Below, piece by piece: positions 1 through 64,000 of a DNA stretch of 64,000 nt (positions within the stretch are counted from its first letter, which is position 1; each line of letters begins with the position of its first letter). A program made the translations under genes and the position numbers. The stretch is from a bacterium. Its GTDB lineage: Bacteria; Patescibacteriota; Dojkabacteria; JAKAPS01; JAJZLI01. Under the pieces are notes generated by a model. That model did no database searches. It was not told the DNA's origin and saw nothing but the letters and a program-made list of their open reading frames with translations. The stretch is taken from the NCBI GenBank assembly GCA_021846685.1, contig JAJZWL010000002.1:9321-73320 (forward strand), given 5' to 3'.

Positions 1-2
1 TT

Positions 3-503
3 ATGACGGCTGCAGGAGCAACCCTGTATAAAGAACATATTAATATACTTAATTCTAGATATCCAGCAATAGCAACAGCATCTGTACTAAGACCTCTGGC
101 AGGGGTTGTAACTGAGCAATTATTTGCTATAGGAATAATATCAGCAGGTCTAATTGCAATTCCTGTATTAGCAATTTCTTCTTCATATGCATTAACTGAG
201 CTTACCCAGCATAGGAGCTTTCTTACTCATAAGTTCAAAGAGAGGAAATTATTTTATTACATTATAGTAATATCCCTTTTATCTGGATTTGTTTTTTCAA
301 TATTTAAGGTTAATACTATTGATGCACTGTACTATTCTCAAGTATTAGATGGTATACTAACTCCTATAATAGTTGTATTTATAATAATAATTGCAAACAA
401 TAAAAGACTAATGGGGGGGAATACAAATAAACTATTTGATAATTTTTTTGCCATACTATCTTTAATAATAATGGTAGGAGCAAGTCTTCTAATTTTTCTA
501 TAA
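3..503 (+). CDS. C-terminal fragment (5' end outside the window) of a polytopic membrane transporter; C-terminus resembles NRAMP/MntH divalent-metal transporters
   Basis: ORF open to the window edge; hydrophobic TM segments; C-terminal '...NNKRLMGG...' followed by a final TM helix resembles the MntH C-terminus '...SDSKLMGD...'. By-eye similarity only. Confidence 0.45.
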
Positions 504-507
504 AATA

Positions 508-750
508 ATGAAAGAAATAAGAAAACCTTTTTTAAAAATTATAAAGTTATATCAAAAAACAATATCCCCTGATCATGGAATCTTTAAATCAAAATTTCCA
601 CAAGGTTATTGCAGATATAACCCCACATGTTCTGAATATACCTATCAAGCAATAGAAAAATATGGAGTCATAAAAGGCTCTGTTATGGGATCATATAGGA
701 TATTACGATGTAACCCATTTTCTAAGGGTGGAGAAGATCCTGTTAAATAA
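508..750 (+). CDS. yidD: Membrane protein insertion efficiency factor YidD
   Basis: 80 aa with the YidD/DUF37 signature [10 protein letters not shown] ... [13 protein letters not shown]. Confidence 0.8.
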
Positions 751-767
751 AGATATAAGAACTTCAT

Positions 768-796
768 TTGACAAAAACTAAATTTAAGAATATATT
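768..796 (+). promoter_or_regulatory. Sigma70-like promoter candidate upstream of the RNR gene (TTGACA-N17-TATATT)
   Basis: TTGACA at 768-773, 17-nt spacer, TATATT at 791-796, about 33 nt before the ATG at 830. Confidence 0.3.
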
Positions 797-829
797 TTCA
801 TTACTAAAATTAGTCCAACTCATAATCCT

Positions 830-3073
830 ATGATTAAAAAAATAATCAAGAGGGGTGGTGCTTTTGTGCCATTCGATTCAACTAAAATCACTAATGCAAT
901 AAAAAAAGCAGGAGAAGCTGCACTAGAAAATTTTTCACAAGAAGATGCTGAAAAAATATCAAAAAAAGTACTCGAAATACTTAAAAGAAAATATGATAAT
1001 AAAACCCCTAATGTAGAACAAATACAAGATGTAGTTGAGATCACTTTAATGGCACAGAATGAAGAGAAATTTCATCTGATAGCAAAAGCTTATATTTTAT
1101 ACAGAGAAGAACACTCAAGGATTAGAAATACACAAGAAGTCATAATGGAAGGCTATACTACTAATTTACCATTCACAGAAAATGCACTAAGAGTTGTAGC
1201 TGGAAGATATCTAAAGAGAGATGGTAAAACTGGTAAAATTATAGAATCTCCAGAAGATATGCTTAATAGAGTTTCTAAATCTTTGGCAGAAGTAGAAAAA
1301 ATTTATAACAAAGACAAAGATAGTATCAAAAAAATTGAAGAAGAGTTTAGAAGTATACTCTATAGTTTAGAATTCACACCAGCAGGTAGAACTATTACTA
1401 ATGCAGGATCAGATACTAAACTTGTAGCAAACTGTATAGTACTCCATATTGAGGATAGTATGGACGGTATTTTTGAAACTTTAAAAGATGCAGCTCTTTT
1501 ACAACAATCAGGATCAGGATTAGGATTCCCATTTCATCTTTTAAGACCAGCAGGAATGAGAACTTTAAGAACTAAAGGATCAGCTTCAGGGCCTGTATCA
1601 TTCCTAAAGGTTTACAATGAAGCATTTGGAGTTATTAAACAGCAAGGGAGACATGGAGCTAATATGGCAGTTATGTCAGTTGAACACCCTGATATATTGG
1701 ATTTCATAAATGCAAAAAGAGTGGAGGGAGAAATAAAAACTTTTAATATATCTGTAGGAATAACTGATAAATTTATGAAAGAAGTAATTTCAAATACAAA
1801 TAAACCTTGGATATGTGAATTTGGAGGAGAAAAAATGAAACCAAGAACTATAGTAAGAGATCAATATGGGGAAGTTGTCGATATAAAAGAATCTACATTA
1901 ACGGCAAGAGAAGTATTTGAAGAAATTGTATCTGCAGCTTGGAGTAATGGAGAACCTGGAATTGTTTTCTTAGATGAAGTTAATAGAAAGAATCCAGTAC
2001 CTGAACTAGGGAGAATTGAAGCTTGCAATCCTTGTGGAGAACAGTTCCTACAAGATGGAGATGTATGTAACTTAGGGTCTATAAATCTAGAAAAATTTGT
2101 TAAAAATGGTAAATTAGATGAAAAAAGACTAAAAGAAGTTACTAGAATAGCAACAAGAATGCTCGATAATGTTATTGATATCTCTGAATACCCAGTAGAG
2201 AGAATTAACAAAGTATTTAGAGGAAACAGGAGGATAGGATTGGGAATAATGGGTTTTGCAGATTTACTATATCTTTTAAAAATAAGATATGACTCTGAAG
2301 AAGGTTTTAAAATGGCTTCTAAAGTAATGAAATTAATTAATGAGGAAGCTCACTTAATGTCTCAAGAACTAGCAAAGGAAAAAGGACTTTTCCCCAACTA
2401 TGACCTTTCAATCTATAAAAAAGATAATATAAAAATGAGAAATGCTGCATTAACTACAGTAGCACCCACAGGATCTATATCTATGATGTATGATGTATCC
2501 TCAGGAGTAGAGCCTTACTTTGCTTTATCCTACTACAAAGAGGTCATGGGGGGACAAAAACTTTATTATACTAATAAACATTTAGAAAAAGCCCTCAAAG
2601 ATAGAGGTATCTATTCTGATGAATTAATCTTAGAAATATCAAAAGAAGGCAGTTTACAAAATATCAAAGAAATTCCAAAGGATATAAAAGATACTTTCGT
2701 AGTAGCAATGGATATATCTGCCGAAAATCATATTAAAATGCAAGCTGCTTTCCAAAAATATACTGATAATGCTATATCTAAAACCTGTAATTTCCCTAAT
2801 ACAGCAACAAAAGATGATGTCATGAATGGATATATTTTGGCATGGAAATTAAAGTGTAAAGGATGTACAGTATACAGAGATGGATCAAGAGATTTACAAG
2901 TATTAAATTTGCTAAAAGACTCAACAGAAGAAAATAAAAGCAAAACAAAGAATATACTCTCAAAAAATGCCTCTGAAAAAACAAATCTGTGCCCCGAATG
3001 CTATTCGAAAATGGAATTGAAAGAAGGTTGTGCTACTTGTCCTAATTGTGCATACTCATATTGCTCAGTATAA
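830..3073 (+). CDS. nrdJ: Ribonucleotide reductase large subunit, class II (adenosylcobalamin-dependent, NrdJ-like) with an N-terminal ATP-cone and a C-terminal Cys-rich zinc ribbon
   Basis: ATP-cone motif (KRGGAFVPFDSTKITNAIKKA), NPCGEQ active-site motif, C-terminal CPEC...CATCPNC. No NrdB-like gene nearby, and a cob(I)alamin adenosyltransferase lies directly downstream. RNR identity is high; the class II assignment is inference. Confidence 0.8.
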   Translation: MIKKIIKRGGAFVPFDSTKITNAIKKAGEAALENFSQEDAEKISKKVLEILKRKYDNKTPNVEQIQDVVEITLMAQNEEKFHLIAKAYILYREEHSRIRNTQEVIMEGYTTNLPFTENALRVVAGRYLKRDGKTGKIIESPEDMLNRVSKSLAEVEKIYNKDKDSIKKIEEEFRSILYSLEFTPAGRTITNAGSDTKLVANCIVLHIEDSMDGIFETLKDAALLQQSGSGLGFPFHLLRPAGMRTLRTKGSASGPVSFLKVYNEAFGVIKQQGRHGANMAVMSVEHPDILDFINAKRVEGEIKTFNISVGITDKFMKEVISNTNKPWICEFGGEKMKPRTIVRDQYGEVVDIKESTLTAREVFEEIVSAAWSNGEPGIVFLDEVNRKNPVPELGRIEACNPCGEQFLQDGDVCNLGSINLEKFVKNGKLDEKRLKEVTRIATRMLDNVIDISEYPVERINKVFRGNRRIGLGIMGFADLLYLLKIRYDSEEGFKMASKVMKLINEEAHLMSQELAKEKGLFPNYDLSIYKKDNIKMRNAALTTVAPTGSISMMYDVSSGVEPYFALSYYKEVMGGQKLYYTNKHLEKALKDRGIYSDELILEISKEGSLQNIKEIPKDIKDTFVVAMDISAENHIKMQAAFQKYTDNAISKTCNFPNTATKDDVMNGYILAWKLKCKGCTVYRDGSRDLQVLNLLKDSTEENKSKTKNILSKNASEKTNLCPECYSKMELKEGCATCPNCAYSYCSV

Positions 3074-3080
3074 GTAACTA

Positions 3081-3617
3081 ATGAAAAGAGGAGACGGACT
3101 TATATTAGTAAATACAGGTGGAGGAAAAGGAAAAACAACAGCTGCACTAGGAATTGCACTCAGAGCAACTGGTTATGATTTACATGGAGTAATGATTCAA
3201 TTCATAAAGGGCTCTTGGTTTTATGGAGAAAAAAAAAGTTTTGAAAATTTAAATCCAAATTTTAAATTAATTACTCATGGAAAAGGATTCGTTGGTATCA
3301 TAGATGATAAGCTTCCATTTGAGGAACATAAAAAAATTGCTCAAGAAGCAGTTGAAATTGCTAAAAAAGAAGTTCAAAATAAGAAAAATGATATAGTAAT
3401 ACTAGATGAGATTAATTATGCTGCACATGGAAAACTTATAAGCGTAAAAGATATTCTAGATATAATAAAAATTAAAAATAAATCACTAGATTTAATACTA
3501 ACCGGGAATTATGCTCATAGCTCAGTAATAGCACTGGCAGACACAGTCACTGAAATGAAGGAAATAAAACATGCATATAATAAAGGGAAATTAGCAAAAA
3601 TAGGGATAGATTTTTAA
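3081..3617 (+). CDS. cobO: Cob(I)alamin/cob(I)yrinic acid a,c-diamide adenosyltransferase (CobO/BtuR/CobA family)
   Basis: P-loop GGGKGKTTAALG, QFIKG motif, C-terminal LADTV.E...KHA...G.....GIDF matching E. coli BtuR. Confidence 0.85.
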   Translation: MKRGDGLILVNTGGGKGKTTAALGIALRATGYDLHGVMIQFIKGSWFYGEKKSFENLNPNFKLITHGKGFVGIIDDKLPFEEHKKIAQEAVEIAKKEVQNKKNDIVILDEINYAAHGKLISVKDILDIIKIKNKSLDLILTGNYAHSSVIALADTVTEMKEIKHAYNKGKLAKIGIDF

Positions 3618-3657
3618 GATTTGTGATATAATTTTATTTAATTTATAAAAATCATAA

Positions 3658-4191
3658 GTGGATATAAATAGTAGAGTAATAATTAAAGGAGATATAAATT
3701 ATAACTTAATTTCACGATTAATCAGAAATAAGGATATTTATGGATATATTAATACATCTAATTCAACAGGAGAGTTGGAAGGAGACAATACTCTTTTAAC
3801 AGAAATGTTAGAAAAACATAATAATAATTTTTTTTCAAAAAAACAAATATCTCTTACGAAAATTAAATATATAGGAGATTTAAAAGAATTTAATATTGTA
3901 AAAGATAAATCTCAATTTAGAATTAAAATATATATAAAAATCTATGGATTATTTCAGAATTCATCATTTGAAACAATAATAAAAAGATATGCAGATAAAC
4001 TAGAGATCTATGGATGGATAAAAAGAACAGAGGATGGATATATGGATTCCAAAATGGAAGGACCTTATGATAATATATATAATATAATAAATTTAATATC
4101 TCAAGGACTTCCTAAAACAAATATAGAAAATATTTATTTAGAATACCTTGAGAATCCTAATGAATTTAAAAAATTTGAAGTTATAAAATGA
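3658..4191 (+). CDS. Hypothetical protein with two tandem, degenerate acylphosphatase-like (ferredoxin-like) repeats; GTG start
   Basis: The second half (IKIYGLFQNSSFETIIKRYADKLEIYGWIKRTEDGYMDSKMEG...EFKKFEVIK) follows the acylphosphatase pattern V.G.VQGV.FR...A..L.L.GWV.N..DG.V...G...F.I. The first half follows a weaker version. Stop overlaps the next gene (ATGA). Confidence 0.35.
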   Translation: MDINSRVIIKGDINYNLISRLIRNKDIYGYINTSNSTGELEGDNTLLTEMLEKHNNNFFSKKQISLTKIKYIGDLKEFNIVKDKSQFRIKIYIKIYGLFQNSSFETIIKRYADKLEIYGWIKRTEDGYMDSKMEGPYDNIYNIINLISQGLPKTNIENIYLEYLENPNEFKKFEVIK

Positions 4192-5657
4192 AAAAACTTA
4201 TAGAATACATATTTCCTAAAAAAAGTTATTATCTATCAGCCTTATTAGTAAGCATACTATTGTTATTAATATCAATAAAGATTTTTCTCATACCTCATAA
4301 TTTAATTCCTTTGATATTTGTATTGATAATAGGATTAGTAATATCCACTATAGCTATTATTAAAAATCCTTCTATTGGAGTCTTAATAACCCTTGCAATT
4401 ATGCCTTTTGAAAATATAGGAGGATTTTACTTCCATTCAATACATATTCGATTTGATCAAATAATAATAGGAATCACTGCAATATCATTTATTATATCTT
4501 CACTTGTAAAAAAAGATTTTAAAATTAAAAAAGACCCAACATTACTTATAATATTAGCTTTAATCATTGCGAATATTTTATCTCTAACAAATGCCCTAAA
4601 TATGACAAGAGATATAGAAATTTTCCTATTTACGCTAATCACTTACATAATATATTATGCAATTCCTTTAAACTTTTTTGATACAAAATATATTAAATAT
4701 ATTCCAAATATATTACTTACTATTACTATATTATTATCCCTATTTGGACTATATCAATATTTTGGAAATATACTAAATCTTCCAGGATCTGTATTGGGAC
4801 TAAGAGCCCCTTATGTAAAAGATGTGCTCGGTTATCCAAGAATACAAGCAACCGAAGTAGAACCTCTGTATTATGGAACATATTTGATATTTACAGTAAC
4901 CCTAAGTATTGGCCTTTTAATTTTTAATAAAGGAAAAAATATATTAAAAGAGAATGAGATTTTACTAGCATGGGGAGCATTAATATTGGGAGGTATAAAT
5001 TTAATACTAACTTATGCTAGAGGAGCATGGATAGGAGAAATGTTTGCTCTCCTAATATTATTTATAATATTTTTAATAGAATATAAAATAAAAAGAAATA
5101 TTATATATATGGGCATTATAGCTATAGTTATTGTATCAATAGGGACTTTCGGATTATACAGAATACATAAATTACCGAATTTCGCCAATAAAATAATTGC
5201 CAGAGCTACTAATTTACAATCTCCAGATAGAACATTTTTAGATAATAATGCACTTCAAGCATTTGCAAATAATCCTATTGTAGGAATAGGTACTGGAGGA
5301 TTTGGCCCATATATGGCAATTAATCCATTTATCACACCTCCTCAGAATTTTGGACAAATAGAGGGATATGGTTGGGCTATAGTAAATAATGAATATCTAG
5401 AAATATTAACAGAGACAGGGATTGTGGGCTTTGCACTCTTTGCTTTTTTCTTCTATACCATTTTTAAAAATTTTATAAAAGCATATAGAAAGAAAAGTAC
5501 TAAAAATACTTTTGAAAAAATTATTTTAATATCTACATTTGCAGGATTGTGTGGAATACTACTACAATATTTAACTTTTTCCACACTGTACATACTACAA
5601 ATATGGATGGTGATAGTATTACTTGAAATATTATCTTTTAAAATAATTAATGATTAA
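4188..5657 (+). CDS. O-antigen ligase/polymerase-like (Wzy_C domain) polytopic membrane protein
   Basis: About 10 TM helices; 'LTYARGAWIGEMFALLILF' Wzy_C-type motif; sits in a glycosyltransferase cluster. Confidence 0.6.
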   Translation: MKKLIEYIFPKKSYYLSALLVSILLLLISIKIFLIPHNLIPLIFVLIIGLVISTIAIIKNPSIGVLITLAIMPFENIGGFYFHSIHIRFDQIIIGITAISFIISSLVKKDFKIKKDPTLLIILALIIANILSLTNALNMTRDIEIFLFTLITYIIYYAIPLNFFDTKYIKYIPNILLTITILLSLFGLYQYFGNILNLPGSVLGLRAPYVKDVLGYPRIQATEVEPLYYGTYLIFTVTLSIGLLIFNKGKNILKENEILLAWGALILGGINLILTYARGAWIGEMFALLILFIIFLIEYKIKRNIIYMGIIAIVIVSIGTFGLYRIHKLPNFANKIIARATNLQSPDRTFLDNNALQAFANNPIVGIGTGGFGPYMAINPFITPPQNFGQIEGYGWAIVNNEYLEILTETGIVGFALFAFFFYTIFKNFIKAYRKKSTKNTFEKIILISTFAGLCGILLQYLTFSTLYILQIWMVIVLLEILSFKIIND

Positions 5658-7065
5658 TAAAATCCGAACAAACACAATATGGTTACTTTTTTCACAAAGT
5701 ATATCCATAATAGTATCTTTAGGTTTGTCTCTAATACTGGCAAGACATCTAGGACCAAGAGATAATGGGATTTATAATTATGCTAATTCAATTGTAGGTA
5801 TATTCGCTATTTTTGTAGATTTCGGAATGTCGACTGTCTTAATCAGAGATATAGCTAGAAATACTAATTTAGTTAAAAAGTATTTAGATAATTTAATATC
5901 ATTAAAAATTATAATAGGGACTGTCATACTGTTATTAATTGTAATAACCTCATTTTTTATAAAAAAATATGACAATATCACATATATAATGATCTTTTTA
6001 GGACTATATAATATAATGTCCGGTTTTTATCTTCTCTTTACAGGAGTATTTAGATCTCATAATAAAATGGTGTATGAATCATTTGATACAGTTATCATAA
6101 AGGTACTTCTTTTAATCTTCGGAGTAATTGCTCTTTACTATTATAAAAGTCTACTCATATACTCAATGGTACTCTTCTCAACAATGCTGATAGGAATTTT
6201 GATTTCAGTATTGATAATAAGAAAATATTTTTCAAAATTTAGTTTTTCTATAAATAAAGAGTTTTGGATATATATGCTCAAAGAAATATGGCCCTATGGA
6301 TTAAGCTCTATTATTGTGACTGTTTACTTTACAATAGATCAAATCATATTAGGAAGTTTAAAACCAATTACTCAAGTAGGTTATTATGCATTAGCTAGAT
6401 CTGCAACAGGAGTGGTTTTATCATTAATAGGAATTCTCATAGGGGTAGTATTCCCGTCCTTATCAATGCTCTACAAAAAAGATATATCAGCTTTTACGGA
6501 ACTACTAAACAATGCTATTAAATTAATGTCTATTTTACTTATAATATTTATTGTTGAGATGCTTATAAACTCCAAAGGTTATGTTCTTTCTATTTTTGGA
6601 AACAAATATTACAATTCTATATTACCCTTACAAATACTCTCAGTTACAACAGGAATTATATTTATAAATGCACTAATAGGAAATGCATTTGGAGCAATAG
6701 ATAGACAAAAAGATTTACTCTTAGGACTTTTTCTCTCCATGGTCATTAATGTAGGTTTAAATTTTCTATTCATACCTTACTATGGCGCAGTTGGAGCAGC
6801 TAGTGCATCAATTTTTACTGAACTGTTTATAGGAATATACTCTTATACTATACTCAAAAAGGATTTCAAGATAAATTTAATAAAATATTTAAAGATTCCT
6901 GTTCTTGCAGGAATAGTTTCAATGGTGGTAATGTTATTGCTATCACAATATAATGTATACTTAATATCTATAATCGGATTAATGATATATTTCTTAATAT
7001 TAGTATTATCAAAAGAAATAAGTATAGAATTTATAAAGGAAAATTTAAAATTTAGAAACATCTAG
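5650..7065 (+). CDS. Polysaccharide biosynthesis protein, MOP-superfamily flippase (Wzx-like)
   Basis: 471 aa with about 12-14 TM helices; N-terminus typical of Wzx/PST proteins (LILARHLGPRDNGIYNYANSIVGIFAIFVDFGMSTVLIRDIARN). Confidence 0.65.
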   Translation: MINKIRTNTIWLLFSQSISIIVSLGLSLILARHLGPRDNGIYNYANSIVGIFAIFVDFGMSTVLIRDIARNTNLVKKYLDNLISLKIIIGTVILLLIVITSFFIKKYDNITYIMIFLGLYNIMSGFYLLFTGVFRSHNKMVYESFDTVIIKVLLLIFGVIALYYYKSLLIYSMVLFSTMLIGILISVLIIRKYFSKFSFSINKEFWIYMLKEIWPYGLSSIIVTVYFTIDQIILGSLKPITQVGYYALARSATGVVLSLIGILIGVVFPSLSMLYKKDISAFTELLNNAIKLMSILLIIFIVEMLINSKGYVLSIFGNKYYNSILPLQILSVTTGIIFINALIGNAFGAIDRQKDLLLGLFLSMVINVGLNFLFIPYYGAVGAASASIFTELFIGIYSYTILKKDFKINLIKYLKIPVLAGIVSMVVMLLLSQYNVYLISIIGLMIYFLILVLSKEISIEFIKENLKFRNI

Positions 7066-7136
7066 ATATATAAAATATCCTTAACTAATAAGTTTAATTA
7101 TAGTATAATTCTTATTAATATAATAAAAATACACTT

Positions 7137-8252
7137 ATGAGAATAGCAATAGATGCCAGATTTGCAAATTTGAAAGTTGGAATAGGGAGAGTTGCCTATA
7201 ATCTTACTAAAGAAATTCTCCTGCTAGATGATGAGAATTATTACGTAATTCTTCTAGGGGAGAATGATCCTTTTGTTGATATTAAAAAAGATAATGTAAA
7301 AAAGATAAAAAATGCATTTTCAACAAGAAAAAAATTGTTTTGGCAATTTTTCTATCTACCATATATCTTAAAAAAAGAAAAAATAGATATATTTTTTTCA
7401 ACTGAAAATTTCATAATACCTCCATTTTTTAAAGGAAAAACTGTTGTCACAGTACATGATTTAATACCATTAGTATTTAAAGAATATCTTCAAGGAAAAA
7501 TCTCTCCATATAAACTAAAGGTATATATGACAAAATTATTTCCTCCTAAAAAAATAATGACCATTTCTAATTTTTCTAAAGAAGAAATCAAAAGAGTATT
7601 AAAAATAGCTGAAAAAGATATCTTTGTCATTAAAGAAAGTTTTGATAATAGATTGAAGAATATAAAAGAAGATATAAATATATTGCATCATTTAGAAATA
7701 AAAAAACCATATATATTAGGAATAGGAGGAATGGAACTTAGAAAAAATAATAAAGTTCTTATAGATGCTTTTATAGATATGATAGAGAATAATGGAGAGT
7801 TAAGACACTCACTTGTAATAGTTGGGCAAATTTATTCAAAAAAAATTCCTATGGATACAAGAGATATTCCAGAAAATCTTGCAGATAGAATTAAAATGAT
7901 TATAGAAGTTTCTGATGAAGAACTCTCTGTATTATATCAAAATGCTGATATATTCGTATATCCTACGATATATGAAGGATTCGGACTTCCCCCTTTAGAA
8001 TCATTTAAACATAAAACCCCCGTGATAACATCAAATATCACATCAATTCCTGAAGTAGTACAAGATGCTGCAATTCTTATAAATCCTTATAAAAAAGAAG
8101 AAATAGAAGAAGCTATGATAAAAATAATCAGAAGTAATGATTTAAAAGAACAATTAATTAAAAGGGGGACGTCTATTTTAAGAAACTATAATTGGAGTAA
8201 ATCAGCTGAAAAAGTAATCAAGGAATTTAAAAAAATATATGACCAAGAATAA
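7137..8252 (+). CDS. Glycosyltransferase family 4 (GT-B, retaining)
   Basis: EX7E motif 'EGFGLPPLESF'; length and layout of the GT4 RfaB/WcaL type. Confidence 0.8.
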   Translation: MRIAIDARFANLKVGIGRVAYNLTKEILLLDDENYYVILLGENDPFVDIKKDNVKKIKNAFSTRKKLFWQFFYLPYILKKEKIDIFFSTENFIIPPFFKGKTVVTVHDLIPLVFKEYLQGKISPYKLKVYMTKLFPPKKIMTISNFSKEEIKRVLKIAEKDIFVIKESFDNRLKNIKEDINILHHLEIKKPYILGIGGMELRKNNKVLIDAFIDMIENNGELRHSLVIVGQIYSKKIPMDTRDIPENLADRIKMIIEVSDEELSVLYQNADIFVYPTIYEGFGLPPLESFKHKTPVITSNITSIPEVVQDAAILINPYKKEEIEEAMIKIIRSNDLKEQLIKRGTSILRNYNWSKSAEKVIKEFKKIYDQE

Positions 8253-9306
8253 TCCAATATATATAATAACTGAGAATATAGGACAAGGACATAGATCTGT
8301 ATCAGAGGCATTAAAAGAATCTATTGAAGATGAATCTGGGACTAAGGTTGTTGTAATAGATTATTTTTCATTAATAGGGCAAGGTCTAGAAAAAAGTATG
8401 GGGAATATTTATGGTTATTTAATTTTAAATTTTCCATATTTGTATAAATTGATATATAGCCTCATCGATAGAGAAGATTCTTCTACATTAATGGATATGC
8501 TTATCGCACAAAGACTAAAAAATAAAATAGGGCCTAATATAAAAAATGCCATTTTAATAGCTACATTTCCAAATTCTACTATTGCATTATCTTTTATCAA
8601 AGCTCATCGACGTTATGCTGTAATTACTGACTATTACGCACATCAAGGTTGGATAACACAAAAAATAGATGGCTATTTTGTGGCTAATAAAGAAATAAAA
8701 TTACAATTAAAAAAGGCTGGCATAAATGAAAACACAATTCATATAACAGGTATTCCTATAAAAAAAGAATTTTATAAAAAAGTAAATAAACTTAATATAA
8801 AAAAACAGCTAGGTATAAATAATTCAAAAAAGGTTGTTCTCATTCTAGGAGGAGGCGATGGGGTTATTCCTGATGCAGAATATATTGTATCCTTATTTGA
8901 CAACAAAAATAATGTTATTATTATAACTGCTAAAAATTATAGTTTGAAAAAATCATTAGAAAAAAGAAATTTAAAAAATACAAAAATATTTGGATATGTT
9001 GATAATATGTATGAACTCATAAGTATAGCTGATTTGGCAATAACTAAAGCAGGGGGAATTTCATTAAGTGAACTTAATTTAAAAAGAATCCCTATAATAG
9101 TATATAAAACAATACCAGGACAAGAAACTGCTAATACAATATACTTTACAAAAAAACATGCATGTAAAGAAATAAATGATAAAAAAGAATTGAAAATTAC
9201 CGCAAATAAGATATTAAGTGGTAAAATGAAACTTAATGGTATAATAGTAGATACAAAAATACCTGCATTTAATAAAATTATTAATATAATTAACAAGGAT
9301 TTATGA
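8239..9306 (+). CDS. MGDG-synthase/UgtP-like diacylglycerol glycosyltransferase (GT28 family)
   Basis: N-terminal 'ENIGQGHRSVSEALKE' (MGDG_synth motif G-x-G-H); C-terminal Glyco_tran_28_C-like 'TKAGGISLSELNLKRIPIIV'. Confidence 0.6.
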   Translation: MTKNNPIYIITENIGQGHRSVSEALKESIEDESGTKVVVIDYFSLIGQGLEKSMGNIYGYLILNFPYLYKLIYSLIDREDSSTLMDMLIAQRLKNKIGPNIKNAILIATFPNSTIALSFIKAHRRYAVITDYYAHQGWITQKIDGYFVANKEIKLQLKKAGINENTIHITGIPIKKEFYKKVNKLNIKKQLGINNSKKVVLILGGGDGVIPDAEYIVSLFDNKNNVIIITAKNYSLKKSLEKRNLKNTKIFGYVDNMYELISIADLAITKAGGISLSELNLKRIPIIVYKTIPGQETANTIYFTKKHACKEINDKKELKITANKILSGKMKLNGIIVDTKIPAFNKIINIINKDL

Positions 9307-10430
9307 AAAAAAATATAGATAAAAAAAAGAGAATTTTAATATTAATGTCAAAAACAGGAAATGGGCATTTATCAGTAGCAGAAACTCTAAAAGAATATTT
9401 TGAATATGTAGATCCTGAGAAATATGAAGTTAAAATAGTTGATGCCCTACAAGACCACTCAAAAAGAATTGTAAAAAATATATCAAAATCATATGTACCT
9501 GTTGTGAAATATTTACCTACACTTTATACATCTGGTTTTTATTTCACTGACAATGAAATTAGATTATCCCTATTACTATCTTTAATAAGATTACAATCCA
9601 GAAAAAAAGTTACTACATTAATCGATACATTCCAACCTAACCTTATAATATCAGTACATCCACTTGTTAATAAAATTGCGGGCGAAATTTCAAAAAAAAA
9701 GAATATCCCATTTGGAGTTCTTATTACAGATATGTATAATGTTCACGAAAGTTGGTTTAACAGAGATGCTGACCTATATATTGCCCCTAATACTTATGTC
9801 GCAAAACAATGTAAAAAACATGGTATTCAAAATGTAAAAGCTTTTTCAATCCCTGTAAAATTAAAATTTTCAAAACCATTAGATCTAGATAAAATCAGGA
9901 AAAAATATAAACTAGATAAAGATAAACATACTATACTCTTTACCTTTGGAGGAGGAGGTACAGTTAACCCCGCAAAGATTCTTAAAGAACTAATAAAAAA
10001 AGATCCCAATAAATATCAAATTATTGTTAATAATGGAAAAAATATAAAAACATATAGAGAGATAGAAAAAATAAAAATAAAAAGCAAGATGAAAATAGTC
10101 AATTTGGGATTTATTAATAATATGGAAGAAATAATGAATATATCAGATATAGCAGTTTGTAAGGCAGGGGCAACTACAGTTCAAGAATTATTTTCAACAA
10201 CAGTTGTTCCAATAATAATTAATTATGTAAGAGGACAAGAGAAAGACTGCGCAGACTTTGTAAAATTAAAAAGAGCAGGAATTGTGAGTAAAAGAAAAGT
10301 AGTTGAAATTATAGAAAATATTACAAAAAATCCTAAACGACTAGAAAGGTATAAAAGAAATGAAGAAAAATTATCTGATAAAGAATCTGGATTAAAATCT
10401 ATTAAAGAATTTATTAAATTAATAAAATAA
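9303..10430 (+). CDS. Second MGDG-synthase/UgtP-like glycosyltransferase (GT28), tandem paralogue
   Basis: 'SKTGNGHLSVAETLKE' N-motif and 'CKAGATTVQELFSTTVVPIIIN' C-motif; ATGA overlap with the upstream paralogue. Confidence 0.6.
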   Translation: MKKNIDKKKRILILMSKTGNGHLSVAETLKEYFEYVDPEKYEVKIVDALQDHSKRIVKNISKSYVPVVKYLPTLYTSGFYFTDNEIRLSLLLSLIRLQSRKKVTTLIDTFQPNLIISVHPLVNKIAGEISKKKNIPFGVLITDMYNVHESWFNRDADLYIAPNTYVAKQCKKHGIQNVKAFSIPVKLKFSKPLDLDKIRKKYKLDKDKHTILFTFGGGGTVNPAKILKELIKKDPNKYQIIVNNGKNIKTYREIEKIKIKSKMKIVNLGFINNMEEIMNISDIAVCKAGATTVQELFSTTVVPIIINYVRGQEKDCADFVKLKRAGIVSKRKVVEIIENITKNPKRLERYKRNEEKLSDKESGLKSIKEFIKLIK

Positions 10431-10434
10431 AAAT

Positions 10435-11532
10435 ATGGAGATATTACTCGATGCAAGAGAAGCTACTGCTAATACAGGAACAGGTAATGTTATTCGAAAT
10501 CTATATCCCAATATAATAAAAACTGACAAAATAAACTCTTATACTATTTTATATTCAAAAACAGATCCTTTTCCTAATCTGAAATGTAGAAAAATAAAAT
10601 CTCCTAAGGATAAGGGTGCAAGGTTTACGTATATATGGCAAATCTTTGGATTATCTCATTTTTTAAATAAAAATAAATTTAATGTTTTTTTTTCAGTAGA
10701 GAATTTTGTATACCCTATATACTTTAAAGGAACTACTATTATATCCATACAAGACTTGATTCCAATTGCAATTGATAATTACTATGACAAATATAAAGAT
10801 AAAATAAAATATAAAATCCAGCTTTTATCTTTAAAATTCATGAAGAAAAATGATTTAATTTTTACGGTATCTAATTTTTCTAAAAATGAAATCATAAAAT
10901 ATTTGAAGATTAATAAAAATAAAATATTTGTAATTTACAATGGCATAAATATAAAAAAAGCTCCCATACTTTCTACTAGGTATTTAATGAAAAATAATAT
11001 TAAAAAACCTTATATACTAGCAATTGGAGGAGCTGAAAAAAGAAAAAATAATAAGACATTAATTGAAGCGTTTAATGAATTAAAAATTAAAGAAAAATTA
11101 GTTATTATAGGAAAAATAAATAGGGAAGAAAGTGCATCTCAATTTGATACATTAAACATTAAAAATAACAAAAATATAATAACACCAGGAATAGTTGATC
11201 AAAAAACTCTTAGTGCCTTATATAAAAATGCATCTGTATTTGTATTCCTATCTTATTATGAAGGTTTCGGGCTACCTCCACTAGAAGCTTTAAGCTTTTC
11301 AATTCCAACCCTATGTGCTGACAAGACGTCATTACCAGAAATATATAAAGACACAGTCCTATATGCAGATCCATTTAACAAAAATGAAATAAAGGAAAAA
11401 TTAATAGAAATTATCTCTAATCAGACTATGAGAGAAAAATTGATAAAAAACTCGAAACAACTTATTAAAGAATTAACTTGGCAAAAATCAGCAGAAAATT
11501 TTATTCAAACATTAAATACTATTCAAAAATGA
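10435..11532 (+). CDS. Glycosyltransferase family 4
   Basis: 'EGFGLPPLEALSFSIP' EX7E motif; paralogue of 7137..8252. Confidence 0.8.
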   Translation: MEILLDAREATANTGTGNVIRNLYPNIIKTDKINSYTILYSKTDPFPNLKCRKIKSPKDKGARFTYIWQIFGLSHFLNKNKFNVFFSVENFVYPIYFKGTTIISIQDLIPIAIDNYYDKYKDKIKYKIQLLSLKFMKKNDLIFTVSNFSKNEIIKYLKINKNKIFVIYNGINIKKAPILSTRYLMKNNIKKPYILAIGGAEKRKNNKTLIEAFNELKIKEKLVIIGKINREESASQFDTLNIKNNKNIITPGIVDQKTLSALYKNASVFVFLSYYEGFGLPPLEALSFSIPTLCADKTSLPEIYKDTVLYADPFNKNEIKEKLIEIISNQTMREKLIKNSKQLIKELTWQKSAENFIQTLNTIQK

Positions 11533-12518
11533 TAGATATTAAAAAAAATGTAAATCTAAAAAATTATACAACATTTAAAATTGGCGGTAATGCCGAATTA
11601 TTTTCTGAAGCCTTTAGTAATGAAGATTTAATAGATTTAATTAAATATGCACATATAAAAAAAATTCCTACTACTATAATAGGAGGAGGAAGTAATATTC
11701 TTATTTCAGACAATGGAATAAAGGGGCTTACTATCATAAATAGAGCAAAATCAATAGAGATTATTGAAAACCCTAAAATAGACTTTGAAACACAAAATAA
11801 TAAATCACGTTATCAAGAAGGAGAATATTTTAAATTCTCAGATTTAGATGATGATGATTCAATTTATGATAAAGTCATAGTGAAAGTATCCTCTGGAGTA
11901 AATTTGACTTATCTTATCAATGAAACATTATCCAAAGGTATAACAGGGATACAATATTTTACAGCCATTCCAGGATCAATAGGTGGAGCTATTTTTAATA
12001 ATATACATGGAGGATCAAAACTTATTGGAAATCTCGTATATAAAGCACGATTAATAGATTTAAAAGGAAATATTATAAAAGTTGATCATTCTTTTTTTAA
12101 TTTTGACTATGATAAATCTATATTACATGAAAATAAATATTTTCTTCTAGATGTAGAATTAATATTATTTAAAGGAAATATAGACAAAGCAAAAAATACA
12201 TCCAGAGAATGGCTAAAAAGAAAAAGAGCAGTACAACCGATACTTCCTTCAGCAGGATCTATATTTAAAAATATAACAGATGAAGAAAAAGAGGTCATCT
12301 CATCTCCTGTCAATTCAGCAGGTTGGGTAATAGAACAAGCTGGGATGAAAGGATACTCAATTGGTGGAGCTAAAGTATATGATAAACATGCTAATTATAT
12401 TATTAACACAGGAACAGCTACTCAAAAAGACGTATCCTCTCTAATATTGGAAATTAAAGAAAAAGTATTAAAAAAGTTTAAGATCGAAATTAATGAAGAA
12501 ATAATATTTAAAGAATAA
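11529..12518 (+). CDS. murB: UDP-N-acetylenolpyruvoylglucosamine reductase MurB (start set at the ATG overlapping the upstream TGA; the ORF track's 11478 start lies inside the previous gene)
   Basis: FAD-binding motifs 'NYTTFKIGGNAELF' and 'GGGSNIL'; C-terminal 'SAGSIFKN'; ATGA overlap at 11529-11532. Confidence 0.8.
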   Translation: MIDIKKNVNLKNYTTFKIGGNAELFSEAFSNEDLIDLIKYAHIKKIPTTIIGGGSNILISDNGIKGLTIINRAKSIEIIENPKIDFETQNNKSRYQEGEYFKFSDLDDDDSIYDKVIVKVSSGVNLTYLINETLSKGITGIQYFTAIPGSIGGAIFNNIHGGSKLIGNLVYKARLIDLKGNIIKVDHSFFNFDYDKSILHENKYFLLDVELILFKGNIDKAKNTSREWLKRKRAVQPILPSAGSIFKNITDEEKEVISSPVNSAGWVIEQAGMKGYSIGGAKVYDKHANYIINTGTATQKDVSSLILEIKEKVLKKFKIEINEEIIFKE

Positions 12519-12605
12519 TAATTTTACTTTTCTGTATTCTATTACCTCAAATTCATTCTTACCCTCTTTATTTTTTCCCTTATACTCCAATTCTATTCCA
12601 TAGAA
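12453..12605. repeat. Direct repeat copy 1 (~150 bp): the authentic 3' end of murB plus a truncated 3' remnant of the LysW-like gene
   Basis: About 95% identical to 13558..13708 by direct alignment of the two stretches; differs at a few positions (aaaaaagttta/aaaaagttca; ttctgtattc/ttcttcttc; ccatagaa/ccacagaa). Confidence 0.85.
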
Positions 12606-12716
12606 TTGTTAAAATATAAATATAAATATAAATTTCAAATTCATAATCATAAAACTATAGTTTCATACCAAAATACTTATTAATTAGAAATATCTTTATT
12701 TAATATAATTATAATA

Positions 12717-12746
12717 TTGACAAGAATAATCTAGTATGTATATAAT
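12717..12746 (+). promoter_or_regulatory. Near-consensus sigma70 promoter of the toxin-antitoxin operon (TTGACA-N18-TATAAT), giving a leaderless or near-leaderless transcript
   Basis: TTGACA 12717-12722 and TATAAT 12741-12746. The spacer contains the 20-bp CTAGTATG palindromic motif, a likely operator. Confidence 0.5.
12725..12743. repeat. Motif copy L (AATAATCTAGTATGTATAT) overlapping the TA promoter
   Basis: Imperfect inverted partner at 13293..13313; related direct copy at 13499..13516. Confidence 0.6.
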
Positions 12747-13029
12747 AGATAATATGAAAACAGCAACTGTTAATTTTAAAACAGATATATCAATTAAAAT
12801 AAAAGCTCAAGAGGTTGCTCATAAATTGGGTATTCCATTAAGTAATTTACTAAATGCATACCTTTATGAGCTCATTAATACAGGTAGTGTACATTTTACT
12901 ACTACTGAACCAATGACTGAAAAAATGGAAAAAATTATTGCGCAGGCAGAGTTAGAAATGGCTTCAGGAAAAGTTAGTGGTCCATTTAAAACTGTTGAAG
13001 AGTTCTTTGCCCATCTTGATAATTTATAA
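12736..13029 (+). CDS. dinJ: Type II antitoxin, RelB/DinJ family (ribbon-helix-helix); likely true start is the second Met at 12754
   Basis: 'KTATVNFKTDISIKIKAQEVAHKLGIPLSNLLNAYLYELINTGSV' matches the DinJ/RelB N-terminal RHH pattern; stop overlaps the toxin start (TAATG). Confidence 0.6.
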   Translation: MYIIDNMKTATVNFKTDISIKIKAQEVAHKLGIPLSNLLNAYLYELINTGSVHFTTTEPMTEKMEKIIAQAELEMASGKVSGPFKTVEEFFAHLDNL

Positions 13030-13286
13030 TGAATATTCAGACTACAAAAAATTTCGATAAACAGTACTCAAAACTCAATATAAAAATTAAAAATCAGTTT
13101 AAAAAGAATATAGAATTATTTAAACTTAATCCATTTGACATAACTTTAAGAAATCACGCACTTAAAGGAAGGTACTTAGGATATAGAAGTATTGATATTA
13201 GCGGAGATGTTAGAGCATTATATACAGTCAAAGGAAATACTATAATTATATTTGCATTCATTGGTACACATAGTCAATTATATTAA
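13029..13286 (+). CDS. yafQ: Type II toxin, RelE/YafQ-family mRNA interferase
   Basis: 'HALKGRYLGYRSIDISGDVRALYTVKGNTIIIFAFIGTHSQLY' aligns with the E. coli YafQ C-terminus (HPLQGSWKGYRDAHVEPDWILIYKL...LRFERTGTHAALF). Confidence 0.65.
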   Translation: MNIQTTKNFDKQYSKLNIKIKNQFKKNIELFKLNPFDITLRNHALKGRYLGYRSIDISGDVRALYTVKGNTIIIFAFIGTHSQLY

Positions 13287-13292
13287 CACAAA

Positions 13293-13313
13293 ATAGACAT
13301 ACTAGGATTATCT
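13293..13313. repeat. Motif copy R (inverted): ATAGACATACTAGGATTATCT
   Basis: Its reverse complement AGATAATCCTAGTATGTCTAT matches 12725..12743 at about 18/20 positions with one indel; starts 7 nt after the toxin stop. Confidence 0.55.
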
Positions 13314-13498
13314 ATCTACAGAAATAAAGCTATTGATTTTTAGATATATACAAAAACCTTTTATCTCAATTAAAAAATATCCTATTAAATACAATTTAGA
13401 TTATTTAATGCTATCTAATCAATATCATGATGATGGCGTAACAATAAGAAATATATTTAAATAATAAATATATCTAAGAAATTAAAAGTACACTCTTA

Positions 13499-13530
13499 AC
13501 TAGTATGAGATATAAATTAATATAATGTGA
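13499..13530. repeat. Third, direct copy of the CTAGTATG motif plus a TATAAT box (partial duplicate of the TA promoter region)
   Basis: 'ACTAGTATGAGATATAAATTAATATAATG' compared with the promoter 'TCTAGTATGTATATAATAGATAATATG'. Confidence 0.45.
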
Positions 13531-13557
13531 TAAAATAGCGTACTAGAGTATCATTAT

Positions 13558-13708
13558 ATTAAAGAAAAAGTATTAAAAAGTTCAAGATCGAAATTAATGA
13601 AGAAATAATATTTAAAGAATAATAATTTTACTTTTCTTCTTCTATTACCTCAAATTCATTCTTACCCTCTTTATTTTTTCCCTTATACTCCAATTCTATT
13701 CCACAGAA
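13558..13708. repeat. Direct repeat copy 2 (~150 bp): a non-functional copy of the murB 3' end plus the authentic 3' end of the LysW-like gene
   Basis: See copy 1. Here the murB-derived part is a remnant and the LysW-like gene reads through intact. Confidence 0.85.
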
Positions 13709-13786
13709 AGGACACTCAACTGTCTCTCCTACAGAAACTTTTTCTATCTTAAATTCATTTTGACACTCAGTACATGTAATATCCAT
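13628..13786 (-). CDS. Small (52 aa) zinc-ribbon protein resembling LysW/ArgW amino-group carrier proteins; below the ORF-track length cutoff
   Basis: Hand translation of the minus strand gives MDITCTECQNEFKIEKVSVGETVECPFCGIELEYKGKNKEGKNEFEVIEEEK. The CxxC-x12-GE-x-V-x-C-x-x-CG-x-ELE pattern aligns with Thermus LysW (TCPECGAEINLENPELGELVVCEDCGAELEV) and the tail is acidic. Unlike canonical LysW (EDWGE), it ends in Lys. Confidence 0.5.
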   Translation of the reverse strand: MDITCTECQNEFKIEKVSVGETVECPFCGIELEYKGKNKEGKNEFEVIEEEK

Positions 13787-13894
13787 ATGCACCTATTATA
13801 CAATAAATATATCAAATATCAAATTATTAAAATTCAAAATACATGTTCTATCATTGCTTTAAGTAAAGTTACTATGTTACCATAATTAGCAATT

Positions 13895-16255
13895 ATGCAA
13901 GAAGGATATAATTTTAAAGAAATTGAAAAAAAATGGAGAGAGTTTTGGAAAAAAACAGAACTTTATAAAACTGATATATATACTAAAAAAAATAAGGCCT
14001 ATATATTAGATATGCTTCCATATCCTTCTGGAGCAGGATTACATGTTGGCCATCTTAAAGGTTATGTCGGTAGTGATGTTACCGCAAGATATAAAAGATT
14101 AAAAGGTTTCGAAATTTTACATCCAATGGGATGGGATGCATTTGGACTTCCAACAGAAAATTTTGCTATAAAAACTGGGAAAGATCCCTATACAGTAACT
14201 GAAGAAAATATTTCAGAATTTAAAAAAGAATTAATAAATGTAGGACTTAGTATTGACTGGGATAAAGAAATTAATACTTCACACAAAGATTACTATAAAT
14301 TCACACAATTATTATTTCTGAAATTATATAAAAAAGGATTAGCAGAGAAAAAAAAATCTCCCGTTAATTGGTGTCCTTCATGTAAAACCGTACTTTCAAA
14401 TGAACAATCAATTGGAGGAGTATGTGAAAGATGTGATAATCAAATTGAGATAAAAATTATCGATCAATGGTACTTCAAAATAACAGAATACGCTGAAAGA
14501 CTATTAAACGATATACCTTCACTTAAGTGGCCTGTATCAACAAAAAAAATGCAAGAAAAATGGATAGGGAAAAGTAAAGGTGCTGAAATTAGTTTCAAAA
14601 TAGAAAACAAAGATTTTAATCTTAATATATTTACTACAAAACCTGAAACTATATATGGAGTAACTTTTATAGTAATTGCTCCTGAAAATACATTAATAGA
14701 TAAAATCACAACAAAAGAATATCAAACAGATGTGAAAAATTATATAAAAAATATATCACCTCAATCTGAAATAGAGAGAAAAAAAGATGTGAAAACAGGA
14801 GTGTTTACAGGATCCTTTGCTATAAATCCAATAAATAATAATAAAATTCCAATCTGGATAGCAGACTATGTACTTATGGAATATGGAACAGGGGCAGTAA
14901 TGGGAGTTCCTGCTCATGATAAAAGAGATTTACTCTTCGCAACAAAACATGATCTTAAAGTTGAATTTGTATTAGATGAAAATATTAAAGATTATAAACA
15001 GTCAAAAATGATAATAGGGGAATATAAAGGGAAGTATGTAGAAGAGGTAAGAGATAATATAATTAAAGATATCAAAGGAGCTAAACACAAAACAGAATAT
15101 AAATTGAGAGATTGGTCAATATCTAGAGAAAGATTTTGGGGAGCACCAATTCCTATTATATACTGTGATCAATGTGGAGAAGTTCCCGTAAAAGAATCTG
15201 ATCTCCCAGTTATTTTGCCAGATGATATTACTAATTATAAGCCAACTGGAGTAGCCCCTTTAACAAAATCTGATCAATTTATGAATACAAAATGCCCTAA
15301 TTGTAATGGGGATGCAAAAAGAGAAGCAAAAACAATGGATACTTTTGTAGATTCATCTTGGTACTACTTAAGGTATATTGATCCTTATAATAAAAAAGAA
15401 TTTGGAAACAAAGACAGTCTTAATAAATGGATGCCAGTTGATTTATATATAGGAGGAAGTGAACATGCAGTTGGTCATTTACTATATTCAAGATTCATAA
15501 CTAAATTTTTATATGATGAAGGATATTTAAATTTTTCAGAACCTTTTGAACAATTAAAACATGTAGGATTAATATATGGAGAAGATAAAAGAAAAATGAG
15601 CAAAAGGTGGGGAAATGTTATTACTGCTAAATTTGTATTAGATGAATATGGAGCAGATGTAACAAGGTTATATGAAATGTTTATGGAACCATTTGAACAA
15701 TATGCGTTTTGGAATACAAATGCTATTATAGGTGTCAAAAGATTTATTAACAGGGTATGGAAACTTCAATACATAATATCTAAAAAAGAACATCCAGAAG
15801 AAACAATAGCAACGAATAAACTAATTCAAAAAGTAGATGAATATATTAAAAAAGGAAAATATAATCTATCAGTTAGTGAATATATGAAATATATGAATAA
15901 AATAGAAGAGCTAGGATCAATTACAAAAGAAAATTTTGAGAAATTTTTAATTACACTTTCACCTTATGCACCATTCATTTCTGAAGAATTATTCTCCATA
16001 TTAGGACACAATGAAAGTATACATCTATCTTCATGGCCTCAAGTTCAAAATAACTCCATAAAGGAAACTCATATAACATTACCAGTACAGATAAATGGTA
16101 AATTAAGAGGAACAATTTATATAGAAATAGACTCCAGTGAAAAAACAGTATTAGAAAAAATAAATAAGGATGATAAGTTATCACAAAAAATTGATCTTGA
16201 GAATATAAAAAAAGTTATTTATGTAAAAAATAAAATTATAAATATACTTAATTAA
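13895..16255 (+). CDS. leuS: Leucyl-tRNA synthetase
   Basis: HVGH (HIGH) motif, editing domain, 'KMSKRWGN' (KMSKS) motif, 786 aa. Confidence 0.95.
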   Translation: MQEGYNFKEIEKKWREFWKKTELYKTDIYTKKNKAYILDMLPYPSGAGLHVGHLKGYVGSDVTARYKRLKGFEILHPMGWDAFGLPTENFAIKTGKDPYTVTEENISEFKKELINVGLSIDWDKEINTSHKDYYKFTQLLFLKLYKKGLAEKKKSPVNWCPSCKTVLSNEQSIGGVCERCDNQIEIKIIDQWYFKITEYAERLLNDIPSLKWPVSTKKMQEKWIGKSKGAEISFKIENKDFNLNIFTTKPETIYGVTFIVIAPENTLIDKITTKEYQTDVKNYIKNISPQSEIERKKDVKTGVFTGSFAINPINNNKIPIWIADYVLMEYGTGAVMGVPAHDKRDLLFATKHDLKVEFVLDENIKDYKQSKMIIGEYKGKYVEEVRDNIIKDIKGAKHKTEYKLRDWSISRERFWGAPIPIIYCDQCGEVPVKESDLPVILPDDITNYKPTGVAPLTKSDQFMNTKCPNCNGDAKREAKTMDTFVDSSWYYLRYIDPYNKKEFGNKDSLNKWMPVDLYIGGSEHAVGHLLYSRFITKFLYDEGYLNFSEPFEQLKHVGLIYGEDKRKMSKRWGNVITAKFVLDEYGADVTRLYEMFMEPFEQYAFWNTNAIIGVKRFINRVWKLQYIISKKEHPEETIATNKLIQKVDEYIKKGKYNLSVSEYMKYMNKIEELGSITKENFEKFLITLSPYAPFISEELFSILGHNESIHLSSWPQVQNNSIKETHITLPVQINGKLRGTIYIEIDSSEKTVLEKINKDDKLSQKIDLENIKKVIYVKNKIINILN

Positions 16256-16257
16256 TT

Positions 16258-17193
16258 ATGGACAATTCCGAAAAAAAAGGTATATGGCTATATGAAGATA
16301 TTTATTCTTATAAAATCAAAGGTGAAAATAGAATAAGTATTGGAGAAGGAAATACCCAACTAGAAAGATTAAAGTTCTTAGAAATAGCATTAGGGATCCC
16401 TGTTATATATGCAAAAAGAGAAGATAAAAATCCTACAGGATCAGCTAAAGATAGATCCACTGCTTTCTTTTTTTCTTATCTTAAATCTAATAGAATAAAT
16501 GAAGTTGTAATTCCGTCTTCTGGTAATACAGCAATATCTGCAGCATATTATGGAAAGATAACAGGGATTAAATTATATTTATTTATATCAGAAAATTTTT
16601 CAATTATAAAAAACCAAAGATTAAATAAAGCTTTAAAAAACAATAAAAATATAGAAATTATTAAATCAAAAAGACCTTTATCTGATGCCATTAAATATGC
16701 AAAAGAAAATCATATAGAACTATTTAGAGGATCTACCTCACAAATAGCAATTGAAGGATATAAAAGCTTAGGAGAAGAATTATCATTAATAAGAGCAGAT
16801 GCTCTGTTTATCCCTATAAGTAGTGGAACTACAATAGAAGGAATATCAAAAAGATTAAATAAAAATTGCCACATACATATAGTACAGACATCAAAAATTA
16901 ATACTATCTCAAGATTATTTGATACTAATTTTAAATCAGAGAATGTCACCCTAGCAGACTCAATAGTAGCTAGAGTTACTGAAAGAAAAAAAGCTATTGA
17001 AGACATAATAAATAAAACTAAAGGGTGGGGTTGGACAGTGGAAAATACAGAGATTCAAGAATGTCATGATTTATTAATAAAAAATGGAATAAATACATCT
17101 TATGACTCCAGTATCACTATTGCAGCTCTAATGAAGGCAATAAAAAAGGGATATAAATTTAAAAAAGTTATATTAGTTTTCACAGGAAAATGA
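16258..17193 (+). CDS. Threonine synthase-family PLP-dependent enzyme (fold type II), short form
   Basis: 'GEGNTQL', catalytic-lysine motif 'NPTGSAKDR', 'SSGNTAISAAYYG', and 'IPISSGTT' mirroring ThrC motifs. 311 aa, shorter than typical ThrC. Confidence 0.65.
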   Translation: MDNSEKKGIWLYEDIYSYKIKGENRISIGEGNTQLERLKFLEIALGIPVIYAKREDKNPTGSAKDRSTAFFFSYLKSNRINEVVIPSSGNTAISAAYYGKITGIKLYLFISENFSIIKNQRLNKALKNNKNIEIIKSKRPLSDAIKYAKENHIELFRGSTSQIAIEGYKSLGEELSLIRADALFIPISSGTTIEGISKRLNKNCHIHIVQTSKINTISRLFDTNFKSENVTLADSIVARVTERKKAIEDIINKTKGWGWTVENTEIQECHDLLIKNGINTSYDSSITIAALMKAIKKGYKFKKVILVFTGK

Positions 17194-18479
17194 ATAACAT
17201 AGATAATCTATTAGGAAATAATAATATAATATATGTCACAAATGACCCTGAAAGATCTTTAGGTTTAGAAAAAATTACAAAACATTTTTACACTCTATGC
17301 ATAGATGATTCATATATATTAAATTTTTTAAATAATTTTTATTCTTTAAAAAAAAATTTTCCAAACATAGATATATTTAGAAATTCCAATAAATTATTAC
17401 AAGAAGAATCAGTAAAACAATACCTATCTTCTATTAAGAATCCTTCGTTTATGTTTTTTAAAATAGCTCCAAATATTGAAATAGAATTAAAAAATAAAAA
17501 AATTTTAAACACACACTCAGATCTAAATAGAAAATATGAAAACAAAATAATGATTAGTAATATTTTCAAAGATATAGTACCGCCAACAAAAATTATTAAT
17601 TTAAAAATAGATACATACAATTCAATTTCAAATTTTCTGGGAAAGGAGTTTGTAATACAATTTTCTAGAGGACAAAGTGGAAATACCACATTTTTCATTG
17701 ATAATAAAGATCAATTTGAAAAATTACAAGAAAAATATCCTCTAAGAATAGCAAAAGCTGTAAAAAAAATATCCGGTGAATACTTCACGATAAATGGAGT
17801 TATCACAGAAAATGATATTCTAATAGGAAATCTTTCAAAACAAATTACAGGAATAAAAGAATTAACAGCCTTTAAAGGAGGTACTGTAGGAAATGAATGG
17901 ATTACAGGATTAACAATAAAACAAAAAGATATGTTTATTGATAAAATGCAATATATTGGTAAAAAAATGAAAAATGATGGTTATAGAGGTATGTTTGGTG
18001 CAGATTTTGTTTTTGATTCACAAAATATTTTTTTAATAGAGGTAAATGCTAGAGAAAATGCATCTATACCTACATATACAAAAATACAAATTAATGAGAA
18101 TATACTACCTTTTAAATTAATACATATACTTGATTTTCTAAAGATATCATACAAAATAGATTCTACAAAAATTAATAATCAAATATATGAAGATTATAAT
18201 TACAGACAAATAATAATAAGAAATATTCAATCTCACCCTGTAAAAGCAAATACATTTTTAAATGGAGTATATTCTTCTAATTTAGATAAGATTAGAGAAG
18301 GTTATGATATTGATTCATTAAAAAATAATGATTATTTAATTCTCACTTCATATTCAAATGTAAATCCTAATATAGAAATATCTAAAATACAATCAAAAAG
18401 TAGTATAGATAATAATTTTATTAATCAAACTTTAATCAAATTATTGCAAAATCCAGGTGAAGATAATATAATCCTTTAA
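17190..18479 (+). CDS. ATP-grasp domain protein with extra N- and C-terminal regions; translationally coupled to the ThrC-like gene
   Basis: Central ATP-grasp motif '...YRGMFGADFVFDSQNIFLIEVNARENAS...'; ATGA overlap at 17190; about 200 aa N-terminal and about 140 aa C-terminal regions not recognised. Confidence 0.5.
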   Translation: MNNIDNLLGNNNIIYVTNDPERSLGLEKITKHFYTLCIDDSYILNFLNNFYSLKKNFPNIDIFRNSNKLLQEESVKQYLSSIKNPSFMFFKIAPNIEIELKNKKILNTHSDLNRKYENKIMISNIFKDIVPPTKIINLKIDTYNSISNFLGKEFVIQFSRGQSGNTTFFIDNKDQFEKLQEKYPLRIAKAVKKISGEYFTINGVITENDILIGNLSKQITGIKELTAFKGGTVGNEWITGLTIKQKDMFIDKMQYIGKKMKNDGYRGMFGADFVFDSQNIFLIEVNARENASIPTYTKIQINENILPFKLIHILDFLKISYKIDSTKINNQIYEDYNYRQIIIRNIQSHPVKANTFLNGVYSSNLDKIREGYDIDSLKNNDYLILTSYSNVNPNIEISKIQSKSSIDNNFINQTLIKLLQNPGEDNIIL

Positions 18480-18513
18480 TAATCAATATTAATTTAAAAC
18501 TATCCTAAAATTT

Positions 18514-19815
18514 ATGAACATCAAGAGAACGTATTTATTTTATTTTTTTGCACTAGTAGTATTAATTATTTTTTCTATATCGTATGTACTACACAATAAA
18601 GTAAAACCTGCTACAACATACTATTATAAAAGTTATAATCAATATTCGAATAATGGAAAAGATAATAATGTAGTGACAGGATCAAAAAAAACATTACTAT
18701 CTAAAGTAATACTTTCTAAAAATATTAATTCCCTAGGATTCGATACTACACCTATTGTCTCTGGAGATATGGAGTATGTTGGGACTATGAATAGAACTAC
18801 ACTTACTGGTGGTTTATATGCAATAAAAAGAACTACAGGTAAAGTTGCATGGCATGATAATTTTTCAAACTGGATTATGACAAATCCAGTAGTAGTACCT
18901 TCTAAAAATATGGTATTTGTAGGATCAGGAAACAGTAAGCACTATGGAAATATAAAGAATACGAACACTCTATATAGAGGAACTGGGAATAATTACATCT
19001 ATGGAATAAATATTACTAACGGTAAAGTTATATGGAAATACAAGACACTAGGAGAAAATATGCCTACACCTATTTATAAGAATGGAATACTGTACTTTGT
19101 AAATGGAAATAGAAAATTTTATGCACTAAATTCTACTACTGGAAAATTATTATGGAGTATTAGTACAGGATCTATAGTGTCTATGTCTTCTCCTGTACTT
19201 ATAGGAAATAATGTATATTTTGGAGGAGCACTTCCTTATAAATTCTTTGATGTTAATATAAGAACGAAAAAAATAGCTTGGGCAGACAGTTTTCCTAAAG
19301 TTACTGGCGCTTTAGATGATACTACACCTACATATTCAAATGGGTATATCTATACTAATGCAACGGTGCTTACTAATTATAAAAATAATATGGGGACAGA
19401 ATATTTATATAAAATAAATGCAAAAACAGGAAAAATTATATGGAGTCTAAAAGAAGGTAGTGGTGTAATCAACCTTCCTACTGATCCAATGGAAGGAAGT
19501 GTATCTACTATAGTTAATAATATACTGTATACCTCATCTAATACAACAAGAAAGATTTTTGCAGTAAATGTAGATACAAAAAAAGTATTATGGAATTTTA
19601 AAGTAAAAGGAATGGTAAATTCACCATTTATAGTAATGAAAAATCTTATTTATTCTACTACAGTTAATGGGAATATTTATGTACTCAATATTAAAAATGG
19701 AGAATTTATAGCAAAAAGAACTTTAGGTGGTCCAGAATTAGCTTCAGGAATAAGCTTTTATAGCGGAAAATTCTATGCAACTACTGGAAATGGAAATTTC
19801 TATGTTTTCCAATAA
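18514..19815 (+). CDS. Membrane-anchored PQQ-like beta-propeller repeat protein
   Basis: N-terminal TM helix; repeated 'TGK(V/L/I)(I/L)W' blades (GKVAWHD, GKVIWKYKT, GKLLWSIST, GKIIWSLKEG, KKVLWNFKVKG). Confidence 0.6.
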   Translation: MNIKRTYLFYFFALVVLIIFSISYVLHNKVKPATTYYYKSYNQYSNNGKDNNVVTGSKKTLLSKVILSKNINSLGFDTTPIVSGDMEYVGTMNRTTLTGGLYAIKRTTGKVAWHDNFSNWIMTNPVVVPSKNMVFVGSGNSKHYGNIKNTNTLYRGTGNNYIYGINITNGKVIWKYKTLGENMPTPIYKNGILYFVNGNRKFYALNSTTGKLLWSISTGSIVSMSSPVLIGNNVYFGGALPYKFFDVNIRTKKIAWADSFPKVTGALDDTTPTYSNGYIYTNATVLTNYKNNMGTEYLYKINAKTGKIIWSLKEGSGVINLPTDPMEGSVSTIVNNILYTSSNTTRKIFAVNVDTKKVLWNFKVKGMVNSPFIVMKNLIYSTTVNGNIYVLNIKNGEFIAKRTLGGPELASGISFYSGKFYATTGNGNFYVFQ

Positions 19816-19859
19816 GATTAATTTTCTTTCTATATAGTTAACTTATATAATCTATAATT

Positions 19860-20171
19860 ATGAAAATCTCAGAAAAGCTAGTATATATAATATTCTCGAT
19901 AATAGAGACTCTTTTAGTTCTAAGAATAATGTTTAAATTATTTGGAGCTAATCCTGCAAATGGGATTGCTGCATTTATTTACGGGTTTTCATATCCGTTA
20001 TATGCTCCATTTGAAGGATTATTTAAAAATCTAACTTATGGAAGATTTATTGTATCACTTAATTCTCTCGCAGCTTTAGTTCTATATACTATAGCAGGAT
20101 TTATTATAATTGAAATATTAGTATATTTTTCATCAAGAGAAGAAGAGAGAAAAAAAGATACTCATTTATAA
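19860..20171 (+). CDS. YggT-family small membrane protein
   Basis: 'LLVLRIMFKLFGANPANGIAAFIYGFSYPLYAPFEGLF' resembles the YGGT repeat (LR..L.W...NP...FI...T.P.L.PFR). Confidence 0.45.
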   Translation: MKISEKLVYIIFSIIETLLVLRIMFKLFGANPANGIAAFIYGFSYPLYAPFEGLFKNLTYGRFIVSLNSLAALVLYTIAGFIIIEILVYFSSREEERKKDTHL

Positions 20172-21053
20172 TTATTTACTCTGTACTTGAATTACAATAT
20201 CTATACACTCTAAAGAGCATGTATGATGAAATTTCTTCTCACAAACATTACAACAAACAAATTGTAAATTACATTTTTTATTCTGACAATTTATATATTG
20301 ATCAGAGTACTCATTACAATGCCTGCATTTTGAGATAATTGTTCTATTTTTGGCATCTAAATTAATTGATACCCTCTTATCAAATACATAACATTTTCCT
20401 TCAAAATCTTCTGGATAATAATTAGCATAATTTAGTATCCCTTCCTTTAGTTGATATATATTTTTAAATCCTTTTTTCAAAAGAAATGCAGATGCCTTTT
20501 CACACCTTACTCCTCCTGTGCAGTACATAACTATTTTTTTTCCTTTATATTTTTTTAAATCATTAATTACCTTAGGAAAATCTCTAAAATTATCTATATT
20601 AGGTGTAATAGAATTTTTAAATCTACCTATATATGATTCATAATTATTCCTAGCATCTATTATCACAGTATCATTACTATTCTCTAAAATTATTTTATGA
20701 AAATCCTCTGGAGAAATATATTCTCCTTTTTTAGCACCATCTGTTGTTATATCTATTTTTTGATTTAAAGATACTATCTCATCTCTAACCTTTATTGATA
20801 ATCTGGGAAAAAGATCCTCTTTAATACTACTTTCTTTAAATATGATATCAGAGAATAGAGCATTTGATATTAATTCCTTTTTATACTCTTCTATATCAGC
20901 TAATTTACCTGACAAAGTACCATTTATACCTTCTTGAGATATAATTACTCTTCCTTTCAGATTTAATCGTTTACAGACCTTAAATTGACTGTTTTTCAAA
21001 GCCAATGGATGATCTATCTTTATATATTTATAATAAAGTATTACTTTCTTCAT
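20172..21053 (-). CDS. trhO: tRNA uridine(34) hydroxylase TrhO (rhodanese-like YceA/UPF0176) with a C-terminal Cys-rich region
   Basis: Rhodanese active-site 'MYCTGGVRCEKASAFL' and C-terminal CRHC...CQNKKC...CCNVCEKKFHHTCSLEC, matching YceA/TrhO architecture. Confidence 0.8.
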   Translation of the reverse strand: MKKVILYYKYIKIDHPLALKNSQFKVCKRLNLKGRVIISQEGINGTLSGKLADIEEYKKELISNALFSDIIFKESSIKEDLFPRLSIKVRDEIVSLNQKIDITTDGAKKGEYISPEDFHKIILENSNDTVIIDARNNYESYIGRFKNSITPNIDNFRDFPKVINDLKKYKGKKIVMYCTGGVRCEKASAFLLKKGFKNIYQLKEGILNYANYYPEDFEGKCYVFDKRVSINLDAKNRTIISKCRHCNEYSDQYINCQNKKCNLQFVCCNVCEKKFHHTCSLECIDIVIQVQSK

Positions 21054-21167
21054 GATTTAATATGACATTTTATCTTAAATATTGATATTTTTCCACTAAA
21101 TATACATATTGTACTTGATAATATATATATATAAGGTATAAAATGTTAAATTATATAAAGAACACAA

Positions 21168-21905
21168 ATGAAGAACATATACAAAAAGAATGGTATCTCA
21201 TATATTGATACATTAGACAGTTATTCTAAGACACCACTATTAATACTCCATGGCTGGCAACAAGATAAAGAGAGCTGGATGGATGTTATAGATATAATCA
21301 AAAAAGATTATCGAGTAATATGTCTAGATTTGCCTAACTTTGGAAATAGTAAACATGAAAAATTCCTGTCATTAGGAGTAGACGAATATGCAGAACTTAT
21401 AGAAGCTCTGCTAAAACGCCTACATATAGATACTGTAAATATATTAGCTCACTCATTTGGAGGAAGAATTGCAATTAAAATTTCTGCCTCAAAAAATATA
21501 AAAGTGCATTCATTAATACTTTTTTCATCAGCAGGTATAATATCAGAAAAAAGAAAATTGAAAAAATATATTTATACAAAATTCCCTAAAAAAATAATAC
21601 CCCAAAAAATACGAGAACAAATGAGGAGTAATGACTATAAGAATGCAGGAGAACTAAAAGAAGTCTTTTTAAAAGCAATAAACTATAATGTATTTCCTTT
21701 ACTTAAAAAAATTTCGGCTAAAACACTTATAATATGGGGAGATGAAGATAAAGAACTAAATTTGAAAAATGCTGATATTTTAAATATGAATATTAAAGTA
21801 TCAGAACTTTCCATACTAAATGGATATACTCATTTTGCACATATTGAAAATCCATATTTATTTTCCGGAATTGTAAAAAACTTTTTAGATAAAAATGAAA
21901 AATAA
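21168..21905 (+). CDS. Alpha/beta-fold hydrolase
   Basis: 'LILHGWQQ' oxyanion region and nucleophile elbow 'AHSFGG'; C-terminal His region 'GYTHFAHIENP'. Confidence 0.7.
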   Translation: MKNIYKKNGISYIDTLDSYSKTPLLILHGWQQDKESWMDVIDIIKKDYRVICLDLPNFGNSKHEKFLSLGVDEYAELIEALLKRLHIDTVNILAHSFGGRIAIKISASKNIKVHSLILFSSAGIISEKRKLKKYIYTKFPKKIIPQKIREQMRSNDYKNAGELKEVFLKAINYNVFPLLKKISAKTLIIWGDEDKELNLKNADILNMNIKVSELSILNGYTHFAHIENPYLFSGIVKNFLDKNEK

Positions 21906-23319
21906 ATATATAACAAAATTACTATATATACTTCAAAGTTTTGAATATGATTCACTTAAATTCTATAAGTATTCATTTAAATTAAAAATTCATTCAAATA
22001 AATTTAAATATAAAGATAAAATAAAATACACTCAAAAAATAAAAGTATTATTAACTATAACTTTGTTATTAGAATTAGTAACATTTATATATTTTGTAAT
22101 ATTATTTGCAAACTTTAAAATATTTAATTTAATATCAATAATAATACTTTTAATAATACTAATACTCATATATGAAGTTTTAACTCCAATATATATTATT
22201 TATTCTTTAAGTTTAATACGCCCAATAGAAAATATATTGAAAGAAAAACAAATTATTAAAGCCAGGAAAAAGGTAGAATCAATTAAAAATATTAAAATAA
22301 TAACAATAACTGGAAGTTATGGGAAAACTAGTACTACTAATTTTATAAAAACATTACTTTCTTTTGATTATAAAGTTTTTACTCCTGGAAAAAGTATTAA
22401 TACAATACTGGGTATATCTAATGAAATTGAAAAGAATATGAAAAATGATACAGAAATATTAGTACTTGAAGTAGGTGCATATAAAATAGGCGAAATCAAA
22501 GAAGTTTTACAAAACTTTCCTTCAGATATTTCGATAATTACTTCAATAGGAACCCAACATCTTGAAAAATTCAAAAGTATTACTAATATAATAAAAGCAG
22601 GAACTGAAATAGTAGACTATTCTAAAGAAAAATCTACTATTATCGCACCAATAGAAATATATGAATATCCTTTTGAAAAATATGGAGTAAAAATAGAATT
22701 TAGCAAAAAGAAAGAATATCTAAAAATAAAATATAACATAGTTAAAATTGAAAAAGGTATTATATATTTTAAAACAAATTTTTCAAAAGAAACTTTTCAT
22801 ACCACATTATTAGGTTATTCAATGATATCTAATTTATCTTTAGCTATAAAGTGTGCTGAAATTTTTAATATTAAAAATATTCAAGGAAAAATAAATATAA
22901 TAAAGCCTGTTAAAAGGAGAATGGAACCCATATATATTAATAATGTTCTATATATAGATGATACATATAATATAGGAGATGAAAGTGCTCGATCTGCAAT
23001 AACATTTCTCAAAGATATGAAAGATAAACAAATATTCAAAAGAATCTTTGTTGTCACAGGAGGAATAGTAGAGAGAGGAGACGAGAGTGAAAAAGTAAAT
23101 AAGGAATATGGGATATTTTTAAGTAAAAATGTTGATAAAGTTTTTATATTTAATACTCCATTTAAAAAATATATTAAAGATGGTATAAATAAAACAGAAA
23201 CAATGACTGATATTGAAAATTATACTGAATTTGAAAAGTATAAAAAAGATTTTAAAGTTGGTGATTGTATATTAATGCAAAATGAAATAACTGATGAATA
23301 TTATTTTAAAAGTATGTAA
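21895..23319 (+). CDS. murF: MurF-like Mur ligase (UDP-MurNAc-tripeptide--D-Ala-D-Ala ligase family) with an N-terminal transmembrane segment in place of the usual N-terminal domain
   Basis: P-loop 'ITITGSYGKTSTTNF', 'LVLEVGAYKIGEIKEV', 'ITSIGTQHLEKFKSI', C-terminal 'DDTYNIGDESARSAI' (MurF-like). Residues ~40-110 form 2-3 predicted TM helices. ddl lies directly downstream. Confidence 0.65.
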   Translation: MKNKYITKLLYILQSFEYDSLKFYKYSFKLKIHSNKFKYKDKIKYTQKIKVLLTITLLLELVTFIYFVILFANFKIFNLISIIILLIILILIYEVLTPIYIIYSLSLIRPIENILKEKQIIKARKKVESIKNIKIITITGSYGKTSTTNFIKTLLSFDYKVFTPGKSINTILGISNEIEKNMKNDTEILVLEVGAYKIGEIKEVLQNFPSDISIITSIGTQHLEKFKSITNIIKAGTEIVDYSKEKSTIIAPIEIYEYPFEKYGVKIEFSKKKEYLKIKYNIVKIEKGIIYFKTNFSKETFHTTLLGYSMISNLSLAIKCAEIFNIKNIQGKINIIKPVKRRMEPIYINNVLYIDDTYNIGDESARSAITFLKDMKDKQIFKRIFVVTGGIVERGDESEKVNKEYGIFLSKNVDKVFIFNTPFKKYIKDGINKTETMTDIENYTEFEKYKKDFKVGDCILMQNEITDEYYFKSM

Positions 23320-23322
23320 AAT

Positions 23323-24456
23323 ATGAAAAATATAATATTACTATTTGGAGGGGAATCTCCTGAGCATGAAATTTCAATAATCACAGCAAAACAAATATTT
23401 GCCAAATGTGATTTAAAAAAATACAATGTTTACCCTATATATCTAGATAAAGAACACAAATTTAAATATATACCAGAGTTTCATAAGTTCAATACATTTA
23501 AAGACTTTAAAGATTTAAAAAAAATAAATATAAAAATTATAATAGAAAATGGTCAAACTGTTTTTTATTTAGGAAACTTAAGAAAATTAAAAGATATATA
23601 TGCAGCTTTATTAACTTTTCACGGTGGAGAAGGAGAGAATGGTAAAATTCAAGGATTTTTAGATACTTTAAAAATCCCATACACAGGACCAAGTGTAAAA
23701 GGATCTGTATATGGGATAGATAAAATAGTGATGAAGTATATTTTAGAAAAAAATAATATACCAATAGTTCCTTGGACATATATCAGTAAACATGATTGGG
23801 AAGAAAATAAAGATAAATGTATAAAAAAAATTAAAGAGTTGGACAAATATCCATTAATTGTAAAACCTTCATCTTTAGGATCTAGTATAGGTGTCAAAAA
23901 AGTTGATAATGATAATGAACTAATAGATATAATTGATTCAGATATTCTTTATGATGAATTTATAATAATAGAAGTATTTAAAGAAAATCTTGTGGAAATT
24001 ACTTATTCTCTTCTGAAAGATAAAGATATAATATTATTTTCATTATCAGAAGAAATTGAGAAGAATATGAACATTGTATATAGCTATAGTGACAAATATC
24101 TATCTGGAGACAAGAATAAATCGAAATCAGAAGGAATGGCTAATTCAAAGAAAAAAATACCTGCAAATATTCCAGAGACTCTAGATAAGAGAATAAAAGA
24201 GACTGCGAAAAAAATATATGTTAGTCTAAATTCTCAAAGTCTTGTCAGAATTGATTATTTAGTAGATATAAAAAATAATAAATTTTATCCTATTGAAATA
24301 AATACTATTCCTGGATCATTATCTTTCTATCTTTGGGAGGCAAAAGGTGTGCAATTTAGAGAAATAATAGACATAATGATAGAAACATCTGTGTTAGATT
24401 TTAAAAAACAAGATAAATTTATATCAAATATAGATAGTCCTCTTTGGGATTTCTAA
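23323..24456 (+). CDS. ddl: D-alanine--D-alanine ligase
   Basis: 'IILLFGGESPEHEISIITAKQ', 'HGGEGENGKIQGFLDTLKIPYTGPSV', C-terminal ATP-grasp. Confidence 0.85.
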   Translation: MKNIILLFGGESPEHEISIITAKQIFAKCDLKKYNVYPIYLDKEHKFKYIPEFHKFNTFKDFKDLKKINIKIIIENGQTVFYLGNLRKLKDIYAALLTFHGGEGENGKIQGFLDTLKIPYTGPSVKGSVYGIDKIVMKYILEKNNIPIVPWTYISKHDWEENKDKCIKKIKELDKYPLIVKPSSLGSSIGVKKVDNDNELIDIIDSDILYDEFIIIEVFKENLVEITYSLLKDKDIILFSLSEEIEKNMNIVYSYSDKYLSGDKNKSKSEGMANSKKKIPANIPETLDKRIKETAKKIYVSLNSQSLVRIDYLVDIKNNKFYPIEINTIPGSLSFYLWEAKGVQFREIIDIMIETSVLDFKKQDKFISNIDSPLWDF

Positions 24457-24472
24457 AAAGTCCTTTTAATAC

Positions 24473-24501
24473 TTGACAAATATCAACTTTGATCTTATAA
24501 T
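24473..24501 (+). promoter_or_regulatory. Consensus sigma70 promoter (TTGACA-N17-TATAAT) in front of the NlpC/P60-like gene
   Basis: TTGACA 24473-24478, TATAAT 24496-24501, ATG at 24512. Confidence 0.45.
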
Positions 24502-24511
24502 ATTTTATTAT

Positions 24512-25222
24512 ATGAGTGATATTAAAATTAAAAAATTACCTCAAGAGTGCTTTGATATATATGGACAGTATAATAATGTTCCTTATTATATAAATAAAAG
24601 TAAAAATAAATTCTTAAAAAATATCAATAGAGGAAAAGCTAGCCCAAAAGAAATCGACCTATTTATATTAAATAAGAATAATAATAAAGCTCTCAAAGGG
24701 AAAAATAAATATAATTTCTTAAAAGAAAACAAAGTAGGGATTGATTGCTCAGGTTTTGTATCATATATTCTAGAAGAATTAGCCTTAAAAAATAAAGATA
24801 AGCATATTTGGGAAATAATTCATAATACCACTAAAAATCCAATTAAAATATTCTATTCTCATAAAATAAGACCTATTAGCTCTAAAATGAATGCTGATAT
24901 ATTAACAAATGATATTAACAGTATTACTATAAAAAAAATAAATGATATAAAACCAGGAGATTTAATAAGAATGAATGGGGGAAAACATATTGCTATAATA
25001 TCAGAAGTACATTATAACAAAAAAAATGTATCAAAAATCATCTATTGGCAATCTACTGAAAATATAGGAGTTTGTGAATCTGAAATAATTATACAAGATC
25101 CAAATAAAGAGTTAAAAGATCAATTATGGAAGAAGATTAAAGGCTCTAAATATGATACACTCTCATTATATAAGAAAAAAATAAACTCTAATGGAGTAAA
25201 AAGATTAAAATTAATTTCATAA
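24512..25222 (+). CDS. NlpC/P60-family cysteine peptidase-like protein with no signal peptide; start moved to the ATG downstream of the promoter, whereas the ORF track starts at 24473 inside the -35 box
   Basis: Catalytic Cys motif 'GIDCSGFVSYIL' and downstream 'PGDLIRMNGGKHIAIISEV' (His) in NlpC/P60 order; N-terminus is not hydrophobic. Confidence 0.5.
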   Translation: MSDIKIKKLPQECFDIYGQYNNVPYYINKSKNKFLKNINRGKASPKEIDLFILNKNNNKALKGKNKYNFLKENKVGIDCSGFVSYILEELALKNKDKHIWEIIHNTTKNPIKIFYSHKIRPISSKMNADILTNDINSITIKKINDIKPGDLIRMNGGKHIAIISEVHYNKKNVSKIIYWQSTENIGVCESEIIIQDPNKELKDQLWKKIKGSKYDTLSLYKKKINSNGVKRLKLIS

Positions 25223-25225
25223 ATT

Positions 25226-26320
25226 ATGTTAGCAGCTTTTACATTTTTAATATTATCGTTATTAGTATCTTTATTGGTAGCACCATTTATAATTGATTTA
25301 TTGTATCAATTTAAGGTGGTTAGAGGTAGAGCTTCGGATGACACACTAAAAATAAAAAAAAGACAGTCCAAATTGGGCACACCAATGATGGGAGGTATAA
25401 TTATCATTATATCTGTAGTGATAATTACATTATTATTCAATTGGAATAAATATACACAGATTCCTATATTAATATTCTTAATAGGTTCAGCTTTAGGTGC
25501 TATAGATGATTTACTAAATATATTTGGAAAGAAGAAAAGAGTTTTCAAAAGTTTTAAACATCATTTAAAATTAGCTCTTCATCATAAAAAAATAACTAAA
25601 AGAATATTCTATATAATTACTATTCCTTGGGCTTTATATCGAGGATTATTTAATTCAATAGGATCAAGATATGGTACAGGATTATATCCTCATGAAAGAA
25701 TTCTAATTCAAATTATAGAAAGTGCCATAGTGTCTTACTATGTATTCTTTTACTTGCATATTCAAAGTATTTGGATATGGTCTAATATATATGTAAATAT
25801 AGGAATATGGATTATTCCATTAATCTTTTTAATAATTATATCTACTGCAAATGCTGTTAATATAACAGATGGGTTAGATGGATTATCTGTAGGTGTTATG
25901 ATTGCAGCTTTTATAACATTTATGACAATAGCATTGATTCAAAAAAATGAAAGTATTGCAATATTATCTGGAACTATAACAGGAGCATTAGTAACATATC
26001 TATATTTCAATATAAAACCTGCTAGAGTACAAATAGGGGATATAGGCACATTAGGATTAGGATCACTATTAGGAATAATATCAATAATTCTTCAAAAAGA
26101 ATTAATATTAGTTATTGTTGGAGGAGTATTTGTAGTAGAAACACTATCTGTAATAATTCAAAAATTAGGGAAAAAATATCTTCATAAAAAATTCTTTTTA
26201 ATGGCACCTCTTCATCATCATTTAGAATTATTAGGGTGGTCTGAAGAAAAAATAGTAATGAGATTATGGATTTTTTCTTTTATTCTAGCACTAATATCTA
26301 TCTGGATATCTCTTATTTAA
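25226..26320 (+). CDS. mraY: Phospho-N-acetylmuramoyl-pentapeptide transferase MraY, with a ~40-aa Lys/His-rich insertion
   Basis: 'KLGTPMMGG', 'DDLLN', 'NAVNITDGLDGL', 'GDIGTLGLGSLLG', 'APLHHHLELLGW'. Confidence 0.85.
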   Translation: MLAAFTFLILSLLVSLLVAPFIIDLLYQFKVVRGRASDDTLKIKKRQSKLGTPMMGGIIIIISVVIITLLFNWNKYTQIPILIFLIGSALGAIDDLLNIFGKKKRVFKSFKHHLKLALHHKKITKRIFYIITIPWALYRGLFNSIGSRYGTGLYPHERILIQIIESAIVSYYVFFYLHIQSIWIWSNIYVNIGIWIIPLIFLIIISTANAVNITDGLDGLSVGVMIAAFITFMTIALIQKNESIAILSGTITGALVTYLYFNIKPARVQIGDIGTLGLGSLLGIISIILQKELILVIVGGVFVVETLSVIIQKLGKKYLHKKFFLMAPLHHHLELLGWSEEKIVMRLWIFSFILALISIWISLI

Positions 26321-26325
26321 GTAAG

Positions 26326-26721
26326 TTAAACTAGACTTTCATCAACTATACTTTTTAATGTATTTGTCACTTCTTCAAATAATGCCAATGGTAGATCTGT
26401 TGTCATTTTAAAAATATTTTTAATAGCATCTGGAAGAAGAGCAGATACTATTATTTTACTATTATTTTCATACACATTTATTTTACAAGGAAGAAATAAT
26501 CCCACCTCTTTAGAGATAGAAAGTATTTCATGAGCACTCTTGGCATTACATAATTCTATGATTACATAGTTTTCCATTTCAAAGTTTTTTGAATTTAGGG
26601 TTGATTTAATATCATGAATAGCAAGAACCTTGAATCCTTTTTGAGGTATTATATCTTTGATTTTTTCTACAGTTTTAAAAAAACTATTATTTGATTCTTT
26701 TGTATAAATATAATTATCCAT
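26326..26721 (-). CDS. DUF302-domain protein
   Basis: 131 aa; 'GFKVLAIHDIKSTLNSKNFEMENYVIIELCNAKSAHEIL...LFLPCKINVY' fits the DUF302 pattern. Confidence 0.55.
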   Translation of the reverse strand: MDNYIYTKESNNSFFKTVEKIKDIIPQKGFKVLAIHDIKSTLNSKNFEMENYVIIELCNAKSAHEILSISKEVGLFLPCKINVYENNSKIIVSALLPDAIKNIFKMTTDLPLALFEEVTNTLKSIVDESLV

Positions 26722-26774
26722 ATAACTTAATAATACCAGATTAATTAATATATATCACGTTAAATGATATTAAA

Positions 26775-27422
26775 TTATTTAATATCATTACTTTTTATAA
26801 AATTATTGTAAGACTTTTTCTCTTTCTCTGCCCAATCTTTATCTTTTAATCTTTCCATAAAAGGATCTATATCCCAATAATAATACTTATCTTTTCCTAT
26901 ATTTTTTAAAAATTCCTTTCTATAGTCAGAAACCTTCATGTATTCTTTAGCAGGAGAACCCATTACTATAGTATTCGGGAGTACATCTTTAGTAACTAAA
27001 GAACCTGCACCTATTACAGATTTACTTCCAATAGTCACTCCTGGCATAATTATACACTTAGCCCCTATATATGCCCCCTCCTTAATAATAACCTTGCCAA
27101 ATCTTACAGGATCAGAATACAAATTATTCATTGAACTATCATGAACTAATATTCTAGTCCCATAAGCTATAGTTACATTATTTTCAATTTTCAAAAATTC
27201 TGGGTAAATTTCTTCAATTTCAACATGATCTAAAAAAACATCTTCTCCTATATCAAATCCTAATCCTCTTAATCTATTGATAGTTCTCTCCATATCCTCA
27301 TTCACACCTATTTCCCAAAGAACCTTATAATAAATTTTTTTTATAAACCTCCAAAATATATTCATATAATATATTATAATACAAGAATATAATAAAAAGT
27401 ATAGATTATATAAGATATTCAT
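26775..27422 (-). CDS. Hexapeptide-repeat (LbH) acetyltransferase, maltose/galactoside O-acetyltransferase-like; true start probably at an internal Met
   Basis: Left-handed beta-helix repeats 'GAYIGAKCIIMPGVTIGSKSVIGAGSLVTKDV...MGSPAKE'. Only 26 bp separate its annotated start from the divergent 27449 start, so the real start is likely MERTINRL or MNIFWRF. Confidence 0.65.
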   Translation of the reverse strand: MNILYNLYFLLYSCIIIYYMNIFWRFIKKIYYKVLWEIGVNEDMERTINRLRGLGFDIGEDVFLDHVEIEEIYPEFLKIENNVTIAYGTRILVHDSSMNNLYSDPVRFGKVIIKEGAYIGAKCIIMPGVTIGSKSVIGAGSLVTKDVLPNTIVMGSPAKEYMKVSDYRKEFLKNIGKDKYYYWDIDPFMERLKDKDWAEKEKKSYNNFIKSNDIK

Positions 27423-27448
27423 GTTATAATTTCGAATAATAACAACAT

Positions 27449-28474
27449 ATGAAAGAAAAAATAAACAATAAAAAAAATACTATACAACTAAGAAGATTAA
27501 TAGCAATTTTGGCAGTAATGCCATTCATAGCAATATATCTAATGATATATCCTACATACAGCAAATCATATAGCAAAGAAATTTCTAAGTCTTATAGTAT
27601 ATTCATTAATTCATATCCACAAAACAATAAAATAGAAAATAGTATCTCTCTTATTTGGGGAGAACCTAGCTATAAAAATATTAATTATGTATTAATGAGA
27701 GATGGACAATATTTTACAAAATTCAATTATGGAACTAATTCCTATGTTGATACAAATCTTATTCCAAATACACAGTATACATATCAAATATACGTAGAGA
27801 ATAACAATAATACTATATTATCTAAAAGTAATATATTAACTCTCTCTACAGAAAATTCTTTATATAATCCTTTAGTAATTGTACCTCATTCACGATATAC
27901 AACATATTCAGCATTCGGAGATAGTATCACTCAAGGATTTGAAGCTCCAATATCATATTATGATAGAATTTCTCAATATTTGAAAAATAAAGAAAATACA
28001 ACTTCTTTCAATGAAGGTATCGGAGGAAATACTACTTACGACCTCTTAGCAAGAATCAACCCTGAGCTGCAAACGGAAAATCCTGATTTAGTAACGATAA
28101 TGATAGGAGCTAATGATATAAGAGAGGGTTCCCAGAATAACCCAACAATTACATCTCTTGATTATAAAAATAATCTTTTGAAAATTATTACAGATACTAA
28201 CCCTTCCCCAAAAAGAACTGTATTAATTTTTGAACTTTCAAATATTACAGATTGGAATTCTCCAGGATTTACAGCAGGGAATGCAGGAAGATTAATTGAA
28301 TTTAATAAAATAATAAAAGGAGTCGCAAATTCCATGGGGATACCTTATATATCTTTATCCGGATTCAAATCGATTCCAAATGATCTTACATCTGAAGGAT
28401 TACATCCAAATGATATCGGGGATAAATATATCTATGAGCAACTTAAATCAAAAATATTGAAATATAATAATTAA
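27449..28474 (+). CDS. Membrane-anchored SGNH/GDSL hydrolase with an N-terminal FN3-like module
   Basis: Signal-anchor TM; GDSL block 'SAFGDSITQG', 'GGNTTYDLL', 'TIMIGANDI', 'GLHPNDIG'. Confidence 0.65.
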   Translation: MKEKINNKKNTIQLRRLIAILAVMPFIAIYLMIYPTYSKSYSKEISKSYSIFINSYPQNNKIENSISLIWGEPSYKNINYVLMRDGQYFTKFNYGTNSYVDTNLIPNTQYTYQIYVENNNNTILSKSNILTLSTENSLYNPLVIVPHSRYTTYSAFGDSITQGFEAPISYYDRISQYLKNKENTTSFNEGIGGNTTYDLLARINPELQTENPDLVTIMIGANDIREGSQNNPTITSLDYKNNLLKIITDTNPSPKRTVLIFELSNITDWNSPGFTAGNAGRLIEFNKIIKGVANSMGIPYISLSGFKSIPNDLTSEGLHPNDIGDKYIYEQLKSKILKYNN

Positions 28475-28528
28475 ACTTGCAAATCAACTTTTGTTAAATG
28501 TATAATAGCAGGGAATTAGAATAAAATT

Positions 28529-29502
<974 letters not shown>

Positions 29503-29511
29503 GATTTAAAT

Positions 29512-30015
29512 ATGAACTTTATAGAACTATTTAGGATAAATATCTCATATATAATTTTCTATACGATAGATTTTTTTATAATACTTCTTGTTCTTCAAAA
29601 ATATTTATTTAAAAAAATAAATACTGTACTAGAAGATAGAGAGAAAAAAATAAAAGAATCTATTGAAAATAGTAAATTTATTGAACAAAAAAAAGATGAG
29701 ATTGAAAAAGAATATAGAGAAAAAATGATTCAAACTCAAAAGGAAAGTGAGCAAATCATCTTAGAAGCAAGAGAGAGTGCAGAAAATATACGGTTGGAAA
29801 TTCTAGAGAGTAGTAAAGAAGAAAGCGCAAGAATAATATCAGAAGCTGAGAAGGAAACAGAAAAATTCCACGATCAAATATATATAACTTTAAAAAAAGA
29901 ATTATTAGATCTTGTAGTTATTGGAGTTTCTAAATCGCTAGAAGATTTTTTGGATGAAAAAGAAAAAGAGAAAATCATTAAAAAAAGCATGGAATTTATA
30001 AAAAATGAAAGATAA
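29512..30015 (+). CDS. atpF: F0F1 ATP synthase subunit b
   Basis: N-terminal TM followed by a long charged coiled coil; position in the operon. Confidence 0.75.
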   Translation: MNFIELFRINISYIIFYTIDFFIILLVLQKYLFKKINTVLEDREKKIKESIENSKFIEQKKDEIEKEYREKMIQTQKESEQIILEARESAENIRLEILESSKEESARIISEAEKETEKFHDQIYITLKKELLDLVVIGVSKSLEDFLDEKEKEKIIKKSMEFIKNER

Positions 30016-30358
30016 AAAAATTATAAATATAATATTATCTCATATTGAAAACAAAGGAAATATTGATTTAGAGGTATTAATTAAAATTATTAATAGTAAA
30101 TCAATATCATATTCACAAATGAATTTATTGTATAAAAATATAATAAATAAAATAAAAAAAGATGAATTAATTATAGAATATTCATCAGAATCTATAGATA
30201 AAAAGTCTATATTAAAGGAATTTAATAATCCTACTGTATACAACTTTATAAAAAATACATCTCTTATAGGTGGTTTAAAAATAAAGAAGGATTGGAGTAT
30301 AATAGATACTTCAATAAAAGAAAAATTAAACAAAATAAATACTATTAATTTAAAATAA
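30005..30358 (+). CDS. atpH: F0F1 ATP synthase subunit delta (OSCP), unusually short (117 aa)
   Basis: C-terminal 'SLIGGLKIKKDWSIIDTSIKEKLNKI' matches the OSCP C-terminus; operon position between atpF and atpA. Confidence 0.55.
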   Translation: MKDKKIINIILSHIENKGNIDLEVLIKIINSKSISYSQMNLLYKNIINKIKKDELIIEYSSESIDKKSILKEFNNPTVYNFIKNTSLIGGLKIKKDWSIIDTSIKEKLNKINTINLK

Positions 30359-30362
30359 AAAT

Positions 30363-31866
30363 ATGGATAGTGCTGATATATTAAAACAAATAAAACAAGA
30401 AATTGAGAAAGTAGATACAAGATTTTCTCAAAAAGATATAGGAGAAATTCAATCAGTATATGATGGGATTGCTATTGTAATTGGACTTATGAATGTTGCA
30501 AATGGAGAAAAAGTTCTTATAGAAACACAAAGTGGGGATAATGTAATAGCTATGGCAATGGATTTAAAAGAAGATGAGACTTCTATTATAATATTAGGAG
30601 ATTTTGATAAAGTAAAAGAAGGAGATATCGTACATACCACAGGAGAAATTTTTTCTACTAAAATAGGAAAAGCACTTCTAGGTAGAGTAGTAAATGGAAT
30701 AGGGGACCCAATTGATGAAGAAGGCCCAATTAACTCTAATGAACAATCAGAAATAGAAAAGGTAGCTCCTGGAGTAATAACCAGAAAAGGAGTAAAAACT
30801 CCTTTACAAACAGGAATTAAAGCAATAGATATACTTATACCTATAGGAAGAGGACAAAGAGAATTGATTATTGGAGATCGATCTACAGGAAAAACAACTA
30901 TTGCTATTGATACAATTATTAATCAAAAAGGAAAGAATGTTTTTTGTATATATTGTGCAATAGGACAAAAAAATTCAAAAGTATCTCAAATTGCAGCTAA
31001 ATTAAAAGAGAAAGGTGCTATGGATTATACAGTAATAGTAAATGCCTCTGCATCATCTCCTGTAACTGAACAATATTTAGCCCCATATACTGCAGCTACA
31101 ATAGGTGAATACTTCAGAGATAATGGAATGGATGCTTTAGTAATCTATGATGATTTAACAAAACATGCATGGGCATACAGACAATTATCCCTAACATTAA
31201 AAAGACCTAGTGGACGAGAGGCTTATCCAGGAGATGTATTTTATCTACATTCAAGATTATTAGAAAGAGCTGCAAAATTAAGTGATGAACTCGGAGGAGG
31301 TTCTCTATCTGCACTTCCTATAATTGAAACTCAAACAGGAGATATATCAGCATACATACCTACTAATCTAATATCTATCACAGATGGACAAATCTTTTTA
31401 GAATCTGATCTATTCTACTCAGGTATAAGACCAGCTATTAATGTTGGGGCTTCTGTATCTAGAGTAGGTAGTAATGCTCAAGAAAAATCAATGAAAAAGG
31501 TTGCAGGTTCATTAAAACTGGAAATCGCCCAATTTAGAAATCTTGCAGCTTTCTCACAATTTGGATCTGACTTAGATGAGAGTACTCAAAAAATACTATC
31601 AAAAGGAGAACGTTTAACAAGAATTCTTACTCAAAAACCATATTCACCTCTACCATTAGAACTTCAAATAATTTCTGTATTTGCTGTAACAGGGGATTAT
31701 ACACAAAATATAGAAATTGCAAAAATATCTGACTTTGAAGAAAAATTACATACATATTTTACTACAATGCATAAAGATATTTTGAAGGAAATAAGAGAGA
31801 AAAAAGATTTAACAGATGATATGCTAGAAAAACTTAAGAAAATAATTTCAGAATTTTCAAAAAATT

Positions 31867-31874
<8 letters not shown>
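30363..31874 (+). CDS. atpA: F0F1 ATP synthase subunit alpha
   Basis: Walker A 'GDRSTGKTTIAI', 503 aa. Confidence 0.95.
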
Positions 31875-34117
<2,243 letters not shown>

Positions 34118-34120
34118 AAT

Positions 34121-34537
34121 ATGGAATTAAGAATATATTCTCCTCAAAAGGAAATATTTACAGGGAAAATAAAGGAAATATATGTACCTACACTAGAAGG
34201 TGATTATGGTATATATGAAGGACATTCTCCTATTTTTTTGGCACTATCATTAGGTGAGATTAATTTTACAGATGACAATAATAAAAAAACTGTATTAGCT
34301 ATATCCGATGGATTATTAAGAATTGACAATAATATAATTTTTATTGAGGTAATATCTGGAATATACCCACATGAAATAGATATAGATAAAATAATTAAAG
34401 AAAAAGAAGCTTTAGAATTAAAATTAAAACAGGTTAAAGAAACTAGTAAAATAAAAAGAATGCAATCTACGTTAAAAATACACTCTCTCCATATCTCAAC
34501 ATATAATAAATATATAAAAAAACAACATCATATATAA
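34121..34537 (+). CDS. atpC: F0F1 ATP synthase subunit epsilon
   Basis: 138 aa; operon position; beta-sandwich plus helical C-terminus pattern. Confidence 0.7.
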   Translation: MELRIYSPQKEIFTGKIKEIYVPTLEGDYGIYEGHSPIFLALSLGEINFTDDNNKKTVLAISDGLLRIDNNIIFIEVISGIYPHEIDIDKIIKEKEALELKLKQVKETSKIKRMQSTLKIHSLHISTYNKYIKKQHHI

Positions 34538-34638
34538 ATATATTTAAATTTGAGTCTAATTTCATAGTGTATAACGTTCTAATTTGCAATATATATTATT
34601 ATTAGTATATAATAACTACTTGTGAAATATTAAATATT

Positions 34639-34953
34639 ATGGAAGATCTAGCAGTTATACAAACAGGAGGAAAGCAGTACGTCGTAAGCCCAGATGATGT
34701 TATTGATATAGAAATAATTCAAGGACTAAAACAGTCTGATAAAATTGAATTTGACGAAGTATTACTTATAAAAAAAGGTGATAAAGTTGAGATAGGTAAG
34801 CCATTTTTAAAAAATAAAAAAGTTTCAGGAACTATAATTGATCAAATTAAAGGAGATAAGATAAATATCTTAAAATTTAAAGCTAAATCAAGATATAGAA
34901 GAAGACTTGGACATAGACAAAATTATCTAAAAGTTAAAATAGAAAAACTTTAA
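34639..34953 (+). CDS. rplU: 50S ribosomal protein L21
   Basis: 'AVIQTGGKQYVVSPDDVIDIE'. Confidence 0.9.
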   Translation: MEDLAVIQTGGKQYVVSPDDVIDIEIIQGLKQSDKIEFDEVLLIKKGDKVEIGKPFLKNKKVSGTIIDQIKGDKINILKFKAKSRYRRRLGHRQNYLKVKIEKL

Positions 34954-35948
34954 TGCGATTAATTTTTAAACTAGGAAAAAACCCCTTACTTTCAATAGCC
35001 GAAATTTACTCTTTAATGCAGAGTAAAGATATCAAATTTGAAGTAATAAAAGCTAATAATTCAATATTTTTCATTAATCTACAATCTCCAATATATGCAG
35101 ATATATTAATAAAAATTTTAGGAGGTGTTCTGGAAATTTTCAGAGTAGAAGATATTATAGACTTTAAAGAAGCTAAAAAAGTAAAACCGAAATATAAAGT
35201 TAATATTGATAATGAGACTTTTGCATATGGAGATATAATAGCGAAACAAGATATAAAAGATTTTGAAAAAAAAGAGATTCAAAAACCTTATGTAGAAGGC
35301 AAAAATGGAATGGTTCCATCTAAACTGGCTAAAATCATGGTGAACCTTGCAGTTGGCACAAATACAACAACAATATATGACCCCTATTGTGGTACAGGAT
35401 CTATTCTAATAGAAGCATTATTGCAGGGATATAATGTTATTGGAACTGATATTAATCCAGAAGTAATAGAAGGTTGTAAAAAAAATTTAAATTGGGTTTC
35501 TAAAGAATATGGAGTAGAGAATAAAAGTGAATTATTTGTAAATAATGCAGCATCCCTAGCAGAACAATTAGTTAGAGAAAAAGAAACTATTGCTATATCG
35601 ACAGAACCTTATTTAGGAAGTGCTTGGTCAAAACCTGTACAAAAAAATGTAAGAAATACTAAAACAATAGCACATGTAGACAAGTTAATTATAAGCAGTA
35701 TAAGAAGTTTATCAAAAATTTTGAAAAATAAAGAAAGATTAGTTATAATGATACCTAGTTTTAAGACAAAACATGATATAATATATCTTAAAGCTAGAGA
35801 TATGGAATTTGGAAGTCTAAAAAAGATATCCATAATTCCAGAAGATCTTATATTCAATGACAAAAAAGTAGGCGATATCAAGAGCTTTCTTTATTATAGA
35901 GAAAAAGCTATAGTAAGAAGGGAAATTTTTATTTTTGAAAAAATTTAA
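34953..35948 (+). CDS. Class I SAM-dependent RNA methyltransferase of the UPF0020/Trm11-like type (putative tRNA guanine-N2 methyltransferase)
   Basis: N-terminal 'MRLIFKLGKNPLLSIAEIYSLMQSKDIKFEVI' resembles the Trm11 N-terminal ferredoxin-like/THUMP region; motif I 'DPYCGTGSILIEA'; motif IV-like 'STEPYLG' (DPPY variant). Sits between rplU and rpmA with a TAATG overlap. Confidence 0.5.
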   Translation: MRLIFKLGKNPLLSIAEIYSLMQSKDIKFEVIKANNSIFFINLQSPIYADILIKILGGVLEIFRVEDIIDFKEAKKVKPKYKVNIDNETFAYGDIIAKQDIKDFEKKEIQKPYVEGKNGMVPSKLAKIMVNLAVGTNTTTIYDPYCGTGSILIEALLQGYNVIGTDINPEVIEGCKKNLNWVSKEYGVENKSELFVNNAASLAEQLVREKETIAISTEPYLGSAWSKPVQKNVRNTKTIAHVDKLIISSIRSLSKILKNKERLVIMIPSFKTKHDIIYLKARDMEFGSLKKISIIPEDLIFNDKKVGDIKSFLYYREKAIVRREIFIFEKI

Positions 35949-35953
35949 ATATT

Positions 35954-36238
35954 ATGGCACACGTCAAATCAGGAGGAGGAAAAGCTAATCAAGGAGGAAA
36001 TGTTGCAGGGAAAAGAAGAGGTGTAAAAAGATTTGCAAACGAACAAGTTAAATCAGGAGAAATTATAGTAAGACAAAAAGGAACCCAATTTTATCCAGGA
36101 TTAAATACTGATATGGGAAGAGATTTTACTATATTTTCTAAAATAGAAGGTTTTGTTAAATTCAGAAGAATGACAAAACAAAAAAGAGATAAATTTGCTA
36201 TAGATATAATACCTAATGAACACAATAATACTAAATAA
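35954..36238 (+). CDS. rpmA: 50S ribosomal protein L27 (no N-terminal propeptide)
   Basis: '[27 protein letters not shown]...[13 protein letters not shown]'. Confidence 0.9.
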
Positions 36239-36599
36239 AATAGAAGACAAATATATAATCGATGAAAGAAAAGAAGTACAAGTAGGGGATACTATTAAAG
36301 TACATTCTAAAATTATAGAAGGAGAAAAAGAAAGAATTCAAATATTTCAAGGAATAGTGTTAGCTAGAAAACATAGTGGCACACATGAGAATATTGTAGT
36401 TCGAAAGATATCTAAAGATATAGGGGTAGAAAGAATATTCCCTTTACATTCACCTAATATAGCTAAAATTGAAATTGTTAAAAAAGGTCAAGTAAGAAGA
36501 GCTAAATTAAATTATATGAGAAAAAGAATAGGTAAAAAAGCATTACTTATTAAAGAAAAGAATGTTACTGTCGCCCCAAGAAAAAAATCTACTAAATAA
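36216..36599 (+). CDS. rplS: 50S ribosomal protein L19
   Basis: '[29 protein letters not shown]'. Confidence 0.9.
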
Positions 36600-37158
36600 A
36601 AATTTCTCTGTCTCTGGAATAGATGAAGTAGGAAGAGGTCCTCTTGCAGGACCTCTCTTCGTAGGTATATTCAAAATTGATAAAAATACCCCAATTATAA
36701 GTGAAGTTAATGACTCTAAAAAAGTATCTGAAAAAAAAAGAAACTATTTATATAAAATATTAACTGAAAATAAAAATAATTATGCGACTGAAAGTATAAG
36801 TGCTTTAGAAATAGATCAAATAGGTATAGTACCTGCTATAAAACTTGCAATGGAGAGAGCCTCAAGTAAAATTGACTCAAATATCACATATATAGATGGA
36901 TTATTTAAAGATGAATTTAATATCCCTAATTATCACACAGTAATTAAAGGCGATTCACTAATTTATTCTATTGCAGCTGCATCTATAATAGCAAAAGTAC
37001 AAAGAGATGAATTAATGAGTAAAATGGCACTAATATATCCGGAATATGGATTTGAAAAAAATAAAGGTTATGGAACAAAATTTCATATTGATGCATTAAA
37101 AAAATATGGCCCATGCAAAATCCATAGACAATCTTTTATAAAAAATTTACTTAGATAA
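36562..37158 (+). CDS. rnhB: Ribonuclease HII (exact start uncertain; overlaps the rplS 3' end)
   Basis: '[17 protein letters not shown]' and 'DSKK' motifs. Confidence 0.85.
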
Positions 37159-37167
37159 TCTATTTTG

Positions 37168-40100
37168 TTAAAAAATACTTATACCGCCTTCTCCTATTAT
37201 AGAAGACATATTACTGAAAAAATCATTACTGAACTGAATTTTATTTTTTAAATTCATAATTTTTTCCTCTTCATCTTTAAATACTCTTAAAGATACAATA
37301 GTATCTCCTCCTAAATATTTATTAATAATATTATTAATCTCTAATAATTTATCCTTAGTAATATCTTTTGATAAATTTAACTCTACTTTACTGATTTTTC
37401 TTTTATTATATGCTCTTACATCCTTTATCGTTAAATTTTCAATATCATTGACAATTAATTTATAATATATACTATCATCATCCTCATTAGATTGAACTGT
37501 ATCTAAAATACCATCCACGATGACTATACTTCCATTTTCATGTATTTTGGGCCTTATTTGCTCATATACATCTGGAAAAACTATAATATCACAAGTAGAT
37601 GTTATGTCCTCTAATCTTGCAAATAACATTCTTTTCCCAGTTTTTTTCGTAGTATAGTGATTAATATTCTGTAATATTCCTCCTACCTTTATTTTATTTC
37701 CTTTTTTATATAAATAAAAATCAGAAATACTTATTATCTTTCTTTTCTGAAAATATGATAAAAATCTCTTTAGTGGGTGAGTTGTAATATATATCCCTAA
37801 TAATTCTTTTTCCCAAAGAGCTTTCTGAATATCAGAGACTTCTTTAACATCTCTTAATTGAGTATGAGAAATATCTTCAACAGAATCAAACAAACCTATT
37901 TGATCAATACTGTCCATTCTTTTAACATAATCAGCTAATATATTTTGATAAGAATCTAAGAGTGCTGCTCGAGAACCAAAACAATCTAAAGCTCCAGATT
38001 TTATAAGTATTTCAAATGTTTTTTTATTAAAATGTTTAAGATCTATATTTGATAATAAGTCATCTATAGATTCATATTTCCTACCTAAAATATTTCTCTG
38101 TTCTATAATAGATCTTGTACTTAAAGAAGATAATCCTTTAATACTATTTAAACCAAATCTTATATTCCCATCTTCAATTTTAAAATCTAAATCTGAATTA
38201 TTAATATCAACTGAAAGTATCTTTATCTTATGTCTTTCTGCCTCTGATGCAATCTCTGAAATCTTTTCTAAATCTCCTAAATGAGACTGGAGTAAGGCAG
38301 CTAGAAACTCTACGGGATAATTTACTTTCAAATATGCAGTTCTATAAGAAATAATAGAATATGAAGCTGCATGAGCCTCATTAAATGCGTAATTACCAAA
38401 AGGAATAAATAATTCAAATAGCTCTTTTGCTACTTTCTCTTTCATTCCATGCTCCACAAATCTACTGATAAGTTCATCTTTTAACTCTATTAAAATATCG
38501 GGTTTTTTCTTTCCAGTCGCCTTTCTCAATTTATCAACCTCTCCCCAGTCAAAACCTGCCAAATTAATAGCAGTTCTTAGTAAATCTTCTTGATATACCA
38601 TAACTCCATAACTTCTACTCATATATGATTCCATCCTGGGATCCAAATATTTAATTTTCTCTTTTCCATCTTTTCTTGCTGCATATGTAGGAATATTGGC
38701 CATAGGACCAGGCCTATTCAATGCAATTAAAGCTGCTATATCAAAAACAGTTTCAGGTCTTAACACTTTAATAGCATCTTTCATAATTCTACTTTCTAAT
38801 TGAAATACTCCTAATGTCTCTCCAGAATGTAACAATTTATAAGTTTTTTTATCATCATATGGAATTTTTTCAAAATTAATTTCTTCATTGTTATTTTGTT
38901 TAATCAATCTTTGAGTCTCTGAAATAATATCTAAGTTATTTAATCCTAAGAAATCCATTTTCATATAACCTAATTCCTCTAAAGTCACCATATTATATTG
39001 AGAAACTAGTCTATTAGTTTTTTTATCAAATAAAACCGGAACCTGAGTTAATAATGAATCAGGAGTTATTAACACCCCACAAGCATGTATTGATGCATGT
39101 CGAGCTATATTTTCCATCCTACTTGCAATATCCAACATTTTCTCTATTAAAGGGTCATCCTTTATATATTCTTTTAATTCAGGAATCTTTGCTATTGCTT
39201 CTTTTATAGAAAACCTACCTTGAGGAATTAATTTTGCAATCTTATCAACTGTAGGAAGAGGAACCTGTAATACTCTACCAACATCTCTAATTGCAGCTCT
39301 AGCTTTCATTCTCCCAAAAGTTACTATTTGAGAAACTTTATCTTCTCCATATTTTTTAATTGCATAGTCTAAAATATCCTCTCTTCTTGCACTAGCAATA
39401 TCTAAATCTATATCAGGAGCCTTTGGTCTTAATGGATTTAAAAATCTTTCAAAAGATAAACCAAAGATTAAAGGATTAATAGGAACTATTCCTATTAAAT
39501 ATGCTACAAAACTCCCTGCGGCAGAACCTCTTGTAGTTGTCGGAATATTATTATCATGTAAAAAATCTGTAAAATCTGAAACTAAAAGCATATAACTAGA
39601 AAACCCTTTAGAGGAAATTATATCTAATTCATATTTAATTCTTTCTACTTCTTCTTTATTAAAATCTCTCCCTAATCTTTCTTTACCTCTTTTGTATGTA
39701 ATATCTTTAAGATATAAATTATAATTCCCATTAAAATCTAAAGGTATATCCACATGGGGGAATATAAATGAGTCAAATTCAATATTAAGATTACACATAT
39801 CAGAAATTTTTTGGGTATTCTTAATTACCTCTGGATGATCTTTCCAAAGATCAATCATTTCTTTCTCACTTTTAATATAAAATTCCTCTGAATCGAATTT
39901 CATACGATTTGGATCATCCAAGCTTTTTCCAGTATCAATACATAACAATACTTCATGAGCTAATGCATCCTCCTTATTTATATAATGAGAATCTACTGTA
40001 GCCACGGTATCTAATCCATAATTTGAAGCTATTTCAAAAAGACTATCTTCTATATCCTTTTCTTCATTAACTCCATTTCTTTGCATTTCTATGAAAAAAT

Positions 40101-40599
40101 TCTCTTTTCCAAATATATCTATAAATTTCTCAGTATAACTGTTAGCCAACTCTTTATCACCATTCACTAATGCAGAAGATATATCTGAAGATAAACACCC
40201 AGACAAGGCTATTAATCCTTCTGAATTTTCTTTTAAAAATTCTAAATCTGTTCTAGGCTTATAATAGAAACCATTTATAGATGCATCTGATACAATCTTG
40301 ATCAAATTCTTGTATCCTATATCATTTTTACAGAGTAAAACTAAATGAGAATAATTAGAAGAAGTTTTTTCTAGTCTAGATTTAGGTGCTATATATATTT
40401 CACAGCCTATAATAGCCTTTATGCCGTGTTTTTTACATTCTTCATAAAATTCATGAGCTCCATATAAAACTCCATGATCAGTGATAGCACAAGAATCCAT
40501 ACCTAGCTCTGAAATCTTCTTTACAAGGGGTTTTATACCACTCATCCCATCTAATAGGGAATACTCAGTATGCAAATGTAAATGAGTAAATTTAGCCAT
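37168..40599 (-). CDS. dnaE: DNA polymerase III alpha subunit
   Basis: N-terminal PHP domain 'FTHLHLHTEYSLLDG', 1143 aa; polymerase core motifs. Confidence 0.95.
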   Translation of the reverse strand: MAKFTHLHLHTEYSLLDGMSGIKPLVKKISELGMDSCAITDHGVLYGAHEFYEECKKHGIKAIIGCEIYIAPKSRLEKTSSNYSHLVLLCKNDIGYKNLIKIVSDASINGFYYKPRTDLEFLKENSEGLIALSGCLSSDISSALVNGDKELANSYTEKFIDIFGKENFFIEMQRNGVNEEKDIEDSLFEIASNYGLDTVATVDSHYINKEDALAHEVLLCIDTGKSLDDPNRMKFDSEEFYIKSEKEMIDLWKDHPEVIKNTQKISDMCNLNIEFDSFIFPHVDIPLDFNGNYNLYLKDITYKRGKERLGRDFNKEEVERIKYELDIISSKGFSSYMLLVSDFTDFLHDNNIPTTTRGSAAGSFVAYLIGIVPINPLIFGLSFERFLNPLRPKAPDIDLDIASARREDILDYAIKKYGEDKVSQIVTFGRMKARAAIRDVGRVLQVPLPTVDKIAKLIPQGRFSIKEAIAKIPELKEYIKDDPLIEKMLDIASRMENIARHASIHACGVLITPDSLLTQVPVLFDKKTNRLVSQYNMVTLEELGYMKMDFLGLNNLDIISETQRLIKQNNNEEINFEKIPYDDKKTYKLLHSGETLGVFQLESRIMKDAIKVLRPETVFDIAALIALNRPGPMANIPTYAARKDGKEKIKYLDPRMESYMSRSYGVMVYQEDLLRTAINLAGFDWGEVDKLRKATGKKKPDILIELKDELISRFVEHGMKEKVAKELFELFIPFGNYAFNEAHAASYSIISYRTAYLKVNYPVEFLAALLQSHLGDLEKISEIASEAERHKIKILSVDINNSDLDFKIEDGNIRFGLNSIKGLSSLSTRSIIEQRNILGRKYESIDDLLSNIDLKHFNKKTFEILIKSGALDCFGSRAALLDSYQNILADYVKRMDSIDQIGLFDSVEDISHTQLRDVKEVSDIQKALWEKELLGIYITTHPLKRFLSYFQKRKIISISDFYLYKKGNKIKVGGILQNINHYTTKKTGKRMLFARLEDITSTCDIIVFPDVYEQIRPKIHENGSIVIVDGILDTVQSNEDDDSIYYKLIVNDIENLTIKDVRAYNKRKISKVELNLSKDITKDKLLEINNIINKYLGGDTIVSLRVFKDEEEKIMNLKNKIQFSNDFFSNMSSIIGEGGISIF

Positions 40600-40685
40600 T
40601 TTTTATAAGAAATATATCTAAAGAGAGTATGTGTTGGGCGTCATACATTATCATAAATTCAATATATCAAATAAAAAAAATATTA

Positions 40686-42122
40686 TCAATTTCTATAATT
40701 TTTATCTAATTCTATAAGTATTTTTTCTTTTACTTCTATCGGATCAATACGCCCTTTCATCTCTTTTACAACCTGTCCTATCAAAAATCCCATAATACCT
40801 TCCTTCCCATCTAAATATTTTTGAACTAAATCTTTATTAGATTCAAGTATATTTTTAATAATACTTTCAATTTTATTAAGATCAGTATCTATTAATTTAT
40901 TGTCTATTTCCTTCTCTATATTGATATCTTCTAACATCATTTTCTTTAAAATCTCTTTTCCTGAAGAAACTGATATCTTTTTTTCATCAATACTATTTAA
41001 TAATTTAATAAAATCATGAATATCACAAGAGCTTATTTCCAATGAATATTCTTTAATAATTGCTATAATCTCAGTTACTATCCAATTAGATAAGTTAACA
41101 TATTCTTTATAAGATTTTGAAACTTTAATGAAAAAGTCATAATAATCTCGCTCTTCAACAATTAAATCTGCTATATCACTAGATATTCTATATTCCTGAA
41201 TCAGAGAGACTAATGCATCTTCTTGTAATATGTCAATCTCCGACAGTGCATCTTGTATAAATTTTTCAGTTAAAATGAAGGGCGGAAGATCAGGTTCTGG
41301 GAAATACCTATAATCATCACTTTCTTCCTTATCTCTTTGAAAAAATGTTTTCGATAAATTATCATTCCAACCCCTAGTTGTTTTGTTTCCTTTCTCTAAA
41401 ACTATACCTTTTTTTTCAAATTCCTCTAATTGCCTTTGACTTTCATAATCAATAGCTCTCTCCATTGATCTGAATGAATTAAGATTCTTAATTTCCGAAA
41501 TAGGAGTTTTGAATATTTTACCTTCCTTTTTAATTTCTAAATTTATATTTACATCAAATCGCATTTGACCTTTTTCCATATCACAATCTGAAACACCTAT
41601 AAACCTTACCACATTATATATTTTTTTTGCATATTCTTTTGCCTCCTCTTTAGAAAACATTTCAGGGGATGAAACTATCTCCAATAAAGGAACTCCAGCT
41701 TTATTCCCGTCCAAAAGTGTATATCCTTTATGATGTAATGATTTTGCAGTATCTTCTTCTAAATGTGCCCTATATATATTTATTTTTTTCCCACTTTTTA
41801 AAACAATATATCCATCTGTATCTATAGGAAACTCAAATTGAGTAATTTGATATCCTTTAAATAGATCTGGGTACATATAATTTTTCCTATCAAATCTGGA
41901 TTTAGAATTAATATTAAAATTTAAAGCCTTACCCACTTTAATAGCCTGAATAACTGCTTTTTTATTAACTACAGGCAATGCACCTGGCAAACCTAGACAA
42001 ACAGGACATAAATGAGTATTTGGACTATCATTAAAATATTTTGCAGAGCAAGAACAAAACATTTTTGTATTGGTCTTAAGCTGAACATGTATTTCTAATC
42101 CTATTATAACTTTTATTTCCAT
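40686..42122 (-). CDS. gatB: Asp-tRNA(Asn)/Glu-tRNA(Gln) amidotransferase subunit B
   Basis: 'IGLEIHVQL', 'CPVCLGLPGALPVVN'. Confidence 0.95.
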   Translation of the reverse strand: MEIKVIIGLEIHVQLKTNTKMFCSCSAKYFNDSPNTHLCPVCLGLPGALPVVNKKAVIQAIKVGKALNFNINSKSRFDRKNYMYPDLFKGYQITQFEFPIDTDGYIVLKSGKKINIYRAHLEEDTAKSLHHKGYTLLDGNKAGVPLLEIVSSPEMFSKEEAKEYAKKIYNVVRFIGVSDCDMEKGQMRFDVNINLEIKKEGKIFKTPISEIKNLNSFRSMERAIDYESQRQLEEFEKKGIVLEKGNKTTRGWNDNLSKTFFQRDKEESDDYRYFPEPDLPPFILTEKFIQDALSEIDILQEDALVSLIQEYRISSDIADLIVEERDYYDFFIKVSKSYKEYVNLSNWIVTEIIAIIKEYSLEISSCDIHDFIKLLNSIDEKKISVSSGKEILKKMMLEDINIEKEIDNKLIDTDLNKIESIIKNILESNKDLVQKYLDGKEGIMGFLIGQVVKEMKGRIDPIEVKEKILIELDKNYRN

Positions 42123-43498
42123 AATTGATTTTCAATTAAATAAGATAAAGAAAGAAGTCTATCCTCCTCAAATGGTCTCCCCATAATTTGTAATCCAGAA
42201 TAAAGATTATCGATTTTTTTATTTGGAATTGAGATTGCTGGATAACCTACTAAATTTGCGGGTACCGTAAACAGATCTGATAAATACATTGACAATGGAT
42301 CTTTTGTTTTTTCTCCTATATTAAAAGGTAGAGTAGGGGTCGTTGGAGATATTAAAAAATCTATATCTTTAAAAACCTCTTTAAATTCATTTTTAATTAA
42401 ATTTCGAATTTGTGTTGCCTTATTATAATATGCATCATAGTATCCTTGAGATAGAGTATATGTACCAATCATTACCCTTCTTTTAACCTCATCTTCAAAC
42501 TTTGACCTAGCATCCTTATAAAAATCACTTATAGATTCGAAATTTTTATCAGGATGAAATCCAAATCTTATCCCATCATAACGAGACATATTTGCACTTA
42601 TCTCTGCAGGCACAAGTATATAATATATAGCTAAAGAATAACTAATATACTTAAAATCTATCTCTACTAAATCGATATTCAATTTTGAAAATAATTTTAC
42701 ACTATCATCAAATGCTTTTGCTATTTCTGTTGATACACCATCTTTAGGCATTTTAAGTATTCCTACTTTTAATTTACTATCATCTTTTAATTTTGTATAA
42801 TCTTTTTTCTCTATATTTATAGAAGTAGAATCTTTCTTGTCAAAACCAGCTATAGAATTTAATACTAATGCAGTATCAGATACATTTGTAGCAATTATTC
42901 CAGGAACATCAAAAGAAGAACCCATAGCTATAAGTCCAAATCTAGAACATAAACCATAAGTCGGCTTTAATCCTACAAGTCCACAAAATGAAGCAGGTTG
43001 CCTCACAGAACCTCCAGTGTCTGTTCCTATACCAAACAGTGAAACTCCCGAGACTACAGCTGCTGCCACCCCCCCTGAAGAGCCTCCTGGAACCTTACTT
43101 GTATCTAACGGGTTTTTAGTTACTCCAAATCCTGAATTTTCAGTTGAAGACCCAAATGCAAAAGCATCTAAATTACCCTTTCCAATTAAAGAAAAATTAC
43201 CTAATTTCTCAACAACAGTAGCTGTATATGGAGATTTATAATTCTCTAATATTCTAGAACCTGCAGTAGTAATTGTACCTTTAATATTTATATTATCTTT
43301 TATAACTCCAGGAATAAAAGATAATTCTGATTCTATTTTTGAATTTTGTAATCTTTTCCTAGTATAATCTTCAGTTATACTAATAAAACAATTAGTATCT
43401 TTATTTACAACATATGCCTTTTTAAAATATATATCGAGAATCTCTGAAGGGGAAATTTTTTTATCTTTTATATTTTTTTTTAATTCTGCTATATTCAT
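42113..43498 (-). CDS. gatA: Glutamyl-tRNA(Gln) amidotransferase subunit A
   Basis: Amidase signature 'GGSSGGVAAAVVSG'. Confidence 0.95.
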   Translation of the reverse strand: MNIAELKKNIKDKKISPSEILDIYFKKAYVVNKDTNCFISITEDYTRKRLQNSKIESELSFIPGVIKDNINIKGTITTAGSRILENYKSPYTATVVEKLGNFSLIGKGNLDAFAFGSSTENSGFGVTKNPLDTSKVPGGSSGGVAAAVVSGVSLFGIGTDTGGSVRQPASFCGLVGLKPTYGLCSRFGLIAMGSSFDVPGIIATNVSDTALVLNSIAGFDKKDSTSINIEKKDYTKLKDDSKLKVGILKMPKDGVSTEIAKAFDDSVKLFSKLNIDLVEIDFKYISYSLAIYYILVPAEISANMSRYDGIRFGFHPDKNFESISDFYKDARSKFEDEVKRRVMIGTYTLSQGYYDAYYNKATQIRNLIKNEFKEVFKDIDFLISPTTPTLPFNIGEKTKDPLSMYLSDLFTVPANLVGYPAISIPNKKIDNLYSGLQIMGRPFEEDRLLSLSYLIENQLWK

Positions 43499-43812
43499 AA
43501 AACTTTTTTTACTTTGATATAACTCTCATCTGTATCTATAAAATTAGATGGATCTAGCTCGAAATCAGTAGCTTTATTTTCACTATCTTCTCTTAAAATA
43601 TTAGAAGAATCGTTCACTTGGAAAAAATTATCTATACCTGCAATATCTACTTCATTAATAATAGAGATATAATTAATAATCTCAGAGATACTATCTCTAA
43701 AATTATCTATTTCCTTATCAGTTAAATCTAATCGTGACAGATTTGCTATTTTTAAAATTTCTTCTTTACTCAACTTTATTGACATCGATATATTATAACA
43801 GCTAATATCCAA
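43495..43812 (-). CDS. gatC: Glutamyl-tRNA(Gln) amidotransferase subunit C (likely true start at internal Met, MSIKLS..., ~43785)
   Basis: About 95 aa; 'LSKEEILKIANLSRLDLTDKEIDNFRDSISEIINYI'; ATGA coupling to gatA. Confidence 0.8.
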   Translation of the reverse strand: MDISCYNISMSIKLSKEEILKIANLSRLDLTDKEIDNFRDSISEIINYISIINEVDIAGIDNFFQVNDSSNILREDSENKATDFELDPSNFIDTDESYIKVKKVL

Positions 43813-43871
43813 ATTTTAAAATACATAATTAATTTATTATATATACAAAAAAATTATGATATAATAATTAA

Positions 43872-44648
43872 ATGCCTAAAAAGAAAGTAGATACAGAACA
43901 AAATCAAAATACATCTATACTGAATAAATATATGTTACCTATCTCAATAATTATAGCAGGGGTAATAATTGGAATGGCTATATTTATTTCTTCACGAGGA
44001 ACTTCAAATACAACTCAGAACCTTAATAATACAAATTCTAAAAGTAGTGCAAGTGCTTCACAAACTACTCCTACAAATAATACAAATACCAATACTGTAA
44101 CTGTTTCTCTTGGTTCTAATCCAGTATTAGGAAATATAAAAACTGCAAAAGTGGGTATAGTAGAATTTGGAGATTTTCAGTGCCCATATTGTAAGGAATT
44201 TAATAATTCAGCCTTTCCTACAATTCAAAGTAATTATATTAATAATGGAAAAATAATCTATTCTTTTAGAAATTATCCTCTAACTACAATACATCCATTA
44301 TCACTAGGTATGGCTCAAGAATCTGGGTGTTTCGGAGAACAAGGCAAGTTTTGGGAATTTGTCAGTAAAATGTACAGCACAAATCAAGATACTAATACTC
44401 CTAATGTAGTAGCTCAATATGCCAAAGAAATGGGTTTAAATATGACAGATTATAATAATTGTGTACAAAACGATCCATTTCAATCTAAAATACAAAATGA
44501 TATTAACGCTGGAAATAGAATTAATCTACAAGGAACACCCTCATTTGTTATCGGAAAATATAAAAATAATAAAGTAACAGGACAAATAATACTCGGATCT
44601 AGAGCAGTTTCATACTATGAAACTATATTAAGTCAATACTTAAATTAA
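43872..44648 (+). CDS. Membrane-anchored DsbA-like thiol:disulfide oxidoreductase
   Basis: N-terminal TM; thioredoxin-fold CxxC 'FGDFQCPYCKEF'. Confidence 0.7.
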   Translation: MPKKKVDTEQNQNTSILNKYMLPISIIIAGVIIGMAIFISSRGTSNTTQNLNNTNSKSSASASQTTPTNNTNTNTVTVSLGSNPVLGNIKTAKVGIVEFGDFQCPYCKEFNNSAFPTIQSNYINNGKIIYSFRNYPLTTIHPLSLGMAQESGCFGEQGKFWEFVSKMYSTNQDTNTPNVVAQYAKEMGLNMTDYNNCVQNDPFQSKIQNDINAGNRINLQGTPSFVIGKYKNNKVTGQIILGSRAVSYYETILSQYLN

Positions 44649-45647
44649 AAATTTTTCTAATATAGTATATCTTAATCCTCTTCCATTCCCAAAAGAAGCT
44701 AAAATATTTTTATTCTTCATATCATTCAAGTCTCTATATGCAGTCATAGGTGAGATCTTATAGATTCTGGAATATTCCAATCTAGAAATATTCTTATTCT
44801 CTAAAAGGAAGAAAAAAATATTTTGTTGCCTTTGATTTAACCCAGATATTAACTTATTTGATAAAAATTTTCTTTTTTCTAAAGAAATATATTTTAAAAT
44901 ATATTGATACTCATCTCTAAAAGCTTTATTTAATATTTCTGATAAATTATTTATCCAAGTATTAATATCCACTGATATATCTAAATCCTTTTTATTTTCA
45001 TAAAATATCTTCAAATAGGGGATATTAGGGAAAAAATCAATATCAAATAACAATAACTTCATTATAACTACTACACTTAAATCATTTAATGCACAAAAAG
45101 GTTTTAATAAAAAAAGATTATATGTAAGTATAAAAACTTTTAAAATTTTAGGATATTTATCATCTTTATAAAAATTGAATAACTCATATAATGAATCATG
45201 AATTTTATCATCATCTACAATTTGTTTTTCTTTTAAAAAATCATATTCTCCATTATATGGAAAATCTGCATTTCTTAATTTACCACTCTCCCAAACCTCT
45301 ACAGTTTTTTCAGTTAATACTTTATTTATCCTAGAAATAACATTCAAAGAAAAAATATCATTTTTATAGATATCAAAAGATGGTATCATTTCATTGCTAT
45401 TTCGATATCCTGATGTAATATGATTATAAAAATTATCTTCAATTTTATGTAACCCAAGAGCATAGGTTTTAATATCAATCGTATCAATTTCTAAATTTAA
45501 TAACTTAGAAAAGTATATAAAATCCTCAATATTGATCTCTTCAGAAACTTTATGTGAAATATCTAGTAATTTAAGTTTAGAGTTTATTTCTACTAAATTT
45601 ATTAAATTATTAAATAAATTTAAAGAAATATCACAGTTTAATTGCAT
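44640..45647 (-). CDS. Fic-family-like protein with a degenerate active-site motif and a C-terminal winged HTH
   Basis: 'KPFCALNDLSVVVIMKLLL' lines up with the Fic motif HPFxDGNGRxxRLL but lacks His, Asp/Glu, Gly and Arg. The C-terminus 'TAYRDLNDMKNKNILASFGNGRGLRYTI' matches the Fic C-terminal wHTH pattern. Confidence 0.4.
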   Translation of the reverse strand: MQLNCDISLNLFNNLINLVEINSKLKLLDISHKVSEEINIEDFIYFSKLLNLEIDTIDIKTYALGLHKIEDNFYNHITSGYRNSNEMIPSFDIYKNDIFSLNVISRINKVLTEKTVEVWESGKLRNADFPYNGEYDFLKEKQIVDDDKIHDSLYELFNFYKDDKYPKILKVFILTYNLFLLKPFCALNDLSVVVIMKLLLFDIDFFPNIPYLKIFYENKKDLDISVDINTWINNLSEILNKAFRDEYQYILKYISLEKRKFLSNKLISGLNQRQQNIFFFLLENKNISRLEYSRIYKISPMTAYRDLNDMKNKNILASFGNGRGLRYTILEKFLI

Positions 45648-45650
45648 AAG

Positions 45651-46835
45651 TTATTTTGAAACTACTTTTCTCAAAAATGCAGGAGTATCATAATCATCAT
45701 CTTCATCTTTAACATCAAACCCTGATTTTTTTTGTTCTTGAGGAATAGTATGTGATGAAGAATCATAATCATTATCTTCCTCTTCAATTGTATCTTTTTC
45801 ATCATCTACTTTTACTGAAAAATCGTCCTTATGTGTATGTATATAATCAGCATCCCTAATAATTACATCTTGTCTTTCTTTATCAAATCCAGTTGCTAAA
45901 ACATTGACTCTAATGGATCCATCTTGAATACTGTCATCAATACTTGCTCCAAATATAATATTAGCTTCTTTATCTGCAGATCCAGATATAATGCTAGCGG
46001 CATCATCTACTTCATGCATAGATAAATCAGTACCTGCTGTAATATTAAATAAGACACCAGTAGCTCCATTTATAGAAAGTTCTAATAGGGGACTATTAAC
46101 TGCTTGTTTTGCTGCTTCCTTTGCCCTATCATCTCCAGTAGATATTCCCATACCCATTAGAGCCGTTCCGGCTTCAACCATGATTGATTTAATATCAGCA
46201 AAGTCTACATTTATCATACCCGCTTTAGTTATCAATTCAGAAATACTCTTTACTCCTTGTCCTAATATATCATCAACCGTCTGCATTGCTTCTACAAAAG
46301 TAATCTTTTTATCAATTATATCTAATAATCTTTGATTTGGAATAACAATAAGTGTATCAACTTTACCTTTTAAATCTTCAATACCCTCAATAGCTGTCTG
46401 AGTTCGTCTATTTCCTTCAAAAGCAAATGGTTTTGTAACAACACCTACAGTTAAAGCTCCTAAATTTTTTGCTATACCTGCAATAACTGGAGAAGCACCA
46501 GTTCCTGTTCCTCCTCCCATACCTGCGGTAATAAAGACCATATCAGCTCCTGAAAGAGCATCATGAATAAGATCAATACTTTCTTCAGCAGCTTGCTTTC
46601 CTACTGAAGCAACTCCTCCTGATCCTAATCCTTTAGTGAGTTCACTACCTATCTGAATCTTTGTTTCTGATAAAGAATTTTTTAATGCTTGGGAGTCTGT
46701 ATTAATAGCAACAAAATCAACACCTGTAATATTATATACAGATATCATAGTATTAACAGCATTATTACCACCGCCACCAACTCCAACTACCTTTATTTTC
46801 GCAGAATTATCAAATGCCTGAGGTTTTACCAACAT
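45651..46835 (-). CDS. ftsZ: Cell division GTPase FtsZ
   Basis: '[17 protein letters not shown]' tubulin signature; acidic C-terminal tail. Confidence 0.95.
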
Positions 46836-46895
46836 ATTTTGATATATAAAATTTTATAATAAACATTAAACCATAAAAACACTATTAAATCAATA

Positions 46896-48197
46896 TTAAG
46901 GAATTAATGTTTTAATCCAGTCAACAAATCCCTTAGCTTTATTACTAAAATCTTTAGATGATACAGAATTTAGAATTTTATCTTTTGATAAAGATGCTTC
47001 TCCATGATTAACTATCCCCTGAACAGTAGAGAAAGAAGGCCCAGAAATTTCACCATTTAATGCAGAATATTTTGTAGGATATCCAACCCTAGCTGAAGTA
47101 TTAAAGAATCTTTGTGCCATTTTAGAAATAGAATAAAGCTTTGCGCCCCCACCTGTTAATACAAAACCAGCAGGCATACTAACATCAAATCCAGCTTTTT
47201 TTATATTAGATTTAACATTAAGAAATATCTCATCTATTCTTGCTTCAATAATTTCATCTATCATACTCTTTCTAACTTCATCAAATCCTGAATCAGATTC
47301 AATTCCAATATCAGAAAGTTTTAATATTAAATCATTATTCATTAATGATGTAGATATATCCTTTTTCGTATATTTACTTTCTTTATCAGCTTTTTCCTGT
47401 CTTTGTTGTGCTTTTTTTATTAAGATAGGGTAATTACATTTTATTTTCTCAGCTTCTTCTATTGTAAGTCTTAATCCTATTGCTAAGTCATTTGTAATAT
47501 TAGCACTTCCTATTGGAATTGAACTTGAAAAAGCAATAGAGTCATCATGATATAGAACTAGATCTGTAACACCAAATCCTATATCTAATAAGACTACTCC
47601 TAAGTCTTTTTCAGTTTGATTAAGAATTATTTCTGCATCTGCCCATCCAGAGAATACAATATCCACAACTGACAATCCTACTTGTGATACACACTTTTTC
47701 AAATTATGTAACACCATACTACTCACAGTAATAATATGAGTATCCATCTCTAATCTTATCCCAGACATTCCTATTGGATCTTTAATTCCTCCTTGAGAAT
47801 CGACTACATACTCCCTTGCAATAGTATGTAATATCTCAACAGATTGTGGAATAGATACTGCTACAGAACTTTCTCTGACTCTAGAGATATCCTCATAGGA
47901 TATTTCATCATTTGATATAGCAATAACACCTTTATTATTAGTACTTGATATTTGTCTGCAACCTAAACTTATATATGCATTAGAAACTCTTATTCCAGCC
48001 ATTCTTTCTGCAGCCTCTAAACTTTCAGATATACAATGAACTGCATCATCTATATTTACAATAACACCTTTCTTAATACCACTACTTTTATAGCTAGACA
48101 CACCTAATACAGAAATATTCTCTTCATCAACATTTATAATTAAAGTTGTAATTTTAGAAGATCCTATATCAATCCCCGTAACTATTCCTTTTGACAT
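46896..48197 (-). CDS. ftsA: Cell division protein FtsA
   Basis: Actin-fold N-terminus 'VTGIDIGSSKI'; 433 aa; directly upstream of ftsZ. Confidence 0.9.
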   Translation of the reverse strand: MSKGIVTGIDIGSSKITTLIINVDEENISVLGVSSYKSSGIKKGVIVNIDDAVHCISESLEAAERMAGIRVSNAYISLGCRQISSTNNKGVIAISNDEISYEDISRVRESSVAVSIPQSVEILHTIAREYVVDSQGGIKDPIGMSGIRLEMDTHIITVSSMVLHNLKKCVSQVGLSVVDIVFSGWADAEIILNQTEKDLGVVLLDIGFGVTDLVLYHDDSIAFSSSIPIGSANITNDLAIGLRLTIEEAEKIKCNYPILIKKAQQRQEKADKESKYTKKDISTSLMNNDLILKLSDIGIESDSGFDEVRKSMIDEIIEARIDEIFLNVKSNIKKAGFDVSMPAGFVLTGGGAKLYSISKMAQRFFNTSARVGYPTKYSALNGEISGPSFSTVQGIVNHGEASLSKDKILNSVSSKDFSNKAKGFVDWIKTLIP

Positions 48198-48250
48198 AAT
48201 ATTTTAATAAATATTAAAAAGTATACATTAATATTTTTATATCTACAATA

Positions 48251-48922
48251 TTAATACTGACAGAAAATTCTACTAAATTCAACATTTATTACATTACATT
48301 TATTATTACTAGTAGTTAATACACCTGTCAATTGATTAATTTGTGTAATTAGTGATTTATGAAAGTTAAATAACACTGTAGGACCATTATTTAAATATAA
48401 AGTCACAATATTATTATTTACTTCATATTTTTTAACAGAAAATATAAATTGTTTAGAAATATCATTAATCAATTTAGACATTAATAAAGAATGACTCAAA
48501 GTATTAGAATATACAATAGGAATATTGCTTTTATAATAACCTTTTATACTATTACCACTATTTGAGACCCAATAATATCTCGAATCTACCTTATCTAAAT
48601 ATTCAATATTTTTATTTTTAATATCTATAATCAGGGTAGAGGGATATTTTTTTTCTATATTAATATATGAGACAAATGGATACTTAGAAGATATAGCATT
48701 TTTAATTTCAGAATTATTTAAAAACAGAATATTATTATTTATGAAATTATTTTTTATAGAATTAGAATACACAGAAGAGTCATAGATTCCATAAATTTTA
48801 ACTTTGTGAATTCTAAAAAATATGAAAGAAAACACAATTAAGATAATAATTAATAATACTATAAATATCAAAAAAATATTGTGATTTATCTTTTTTTTAT
48901 CTATATATTGATTACTTTTCAT
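48251..48922 (-). CDS. ftsQ: FtsQ/DivIB-like cell division protein (bitopic)
   Basis: N-terminal TM and periplasmic domain of the right size; position upstream of ftsA. Sequence similarity is weak. Confidence 0.45.
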   Translation of the reverse strand: MKSNQYIDKKKINHNIFLIFIVLLIIILIVFSFIFFRIHKVKIYGIYDSSVYSNSIKNNFINNNILFLNNSEIKNAISSKYPFVSYINIEKKYPSTLIIDIKNKNIEYLDKVDSRYYWVSNSGNSIKGYYKSNIPIVYSNTLSHSLLMSKLINDISKQFIFSVKKYEVNNNIVTLYLNNGPTVLFNFHKSLITQINQLTGVLTTSNNKCNVINVEFSRIFCQY

Positions 48923-48942
48923 ATATATACTATATTATAATT

Positions 48943-50154
48943 GTGAAACATATAAAAGAAAACAGAAAAGGTCAAGCACTTATAGTAGTTTTACTTATTG
49001 GTATAGTTATCCTCATATTAATAATGACGTTAACCTCTTCTGTTACGAAAAGCCAACAACAAAATAATCAAAATTATGATGGACAGCTAGCCTTTACTTC
49101 AGCTCAATCTGAAGCTCAAAATGGAGTTAATCAGATTAATAACACAAATAATAATAGTAAAGCTCCTCAAAATATATCCACTACAAAGTCTGAATCATGT
49201 ACTGTATCATCAGCTTCTAGTCTTAAAAATTGTCAGTATAATATTACTTCGAAAGGATTATCTGGGACAACAACAACAGTAAATCTTCCTCATGGAGTAA
49301 TGTTACCTATAAATCTACTCTCTTTAACAGGATCAGCTTCCTCAACTAGTAATCTTTCATATACCATTGCAGGAGCCACTGGTGATTCATTACAATTAAT
49401 TTATTTAACTGGACCAAGTGGAAGTGAGACTATGAATACTAAAATAATAAGTTCCATTCCTTCTTCCTATACATCGTCTTTAAGTGGATCAGGGATATCA
49501 GTATTATATTTAGAACTCCTTGGAAGCAAAGGAGGTACAGTGACATATTCAGGAACAACCACTTCATCATCTACTACTACTACACCACACACAGGGACTG
49601 TATATACAGATACGGGTGGATCATGGGGAGGATACTACCCTCCTCAAGGAATATGGAATAGCCCTAATGCTGAAAATGGTGCAATTAATGGAGTTCCTCT
49701 TGTATTTGCAAATCAATTTACATTAACATCTTCGCAAACTGTTACTTTTCATCTATTTACAGATGATACATCAACTATATATTTAAATGGGAATCCAATT
49801 TATTTTGATCAAGGTCCATGGAATTCATCTGGAGCAAACGTACTAACTTTTCCATACACTATACCTGCCGGTACAAATACCATAGATGTATTTGCAGAAA
49901 ATACAGATGGACAAAATCCTGTTTCAACTGGTGGACCATATAACCCAGCAGATTTATCATTACAAGCGACTACATCAACAGGAAACACAATAGTATCAAC
50001 AAGTAATCCAAGTTCATGGACAGTATATCAACCATCAAGCTCTAATCCATATATTTACAGAGGAACAAATCAATCATCATCTGGGACACCAACTGGCCCA
50101 TATACAACATCAAGTGGAATACCTACTGGTCCTTCATATTTAAATCTACCTTAA
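48943..50154 (+). CDS. Surface protein with a prepilin-like N-terminus (lacking Glu+5), a Ser/Thr/Gly-rich linker and a PA14-like C-terminal beta-sandwich
   Basis: 'RKGQALIVVLLIGIV' resembles a type IV pilin leader/TM; C-terminal 'TFHLFTDDTSTIYLNGNPIY...TIPAGTNTIDVFAENTDG' is PA14-like. Confidence 0.35.
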   Translation: MKHIKENRKGQALIVVLLIGIVILILIMTLTSSVTKSQQQNNQNYDGQLAFTSAQSEAQNGVNQINNTNNNSKAPQNISTTKSESCTVSSASSLKNCQYNITSKGLSGTTTTVNLPHGVMLPINLLSLTGSASSTSNLSYTIAGATGDSLQLIYLTGPSGSETMNTKIISSIPSSYTSSLSGSGISVLYLELLGSKGGTVTYSGTTTSSSTTTTPHTGTVYTDTGGSWGGYYPPQGIWNSPNAENGAINGVPLVFANQFTLTSSQTVTFHLFTDDTSTIYLNGNPIYFDQGPWNSSGANVLTFPYTIPAGTNTIDVFAENTDGQNPVSTGGPYNPADLSLQATTSTGNTIVSTSNPSSWTVYQPSSSNPYIYRGTNQSSSGTPTGPYTTSSGIPTGPSYLNLP

Positions 50155-50172
50155 ATATAAATTAATCCAATA

Positions 50173-50835
50173 TTATTTATTCTTCTGACTTCCTCTTATA
50201 ACAATCCTTATAAAAAAAGCTGTAATTAAAGTTAATAGAATAAGATATATAATTTCAATTACTACACTATTAAATTGAGACAGGAATGCTATTAAGTTTG
50301 GATAATACTTTCCTAAAAACAGGCCTAGTATAAGATAAAATACAGTCCATATAATAGTAGCAAATAATGTCGTAGACATAAATTTATAATACTTAAACCT
50401 AAATAAACCTCCTATTACATTAGAAAGTATTCTTAACCCAAAAACCCATCTACCAACAAGAATAGATACAAATCCATGAGATAAAAACCATTCCTGTACA
50501 TCAAGAACTCTCGATTTCGGCATAAAAATATATCTCCCATATTTTTCTATAAAATTTAATCCTTTCCAATATAAAATAGAGTAGAGTATACTAGCCCCAA
50601 TAAATGTAGATAATAGTACTACTAAAATTATTGATATCAAATTAACATGTCCTAATGACAGACTATATCCTGCAAGAAAAAGAAAGAATTCTCCAGGAAT
50701 AGGCATAGGAACACCCATTTCCTCTAATAATATAAATAAAAATAAAAATAAATAAATATTAGGAAATATTACATAATTAATAATATGAGAAATATGTTGT
50801 ATTGAAATTATTGATAAGAATGTATTAAAAAACAT
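50173..50835 (-). CDS. DedA/VTT-family membrane protein
   Basis: 'PIPGEFFLFLAGY', 'KYGRYIF...LSHGFVSILVGRWVFGLR'. Confidence 0.7.
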   Translation of the reverse strand: MFFNTFLSIISIQHISHIINYVIFPNIYLFLFLFILLEEMGVPMPIPGEFFLFLAGYSLSLGHVNLISIILVVLLSTFIGASILYSILYWKGLNFIEKYGRYIFMPKSRVLDVQEWFLSHGFVSILVGRWVFGLRILSNVIGGLFRFKYYKFMSTTLFATIIWTVFYLILGLFLGKYYPNLIAFLSQFNSVVIEIIYLILLTLITAFFIRIVIRGSQKNK

Positions 50836-51467
50836 TAACCTTTACCTTTGCCTTGTAAAAAACCTAGTATATTAATCAAAGCTAGAAATATATTAACAAA
50901 ATCAAGATATAGAGACAAAGCAGCCATATACTCATTTGTCATATTAGGATTTTCTAAAATATTAGAAATATCATAAAGAATAAATCCAGAGAAAATTAAT
51001 ACTACTGCAACTGATATATAAAAATTAAAAATAGGACTTCTAAGAAATATATTAACAATCCCTGCTATAATAATCCCTACTAAAGCTATAATCAAAAATA
51101 CCCAAATTTTAGAATTTACTAAATTAATATTAAAAAAATAGACAATTGATGTAAGAAGTATGAATATAACAGCAGTTATAGCAAGTGCTTCAAAAATTAT
51201 TGATCCTGCACCTATACTAAAAAATGAATAAATGATTGGTCCTATTGTTAATCCTGATATAAAAGTAAATGCAAAAAGCAAAATTGGTGCTAATGTGGGT
51301 CTATTCCTTACAAAACCGATTCCGAATATTAATGCAAACTCTATAATTATAAGTATAAGAAATAATCCAGATGGAACATATTTTGATAAATACACCCCAA
51401 ATACGGCTACAATTAAGGATAATGTGAATATTGTTAAAACTCTAGTTAAAAAACTTGTTTGCACCAT
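50835..51467 (-). CDS. Bax-inhibitor-1/YccA (TMBIM) family membrane protein
   Basis: Seven TM helices; C-terminal 'LSLYLDFVNIFLALINILGF' matches the BI-1/YccA signature. Confidence 0.65.
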   Translation of the reverse strand: MVQTSFLTRVLTIFTLSLIVAVFGVYLSKYVPSGLFLILIIIEFALIFGIGFVRNRPTLAPILLFAFTFISGLTIGPIIYSFFSIGAGSIIFEALAITAVIFILLTSIVYFFNINLVNSKIWVFLIIALVGIIIAGIVNIFLRSPIFNFYISVAVVLIFSGFILYDISNILENPNMTNEYMAALSLYLDFVNIFLALINILGFLQGKGKG

Positions 51468-51526
51468 GAATCTAATTTTATCATAACTTAGAAAAAAAAC
51501 AAAAATCTGATAAAATATACTAATAT

Positions 51527-51598
51527 GCCGATATAGCTTAAATGGTAAAGCATCACTTTCGTAAAGTGGAGTTAGCAGTTCGATTCTGCTTTTCGGCT
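51527..51598 (+). tRNA. tRNA-Thr (anticodon CGU)
   Basis: Cloverleaf folded by hand: acceptor GCCGATA/TTTCGGC, D-stem GCTT/AAGC, anticodon stem TCACT/AGTGG with loop TTCGTAA, T-arm AGCAG-TTCGATT-CTGCT. Confidence 0.8.
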
Positions 51599-51611
51599 TT
51601 TAAAATACAAT

Positions 51612-51683
51612 GTGAGAGTAGTTCAGTGGTAGAATGCTTCCTTCCCAAGGAAGAGGTCGCGGGTTCGAATCCCGTTTCTCACT
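51612..51683 (+). tRNA. tRNA-Gly (anticodon CCC)
   Basis: Acceptor GTGAGAG/TTCTCAC, D-stem GTTC/GAAT, anticodon stem CTTCC/GGAAG with loop TTCCCAA, T-arm GCGGG-TTCGAAT-CCCGT. Confidence 0.8.
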
Positions 51684-51771
51684 TTGATATACTAAAATCA
51701 CACCAATTAAATAATCAAGGTAAATAAAGAAATTTCACTTTACTGAGTTTAACTTAAGTCTAATAAAAAAA

Positions 51772-52293
51772 CTATGATTCAGAAGGAACAATTCCTGTAA
51801 CTTCTATTTTAGAAAGCACTTTTTGAAAATACACTCTCAAATATAATTTTGATTTTCCTATATAAAAATATATAAGGTATGAATTATTTATCTGTTTTAC
51901 AAATTTTATATTTTCTCCAATATTATAAATTCCTAAAGATTTTTTTATATCTAATACATAATCTTTACTCTGATATTTTGCATATAAACTATTCATATAA
52001 TTTTGAGATAAGATATTTGAAATATTTTGATTATCTTTATACAAATCAGTAAATGCTATTTTTATAGCTTTTTCTTCAGGATTTAAAGTTACTACATTTT
52101 TATTACTTTTAATATTGTTTTGAGTATAACTAAATTTAATAAATTTAGAATGAGATAAAAAGTCTGAATTTGCAATATATTTAAATATCAATCCAAACAA
52201 AAAATTAAATGCTACTACACCAATTAGAATAAAAAAACATAATTCTATAAAAAATGATATTTCCTCTGAATTCTCTCTAATCTTATTACCCAT
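51772..52293 (-). CDS. Hypothetical membrane-anchored protein (possible pseudopilin-like N-terminus 'SFFIELCFFIL')
   Basis: N-terminal hydrophobic helix with Glu five residues after a possible cleavage point, but no Gly at -1; no recognisable domain. Confidence 0.35.
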   Translation of the reverse strand: MGNKIRENSEEISFFIELCFFILIGVVAFNFLFGLIFKYIANSDFLSHSKFIKFSYTQNNIKSNKNVVTLNPEEKAIKIAFTDLYKDNQNISNILSQNYMNSLYAKYQSKDYVLDIKKSLGIYNIGENIKFVKQINNSYLIYFYIGKSKLYLRVYFQKVLSKIEVTGIVPSES

Positions 52294-52341
52294 TTAAAAA
52301 TTATACCAAAAAAGAGATTAAAAAGGATAGTTATTTTTAAT

Positions 52342-52415
52342 CGGTTGTGAACGGATTCGAACCGTCGATCTTCTCCGTGACAGGGAGACATGTTAGGCCA
52401 CTACACCACACAACC
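52342..52415 (-). tRNA. tRNA-Asp (anticodon GUC)
   Basis: Reverse complement GGTTGTG...CACAACC acceptor, anticodon stem TCTCC/GGAGA with loop CTGTCAC, T-arm GACGG-TTCGAAT-CCGTT. Confidence 0.8.
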
Positions 52416-52459
52416 TTATATAAAGAATAATGAATTATTACATAAAAACTACTTTTTTA

Positions 52460-52987
52460 TCAACCTTTTACGTAGTAAATAGGAAAGCCTTTATTATATA
52501 TAGTCTTTCTAATATTATTATCCATAAAATAATAGGATCCATTATATTTAAAAACATAGTAATTAGAAATATTATGAGGAGGTGAGAAATTTATTTTCAA
52601 AGTATTTAAATAAGGTTTTAAAGACAAATAAAATTCACTTAAACTAGTACATTTATTTTTTATAGAAGATACCGATGCACTACAATAGGGAGCAGTACCT
52701 GAGACTCCGTTTACTTTTATATTAATTAACTTAGAAACAGAATTTATATTTAATTTTGCACTATTAGGATAATGTGAAAATGCATTTTTTATTTCACTTA
52801 TATTTTGTTTAATCTGTTCATTCAATGATATAGCATAATCATTACTAACTGAGGTTAATGGTTCTTGAACATTATAAACTTGAACTGGTTTAGTATTTGA
52901 AAAACTAATAAAATAAAGAAAAAAGAAAACTACTATAAAAAAATATAGGACTACTATAAGAAAAAACACAGAATCTCTCTTTTTCAT
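52460..52987 (-). CDS. Hypothetical signal-anchored extracytoplasmic protein
   Basis: N-terminal TM 'VFFLIVVLYFFIVVFFFLYFI'; ATGA coupling with the upstream ORF. Confidence 0.4.
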   Translation of the reverse strand: MKKRDSVFFLIVVLYFFIVVFFFLYFISFSNTKPVQVYNVQEPLTSVSNDYAISLNEQIKQNISEIKNAFSHYPNSAKLNINSVSKLINIKVNGVSGTAPYCSASVSSIKNKCTSLSEFYLSLKPYLNTLKINFSPPHNISNYYVFKYNGSYYFMDNNIRKTIYNKGFPIYYVKG

Positions 52988-54027
52988 TATTTCTTTTTAA
53001 CACTTGTTTTACTATTAGTACTTGTTTTACTAGGAGTACTAGTTACTTTCTTACCTTGAAGATTTATATAAGTAGTAGGATTAGCAAAGTTATAATTAGA
53101 ATTGAAACTAGTCATTCCTGCACCAAAATATACTTTAGCTGTTGTCCCACTTACAGTTGCCTTATTAATAGTTACTGATTCTTGATATATCCTGTTATCT
53201 GTTAAACCAACCCATTCATTAAGATCTATAGTACTAGTATCTATGGTTATATTATTAAATACTGATTTTAATAAAGATAATAACTTTATACTACCATAAT
53301 CCTTTTTTGGAATTACAGTTACATAATGAGTTACTAGTGTCCCATTTAATACTGAATTTCCCTCAGAATATGAATGAAATTGACTATAATTTATATTTGA
53401 TTGTTGTTCTAACTGAGAAAGGAAACTAAATTCTAAGTTAGGTAATAGTATCCATTTACCTGTTTTAATACCAGAATTTAATACAGAAGGAAATTTAGAG
53501 AAATTTATAAAAAATTGTTTTCCATTCTCTATAAAATTTCCATTAATAAGCAATGATTGAGATCCACTAGAAGAACTTGAAGAAAATTTTTCATTCAAAG
53601 ATGAAGCAGAAGTGATACTCTTTGGATTTTTAAAATTAATTGCACCATTAAATTGCTGATTTATATTACCACCGCTAGCACCTGATGATGTAAGAGAAAA
53701 ATTCACATTATATTTATATGCATTTATTCCCTGATCAGCTGCATATGTTTTTGGTAATATATTCTGAGGAGATCTATTTAAATTTTTTAATACTGGAATA
53801 ACATCTACTACATTAGAAACTCCTGGAATATTTACTCCGAAGTTATACATAGCGAACAACATTCCTACTAAAACAACAAATATAACTAAAACAACTAAAG
53901 ATCCAATAACCTTAGGTCTTTTATCTTTATCTGCAAATGATGATTTTTTATACATATCTGAAAAAAATGAACTGTTCTTGGGATTTTCTACACTTGAATC
54001 TGTATTTACTTTTTTTAAATTTGCCAT
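52987..54027 (-). CDS. Hypothetical bitopic membrane protein, Ser/Asn/Thr-rich ectodomain
   Basis: Cytoplasmic N-terminus, one TM (VIGSLVVLVIFVVLVGMLFAM), low-complexity S/T-rich C-terminus. Confidence 0.4.
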   Translation of the reverse strand: MANLKKVNTDSSVENPKNSSFFSDMYKKSSFADKDKRPKVIGSLVVLVIFVVLVGMLFAMYNFGVNIPGVSNVVDVIPVLKNLNRSPQNILPKTYAADQGINAYKYNVNFSLTSSGASGGNINQQFNGAINFKNPKSITSASSLNEKFSSSSSSGSQSLLINGNFIENGKQFFINFSKFPSVLNSGIKTGKWILLPNLEFSFLSQLEQQSNINYSQFHSYSEGNSVLNGTLVTHYVTVIPKKDYGSIKLLSLLKSVFNNITIDTSTIDLNEWVGLTDNRIYQESVTINKATVSGTTAKVYFGAGMTSFNSNYNFANPTTYINLQGKKVTSTPSKTSTNSKTSVKKK

Positions 54028-54244
54028 AACGTTTTCCTTTTTTATAGTAGTAATTAAAATATTTTATAAAAATATATTACTATGATATATAAATACAAAT
54101 CATATGTCAAATATGGATTATATAGATATAAATATACTAAAACAAAATCTTAATTAAATCCCATAAAATACTCAGAGATTTAATTTTTATATCTACAATA
54201 ATGTATAATAAATTACTAAGAGTATAAGAACTACATATTAATAT

Positions 54245-56236
54245 ATGATTAAAAAGGAAAAATTTCAATTAGTATCTAAATTTAAACCAGAAGGAGATCA
54301 ACCTAAGGCTATCTCTTATTTAACAGAAGGATTAAATAAAGGAGTCCAGAATCAGACTTTAATGGGAGTCACTGGCTCTGGAAAAACATTTGTGATGTCA
54401 AATATAATTAATAATATTAATAAGCCAACTTTAGTAATTGCACACAATAAAACACTAGCTGCTCAGTTAGCATCTGAATTCAGAAATTTTTTTCCTCATA
54501 ATGCAGTTGCATATTTTGTGTCTTATTATGACTATTATCAACCAGAGGCATACATACCTACAAAAGACTTATACATTGAAAAAGAAACTCAAATAAATCA
54601 AGAAATAGAACAATATAGAAATAAAGCAACTCAGTCTTTAATAACTAGAAATGATGTCATTATTGTAGCTTCAGTATCATGTATATATGGTTTAGGAAAT
54701 CCTACTGATTATGAGAATTTAGCAATTGAATTAAAAACCGGGATGTATATAAAAAGGTCAGATTTAATAATTTCCTTATTAAACATACAATATGAAAGGA
54801 ATGATTTTGAATACAAAAGAGGAACTTTTAGTATAAAAGGAAATATTGTAGAAATTTTTCCACAATATGAAGATACCGTTATAAGATTAGAAATATATGA
54901 TCAATTAATTGAAGAGATTAGAGTTATTGATCCATTTTCAAGAACTAAAGGAGAAAAGAAAGATAGTATATATATATTCCCAGCAAAGCAATATACAGTA
55001 AGACAAGAAAATTTAAATTCTGCAATTAAGAACATAAAAGAAGAATTAAAAGAACAATTAGAATATTTCAGAAAAAAAGATATGATAGTAGAGGCAAAAA
55101 GATTAGAACAGAGGGTTAATTTTGATATAGAAATGATGCAAGAAATGGGGTATTGTCAAGGTATAGAAAATTATTCACGACATATAGAAGGTAGAGCAAA
55201 AGGATCAGCTCCATATACACTAATAGATTTTTTCCCAAAAGATTATCTACTTATAATAGATGAAAGTCACATTACTATACCTCAAATAAGAAGCATGCAT
55301 CTTGGTGATTATCAGAGAAAAAAAACTTTGGTTGAATATGGATTCAGATTACCATCAGCTATAGATAATCGACCATTAAATTTTGAAGAATTCAAAAAGA
55401 AAATTAATAAAGTGATTTATGTTTCTGCCACTCCAAATGAATATGAAATTAATTTGGCAAAAAATGATACAAAGAAATTAAAAAATTATCCAGAAGAAGG
55501 AATTGTAGAACAAATAATAAGACCTACAATGTTAATCGATCCAGAAGTAGAAATAAGAAAATCTGAAGGACAAATAGATGACATTAAAAAAGAGATTACA
55601 AAAAGAGTTAAAAAAAATGAAAGAACTATAATTATAACTTTAACAAAAAAAATGTCAGAAGAATTAAATAAATATTTAATAGATAATAATTTTAAAACTC
55701 AATACCTACATAGTGATATAGATACTATTGAAAGAACAGAAGTACTAAGAGATTTAAGATTAGGACATTATGATGTTATTGTAGGAATAAATTTACTTAG
55801 AGAAGGACTAGATTTGCCAGAAGTATCTCTAATAATAATACTTGATGCTGATAAAGAAGGATTTTTAAGATCAAAACAGTCTCTTATACAAATAATGGGC
55901 AGGGCAGCTAGACACCAAAATGGAAGAGTAATCATGTATGCAGATGTTATTACAAAATCAATGCAAAGCGCTATAGATGAAACACTTCGAAGAAGAAAGA
56001 TACAACTAGAGTATAATATAAAGAATCAATTAGAACCTAAAAGTATAAATAAAGCTATAGATATACAAATAGAGAGAAAGAGGAAGGATGACAGTTTGAA
56101 TAAAGATGATATTTCTGATACAAAAGAATTGATAAAAGATCTCACTAAACAAATGAATGAATATGCAGACAAGATGCATTTTGAAAAAGCTGCTAAAATA
56201 AGAGATCAAATTAGAGAATTAAAATTATTATCTTAA
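54245..56236 (+). CDS. uvrB: Excinuclease ABC subunit B
   Basis: 'GVTGSGKTF', helicase motifs, C-terminal UVR domain. Confidence 0.95.
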   Translation: MIKKEKFQLVSKFKPEGDQPKAISYLTEGLNKGVQNQTLMGVTGSGKTFVMSNIINNINKPTLVIAHNKTLAAQLASEFRNFFPHNAVAYFVSYYDYYQPEAYIPTKDLYIEKETQINQEIEQYRNKATQSLITRNDVIIVASVSCIYGLGNPTDYENLAIELKTGMYIKRSDLIISLLNIQYERNDFEYKRGTFSIKGNIVEIFPQYEDTVIRLEIYDQLIEEIRVIDPFSRTKGEKKDSIYIFPAKQYTVRQENLNSAIKNIKEELKEQLEYFRKKDMIVEAKRLEQRVNFDIEMMQEMGYCQGIENYSRHIEGRAKGSAPYTLIDFFPKDYLLIIDESHITIPQIRSMHLGDYQRKKTLVEYGFRLPSAIDNRPLNFEEFKKKINKVIYVSATPNEYEINLAKNDTKKLKNYPEEGIVEQIIRPTMLIDPEVEIRKSEGQIDDIKKEITKRVKKNERTIIITLTKKMSEELNKYLIDNNFKTQYLHSDIDTIERTEVLRDLRLGHYDVIVGINLLREGLDLPEVSLIIILDADKEGFLRSKQSLIQIMGRAARHQNGRVIMYADVITKSMQSAIDETLRRRKIQLEYNIKNQLEPKSINKAIDIQIERKRKDDSLNKDDISDTKELIKDLTKQMNEYADKMHFEKAAKIRDQIRELKLLS

Positions 56237-56270
56237 GATGTTTTTCATAATTTAAATTTATCATAAAGTA

Positions 56271-57317
56271 ATGGTTATAGACCTAGAACATAATAAAAAT
56301 CAGATATCAAAAGAAATAAAACCAAAAAAACACAGGAAATTAAAAATAACTGTATTAGTAATAGTAATTTTAATTCTCTTTTTCGGATTTTTATTTGTAA
56401 AATCAGGGTATTTACAAGTTACTTACGATATATTTAAAATTACAGGAAATACTGTAAAAAGAACAAAGACTGAACAAGCCATACATTATAAATATGATAA
56501 CAGTAATAAATTTATTAATATTTTGATTCTAGGATCTGATACAGATCAAAAATTTAATCCTAATTCAATATTAACTCAGACAATAATGATAGCTAGTGTA
56601 AACCCTTATCAGAAAAAAATTTATATGATTTCTATTCCAAGAGATTTTTGGATTAAAATTCCTGGTTATAAAGCTAATAATGGTTATTCAAAATTTGATA
56701 CTGCATCAGAAATAGGTGGTATAGGATTAACAAGACAATTAGTTGAGCAATATTTTGGAATTCAAATTAATTATTATGCATGGATAGGTCTAAATGGGTT
56801 CGTAAAATTAATTAATACATTTGGAGGAGTAAATGTTGTTCCAACTCATCCAGTATTGGACTGGAGTTATCCAAATGATATATCTGGAAATCCAAAGCTA
56901 TTATACTCTGCAATTAACTTATATATATCTGGAGCACCTCAGTATATGACAGGAACAAGGACACTAGAATATGTTAGATCTAGACATGGAGATTTAATGG
57001 GAGACTTTGGAAGATCTAAAAGACAACAACAAGTACTTAGAATACTAAAAAATAAATTAGATAATACTAGTACTATAGCTGACATTCCTTCTCTCTTTAA
57101 TAGCCTAAGCTCAATTGTAAGGACTGATATGACTATTCCAGAAGTACTTAAATTATCTCAAATAGCACTTTCTCTTAAAAATGCAAAAATACAATCCATA
57201 ATACTTTCTCCTCCTAAATATTCATCAGTACCGAATTATTTGATTGGAGGCCAAAGCGTAGTTTTACCTAATTGGACAGCAATACATAAATTATTTTATA
57301 AATTATACGGGAATTAA
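56271..57317 (+). CDS. LytR-CpsA-Psr (LCP) family cell-envelope polymer transferase
   Basis: N-terminal TM; 'ILILGSDTD', 'MIASVNP', 'ISIPRDFW' LCP motifs. Confidence 0.8.
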   Translation: MVIDLEHNKNQISKEIKPKKHRKLKITVLVIVILILFFGFLFVKSGYLQVTYDIFKITGNTVKRTKTEQAIHYKYDNSNKFINILILGSDTDQKFNPNSILTQTIMIASVNPYQKKIYMISIPRDFWIKIPGYKANNGYSKFDTASEIGGIGLTRQLVEQYFGIQINYYAWIGLNGFVKLINTFGGVNVVPTHPVLDWSYPNDISGNPKLLYSAINLYISGAPQYMTGTRTLEYVRSRHGDLMGDFGRSKRQQQVLRILKNKLDNTSTIADIPSLFNSLSSIVRTDMTIPEVLKLSQIALSLKNAKIQSIILSPPKYSSVPNYLIGGQSVVLPNWTAIHKLFYKLYGN

Positions 57318-57319
57318 AT

Positions 57320-58480
57320 ATGGATTTTTCAAAAGAAAATAAAATATCAGAGACAAAAAATATTCATAATAATGTAACCAAGAAAAAAGGTAAGTTTAAA
57401 TACATAGTATTGATAGGAATACTCTTAATTATTGGCTATTTTATAGTGAAATATAATGCAATTATAACTAATATTTTAAACCCTAAAAACTTACATTCTG
57501 AAATATCAAAAAATGTAACATTATCTAGTCAATACAACTTAAATGGCAAATTATATTTCGTAAAAAATAATAATCTATGGGAAATTTCTGGACATAATGC
57601 TCACAAAATAACAACATCTGGAAATATTTCAGATATTGCAATTTCTAAAAATGGTAAACATGTTGCATTTGTAACATTTCATCTTAATTTTTCTAACTTA
57701 CATCAAATGAATATTAATGGAAAAAATGATGTTAGAATAACAAATTGGAGAAACCCTAATATAAATTATGAAGCTTGGTCTGCTACGCCAACATACTCTC
57801 CTAATGGTCAGTATATTGCATATATGACAAATATAAGAAAATTAATCACTGGGATCCCTAGAGCAGGACTAGGGGTCTGGATGCTACCTTCAAATAGTAG
57901 ATTCAATTCATATAGCTCTCAACTACAAGGAGAGAAAGAACTAACAATACCTACTAGATATACAGGTGGGGATGCAGGTGTAACTTGGCCAAATAGTAAT
58001 TTTCTTCTTTATACTTATTATATTTACTATACAGGAATAGCTCAGCCTGATTCCCAAATAATGCTTTATGATTTTTCTACTCAACAATCATATCCAGTAA
58101 CACCTACAATTTCTGAGGCTATGGAACCAAGACTTTCTCCTAATGGGAAATACTTATCTTTTACTCAGAGAACAGGAAATAATGGCAATTATCTATATAC
58201 AATGCAATTTAATTTTAATTCTATATTAAATCATACTGAAACTAGTAGTTTTAATACATATAAATCTACTCTTCAATTAGTAAATCAAGGAGTTAATTCT
58301 CATCCTACATGGAGTCCAAAAGGAAATAATCTATCATTTATTACTTTATCTAATGGATCTTTTGATATAGCAGTAAAACATGTTAATTATAAAAATAATG
58401 GACAATTAAAATTTGGACAACTAAAATATATTACAAAAAGTAGTAATATAGATAGTACCTCAAAAATGTATTGGTTATAA
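57320..58480 (+). CDS. Membrane-anchored TolB-like (PD40) beta-propeller protein
   Basis: N-terminal TM; repeated 'SPNG(Q/K)Y(I/L)(A/S)(Y/F)' blades. Confidence 0.5.
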   Translation: MDFSKENKISETKNIHNNVTKKKGKFKYIVLIGILLIIGYFIVKYNAIITNILNPKNLHSEISKNVTLSSQYNLNGKLYFVKNNNLWEISGHNAHKITTSGNISDIAISKNGKHVAFVTFHLNFSNLHQMNINGKNDVRITNWRNPNINYEAWSATPTYSPNGQYIAYMTNIRKLITGIPRAGLGVWMLPSNSRFNSYSSQLQGEKELTIPTRYTGGDAGVTWPNSNFLLYTYYIYYTGIAQPDSQIMLYDFSTQQSYPVTPTISEAMEPRLSPNGKYLSFTQRTGNNGNYLYTMQFNFNSILNHTETSSFNTYKSTLQLVNQGVNSHPTWSPKGNNLSFITLSNGSFDIAVKHVNYKNNGQLKFGQLKYITKSSNIDSTSKMYWL

Positions 58481-58520
58481 AAATAATACAAATATGTGTT
58501 AAAATAGAAAACCAAAAATT

Positions 58521-61355
58521 ATGGATAACTCTAAAATTATAATAAAAGGTGCTAGAGAAAATAATTTAAAAAATATAGATCTAGAAATACCTAAAAATAA
58601 ACTAGTTGTAATAACCGGTGTATCTGGTTCTGGAAAATCATCGTTAGCTTTTGATACTATCTATGCAGAAGGACAAAGAAGATATGTAGAGTCACTTTCT
58701 TCGTATGCGAGGCAATTTTTGGGAGTAATGAAGAAACCTGATTTAGATTATATAGATGGACTCTCTCCTGCAATATCAATAGATCAAAAAACAGCCAGTA
58801 GAAATCCTCGCTCCACAGTTGGTACAACAACTGAAATATATGACTATCTTAGATTATTATATTCTAAAATTGGAACTCCTTATTGCCCTAATTGTGGGAA
58901 TAAAATAGAACATCAAACTATAGAACAAATTACTGAAGAAATTTTAAAAATAAAAGATAAAAAAATAATAATTCTATCTCCTATAATAAGAAATAAAAAA
59001 GGAGAATATAGTGAAATTTTGGAAAATTTTTTCTCTAAAGGTTTTACAAGGGCAAGAATTGATAAAGTTTTTTATTCACTAGATGAAGAAATTCATTTAG
59101 ATAGATATAAATCTCATAATATAGATATAGTACTTAATAGGCTTATCATAAAAGATACTGAATCGGATATAAAAAGTAGAATCAATGAATCTGTAGAAAG
59201 AGCTATCAATCTTTCCGAAGGAGAAGTTATTATTTATATAGAAGATGATAATAAAGATATATTATATTCCGAAAATTTATCTTGTTTAAATTGTCATACT
59301 TCTATACCAGAAATACAACCAAATACATTCTCATTTAATTCCCCATATGGTGCTTGTGAAAAATGTTCTGGGTTAGGAATAATCGAAACACTAGAAGAAG
59401 AGTTAATTTATAATCCAAAACTTACTTTTATGGAAGGAGGTATATATTTATTGTCCAATGAAATTACTCATTATAAGTCTTCTTGGATTATTAAAATAAT
59501 ACAATCAATGGCATTAAAAAATAATATTCCTCTAGATATTCCTTTCTGTGATTATACTAAAGAGCAACTTAAAATATTAATGTATGGGACTGGAGACAGG
59601 ACTTATGAAATACAATATAAACCAAGAATGAGGAGTATAAAAAAATATACAGTAACTTTCAAAGGTATTATTCCTCATTTATTAGAAAAATATACTAATG
59701 GATCTGAATCTACAAAAAGAGAAATTTCAGAATATATGAAACAAATGACATGTGAGGTATGCGAAGGAACAAAATTAAATAAAATAGCAAGATCAATTAA
59801 AATTAATGGTAAATCTATAGATGAAATTAGTAAAATACATATTGATGAATTCGTAGATTGGATATCAAAAATTAAAGATAATTTTTCTGAATCTGAGAAA
59901 ATTATTTCAAAACAAATACTACAAGAAATAGAGAGTAGATCAAAATTTTTAGATGCTGTAGGTGTATGGTATTTATCCTTAGATAGATCTTCTAAAACTT
60001 TAGCTGGAGGAGAAGCACAAAGAATAAGATTGGCTTCCCAAATTGGCTCTAGATTATCTGGAATTTTATATGTACTTGATGAGCCATCAATAGGATTACA
60101 TCAAAGAGATAATATGAAATTAATAGAGACTTTGAAAAATTTAAGAGATCTGGGAAATACTGTAATTGTAGTAGAACATGATGAAGAAACCATGGAAAAT
60201 GCTGACTATATCTTTGATATAGGAAAAGGAGCAGGAGAATATGGAGGTAATGTAATTGCACAAGGAGATTTTAATGATATAAAAAATTCGAAAGAATCCA
60301 TTACAGGAAGATATTTATCTAAAAAGGAAAAAATAAATGTACCAAAAAAAAGAAGAGAATTTGATAAAAATTTAGAAATAAAAGGAGCTAAAGAACATAA
60401 CTTAAAGAATATAGAAGTTAAAATACCACTAGAAGTATTAACTGTCATTACTGGAGTCTCTGGTTCAGGAAAAAGTACACTCATTAATGACATACTATAT
60501 CCTTATATATCAAATAGTCTATATAATACCAGGAAAATAGTAGGGGAATGTGAATACATCGATGGAATAGAGAATATAAATAAAATTATTGATATAGACC
60601 AATCACCAATAGGAAAAACTCCTAGGTCTAATCCAGCAACTTATACTGGAGCATTTACATTCATAAGAGACCTTTTTGCTATGACAAAAGAATCTAAAAT
60701 GAAGGGATATAAAGCAGGAAGATTTAGTTTTAATGTAAAAGGAGGTCGGTGTGAAACATGTAAAGGAGACGGAATTATCAAGATTGAAATGCAATTTCTT
60801 CCTGATATATATGTAACATGTGAAGAATGTAAAGGAAAAAGATATAATAAAGAAGCCTTAGAAATAACATATAAAGGAAAAAATATATCGGAAGTACTAG
60901 ATATGAATATAAAAGAAGCAATTCCTTTCTTTGAAAATATATCTTCTATAAAAACAAAATTAGAAACATTGAATGATGTAGGACTAGGATATATTAAATT
61001 AGGACAAAGTGCTACAACTTTATCTGGAGGAGAATCTCAAAGAATTAAACTTGCAACAGAATTATCTAGACGGGCAACTGGAAAGACTCTATATATTCTA
61101 GATGAGCCTACTACAGGACTTCACTTCGATGATATTAAAAAATTATTAAAAGTATTAAGTAAATTAGTAGATCAAAAAAATACAGTACTCGTTATTGAGC
61201 ACAATATGGATGTAATTAAAACGGCAGACTGGATTATAGACCTAGGTAAAGAAGGAGGAGATAGGGGAGGAGAAATAATATTTGCAGGTACCCCAGAAAA
61301 TATAGTAAAAAATCAAAATAGCTATACTGGACAATACCTTAAAAAATATTTATAA
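58521..61355 (+). CDS. uvrA: Excinuclease ABC subunit A
   Basis: Two ABC ATPase modules ([27 protein letters not shown]), zinc-finger CxxC pairs, 944 aa. Confidence 0.95.
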
Positions 61356-62000
61356 AATTTTATTATTCTTAATTAAATCTAAAATTGATAAAGGATCTTG
61401 AGCTTCTGTATACTTATAATATTTTTTATTATCAAATGACCTTTTATCCCCCCAACTAGCTTTTATAAATTTAATATCTATATTTTGAGAAATATCAATA
61501 TCTTCATTTGCGTCTCCAATATAAATAATTTCATTTTTATTTAATTCTAATTTTTTTAAAGTCTTTAATATACCTTCAGGGTTTGGTTTACTCAGTACAA
61601 CATCATCCTGTGTGATAATTGAAGAAAAAAAATCCTTTATATGAAGATGCTCACTAACTATATATACCCTGTTAGCCGGAGCACCTGTAATTAATGCCAA
61701 TCTATATTTAGAAGATAAATCTTGTAATAATTCTAATATACCAGGGAAAAGTTTGATTTCGCTTTTATAATTAACAGAGTAATAATAATTAAAAATCCTC
61801 ATAGCATCTTTTAAATCTTCTTCTTTTTTTAAAAATCCTAAAATTATTTCTTGTTGAGGTTTCCCAATGCTATAAGATATATCTGATACACTAATATCAA
61901 TACCTAATTTAAAAAAAGTTTTTCTAAAACAATCTATAATGAAACTATAATCATCAACGATTGTATTATCAAAATCGAAAAAAATACTTTTAATTATCAT
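61350..62000 (-). CDS. HAD-superfamily hydrolase (subfamily IA-like phosphatase)
   Basis: Motif I 'FFDFDNTIVDD' (DxDxT), C-terminal 'GDANEDID'. Confidence 0.75.
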   Translation of the reverse strand: MIIKSIFFDFDNTIVDDYSFIIDCFRKTFFKLGIDISVSDISYSIGKPQQEIILGFLKKEEDLKDAMRIFNYYYSVNYKSEIKLFPGILELLQDLSSKYRLALITGAPANRVYIVSEHLHIKDFFSSIITQDDVVLSKPNPEGILKTLKKLELNKNEIIYIGDANEDIDISQNIDIKFIKASWGDKRSFDNKKYYKYTEAQDPLSILDLIKNNKIL

Positions 62001-62002
62001 AA

Positions 62003-63709
62003 CTATTTTCTCCTAAACTTTTTTAATAATTCATCTAATGGAATCTCATATGTTGTAGGTCTACCATGAGGACAGAAATATGGATCCTTACATTCTTTTA
62101 AATCTTCTATTATTTTTATCATCTTATCGTTTTCTAATTTATCACCAAACCTTACACTAGAATGACAAGCAATGGTTGCTATAATATAATGTTCCTTATC
62201 TTCTGTTCTATTAAATTTATACTCTTTTATATCAGCTATGAGATCATTTACAAATAATTCTAAATTAATATCTTTTAAAATTAATGGCAATGAAGATATT
62301 TTAATTATATTATCTCCAAATATTTCAAAATCTAATCCTGTTTTTTGAAATGTCTCCAAATTATTTGAAAATATTAAAAAATCTTTTTCATTTAATTCAA
62401 TAGAATAGGGAATTAAAAAACTTTGTAATTCAATATTAGAAGTAGAATAATGTTCTCTAATTTTTTCATACATTACTCTTTCTGAAGCCGCATGTTGATC
62501 TATTATTTGTAATTTATCTTCAAAAGAAGTAATTATAAATTTATTAAATAATTGAAGAACATTAAAATTATTTTTATTCACTGATATATCCAATAAATTA
62601 AGACCGCTTTGAATATTTAATCTTTGTTGATTAGTATTTAAATTTTGATCATGATTTTTCTCAGGATATACAAATCTTTGACTATGAGTAATATCTTGAT
62701 CTTGATTTCTATTTTTAGAGATAGGGTAGAAGCTAGAACTTTTACTTCCTGTTAAAAGTTTGTTGATCTCAGTTTTTATAATACTATATACTTTATTTAA
62801 ATCATTAAATCTAACTTCCATTTTTCTAGGATGAACATTTACATCTACTGCATCAGGATTAATATCTATATTAATCAAGTAAATAGGATATCTATTATTA
62901 TCCAAGAAATTAGAGTAACCATCAATAACAGCCTTTGATATGGCATTATTAGATACTATTCTTTTATTTACATAGATATACTGATAATCTTTTCCACTTC
63001 TGGTTATTTCAGGAACTGATATAAATCCAGATATAGAAATATCTTCAGTTAAATAATTTAATTTTAAAAACTTATATTCACCTTTAGGAAGAATTTTTTT
63101 GAATCTATTTTCAATATCTTCAGGGAAAAAATCATACACTAAATTTCCTTTTTTAAAAAGTTTAAAATATATATTAGAGTTTACTAACGATATATCTTCA
63201 AAAATACTTAATATGTATCTATACTCAGTCTCTTCACTTTTCATAAATTTTAATCTTGCAGGAGTATTATAAAAGATATCTTTTACTTCTATACTTGTAC
63301 CTATTTTAGCCCCAAATTCTGAAATTTTCACAATTTTCCCTCCAAATACTTCCATTTTATATCCAAAATCTTGATTTATTTTTTTAGATATAATTATAGT
63401 TTTTGACACAGAAACAATAGATGGTAATGCCTCACCTCTAAAACCAAATGTATGTATACTATATAAATCATCCTCACGAGATATCTTTGAAGTAGCAAAT
63501 CTTTTTATAGCCAAACTAAGATCATCTTTGCTCATTCCAGAACCATCATCATCAACCCTAATATCTGTACCATCTATATATACATTTATATTTAATGCAT
63601 TAGAATCAATTGCATTTTCAAGTAACTCCTTTAACACAGCAGATGGTCTATCTATTACTTCTCCTGCAGCTATTTTATTTGAAAGATTCTCTGATAAAAT
63701 TTTAATCAT
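62003..63709 (-). CDS. mutL: DNA mismatch repair protein MutL
   Basis: GHKL ATPase N-terminus '[25 protein letters not shown]', '[10 protein letters not shown]'. Confidence 0.9.
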
Positions 63710-64000
63710 AATTTATTTTTTAATTCTAATAATTTTGCAAAGGCATCAATTGGTGTCAATGTATTTAAATCCAAATTTTTAATTTCTTTTTCAATCTCTG
63801 ATTCTATATAATCAGTATCTTTAAAAAAACTTTCTTGAACTATTTTTTTATTATATTTAGTCTTTTTATTTTCAAATTGAGATAATATTTCAAAAGCTCT
63901 ATTTACTAAACTATCAGGAAGTTTTGCTAATTTAGCAACATGAATCCCATAACTTCTATCAGTACCTCCTTCTTTTAACTTCCTTAAAAATATAATTTCT
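63706..64000 (-). CDS. mutS: DNA mismatch repair protein MutS, C-terminal fragment (gene continues past the window end); stop overlaps the mutL start
   Basis: Hand translation of the minus strand gives '...[33 protein letters not shown]...', the conserved MutS C-terminus ([13 protein letters not shown]); TCAT (ATGA on the minus strand) overlap with mutL. Confidence 0.75.

Follow-up and report, generated by a model that had tools for sequence, protein, structure and literature searches.

The locus studied here raises the question of how a toxin-antitoxin (TA) operon came to stand between two copies of the same pair of gene ends while both neighbouring genes stayed whole. Within the 64-kb stretch of DNA that was analysed (the window), the TA operon separates murB from a convergent gene encoding a LysW-like zinc ribbon. 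The positions of all the features are presented in Table 1.

Table 1. Features of the murB/LysW-like locus, with positions in the window.
Feature	Position	Strand	Basis or remark
murB (UDP-N-acetylenolpyruvoylglucosamine reductase), intact	11529-12518	+	Pfam MurB_C 1.9e-28, FAD_binding_4
Repeat copy 1, 153 nt	12453-12605		functional 3' end of murB 12453-12518 (final 66 nt), 5-nt spacer, dead 3' remnant of LysW-like gene 12524-12605
Foreign insert, 952 nt	12606-13557	+	missing in sister species; partial match to L087
Truncated 3' fragment of foreign 67-aa ORF, 26 codons including stop	12606-12683	+	passenger pseudogene
Predicted sigma-70-type promoter of the TA operon, TTGACA-N18-TATAAT	12717-12746	+	12/12 consensus matches
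Predicted palindromic operator AATCTAGTATGTATATAATAGAT	12728-12750	+	overlaps the -10 box; holds the first CTAGTATG copy
CTAGTATG, first copy	12731-12738	+	
Candidate RelB/DinJ-family antitoxin, 91 aa	12754-13029	+	Pfam RelB 27.4 bits, cut-off 22.4
Candidate YafQ-type toxin (RelE superfamily), 85 aa	13029-13286	+	Pfam YafQ_toxin 40.9 bits, cut-off 30
Non-coding insert tail, 271 nt	13287-13557	+	13287-13356 homologous to donor-like locus
CTAGTATG, second copy	13298-13305	-	
CTAGTATG, third copy	13500-13507	+	
Repeat copy 2, 151 nt	13558-13708		dead 3' remnant of murB 13558-13622, 5-nt spacer, functional 3' end of LysW-like gene 13628-13708
LysW-like zinc-ribbon gene, intact, 52 aa	13628-13786	-	Pfam Zn_ribbon_LysW 3.7e-8

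A duplicated junction of two convergent genes

The two direct repeats differed by three substitutions and two single-base indels, five differences in 153 nt, resulting in 96.7% identity (blastn E ~1e-67). The similarity of the ~150-bp copies that had been noted in the original prediction was thus highly significant. The longest identical run between the copies was 63 nt. No other repeat of comparable size was detected within the window, and local alignment of the flanks past the limits of the two copies did not score above shuffled sequences.

As predicted, murB is completed by copy 1 and the LysW-like gene by copy 2, and a dead 3' remnant of the latter gene is left in copy 1. The length of the LysW-like gene corresponds to its annotation in public assemblies, also 52 aa, and a promoter-like site was located for it by a promoter scan (13822-13795, minus strand, 11/12 matches). 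The stop codons of the two genes are separated by 5 nt and both lie within the repeat. The redundant gene end is frameshifted in each copy. The LysW remnant of copy 1 carries a 1-nt insertion and two substitutions, which are derived in comparison with copy 2 and three sister species, and the murB remnant of copy 2 carries a 1-nt deletion. All four copy differences that could be polarised with an outgroup were derived changes in the non-functional gene halves. As judged from these alignments, the polarisable differences represent the decay of redundant gene remnants.

The relatives used for the comparison were drawn from a protein database; a search of the GTDB species genomes with MurB resulted only in 31%-identical relatives. 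The three sister species (~77% DNA identity) share the gene order murB, LysW-like gene, leuS with the window; the first two genes converge in them, and neither the TA pair nor the duplication of the junction is present. The collinearity of these species with the window stops at 12512-12520 and picks up again at 13628. The empty sites support an insertion that duplicated its target, as had been proposed, and none of the sister species carried the duplication without the TA module. Bases that are specific to this lineage and missing in the sister species are common to both repeat copies; the duplication therefore arose within this lineage. Its proposed recency holds only in a relative sense, as two frameshifts and two to three substitutions have by now accumulated in the redundant remnants. 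Within this species, neither an empty-site allele nor a circular form was found, and all of the ~8 long contigs contained the insert.

These long contigs originate from independent assemblies and show the same arrangement of murB, insert and LysW-like gene. Both junctions are present in a Logan contig, and the right-hand junction only (insert into copy 2) in a JGI contig. An artefact of assembly would mean that the junction is empty in the chromosome and that a separate small circle or a strain variant was wrongly led through the repeat. Two short contigs (L002 and L003) do break within the repeat, as repeats cause. However, the copies can be told apart at five sites, and a mis-join at the repeat is unlikely because the longest shared run is shorter than the k of 141 implied by the contig names. 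Moreover, copy 1 connects the intact murB end with the degenerate LysW end within 54 nt, the independent assemblies agree on this path, and the frameshifts are confined to the redundant halves, as real in-place evolution would give. An artefact is thus hardly credible.

The toxin-antitoxin operon and its donor-like relative

The content of the insert corresponded to the original prediction: a consensus promoter, a dinJ/yafQ-type TA pair with both proteins above the Pfam cut-offs, and ~270 bp of non-coding DNA. With the NCBIfam model RelB_DinJ, the antitoxin resulted in an E-value of 1.1e-11 and 44.8 bits, slightly below the cut-off of 45.65. The toxin scored 46.1 bits with RelE_StbE (cut-off 27.9) and 44.6 bits with the narrower YafQ model TIGR00053, below the cut-off of 87.25. 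The closest solved structures of the toxin were H. pylori HP0894-type toxins, with which its C-terminal GTHSQLY motif aligns, and no relatives with a solved structure were found for the antitoxin. The start of the toxin gene overlaps the antitoxin stop by 1 nt (13029), forming an antitoxin-first bicistronic operon. By profiles, gene order and operator, the pair is a candidate type II RelB/DinJ-YafQ module. The known systems of this type, including H. pylori HP0894/HP0895, have likewise small overlapping genes with the antitoxin first and an operator palindrome over the promoter. In contrast to these, the pair in the window is divergent, has an apparently leaderless mRNA and resides in a Patescibacteria-type host.

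The leaderless state of the TA mRNA is implied by the ATG, which lies 7 nt past the -10 box. The promoter position is kept across ~40 homologous loci, in which the -35 box and the start codon enclose the palindrome AATCTAnTGTATATACAnTAGATT, the consensus of the family. Judging by this conserved palindrome, CTAGTATG does belong to an antitoxin operator, as had been suggested before. The antitoxin or the TA complex would repress the operon via the operator overlapping the -10 box. Exactly three copies of CTAGTATG were found in 64 kb, all within the insert, with an expectation of 1.8 for the whole window. The longer motif that had been described at these three positions was retained only in part: the 8-mer occurs three times, and the similarity past it was marginal for the inverted copy (17/18 with one gap, P ~0.02) and not significant for the third (P ~0.12). 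The reuse of the operator as a recombination site had to be abandoned. The nearest motif copies lie 125 nt (left) and 50 nt (right) from the junctions, none is at a junction, and the copy after the toxin gene is not conserved in L087, the donor-like locus described below.

Apart from the TA pair and the ORF stub, no ORFs were found in the insert. There was no transposase or integrase between the repeats, and no integrase adjoining the insert. In the region 12300-14000, neither an Rfam family (E up to 1) nor a structured repeat was detected. The insert had no match in the plasmid and phage collections, nor did the toxin in IMG/VR. No source sequence was found for 13367-13557, the last ~190 nt of the insert. 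Between the tail and the leuS end in sister species there was an AT-rich match over 52 nt (83% identical, 3 gaps), which was judged to be due to chance.

The donor-like locus L087 belongs to a relative of a different genus from the same study, the MurB of which is only 64% identical to that of the window. The region 12711-13356, i.e. the operon and adjoining non-coding DNA, shares 92.6% DNA identity with L087 (94% for the toxin protein), and 12606-12686 shares 90%. Such an identity despite the distant host MurB supports a foreign origin of the TA pair. With a divergence of ~7%, L087 is regarded as a relative of the donor and not the donor itself. The differences from L087 comprise six synonymous and three non-synonymous codons in the antitoxin, and nine and five, respectively, in the toxin; the TA genes were taken as intact because the synonymous changes exceed the non-synonymous ones. 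The ORF stub aligns in frame with the final 26 codons of the L087 ORF 4379-4582, with 6/25 residues changed. The homology begins at 12606, the first base past copy 1, and the overlap (AA) is at most 2 nt. As the left breakpoint falls inside an unrelated ORF, the insert appears to be an arbitrary chunk of a foreign chromosome without defined ends. Thus, at the left junction, both the arbitrary donor breakpoint and the little junction homology of an illegitimate insertion were observed. No murB or LysW sequence was found beside the TA pair in the closest relatives of the insert (L087-L092, L093-L096).

Formation and persistence of the insertion

The arrangement shows an insertion with duplication: the joining was not site-specific, and the 153-bp junction segment now stands on both sides of the insert. 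The locus is probably the result of a non-site-specific insertion of foreign DNA with target duplication, kept as both genes survive and as loss of the insert would be punished by the TA pair. In this reading, murB and the LysW-like gene, which meet tail to tail, received between them 952 bp from the chromosome of another Patescibacteria-type bacterium: the 3' stub of a small ORF, a relB/dinJ-yafQ operon complete with promoter and operator, and non-coding DNA downstream of it. Either of two routes may have led to this. In the first, sister duplexes or the ends of a widely staggered break would have been joined illegitimately at two points 153 bp from each other; in the second, a circular intermediate that had acquired the junction would have recombined in a single crossover. 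With stop codons just 5 nt apart, both genes would remain whole only if the insertion was duplicative. Both genes would have survived by ending in different copies, the spare ends being left to decay. The 153-bp repeats would allow RecA to recombine the insert out precisely. In TA systems the stable toxin outlives the labile antitoxin, and a YafQ-type mRNA interferase outlasting its antitoxin would penalise the cells that lose the insert.

The 153-bp duplication does not fit a transposase, for which a target-site duplication of this length had already been considered too long. Together with the missing transposase, the unconserved insert ends and the lack of terminal inverted repeats (z = 1.2 in comparison with shuffles in the window; no family feature in ~45 loci), this separates the insert from IS elements and transposons. 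Features of an integron cassette were not found either: the searches of 12300-14000 for structured repeats and Rfam families revealed no attC-like site, no integron integrase was seen, and the repeated array element of other TA loci is missing from the window. Integrated DNA that lies between direct repeats of a gene 3' end is the classic sign of a site-specific integrative element, and the repeats would then be its attL and attR. The insert could accordingly be what was left when a larger, integrase-bearing element with its own murB/LysW junction was later deleted to the TA pair, and the TA arrays adjoining tRNA-Lys elsewhere suggest recombinase-mediated traffic. However, of the features of such an element only the repeats of the target-gene 3' end were observed, and not an integrase between them or a carried copy of the target. 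Furthermore, nhmmer did not find the array-type element in the window, no relatives of the insert were detected among phages and plasmids or of its toxin in IMG/VR, and the truncated ORF at copy 1 is an ordinary neighbour of the TA pair in L087, where there is no murB/LysW copy. Such a remnant is therefore considered unlikely.

The sharp conservation of the -35-to-stop unit in many unrelated contexts would also be expected if this unit were a mobile cassette making long target duplications of variable size (~25-150 bp). An insert of almost exactly this unit with a 90-nt duplication (L073) and a locus with a 23-26-nt flanking repeat (L069) are in line with such mobility. On the other hand, sharp limits are expected for any selected operon amid neutral DNA, flanking repeats are absent in ~40 of the ~45 homologous TA loci with usable flanks, and the repeat of L069 also precedes the promoter of the next operon. 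In the window, the insert extends past the TA unit by 111 nt and 271 nt of donor DNA, which include the ORF stub, and therefore the edges of the TA unit were not the recombining ends. With the left end inside a truncated foreign ORF and only the promoter-to-stop part conserved, the suggestion of a cassette-like mobile TA unit with its own ends was not upheld, and the mobility of the unit as such is improbable. An older tandem duplication of the junction, between the copies of which the TA fragment landed later by chance, would produce an identical end state. Yet the insertion would have to strike the boundary of the copies exactly, no sister species or contig has the duplication without the TA pair, and a bare 153-bp tandem repeat would be lost quickly, so that this order of events is very improbable.

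Comparison with known systems and related loci

An alternative 3' end for icd is supplied by e14 and by phage 21. On one side of the e14 prophage lies icd, which reaches into it, and on the other the C-terminal pseudogene icdC (PMC13626634). The locus in the window resembles e14 and phage 21 in icd, and tRNA islands, in that the 3' end of a target gene forms direct repeats, with the gene finished by one of them and a pseudogene remnant in the other (PMC13626634). In contrast to the icd insertions, the window has no integrase or att core, its repeat spans two convergent gene ends, and the DNA beside the repeat is an arbitrary donor-gene stub. With illegitimate, non-site-specific insertions the locus shares the target segment doubled around foreign DNA, the arbitrary ends and the microhomology of at most 2 nt at the left junction, and differs in being a natural case in an uncultured lineage. 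Like the TA cassettes of chromosomal (super)integrons, the TA unit is small, has its own promoter, occurs in many contexts and has relatives in arrays. Unlike those cassettes, it showed no attC-like hairpin (folding was inconsistent, with the polarity GTT...AAC instead of AAC...GTT), no integron integrase was seen, and the array element is missing from the window.

The locus in the window is a tidy but rather unexceptional trace of horizontal gene transfer; taken as a single case, it documents known processes well. It is a clean and datable footprint of transfer between uncultured small-genome bacteria, in which one can see the target, the empty site in the sister species, a donor-like locus and exactly where the left break lies. 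As seen here, an insertion can enter a genome with 5 nt between the genes and leave both of them undamaged. The locus may also illustrate a TA pair that protects its own insertion. No description of TA units flanked by long target duplications was found in the literature.

In ~60 other loci of the TA family, the conservation was limited to the -35-to-stop part, and the insert ends were not conserved. In L073, an insert of 611 nt comprising promoter and TA pair lies between 90-nt repeats (88% identical), which are the 3' end of a convergent GNAT gene. The recurrence of duplication-flanked TA inserts rests on few cases. It is conceivable, although quite doubtful, that the window and L073 are footprints of a duplicative, homology-independent uptake pathway in Patescibacteria-type bacteria that copies ~90-150 bp of the target. 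Such a pathway would allow insertions into very tightly packed genomes without killing the flanking genes, and TA operons would be retained preferentially, as they punish pop-out. If long duplicative insertions were common in this group, they would have a bearing on gene acquisition there.

In other metagenome loci, the TA family adjoins tRNA-Lys genes, with array units ending in the last 10-11 nt of the tRNA. Relatives elsewhere reside in arrays of small accessory genes divided by a repeated element, for which nhmmer gave no significant match in the window. The segment 13297-13350 weakly resembles the right half of one copy of this element (P ~0.005, uncorrected for three tests), which is a hint only. 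Two further loci were considered as long target duplications and set aside. The repeats of L061 are copies of the array element, and the duplicated RimK 3' end of L097, situated in a cluster of ATP-grasp, ABC-transporter and small-ORF genes, is more likely an old partial paralogue than an insertion scar.

Repeat copies and flanking genes

The aligned repeat copies comprised 153 and 151 nt and differed by three substitutions and two single-base indels, resulting in 96.7% identity (blastn E ~1e-67). The coordinates of the features are presented in the table. In each copy, the final 66 nt of murB and the final 81 nt of the convergent LysW-like zinc-ribbon gene flank a 5-nt spacer. Copy 1 completes murB and copy 2 completes the LysW-like gene; the other half of either copy is a frameshifted remnant. 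The repeat had no significant extension on either side in tests against shuffled sequence, and a self-comparison of the whole window revealed no second repeat of comparable size. Apart from the repeat, the window matched itself only at 26763-26789, where there is a near-perfect palindrome (96%) of 27 nt between the minus-strand ORFs 26326-26721 and 26775-27422.

Coordinates of the insertion site in the window and of the array elements in other toxin-antitoxin (TA) loci
Feature	Sequence	Position	Strand	Support or remark
murB	window	11529-12518		Pfam MurB_C, 1.9e-28
Repeat copy 1	window	12453-12605
Promoter	window	12717-12746		TTGACA-N18-TATAAT, perfect
RelB/DinJ antitoxin	window	12754-13029		Pfam RelB, 27.4 bits, above cut-off
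YafQ-type toxin, RelE superfamily	window	13029-13286		Pfam YafQ_toxin, 40.9 bits, above cut-off; NCBIfam RelE_StbE, 46.1 bits
Non-coding DNA	window	13287-13557		271 nt
Repeat copy 2	window	13558-13708
LysW-like zinc-ribbon gene	window	13628-13786	minus	52 aa; Zn_ribbon_LysW, 3.7e-8
Array element	L047	251-330, 866-945, 1386-1465
Array element	L061	151, 779, 1479
Array element	L054			six copies
Array element	L024	4277
Array element	L046	3114
Array element	L031, L057, L023

An assembly artefact is an unlikely cause of the arrangement. The sequence of the window was found unchanged in a 119-kb ENA contig, and the same gene order was found in about eight long contigs of separate assemblies. Both junctions were present in one Logan contig, and a JGI contig contained the right-hand junction only (insert into copy 2). 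The copies can be told apart at intervals of 63 nt or less, shorter than the k=141 suggested by the contig names. A 946-nt contig, L003 (JGI 3300045129, Ga0495008_030713), was 99.8% identical to window 12719-13611. Its positions 1-53 were unrelated to the window, with the divergence exactly at the -35 box, and this flank holds a partial promoter look-alike, GGACAAGACTAGT; either a structural variant or a chimeric end of the contig could explain this. An 89%-identical TA variant (L096) was present in that sample too.

The LysW-like zinc ribbon is of the carrier type with an acidic C-terminal tail (EVIEEEK). Genes of a PALP-family enzyme (16258-17193) and an ATP-grasp_3 protein (17190-18479) lie nearby with leuS between, and this gene order was kept in all the sister species. 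In this reduced genome, the LysW-like, PALP and ATP-grasp_3 genes could constitute an amino-group carrier protein system.

The murB/LysW junction in sister species

Three sister species (L010-L015, L016 and L017), with MurB 73-77% identical to that of the window, were compared. They were collinear with the window at ~77% DNA identity up to a break at 12512-12520, and the collinearity resumed at 13628, leaving 1,107 nt of the window in between. At the junction, L010-L015 have a 134-nt spacer, whereas L016 and L017 carry minus-strand ORFs of 67 aa (5045-5248) and 74 aa (3468-3692), respectively, with no Pfam family. The original prediction of an insertion with target duplication, flanked by repeats of about 150 nt, was right in its core, and the finding is real: the repeats were confirmed, and the empty site was located in all three sister species, none of which has a TA pair or a duplication there. 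Since the sister junctions differ from each other and lack both, the junction is a variable spot that turns over between species, with the TA pair as an insertion.

Both copies share bases that set this lineage apart from all three sister species, which places the origin of the duplication within the lineage itself. Of the five differences between the copies, four could be polarised against the sister species; the fifth, in the murB end, is synonymous and could not. The derived changes were the loss of 1 nt from the murB remnant of copy 2 and, in the LysW remnant of copy 1, a 1-nt insertion plus two substitutions, all of them in the non-functional halves.

Source of the insert and mode of integration

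The closest relative of the toxin, P0122 (94% identical), is encoded in the donor-like locus L087/L097 (GCA_027424935.1). We take it to come from another lineage, distinct at the genus level, in the same study, the MurB of which would be only 64% identical to that of the window. The nearest solved structures of the toxin were Helicobacter pylori HP0894-type toxins. The DNA homology with L087 begins at 12606, the first base past copy 1, with an overlap of at most 2 nt (AA). Window 12606-12686 was 90% identical to L087 4505-4585 and, after an indel, window 12711-13356 was 92.6% identical to L087 4685-5329. The former block reads in frame as the 3' end (26 codons) of an ORF that encodes 67 aa and precedes the TA pair in L087. 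Of this ORF, the window keeps no more than the stub, in which 6 of 25 residues differ. The ratios of synonymous to non-synonymous codon changes were 6:3 in the antitoxin and 9:5 in the toxin. The start of the homology inside an ORF, the altered stub and the mostly synonymous TA changes indicate that the insert is an arbitrary piece of a foreign chromosome, the TA genes of which are still under selection. No source was identified for the ~190-nt tail of the insert (13367-13557).

In L097, the donor-like locus lies inside a cluster (3052-10853) that also contains genes for a RimK-type ATP-grasp protein of 596 aa and an ABC transporter. The C-terminus of the ATP-grasp protein is present in a second, 155-aa copy (75% identical in DNA over 646 nt), along with several small ORFs, and repeated sequences lie upstream of some of these. 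The cluster may serve peptide modification of the graspetide-like kind, with several genes for precursors.

A discrete mobile cassette and an antitoxin operator used as a recombination site had also been suggested as possibilities. In the 69 homologous loci fetched from JGI metagenomes, the similarity to the window always started at ~12713-12717 (the -35 box) and ended at 13282-13286 (the toxin stop). In the window, the edges of this promoter-to-stop unit are not the recombining ends, and a cassette with defined ends was not supported. Neither a transposase nor an integrase was present in the insert, which also had no significant terminal inverted repeat and no attC-like structure; no plasmid, phage or IMG/VR relatives were found. 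The promoter region was strikingly conserved among the homologous loci: TTGACA is followed after 4-5 nt by the palindrome AATCTAnTGTATATACAnTAGATT holding the -10 box, and by ATG, 7 nt after the -10 box, a spacing which implies that the antitoxin mRNA would be leaderless. Window 12717-12756 was nearly base-for-base conserved in ~40 loci, the proteins of which were only 60-85% identical. The proposed motif, CTAGTATG, is part of this palindromic operator. Within the 64 kb it is present at three sites only, each inside the insert. Beyond the 8-mer, the similarity of the inverted copy after the toxin was marginal (P ~0.02) and that of the third copy was not significant (P ~0.12). The post-toxin copy was not conserved in L087, and none of the three copies lies at an insert junction. 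These observations argue against the motif as a recombination site, an idea that was not supported either.

The arrangement consists of a foreign fragment with an arbitrary left breakpoint and a 153-bp target duplication, with both genes preserved and the decay confined to the remnants. The main rival explanation, an e14/icd-type integrative element that has since decayed, fits the repeat architecture, but the insert is without an integrase, the ORF stub adjoining copy 1 does not fit, and no murB/LysW copy lies beside the TA pair in the closest relatives of the insert. Non-site-specific joining of the foreign fragment would have proceeded either by a pair of illegitimate joins at a distance of 153 bp or, after a circular intermediate had captured the junction, by one crossover with that circle. 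Survival was probably a selection filter: as the stops are separated by 5 nt, no insertion but a duplicative one would spare both genes. The TA pair probably stabilises the structure: its deletion by recombination between the 153-bp repeats would leave the cell exposed to the toxin, which is longer-lived. Both components are of known kinds, namely a RelB/YafQ module and a scar left by horizontal transfer in the form of an insertion-duplication; the duplication is unusually long and the provenance unusually clear.

Duplications and array elements in other TA loci

Most of the ~45 homologous loci with usable flanks had no duplication. A true, independent parallel was found in L073 (Ga0210050_1003623, 2745-3533), where a 611-nt promoter-plus-RelB/YafQ insert lies between 90-nt direct repeats of 88% identity; the 3' end of a convergent GNAT acetyltransferase gene forms copy 2, and a dead remnant of that end forms copy 1. 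L069 has a flanking repeat of 23-26 nt. The repeats of L061 were rejected as a target duplication, being copies of an array element.

This element of ~75 nt, absent from the window, follows the toxin stop in many of the fetched loci as (C)AGTTGCGATAGCnnCTACGGTGGCCCTCCAA and then GCTTATGCTTAAAC with a terminator hairpin, also written (C)AGTTGCGATAGC..ACGGTGGCCCTCCAA..GCTTATGCTTAAAC with the hairpin. Its copies separate unrelated small accessory genes in arrays. The core, GGCCCTCCA, exactly matched the 3' end of neighbouring tRNA-Lys genes, CCA included (L024, L028, L033, L043, L046, L053). The element may mark a cassette array, unlike integrons because no consistent attC-like fold was found in it, or tandem site-specific integrations at tRNA-Lys.

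Follow-up and report, generated by a model that had tools for sequence, protein, structure and literature searches.

A probable MurF ligase with a membrane module in place of the canonical N-terminal domain, encoded between an alpha/beta-hydrolase and Ddl in a Patescibacteria genome

What kind of enzyme is a MurF-like ligase whose N-terminal part enters the membrane? Textbooks and recent surveys present MurC to MurF as soluble cytoplasmic enzymes, and the gene considered here, found in a window of 64 kb (the whole stretch of DNA that was analysed), encodes a protein of another build, referred to below as TM-MurF:

21895..23319, + strand: TM-MurF ligase ORF, 474 aa, ATG start, Patescibacteria-type short form

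The gene is probably the organism's MurF, that is, a predicted ATP-dependent D-Ala-D-Ala ligase acting on the MurNAc-tripeptide precursor in an integral inner-membrane form, and it belongs to a known but under-described kind of membrane-anchored MurF. An in-frame stop lies two codons 5' of the ATG and the DNA further 5' is hydrolase coding sequence in another frame, so that the N-terminus cannot extend any further; an alternative upstream start leading to a canonical N-domain is thereby excluded. No second Mur ligase is present within the 64-kb window. A phage or mobile origin of the gene was considered and rejected, as it has no relatives among viral contigs.

The identity of the catalytic part can be read from two domains:

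22294..22854, + strand: Mur-ligase middle (ATP-binding) domain, Pfam PF08245, with invariant columns in alignment A1
22915..23274, + strand: Mur-ligase C-terminal domain, Pfam PF02875, with DDTYN (residues 355-359), E393 and G395

In Pfam, Mur_ligase_M (PF08245) matches residues 138-320 (E 2.6e-25) and Mur_ligase_C (PF02875) matches residues 341-460 (E 7e-7, 30.5 bits against a cutoff of 28.4). All the motifs quoted in an earlier sequence-only reading of this DNA were located in the protein, namely TGSYGKTST at residues 139-147, LEVGAYKIGEI at 191-201, TSIGTQHLEKF at 216-226 and DDTYNIGDES at 355-364. The P-loop G140-S-Y-G-K-T145, encoded at 22312-22329, and the Mg/ATP-binding Glu and His (E192 and H222) are invariant across the family in alignment A1, and of 47 catalytic-domain columns conserved in the family, a canonical MurF has the identical residue in 33. 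The best NCBIfam match is murF (TIGR01143) with 152 bits, spanning profile positions 73-392 of 418, against 65 bits for murD, 50 for murC and 46 for murE. Likewise, all seven matches of a PDB sequence search and Foldseek ranks 1-10 are MurF. The proposal that the catalytic domains are MurF-like is thus borne out by profile, by PDB sequence search and by fold. The score of 152 bits does not reach the curated murF cutoff of 288.6 bits, a shortfall that speaks against the MurF reading; a Poribacteria TM-MurF scores 238.8 bits against the murF profile. Annotation is affected by this threshold: TM-MurF proteins score below it, and family members are sometimes annotated merely as 'Mur ligase family protein' or 'hypothetical'.

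Ahead of these domains the protein is of a different nature:

21895..22293, + strand: N-terminal membrane module, residues 1-133, without a Pfam match, standing in for the canonical MurF N-domain
21904..21993, + strand: three short cytosolic helices, residues 4-15, 20-27 and 30-33 (AF2), with QxxEY (Q14, E17, Y18)
22033..22113, + strand: TM helix 1, residues 47-73 (hydropathy, AF2), with conserved T46-x-K48 just before it
22129..22278, + strand: TM helix 2 and cytosolic stalk as one continuous helix, residues 79-128 (AF2)

Hydrophobic strings occupy residues 51-71 and 79-93, and Kyte-Doolittle means over 19 residues are 2.5-3.0 across residues 47-108. The AF2 model (pLDDT 94.6, pTM 0.92; pLDDT 91-94 over residues 11-30) is made of the helices listed above, with no beta-strand ahead of residue 134, and residues 1-137 matched nothing in Pfam, including PF01225. 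The N-domain of canonical MurE/F, by comparison, is built on five beta-strands (PMC10117817). The view that membrane helices replace the canonical N-domain is therefore upheld by the all-helical model before residue 134 and the lack of PF01225; of the two to three TM helices initially suggested, two stand; in the AF2 model the third hydrophobic patch belongs to helix 2, as its extension. Lys and Arg residues number 14 in residues 1-50 and 8 in residues 116-135, a pattern that agrees with an N-in/C-in hairpin and a cytoplasmic catalytic domain. The phmmer alignment to the T. maritima MurF 3zl8 begins at query residue 123 and chain residue 73, and the end of the stalk (from about residue 123 on, including A123) aligns with the last helix before the middle domain of canonical MurF. 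Across the family, Q14 and Y18 are invariant or near-invariant, T46, P110 and A123 are conserved at 86-91% or more (alignments A1/A2), and the motifs of the module can be written QxxEY, TxK and P-[IVL]-[ED]. The N-terminal module is thus more than a mere anchor, as it carries invariant or near-invariant cytosolic residues (Q14, Y18 and T46). The genome has a GC content of 25%, and AT-richness as the source of the hydrophobicity was rejected because homologues with the same module reside in loci of 24.6-63.8% GC.

The surroundings of the gene provide the next line of evidence:

21115..21144, + strand: candidate sigma-70-like promoter TTGATA-18-TAAAAT, upstream of the cassette, 10/12 match, weak as promoter evidence because such matches are common in this sequence of an AT-rich genome (78 found against 55 expected)
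21168..21905, + strand: EstV-like alpha/beta-hydrolase, 245 aa, Pfam Abhydrolase_1 E 1e-21
23323..24456, + strand: D-alanine--D-alanine ligase (Ddl), TIGR01205 248.9 bits, cutoff 245.65
24512..25222, + strand: cytoplasmic NlpC/P60/Amidase_6-like protein, weak Pfam matches (2.6e-5, 2.6e-4)
25226..26320, + strand: MraY (phospho-MurNAc-pentapeptide translocase), TIGR00445 203.7 bits, cutoff 192

Ddl makes the dipeptide substrate of MurF, and MraY uses the product of MurF. In the window the hydrolase, TM-MurF and Ddl genes are co-oriented, with mraY further on in the same block; Pfam and NCBIfam matches confirm ddl, the NlpC/P60-like gene and mraY as the neighbours that had been proposed. For the NlpC/P60-like gene, the mechanical ORF begins at TTG 24473 and gene callers use ATG 24512; a gene of 241-257 aa occupies this position in relatives with 42-49% ligase identity, and its presence in the block is confined to this lineage.

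The most conserved neighbour of TM-MurF, overlooked in the sequence-only reading, is the alpha/beta-hydrolase, whose stop overlaps the TM-MurF start by 11 nt. The protein is cytoplasmic and without a signal peptide, and it has the triad S96/D194/H222 and an HGW oxyanion motif; all three triad residues are 100% conserved in 75 sequences. Its best NCBIfam match is the EstV family lipase NF058580, at 124.7 bits over the full length (cutoff 300). The hydrolase lies directly upstream of TM-MurF in 74 of 80 genomes, ddl follows downstream in 72, and the full cassette EstV-like hydrolase -> TM-MurF -> Ddl is found in 69, usually outside dcw clusters. Adjacency to mraY, which bears on the suggestion in the sequence-only reading that product might be channelled to MraY, is present in this lineage and in Poribacteria; most of the 80 genomes lack it. 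Four Poribacteria genomes, among them a complete chromosome of 4.69 Mb, have the arrangement rsmH-PBP-murE-[hydrolase-TM-ligase-ddl]-mraY, in which the cassette takes the canonical place of murF; MurE and MurC are the further Mur ligases encoded close by. In Balneolaceae the TM-MurF gene stands alone, without hydrolase or ddl. No canonical MurF was found in the ~1.4 Mb of TM-MurF flanks examined.

The first reading of the locus implied that a membrane MurF is unique to it, an idea that gives way before a precedent in H. pylori (see below) and a very large cross-phylum family. A profile of the N-module alone matches 2,941 representative protein clusters, so that the TM N-terminus, which had been put forward for comparison among orthologues, is common to relatives; it was found in at least 589 species genomes of many phyla. 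In this profile search the module is always N-terminal and always fused to the TM-MurF ligase. A stand-alone N-module protein was considered and rejected, the short matches being truncated genes that end at the P-loop junction. Patescibacteria, including the present window, have a short form with 2 TM helices, and other phyla have a long form with 4-5; for one long-form relative AF2 gives 5 TM helices. A profile built from Gram-negative long forms retrieved Poribacteria and Balneolaceae relatives, and no Campylobacterota stood among the best 120 matches listed. Membrane-integral MurF without the N-domain, briefly mentioned before for H. pylori, thus forms a large and ancient family with a conserved domain of its own.

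How such an enzyme may work can be sketched from these features. Judged by the positive-inside charges, the N-terminus would be cytoplasmic, as would the conserved motifs and the catalytic domains, and the membrane module may hold the last cytoplasmic precursor step at the membrane surface beside MraY. Q14, Y18 and T46/K48 could take over at least part of the nucleotide-sugar binding of the lost N-domain, the second TM helix would form a rigid stalk that leads to the catalytic domain, and Ddl would supply the dipeptide locally. The hydrolase is likely to be catalytically active and is probably a stoichiometric partner of TM-MurF. As to the acceptor, we infer its identity, because the domain that holds the UDP end in canonical MurF is absent. 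The need for an active esterase-type hydrolase goes unexplained when the gene is read as MurF, and the lone Balneolaceae gene is compatible with a paralogous role there; both observations weigh against that reading.

The missing UDP-binding domain also gives room for an enzyme derived from MurF that uses a membrane-bound acceptor, adding D-Ala-D-Ala to the tripeptide form of lipid I/II after MraY, or to some other lipid-anchored carboxylate; the lipid-pyrophosphate end would then be bound by the membrane module, and the task of the hydrolase would be to process an intermediate ester. Such an enzyme would account for the replacement of the UDP-binding N-domain by a module that lies in the membrane or at its interface and has invariant polar residues close to the membrane surface, as well as for the near-obligatory esterase-type partner with its intact triad, and the score under the curated murF cutoff would fit it too. 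MurT, another ligase without the N-domain, acts on lipid II. We nevertheless consider this reading unlikely: none of the observations calls for a lipid substrate, the classical order accounts just as well for the linkage to Ddl and for the murF slot upstream of mraY, the MraY of the window is an ordinary equivalog, and publications on H. pylori regard its MurF as the classical essential enzyme.

That the gene is an accessory paralogue beside a canonical MurF, acting with a Ddl and a hydrolase of its own in, for example, a pathway for stress, recycling or an alternative stem peptide, appears quite improbable. The three genes do form a self-contained cassette that is usually outside dcw clusters, the gene is alone in Balneolaceae, and hosts with large genomes (Clostridia, Chloroflexota) could afford paralogues; against this, canonical ddl-murF pairs outside dcw are normal in Bacilli, TM-MurF is carried by the small genomes of Patescibacteria and Saccharibacteria, Poribacteria have the cassette in the position of murF, the ~1.4 Mb of flanks hold no canonical MurF, and the H. 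pylori MurF is essential. A different membrane-anchored enzyme of the Mur superfamily, of the PgsB/CapB, FolC, CfbE or cyanophycin synthetase type, is hardly credible, even though in PgsB, too, a hydrophobic anchor stands at the N-terminus instead of the Mur N-domain. The sequence-only reading had named CapB/PgsB and FolC as families to set against MurF; no PgsB/CapB model is among the NCBIfam matches of TM-MurF at E<=0.01, and CfbE and FolC score 32.8 bits (cutoff 250) and 20.8 bits (cutoff 162.65), so that these identities, together with CfbE and cyanophycin synthetase, were ruled out on profile scores in favour of murF. Additionally, the window contains no pgsC/pgsA-like neighbours, and all structure and sequence neighbours are MurF.

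With the gene taken as the organism's MurF, several consequences follow. TM-MurF bears on the coupling of precursor synthesis to MraY at the membrane, and MurF inhibitors whose action depends on the canonical N-domain region may fail against it. For Campylobacterota, the N-module and the hydrolase would offer targets that are selective for the lineage. It is also conceivable, albeit doubtful, that hydrolase, TM-MurF and Ddl make up a distinct membrane-surface machine for stem-peptide completion, in which the conserved N-module instead of a UDP-binding domain selects the acceptor and the hydrolase performs an essential and hitherto unrecognised step, for example ester/depsipeptide proofreading or the release or activation of an intermediate. 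The acceptor of this machine might be lipid-linked MurNAc-tripeptide, so that MraY could precede MurF, and its users would make up a large fraction of bacteria: Patescibacteria, many Clostridia, Campylobacterota, Poribacteria, Chloroflexota and Balneolaceae. If this were true, the textbook order of steps and the picture that all Mur ligases are soluble would have to be revised.

The closest published precedents come from Campylobacterota. The MurF of H. pylori has been reported to be membrane-anchored by four TM domains at its N-terminus (Blair et al., 2018, as cited in PMC9448923), and its gene HP0740 (1485 bp, essential) is described as encoding an inner-membrane protein. Csd5 and Csd7, both membrane proteins, co-purify with it. 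At 494 aa, HP0740 appears too short for four TM helices plus a full canonical MurF, and the 1485-bp gene length suggests that the canonical N-domain has been lost there as well. In C. jejuni, murF (Cj0795c) adjoins the alpha/beta-hydrolase gene Cj0796c, with ddl close by; Cj0796c could not be deleted and is possibly essential. Beyond these mentions for H. pylori and C. jejuni, no general description of TM-MurF or of a role of the hydrolase was found in the literature, and a 2023 PNAS analysis of mur gene arrangements never mentions the membrane form. The window shares the N-terminal TM helices with H. pylori, and the adjacent alpha/beta-hydrolase (EstV/Cj0796c type) and the nearby ddl with C. 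jejuni. It differs in having two TM helices instead of the four reported in that source for H. pylori, in its order hydrolase-murF-ddl (ddl is upstream in C. jejuni) and, unlike H. pylori, in showing no apparent partners of the Csd5/Csd7/CcmA type. What speaks for a putative homology of its N-module to HP0740 and Cj0795c is the architecture, the length of the gene and the neighbours in common, not an alignment. EstV itself, a family V carboxylesterase of H. pylori, has been characterised solely on artificial short-chain esters; both it and the window hydrolase have a Ser/Asp/His triad and an HG oxyanion motif, whereas the latter scores below the equivalog cutoff (124.7 against 300 bits).

Two other members of the Mur superfamily have parted with the N-domain. 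MurT, of MurT/GatD, is a relative without the UDP-binding N-domain that works on lipid II with a partner encoded by the adjacent gene; unlike TM-MurF, it is soluble and has a DUF1727 C-terminal domain and a glutaminase partner, and it is absent from the matches of the TM-MurF searches. PgsB/CapB, a poly-gamma-glutamate synthetase, has its N-domain swapped for a hydrophobic anchor and works at the membrane. Its anchor is a single helix and its partners are PgsC and PgsA, whereas TM-MurF has a multi-motif module and the hydrolase and Ddl, and the profile similarity between the two goes no further than the superfamily. Canonical soluble MurF (T. maritima 3ZL8, E. coli 1GG4, A. baumannii 4QF5) has the five-stranded N-domain and PF01225, both lacking in the window protein, and the third residue of its P-loop is Asn or Ser, as opposed to Tyr or Phe in TM-MurF (GS[YF]GKT). 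Unlike the canonical soluble enzyme, TM-MurF is membrane-integral and has a near-obligatory hydrolase neighbour.

The gene concerned is the following:

21895-23319, + strand: ORF of the membrane-anchored MurF-like ligase (TM-MurF), 474 aa

All the motifs quoted in the sequence-only reading are found in this ORF. Pfam places Mur_ligase_M at residues 138-320 and Mur_ligase_C at residues 341-460, with no match for residues 1-137. The choice of MurF over CapB/PgsB and FolC held in the NCBIfam search, in which murF TIGR01143 is the top model (152 bits), other Mur ligases reach at most 65 bits, CfbE 33 and FolC 21, and PgsB gives no match. Likewise, the PDB sequence matches (seven, each beginning past the MurF N-domain) and the best 10 Foldseek hits of the AF2 model are without exception MurF. 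A weak point of the assignment is that the murF profile score is sub-threshold; it is very improbable that the enzyme has another Mur-superfamily function. The TIGR01143 alignment begins at profile position 73, leaving the part that represents the canonical N-domain unmatched.

In place of this domain, residues 47-108 show extreme hydropathy between Lys/Arg-rich flanks (14 K/R in residues 1-50, 8 in 116-135). The AF2 model (pLDDT 94.6, pTM 0.92) starts with three short helices in residues 4-33; a further helix spans 47-73, and a single 50-residue helix (79-128) leads to the ligase, whose first beta-strand is at residue 134. Since the canonical MurE/F N-domain consists of five beta-strands (PMC10117817), whereas this model has helices, the domain has been replaced here and has not simply diverged. 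Thus, the Pfam void, the hydropathy and the predicted helices bear out the proposal that membrane helices substitute for the MurF N-domain, and no longer upstream reading frame exists. Read by the positive-inside rule, the charge pattern would put both the N-terminus and the catalytic domains in the cytoplasm, as an ATP-dependent ligase requires.

The same architecture recurs widely. Nearly all of the 120 homologues listed (24-69% identity) carry a GS[YF]GK[TS] P-loop after 2-5 hydrophobic segments and lack PF01225. When a profile of the N-module (residues 1-133) alone was searched against 1.84 billion representative proteins, it matched 2,941 clusters at E<=1e-3 (1,071 at E<=1e-10), so that the uniqueness implied for this protein does not stand. 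Among the best 150 matches the module opens the protein in every case, and the ligase always follows, barring genes visibly truncated at the junction. Conservation of Q14 and Y18 (QxxEY motif) is complete or almost complete across family alignments, and it reaches 86-91% or more at T46 (TxK/R), P110 (P-[IVL]-[ED]) and A123. Base composition was ruled out as the cause of the hydrophobic module, because the GC content of the loci ranges from 24.6 to 63.8%.

Among the species-representative genomes scanned, at least 589 carry the family, including Patescibacteria (Saccharibacteria, Dojka-, Uhr-, Doudna- and Harrisonbacteria), many Clostridia, Erysipelotrichaceae, Mycoplasmatota, Poribacteria, Chloroflexota, Synergistaceae, Balneolales and Rhodothermales; the cultured species Gracilimonas mengyeensis also encodes it. 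Seven short contigs (L022, L031, L036, L054, L063, L071, L075) bear Patescibacteria- or Clostridia-type cassettes under MAG labels of Gammaproteobacteria, Pseudomonadales, Bacteroides and Gulosibacter; misbinning, and not the true host, is the probable cause.

The distance from the Q-motif to the P-loop is 113-134 residues in 12/12 loci labelled Patescibacteria, a group that includes the window protein (126), and 146-188 in the other phyla examined, where the only shorter spacings are those of two Clostridia (127 and 132) and of two small Proteobacteria-labelled contigs (96 and 115). In the AF2 model of a Poribacteria long form (pLDDT 91.8), five membrane-length helices are predicted, with the same motifs on the same side of the membrane. 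Judged by this spacing and this model, the window protein is the reduced, two-helix Patescibacteria version of the family.

The strongest clue to the role of TM-MurF is its genomic neighbourhood. An alpha/beta-hydrolase gene lies directly 5' of the ligase in 74/80 genomes, often with a 4-bp overlap (11 nt in the window), ddl lies downstream in 72/80, and 69/80 have both. The top NCBIfam family of the hydrolase is EstV family lipase (full-length but sub-cutoff), and its fully conserved Ser96, Asp194 and His222, together with an HGW oxyanion motif, make it very probably active. Four Poribacteria genomes, among them a complete chromosome of 4.69 Mb, share the arrangement rsmH - PBP - murE - [hydrolase - TM-ligase - ddl] - mraY, which puts the cassette in the place of murF in the canonical dcw cluster. 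The lineage of the window has hydrolase - TM-murF - ddl - NlpC/P60-like - mraY, retained down to 42% ligase identity. In the 1.14-Mb contig L008, a GNAT acetyltransferase gene (9493-9960) is inserted between TM-MurF and ddl.

The window encodes murB and these further features:

24473-25222, + strand: cytoplasmic NlpC/P60/Amidase_6-like protein with GIDCSGFV Cys and GGKHIAII His motifs and no signal peptide
16258-18479, + strand: PLP-dependent (PALP) enzyme gene overlapping an ATP-grasp_3 gene
~13628-13786, - strand: LysW-type zinc-ribbon ORF, 52 aa, near the preceding pair
12736-13286, + strand: RelB/YafQ-type toxin-antitoxin pair between murB and leuS (Pfam matches recorded for an identical contig)
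8239-10430, + strand: two tandem GT28 glycosyltransferases, top match diglucosyl-diacylglycerol synthase, MurG weakly

In this lineage the NlpC/P60-like gene keeps its place between ddl and mraY (L091, 8558-9331; L092, 8640-9365). A perfect sigma-70 consensus (TTGACA-17-TATAAT, 24473-24501) about 10 nt 5' of the gene-caller ATG (24512) suggests that this gene and mraY are transcribed from an internal promoter, with a near-leaderless message. The PALP/ATP-grasp_3 pair, also conserved in the relative L091 (1308-3505), could with the LysW-type ORF form a LysW/LysX-like amino-group-carrier-protein system, an unusual find in a reduced genome. The GT28 pair lies 5' of murB in a block with GT4 glycosyltransferases, a Wzx-like flippase and an O-antigen-ligase/IctB-like membrane protein; no clear MurG was found in the window.

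TM-MurF thus combines MurF-type catalytic domains with a conserved membrane module in place of the lost N-domain, and is coupled to Ddl, to an active-looking hydrolase and, in some lineages, to MraY. It is likely to be the D-Ala-D-Ala-adding enzyme of the cell, anchored on the cytoplasmic side of the membrane. Its rigid TM2-stalk helix would then set how the catalytic domains sit with respect to the bilayer, and substrate holding would pass from the lost domain to the invariant cytosolic Q/Y/T/K residues; Ddl would feed the dipeptide and MraY would take the product. A lipid-linked acceptor is unlikely, and slightly more so is an accessory paralogue working alongside a canonical MurF: no canonical MurF was seen near the cassettes, where the ligases are MurE, MurC, Mpl-like and MurD, and the 64-kb window holds no second Mur ligase. 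A weak point of a housekeeping D-Ala-D-Ala-adding role is the lone TM-MurF gene of Balneolaceae/Gracilimonas (L006, L007, L024, L081, L090), which adjoins a divergent NTP_transferase gene and has neither hydrolase nor ddl; the Rhodothermales locus L052 retains the hydrolase and lacks ddl. In these groups either the cassette is dispersed or the enzyme is differently used.

No paper was found that treats membrane MurF as a general form, covers the N-module or accounts for the hydrolase, and membrane MurF goes unmentioned in a 2023 PNAS survey of how mur genes are arranged. The greater interest lies at the family level, in its breadth, its conserved domain without a Pfam match and its near-obligatory EstV-like partner, EstV itself having been characterised solely as a short-chain carboxylesterase. 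The kind is nonetheless already known, if barely characterised, and the window gene is its Patescibacteria short form. In Campylobacter jejuni, murF (Cj0795c) adjoins Cj0796c, an alpha/beta-hydrolase-fold protein that co-varies with MurF in proteomes, whose deletion was unsuccessful and for which the authors of that study suggested a part in peptidoglycan biosynthesis; ddl (Cj0798c) lies just upstream. In Helicobacter pylori, MurF (HP0740, 1485 bp) is essential and co-purifies with Csd5 and Csd7, both membrane proteins, and a passage of PMC9448923 citing Blair et al. 2018 describes it as an inner-membrane protein with 'four N-terminal transmembrane domains'. At 494 aa, HP0740 is too short for four such helices plus a complete canonical MurF and must presumably also lack the N-domain; four transmembrane helices are reported for it, whereas the window protein has two.
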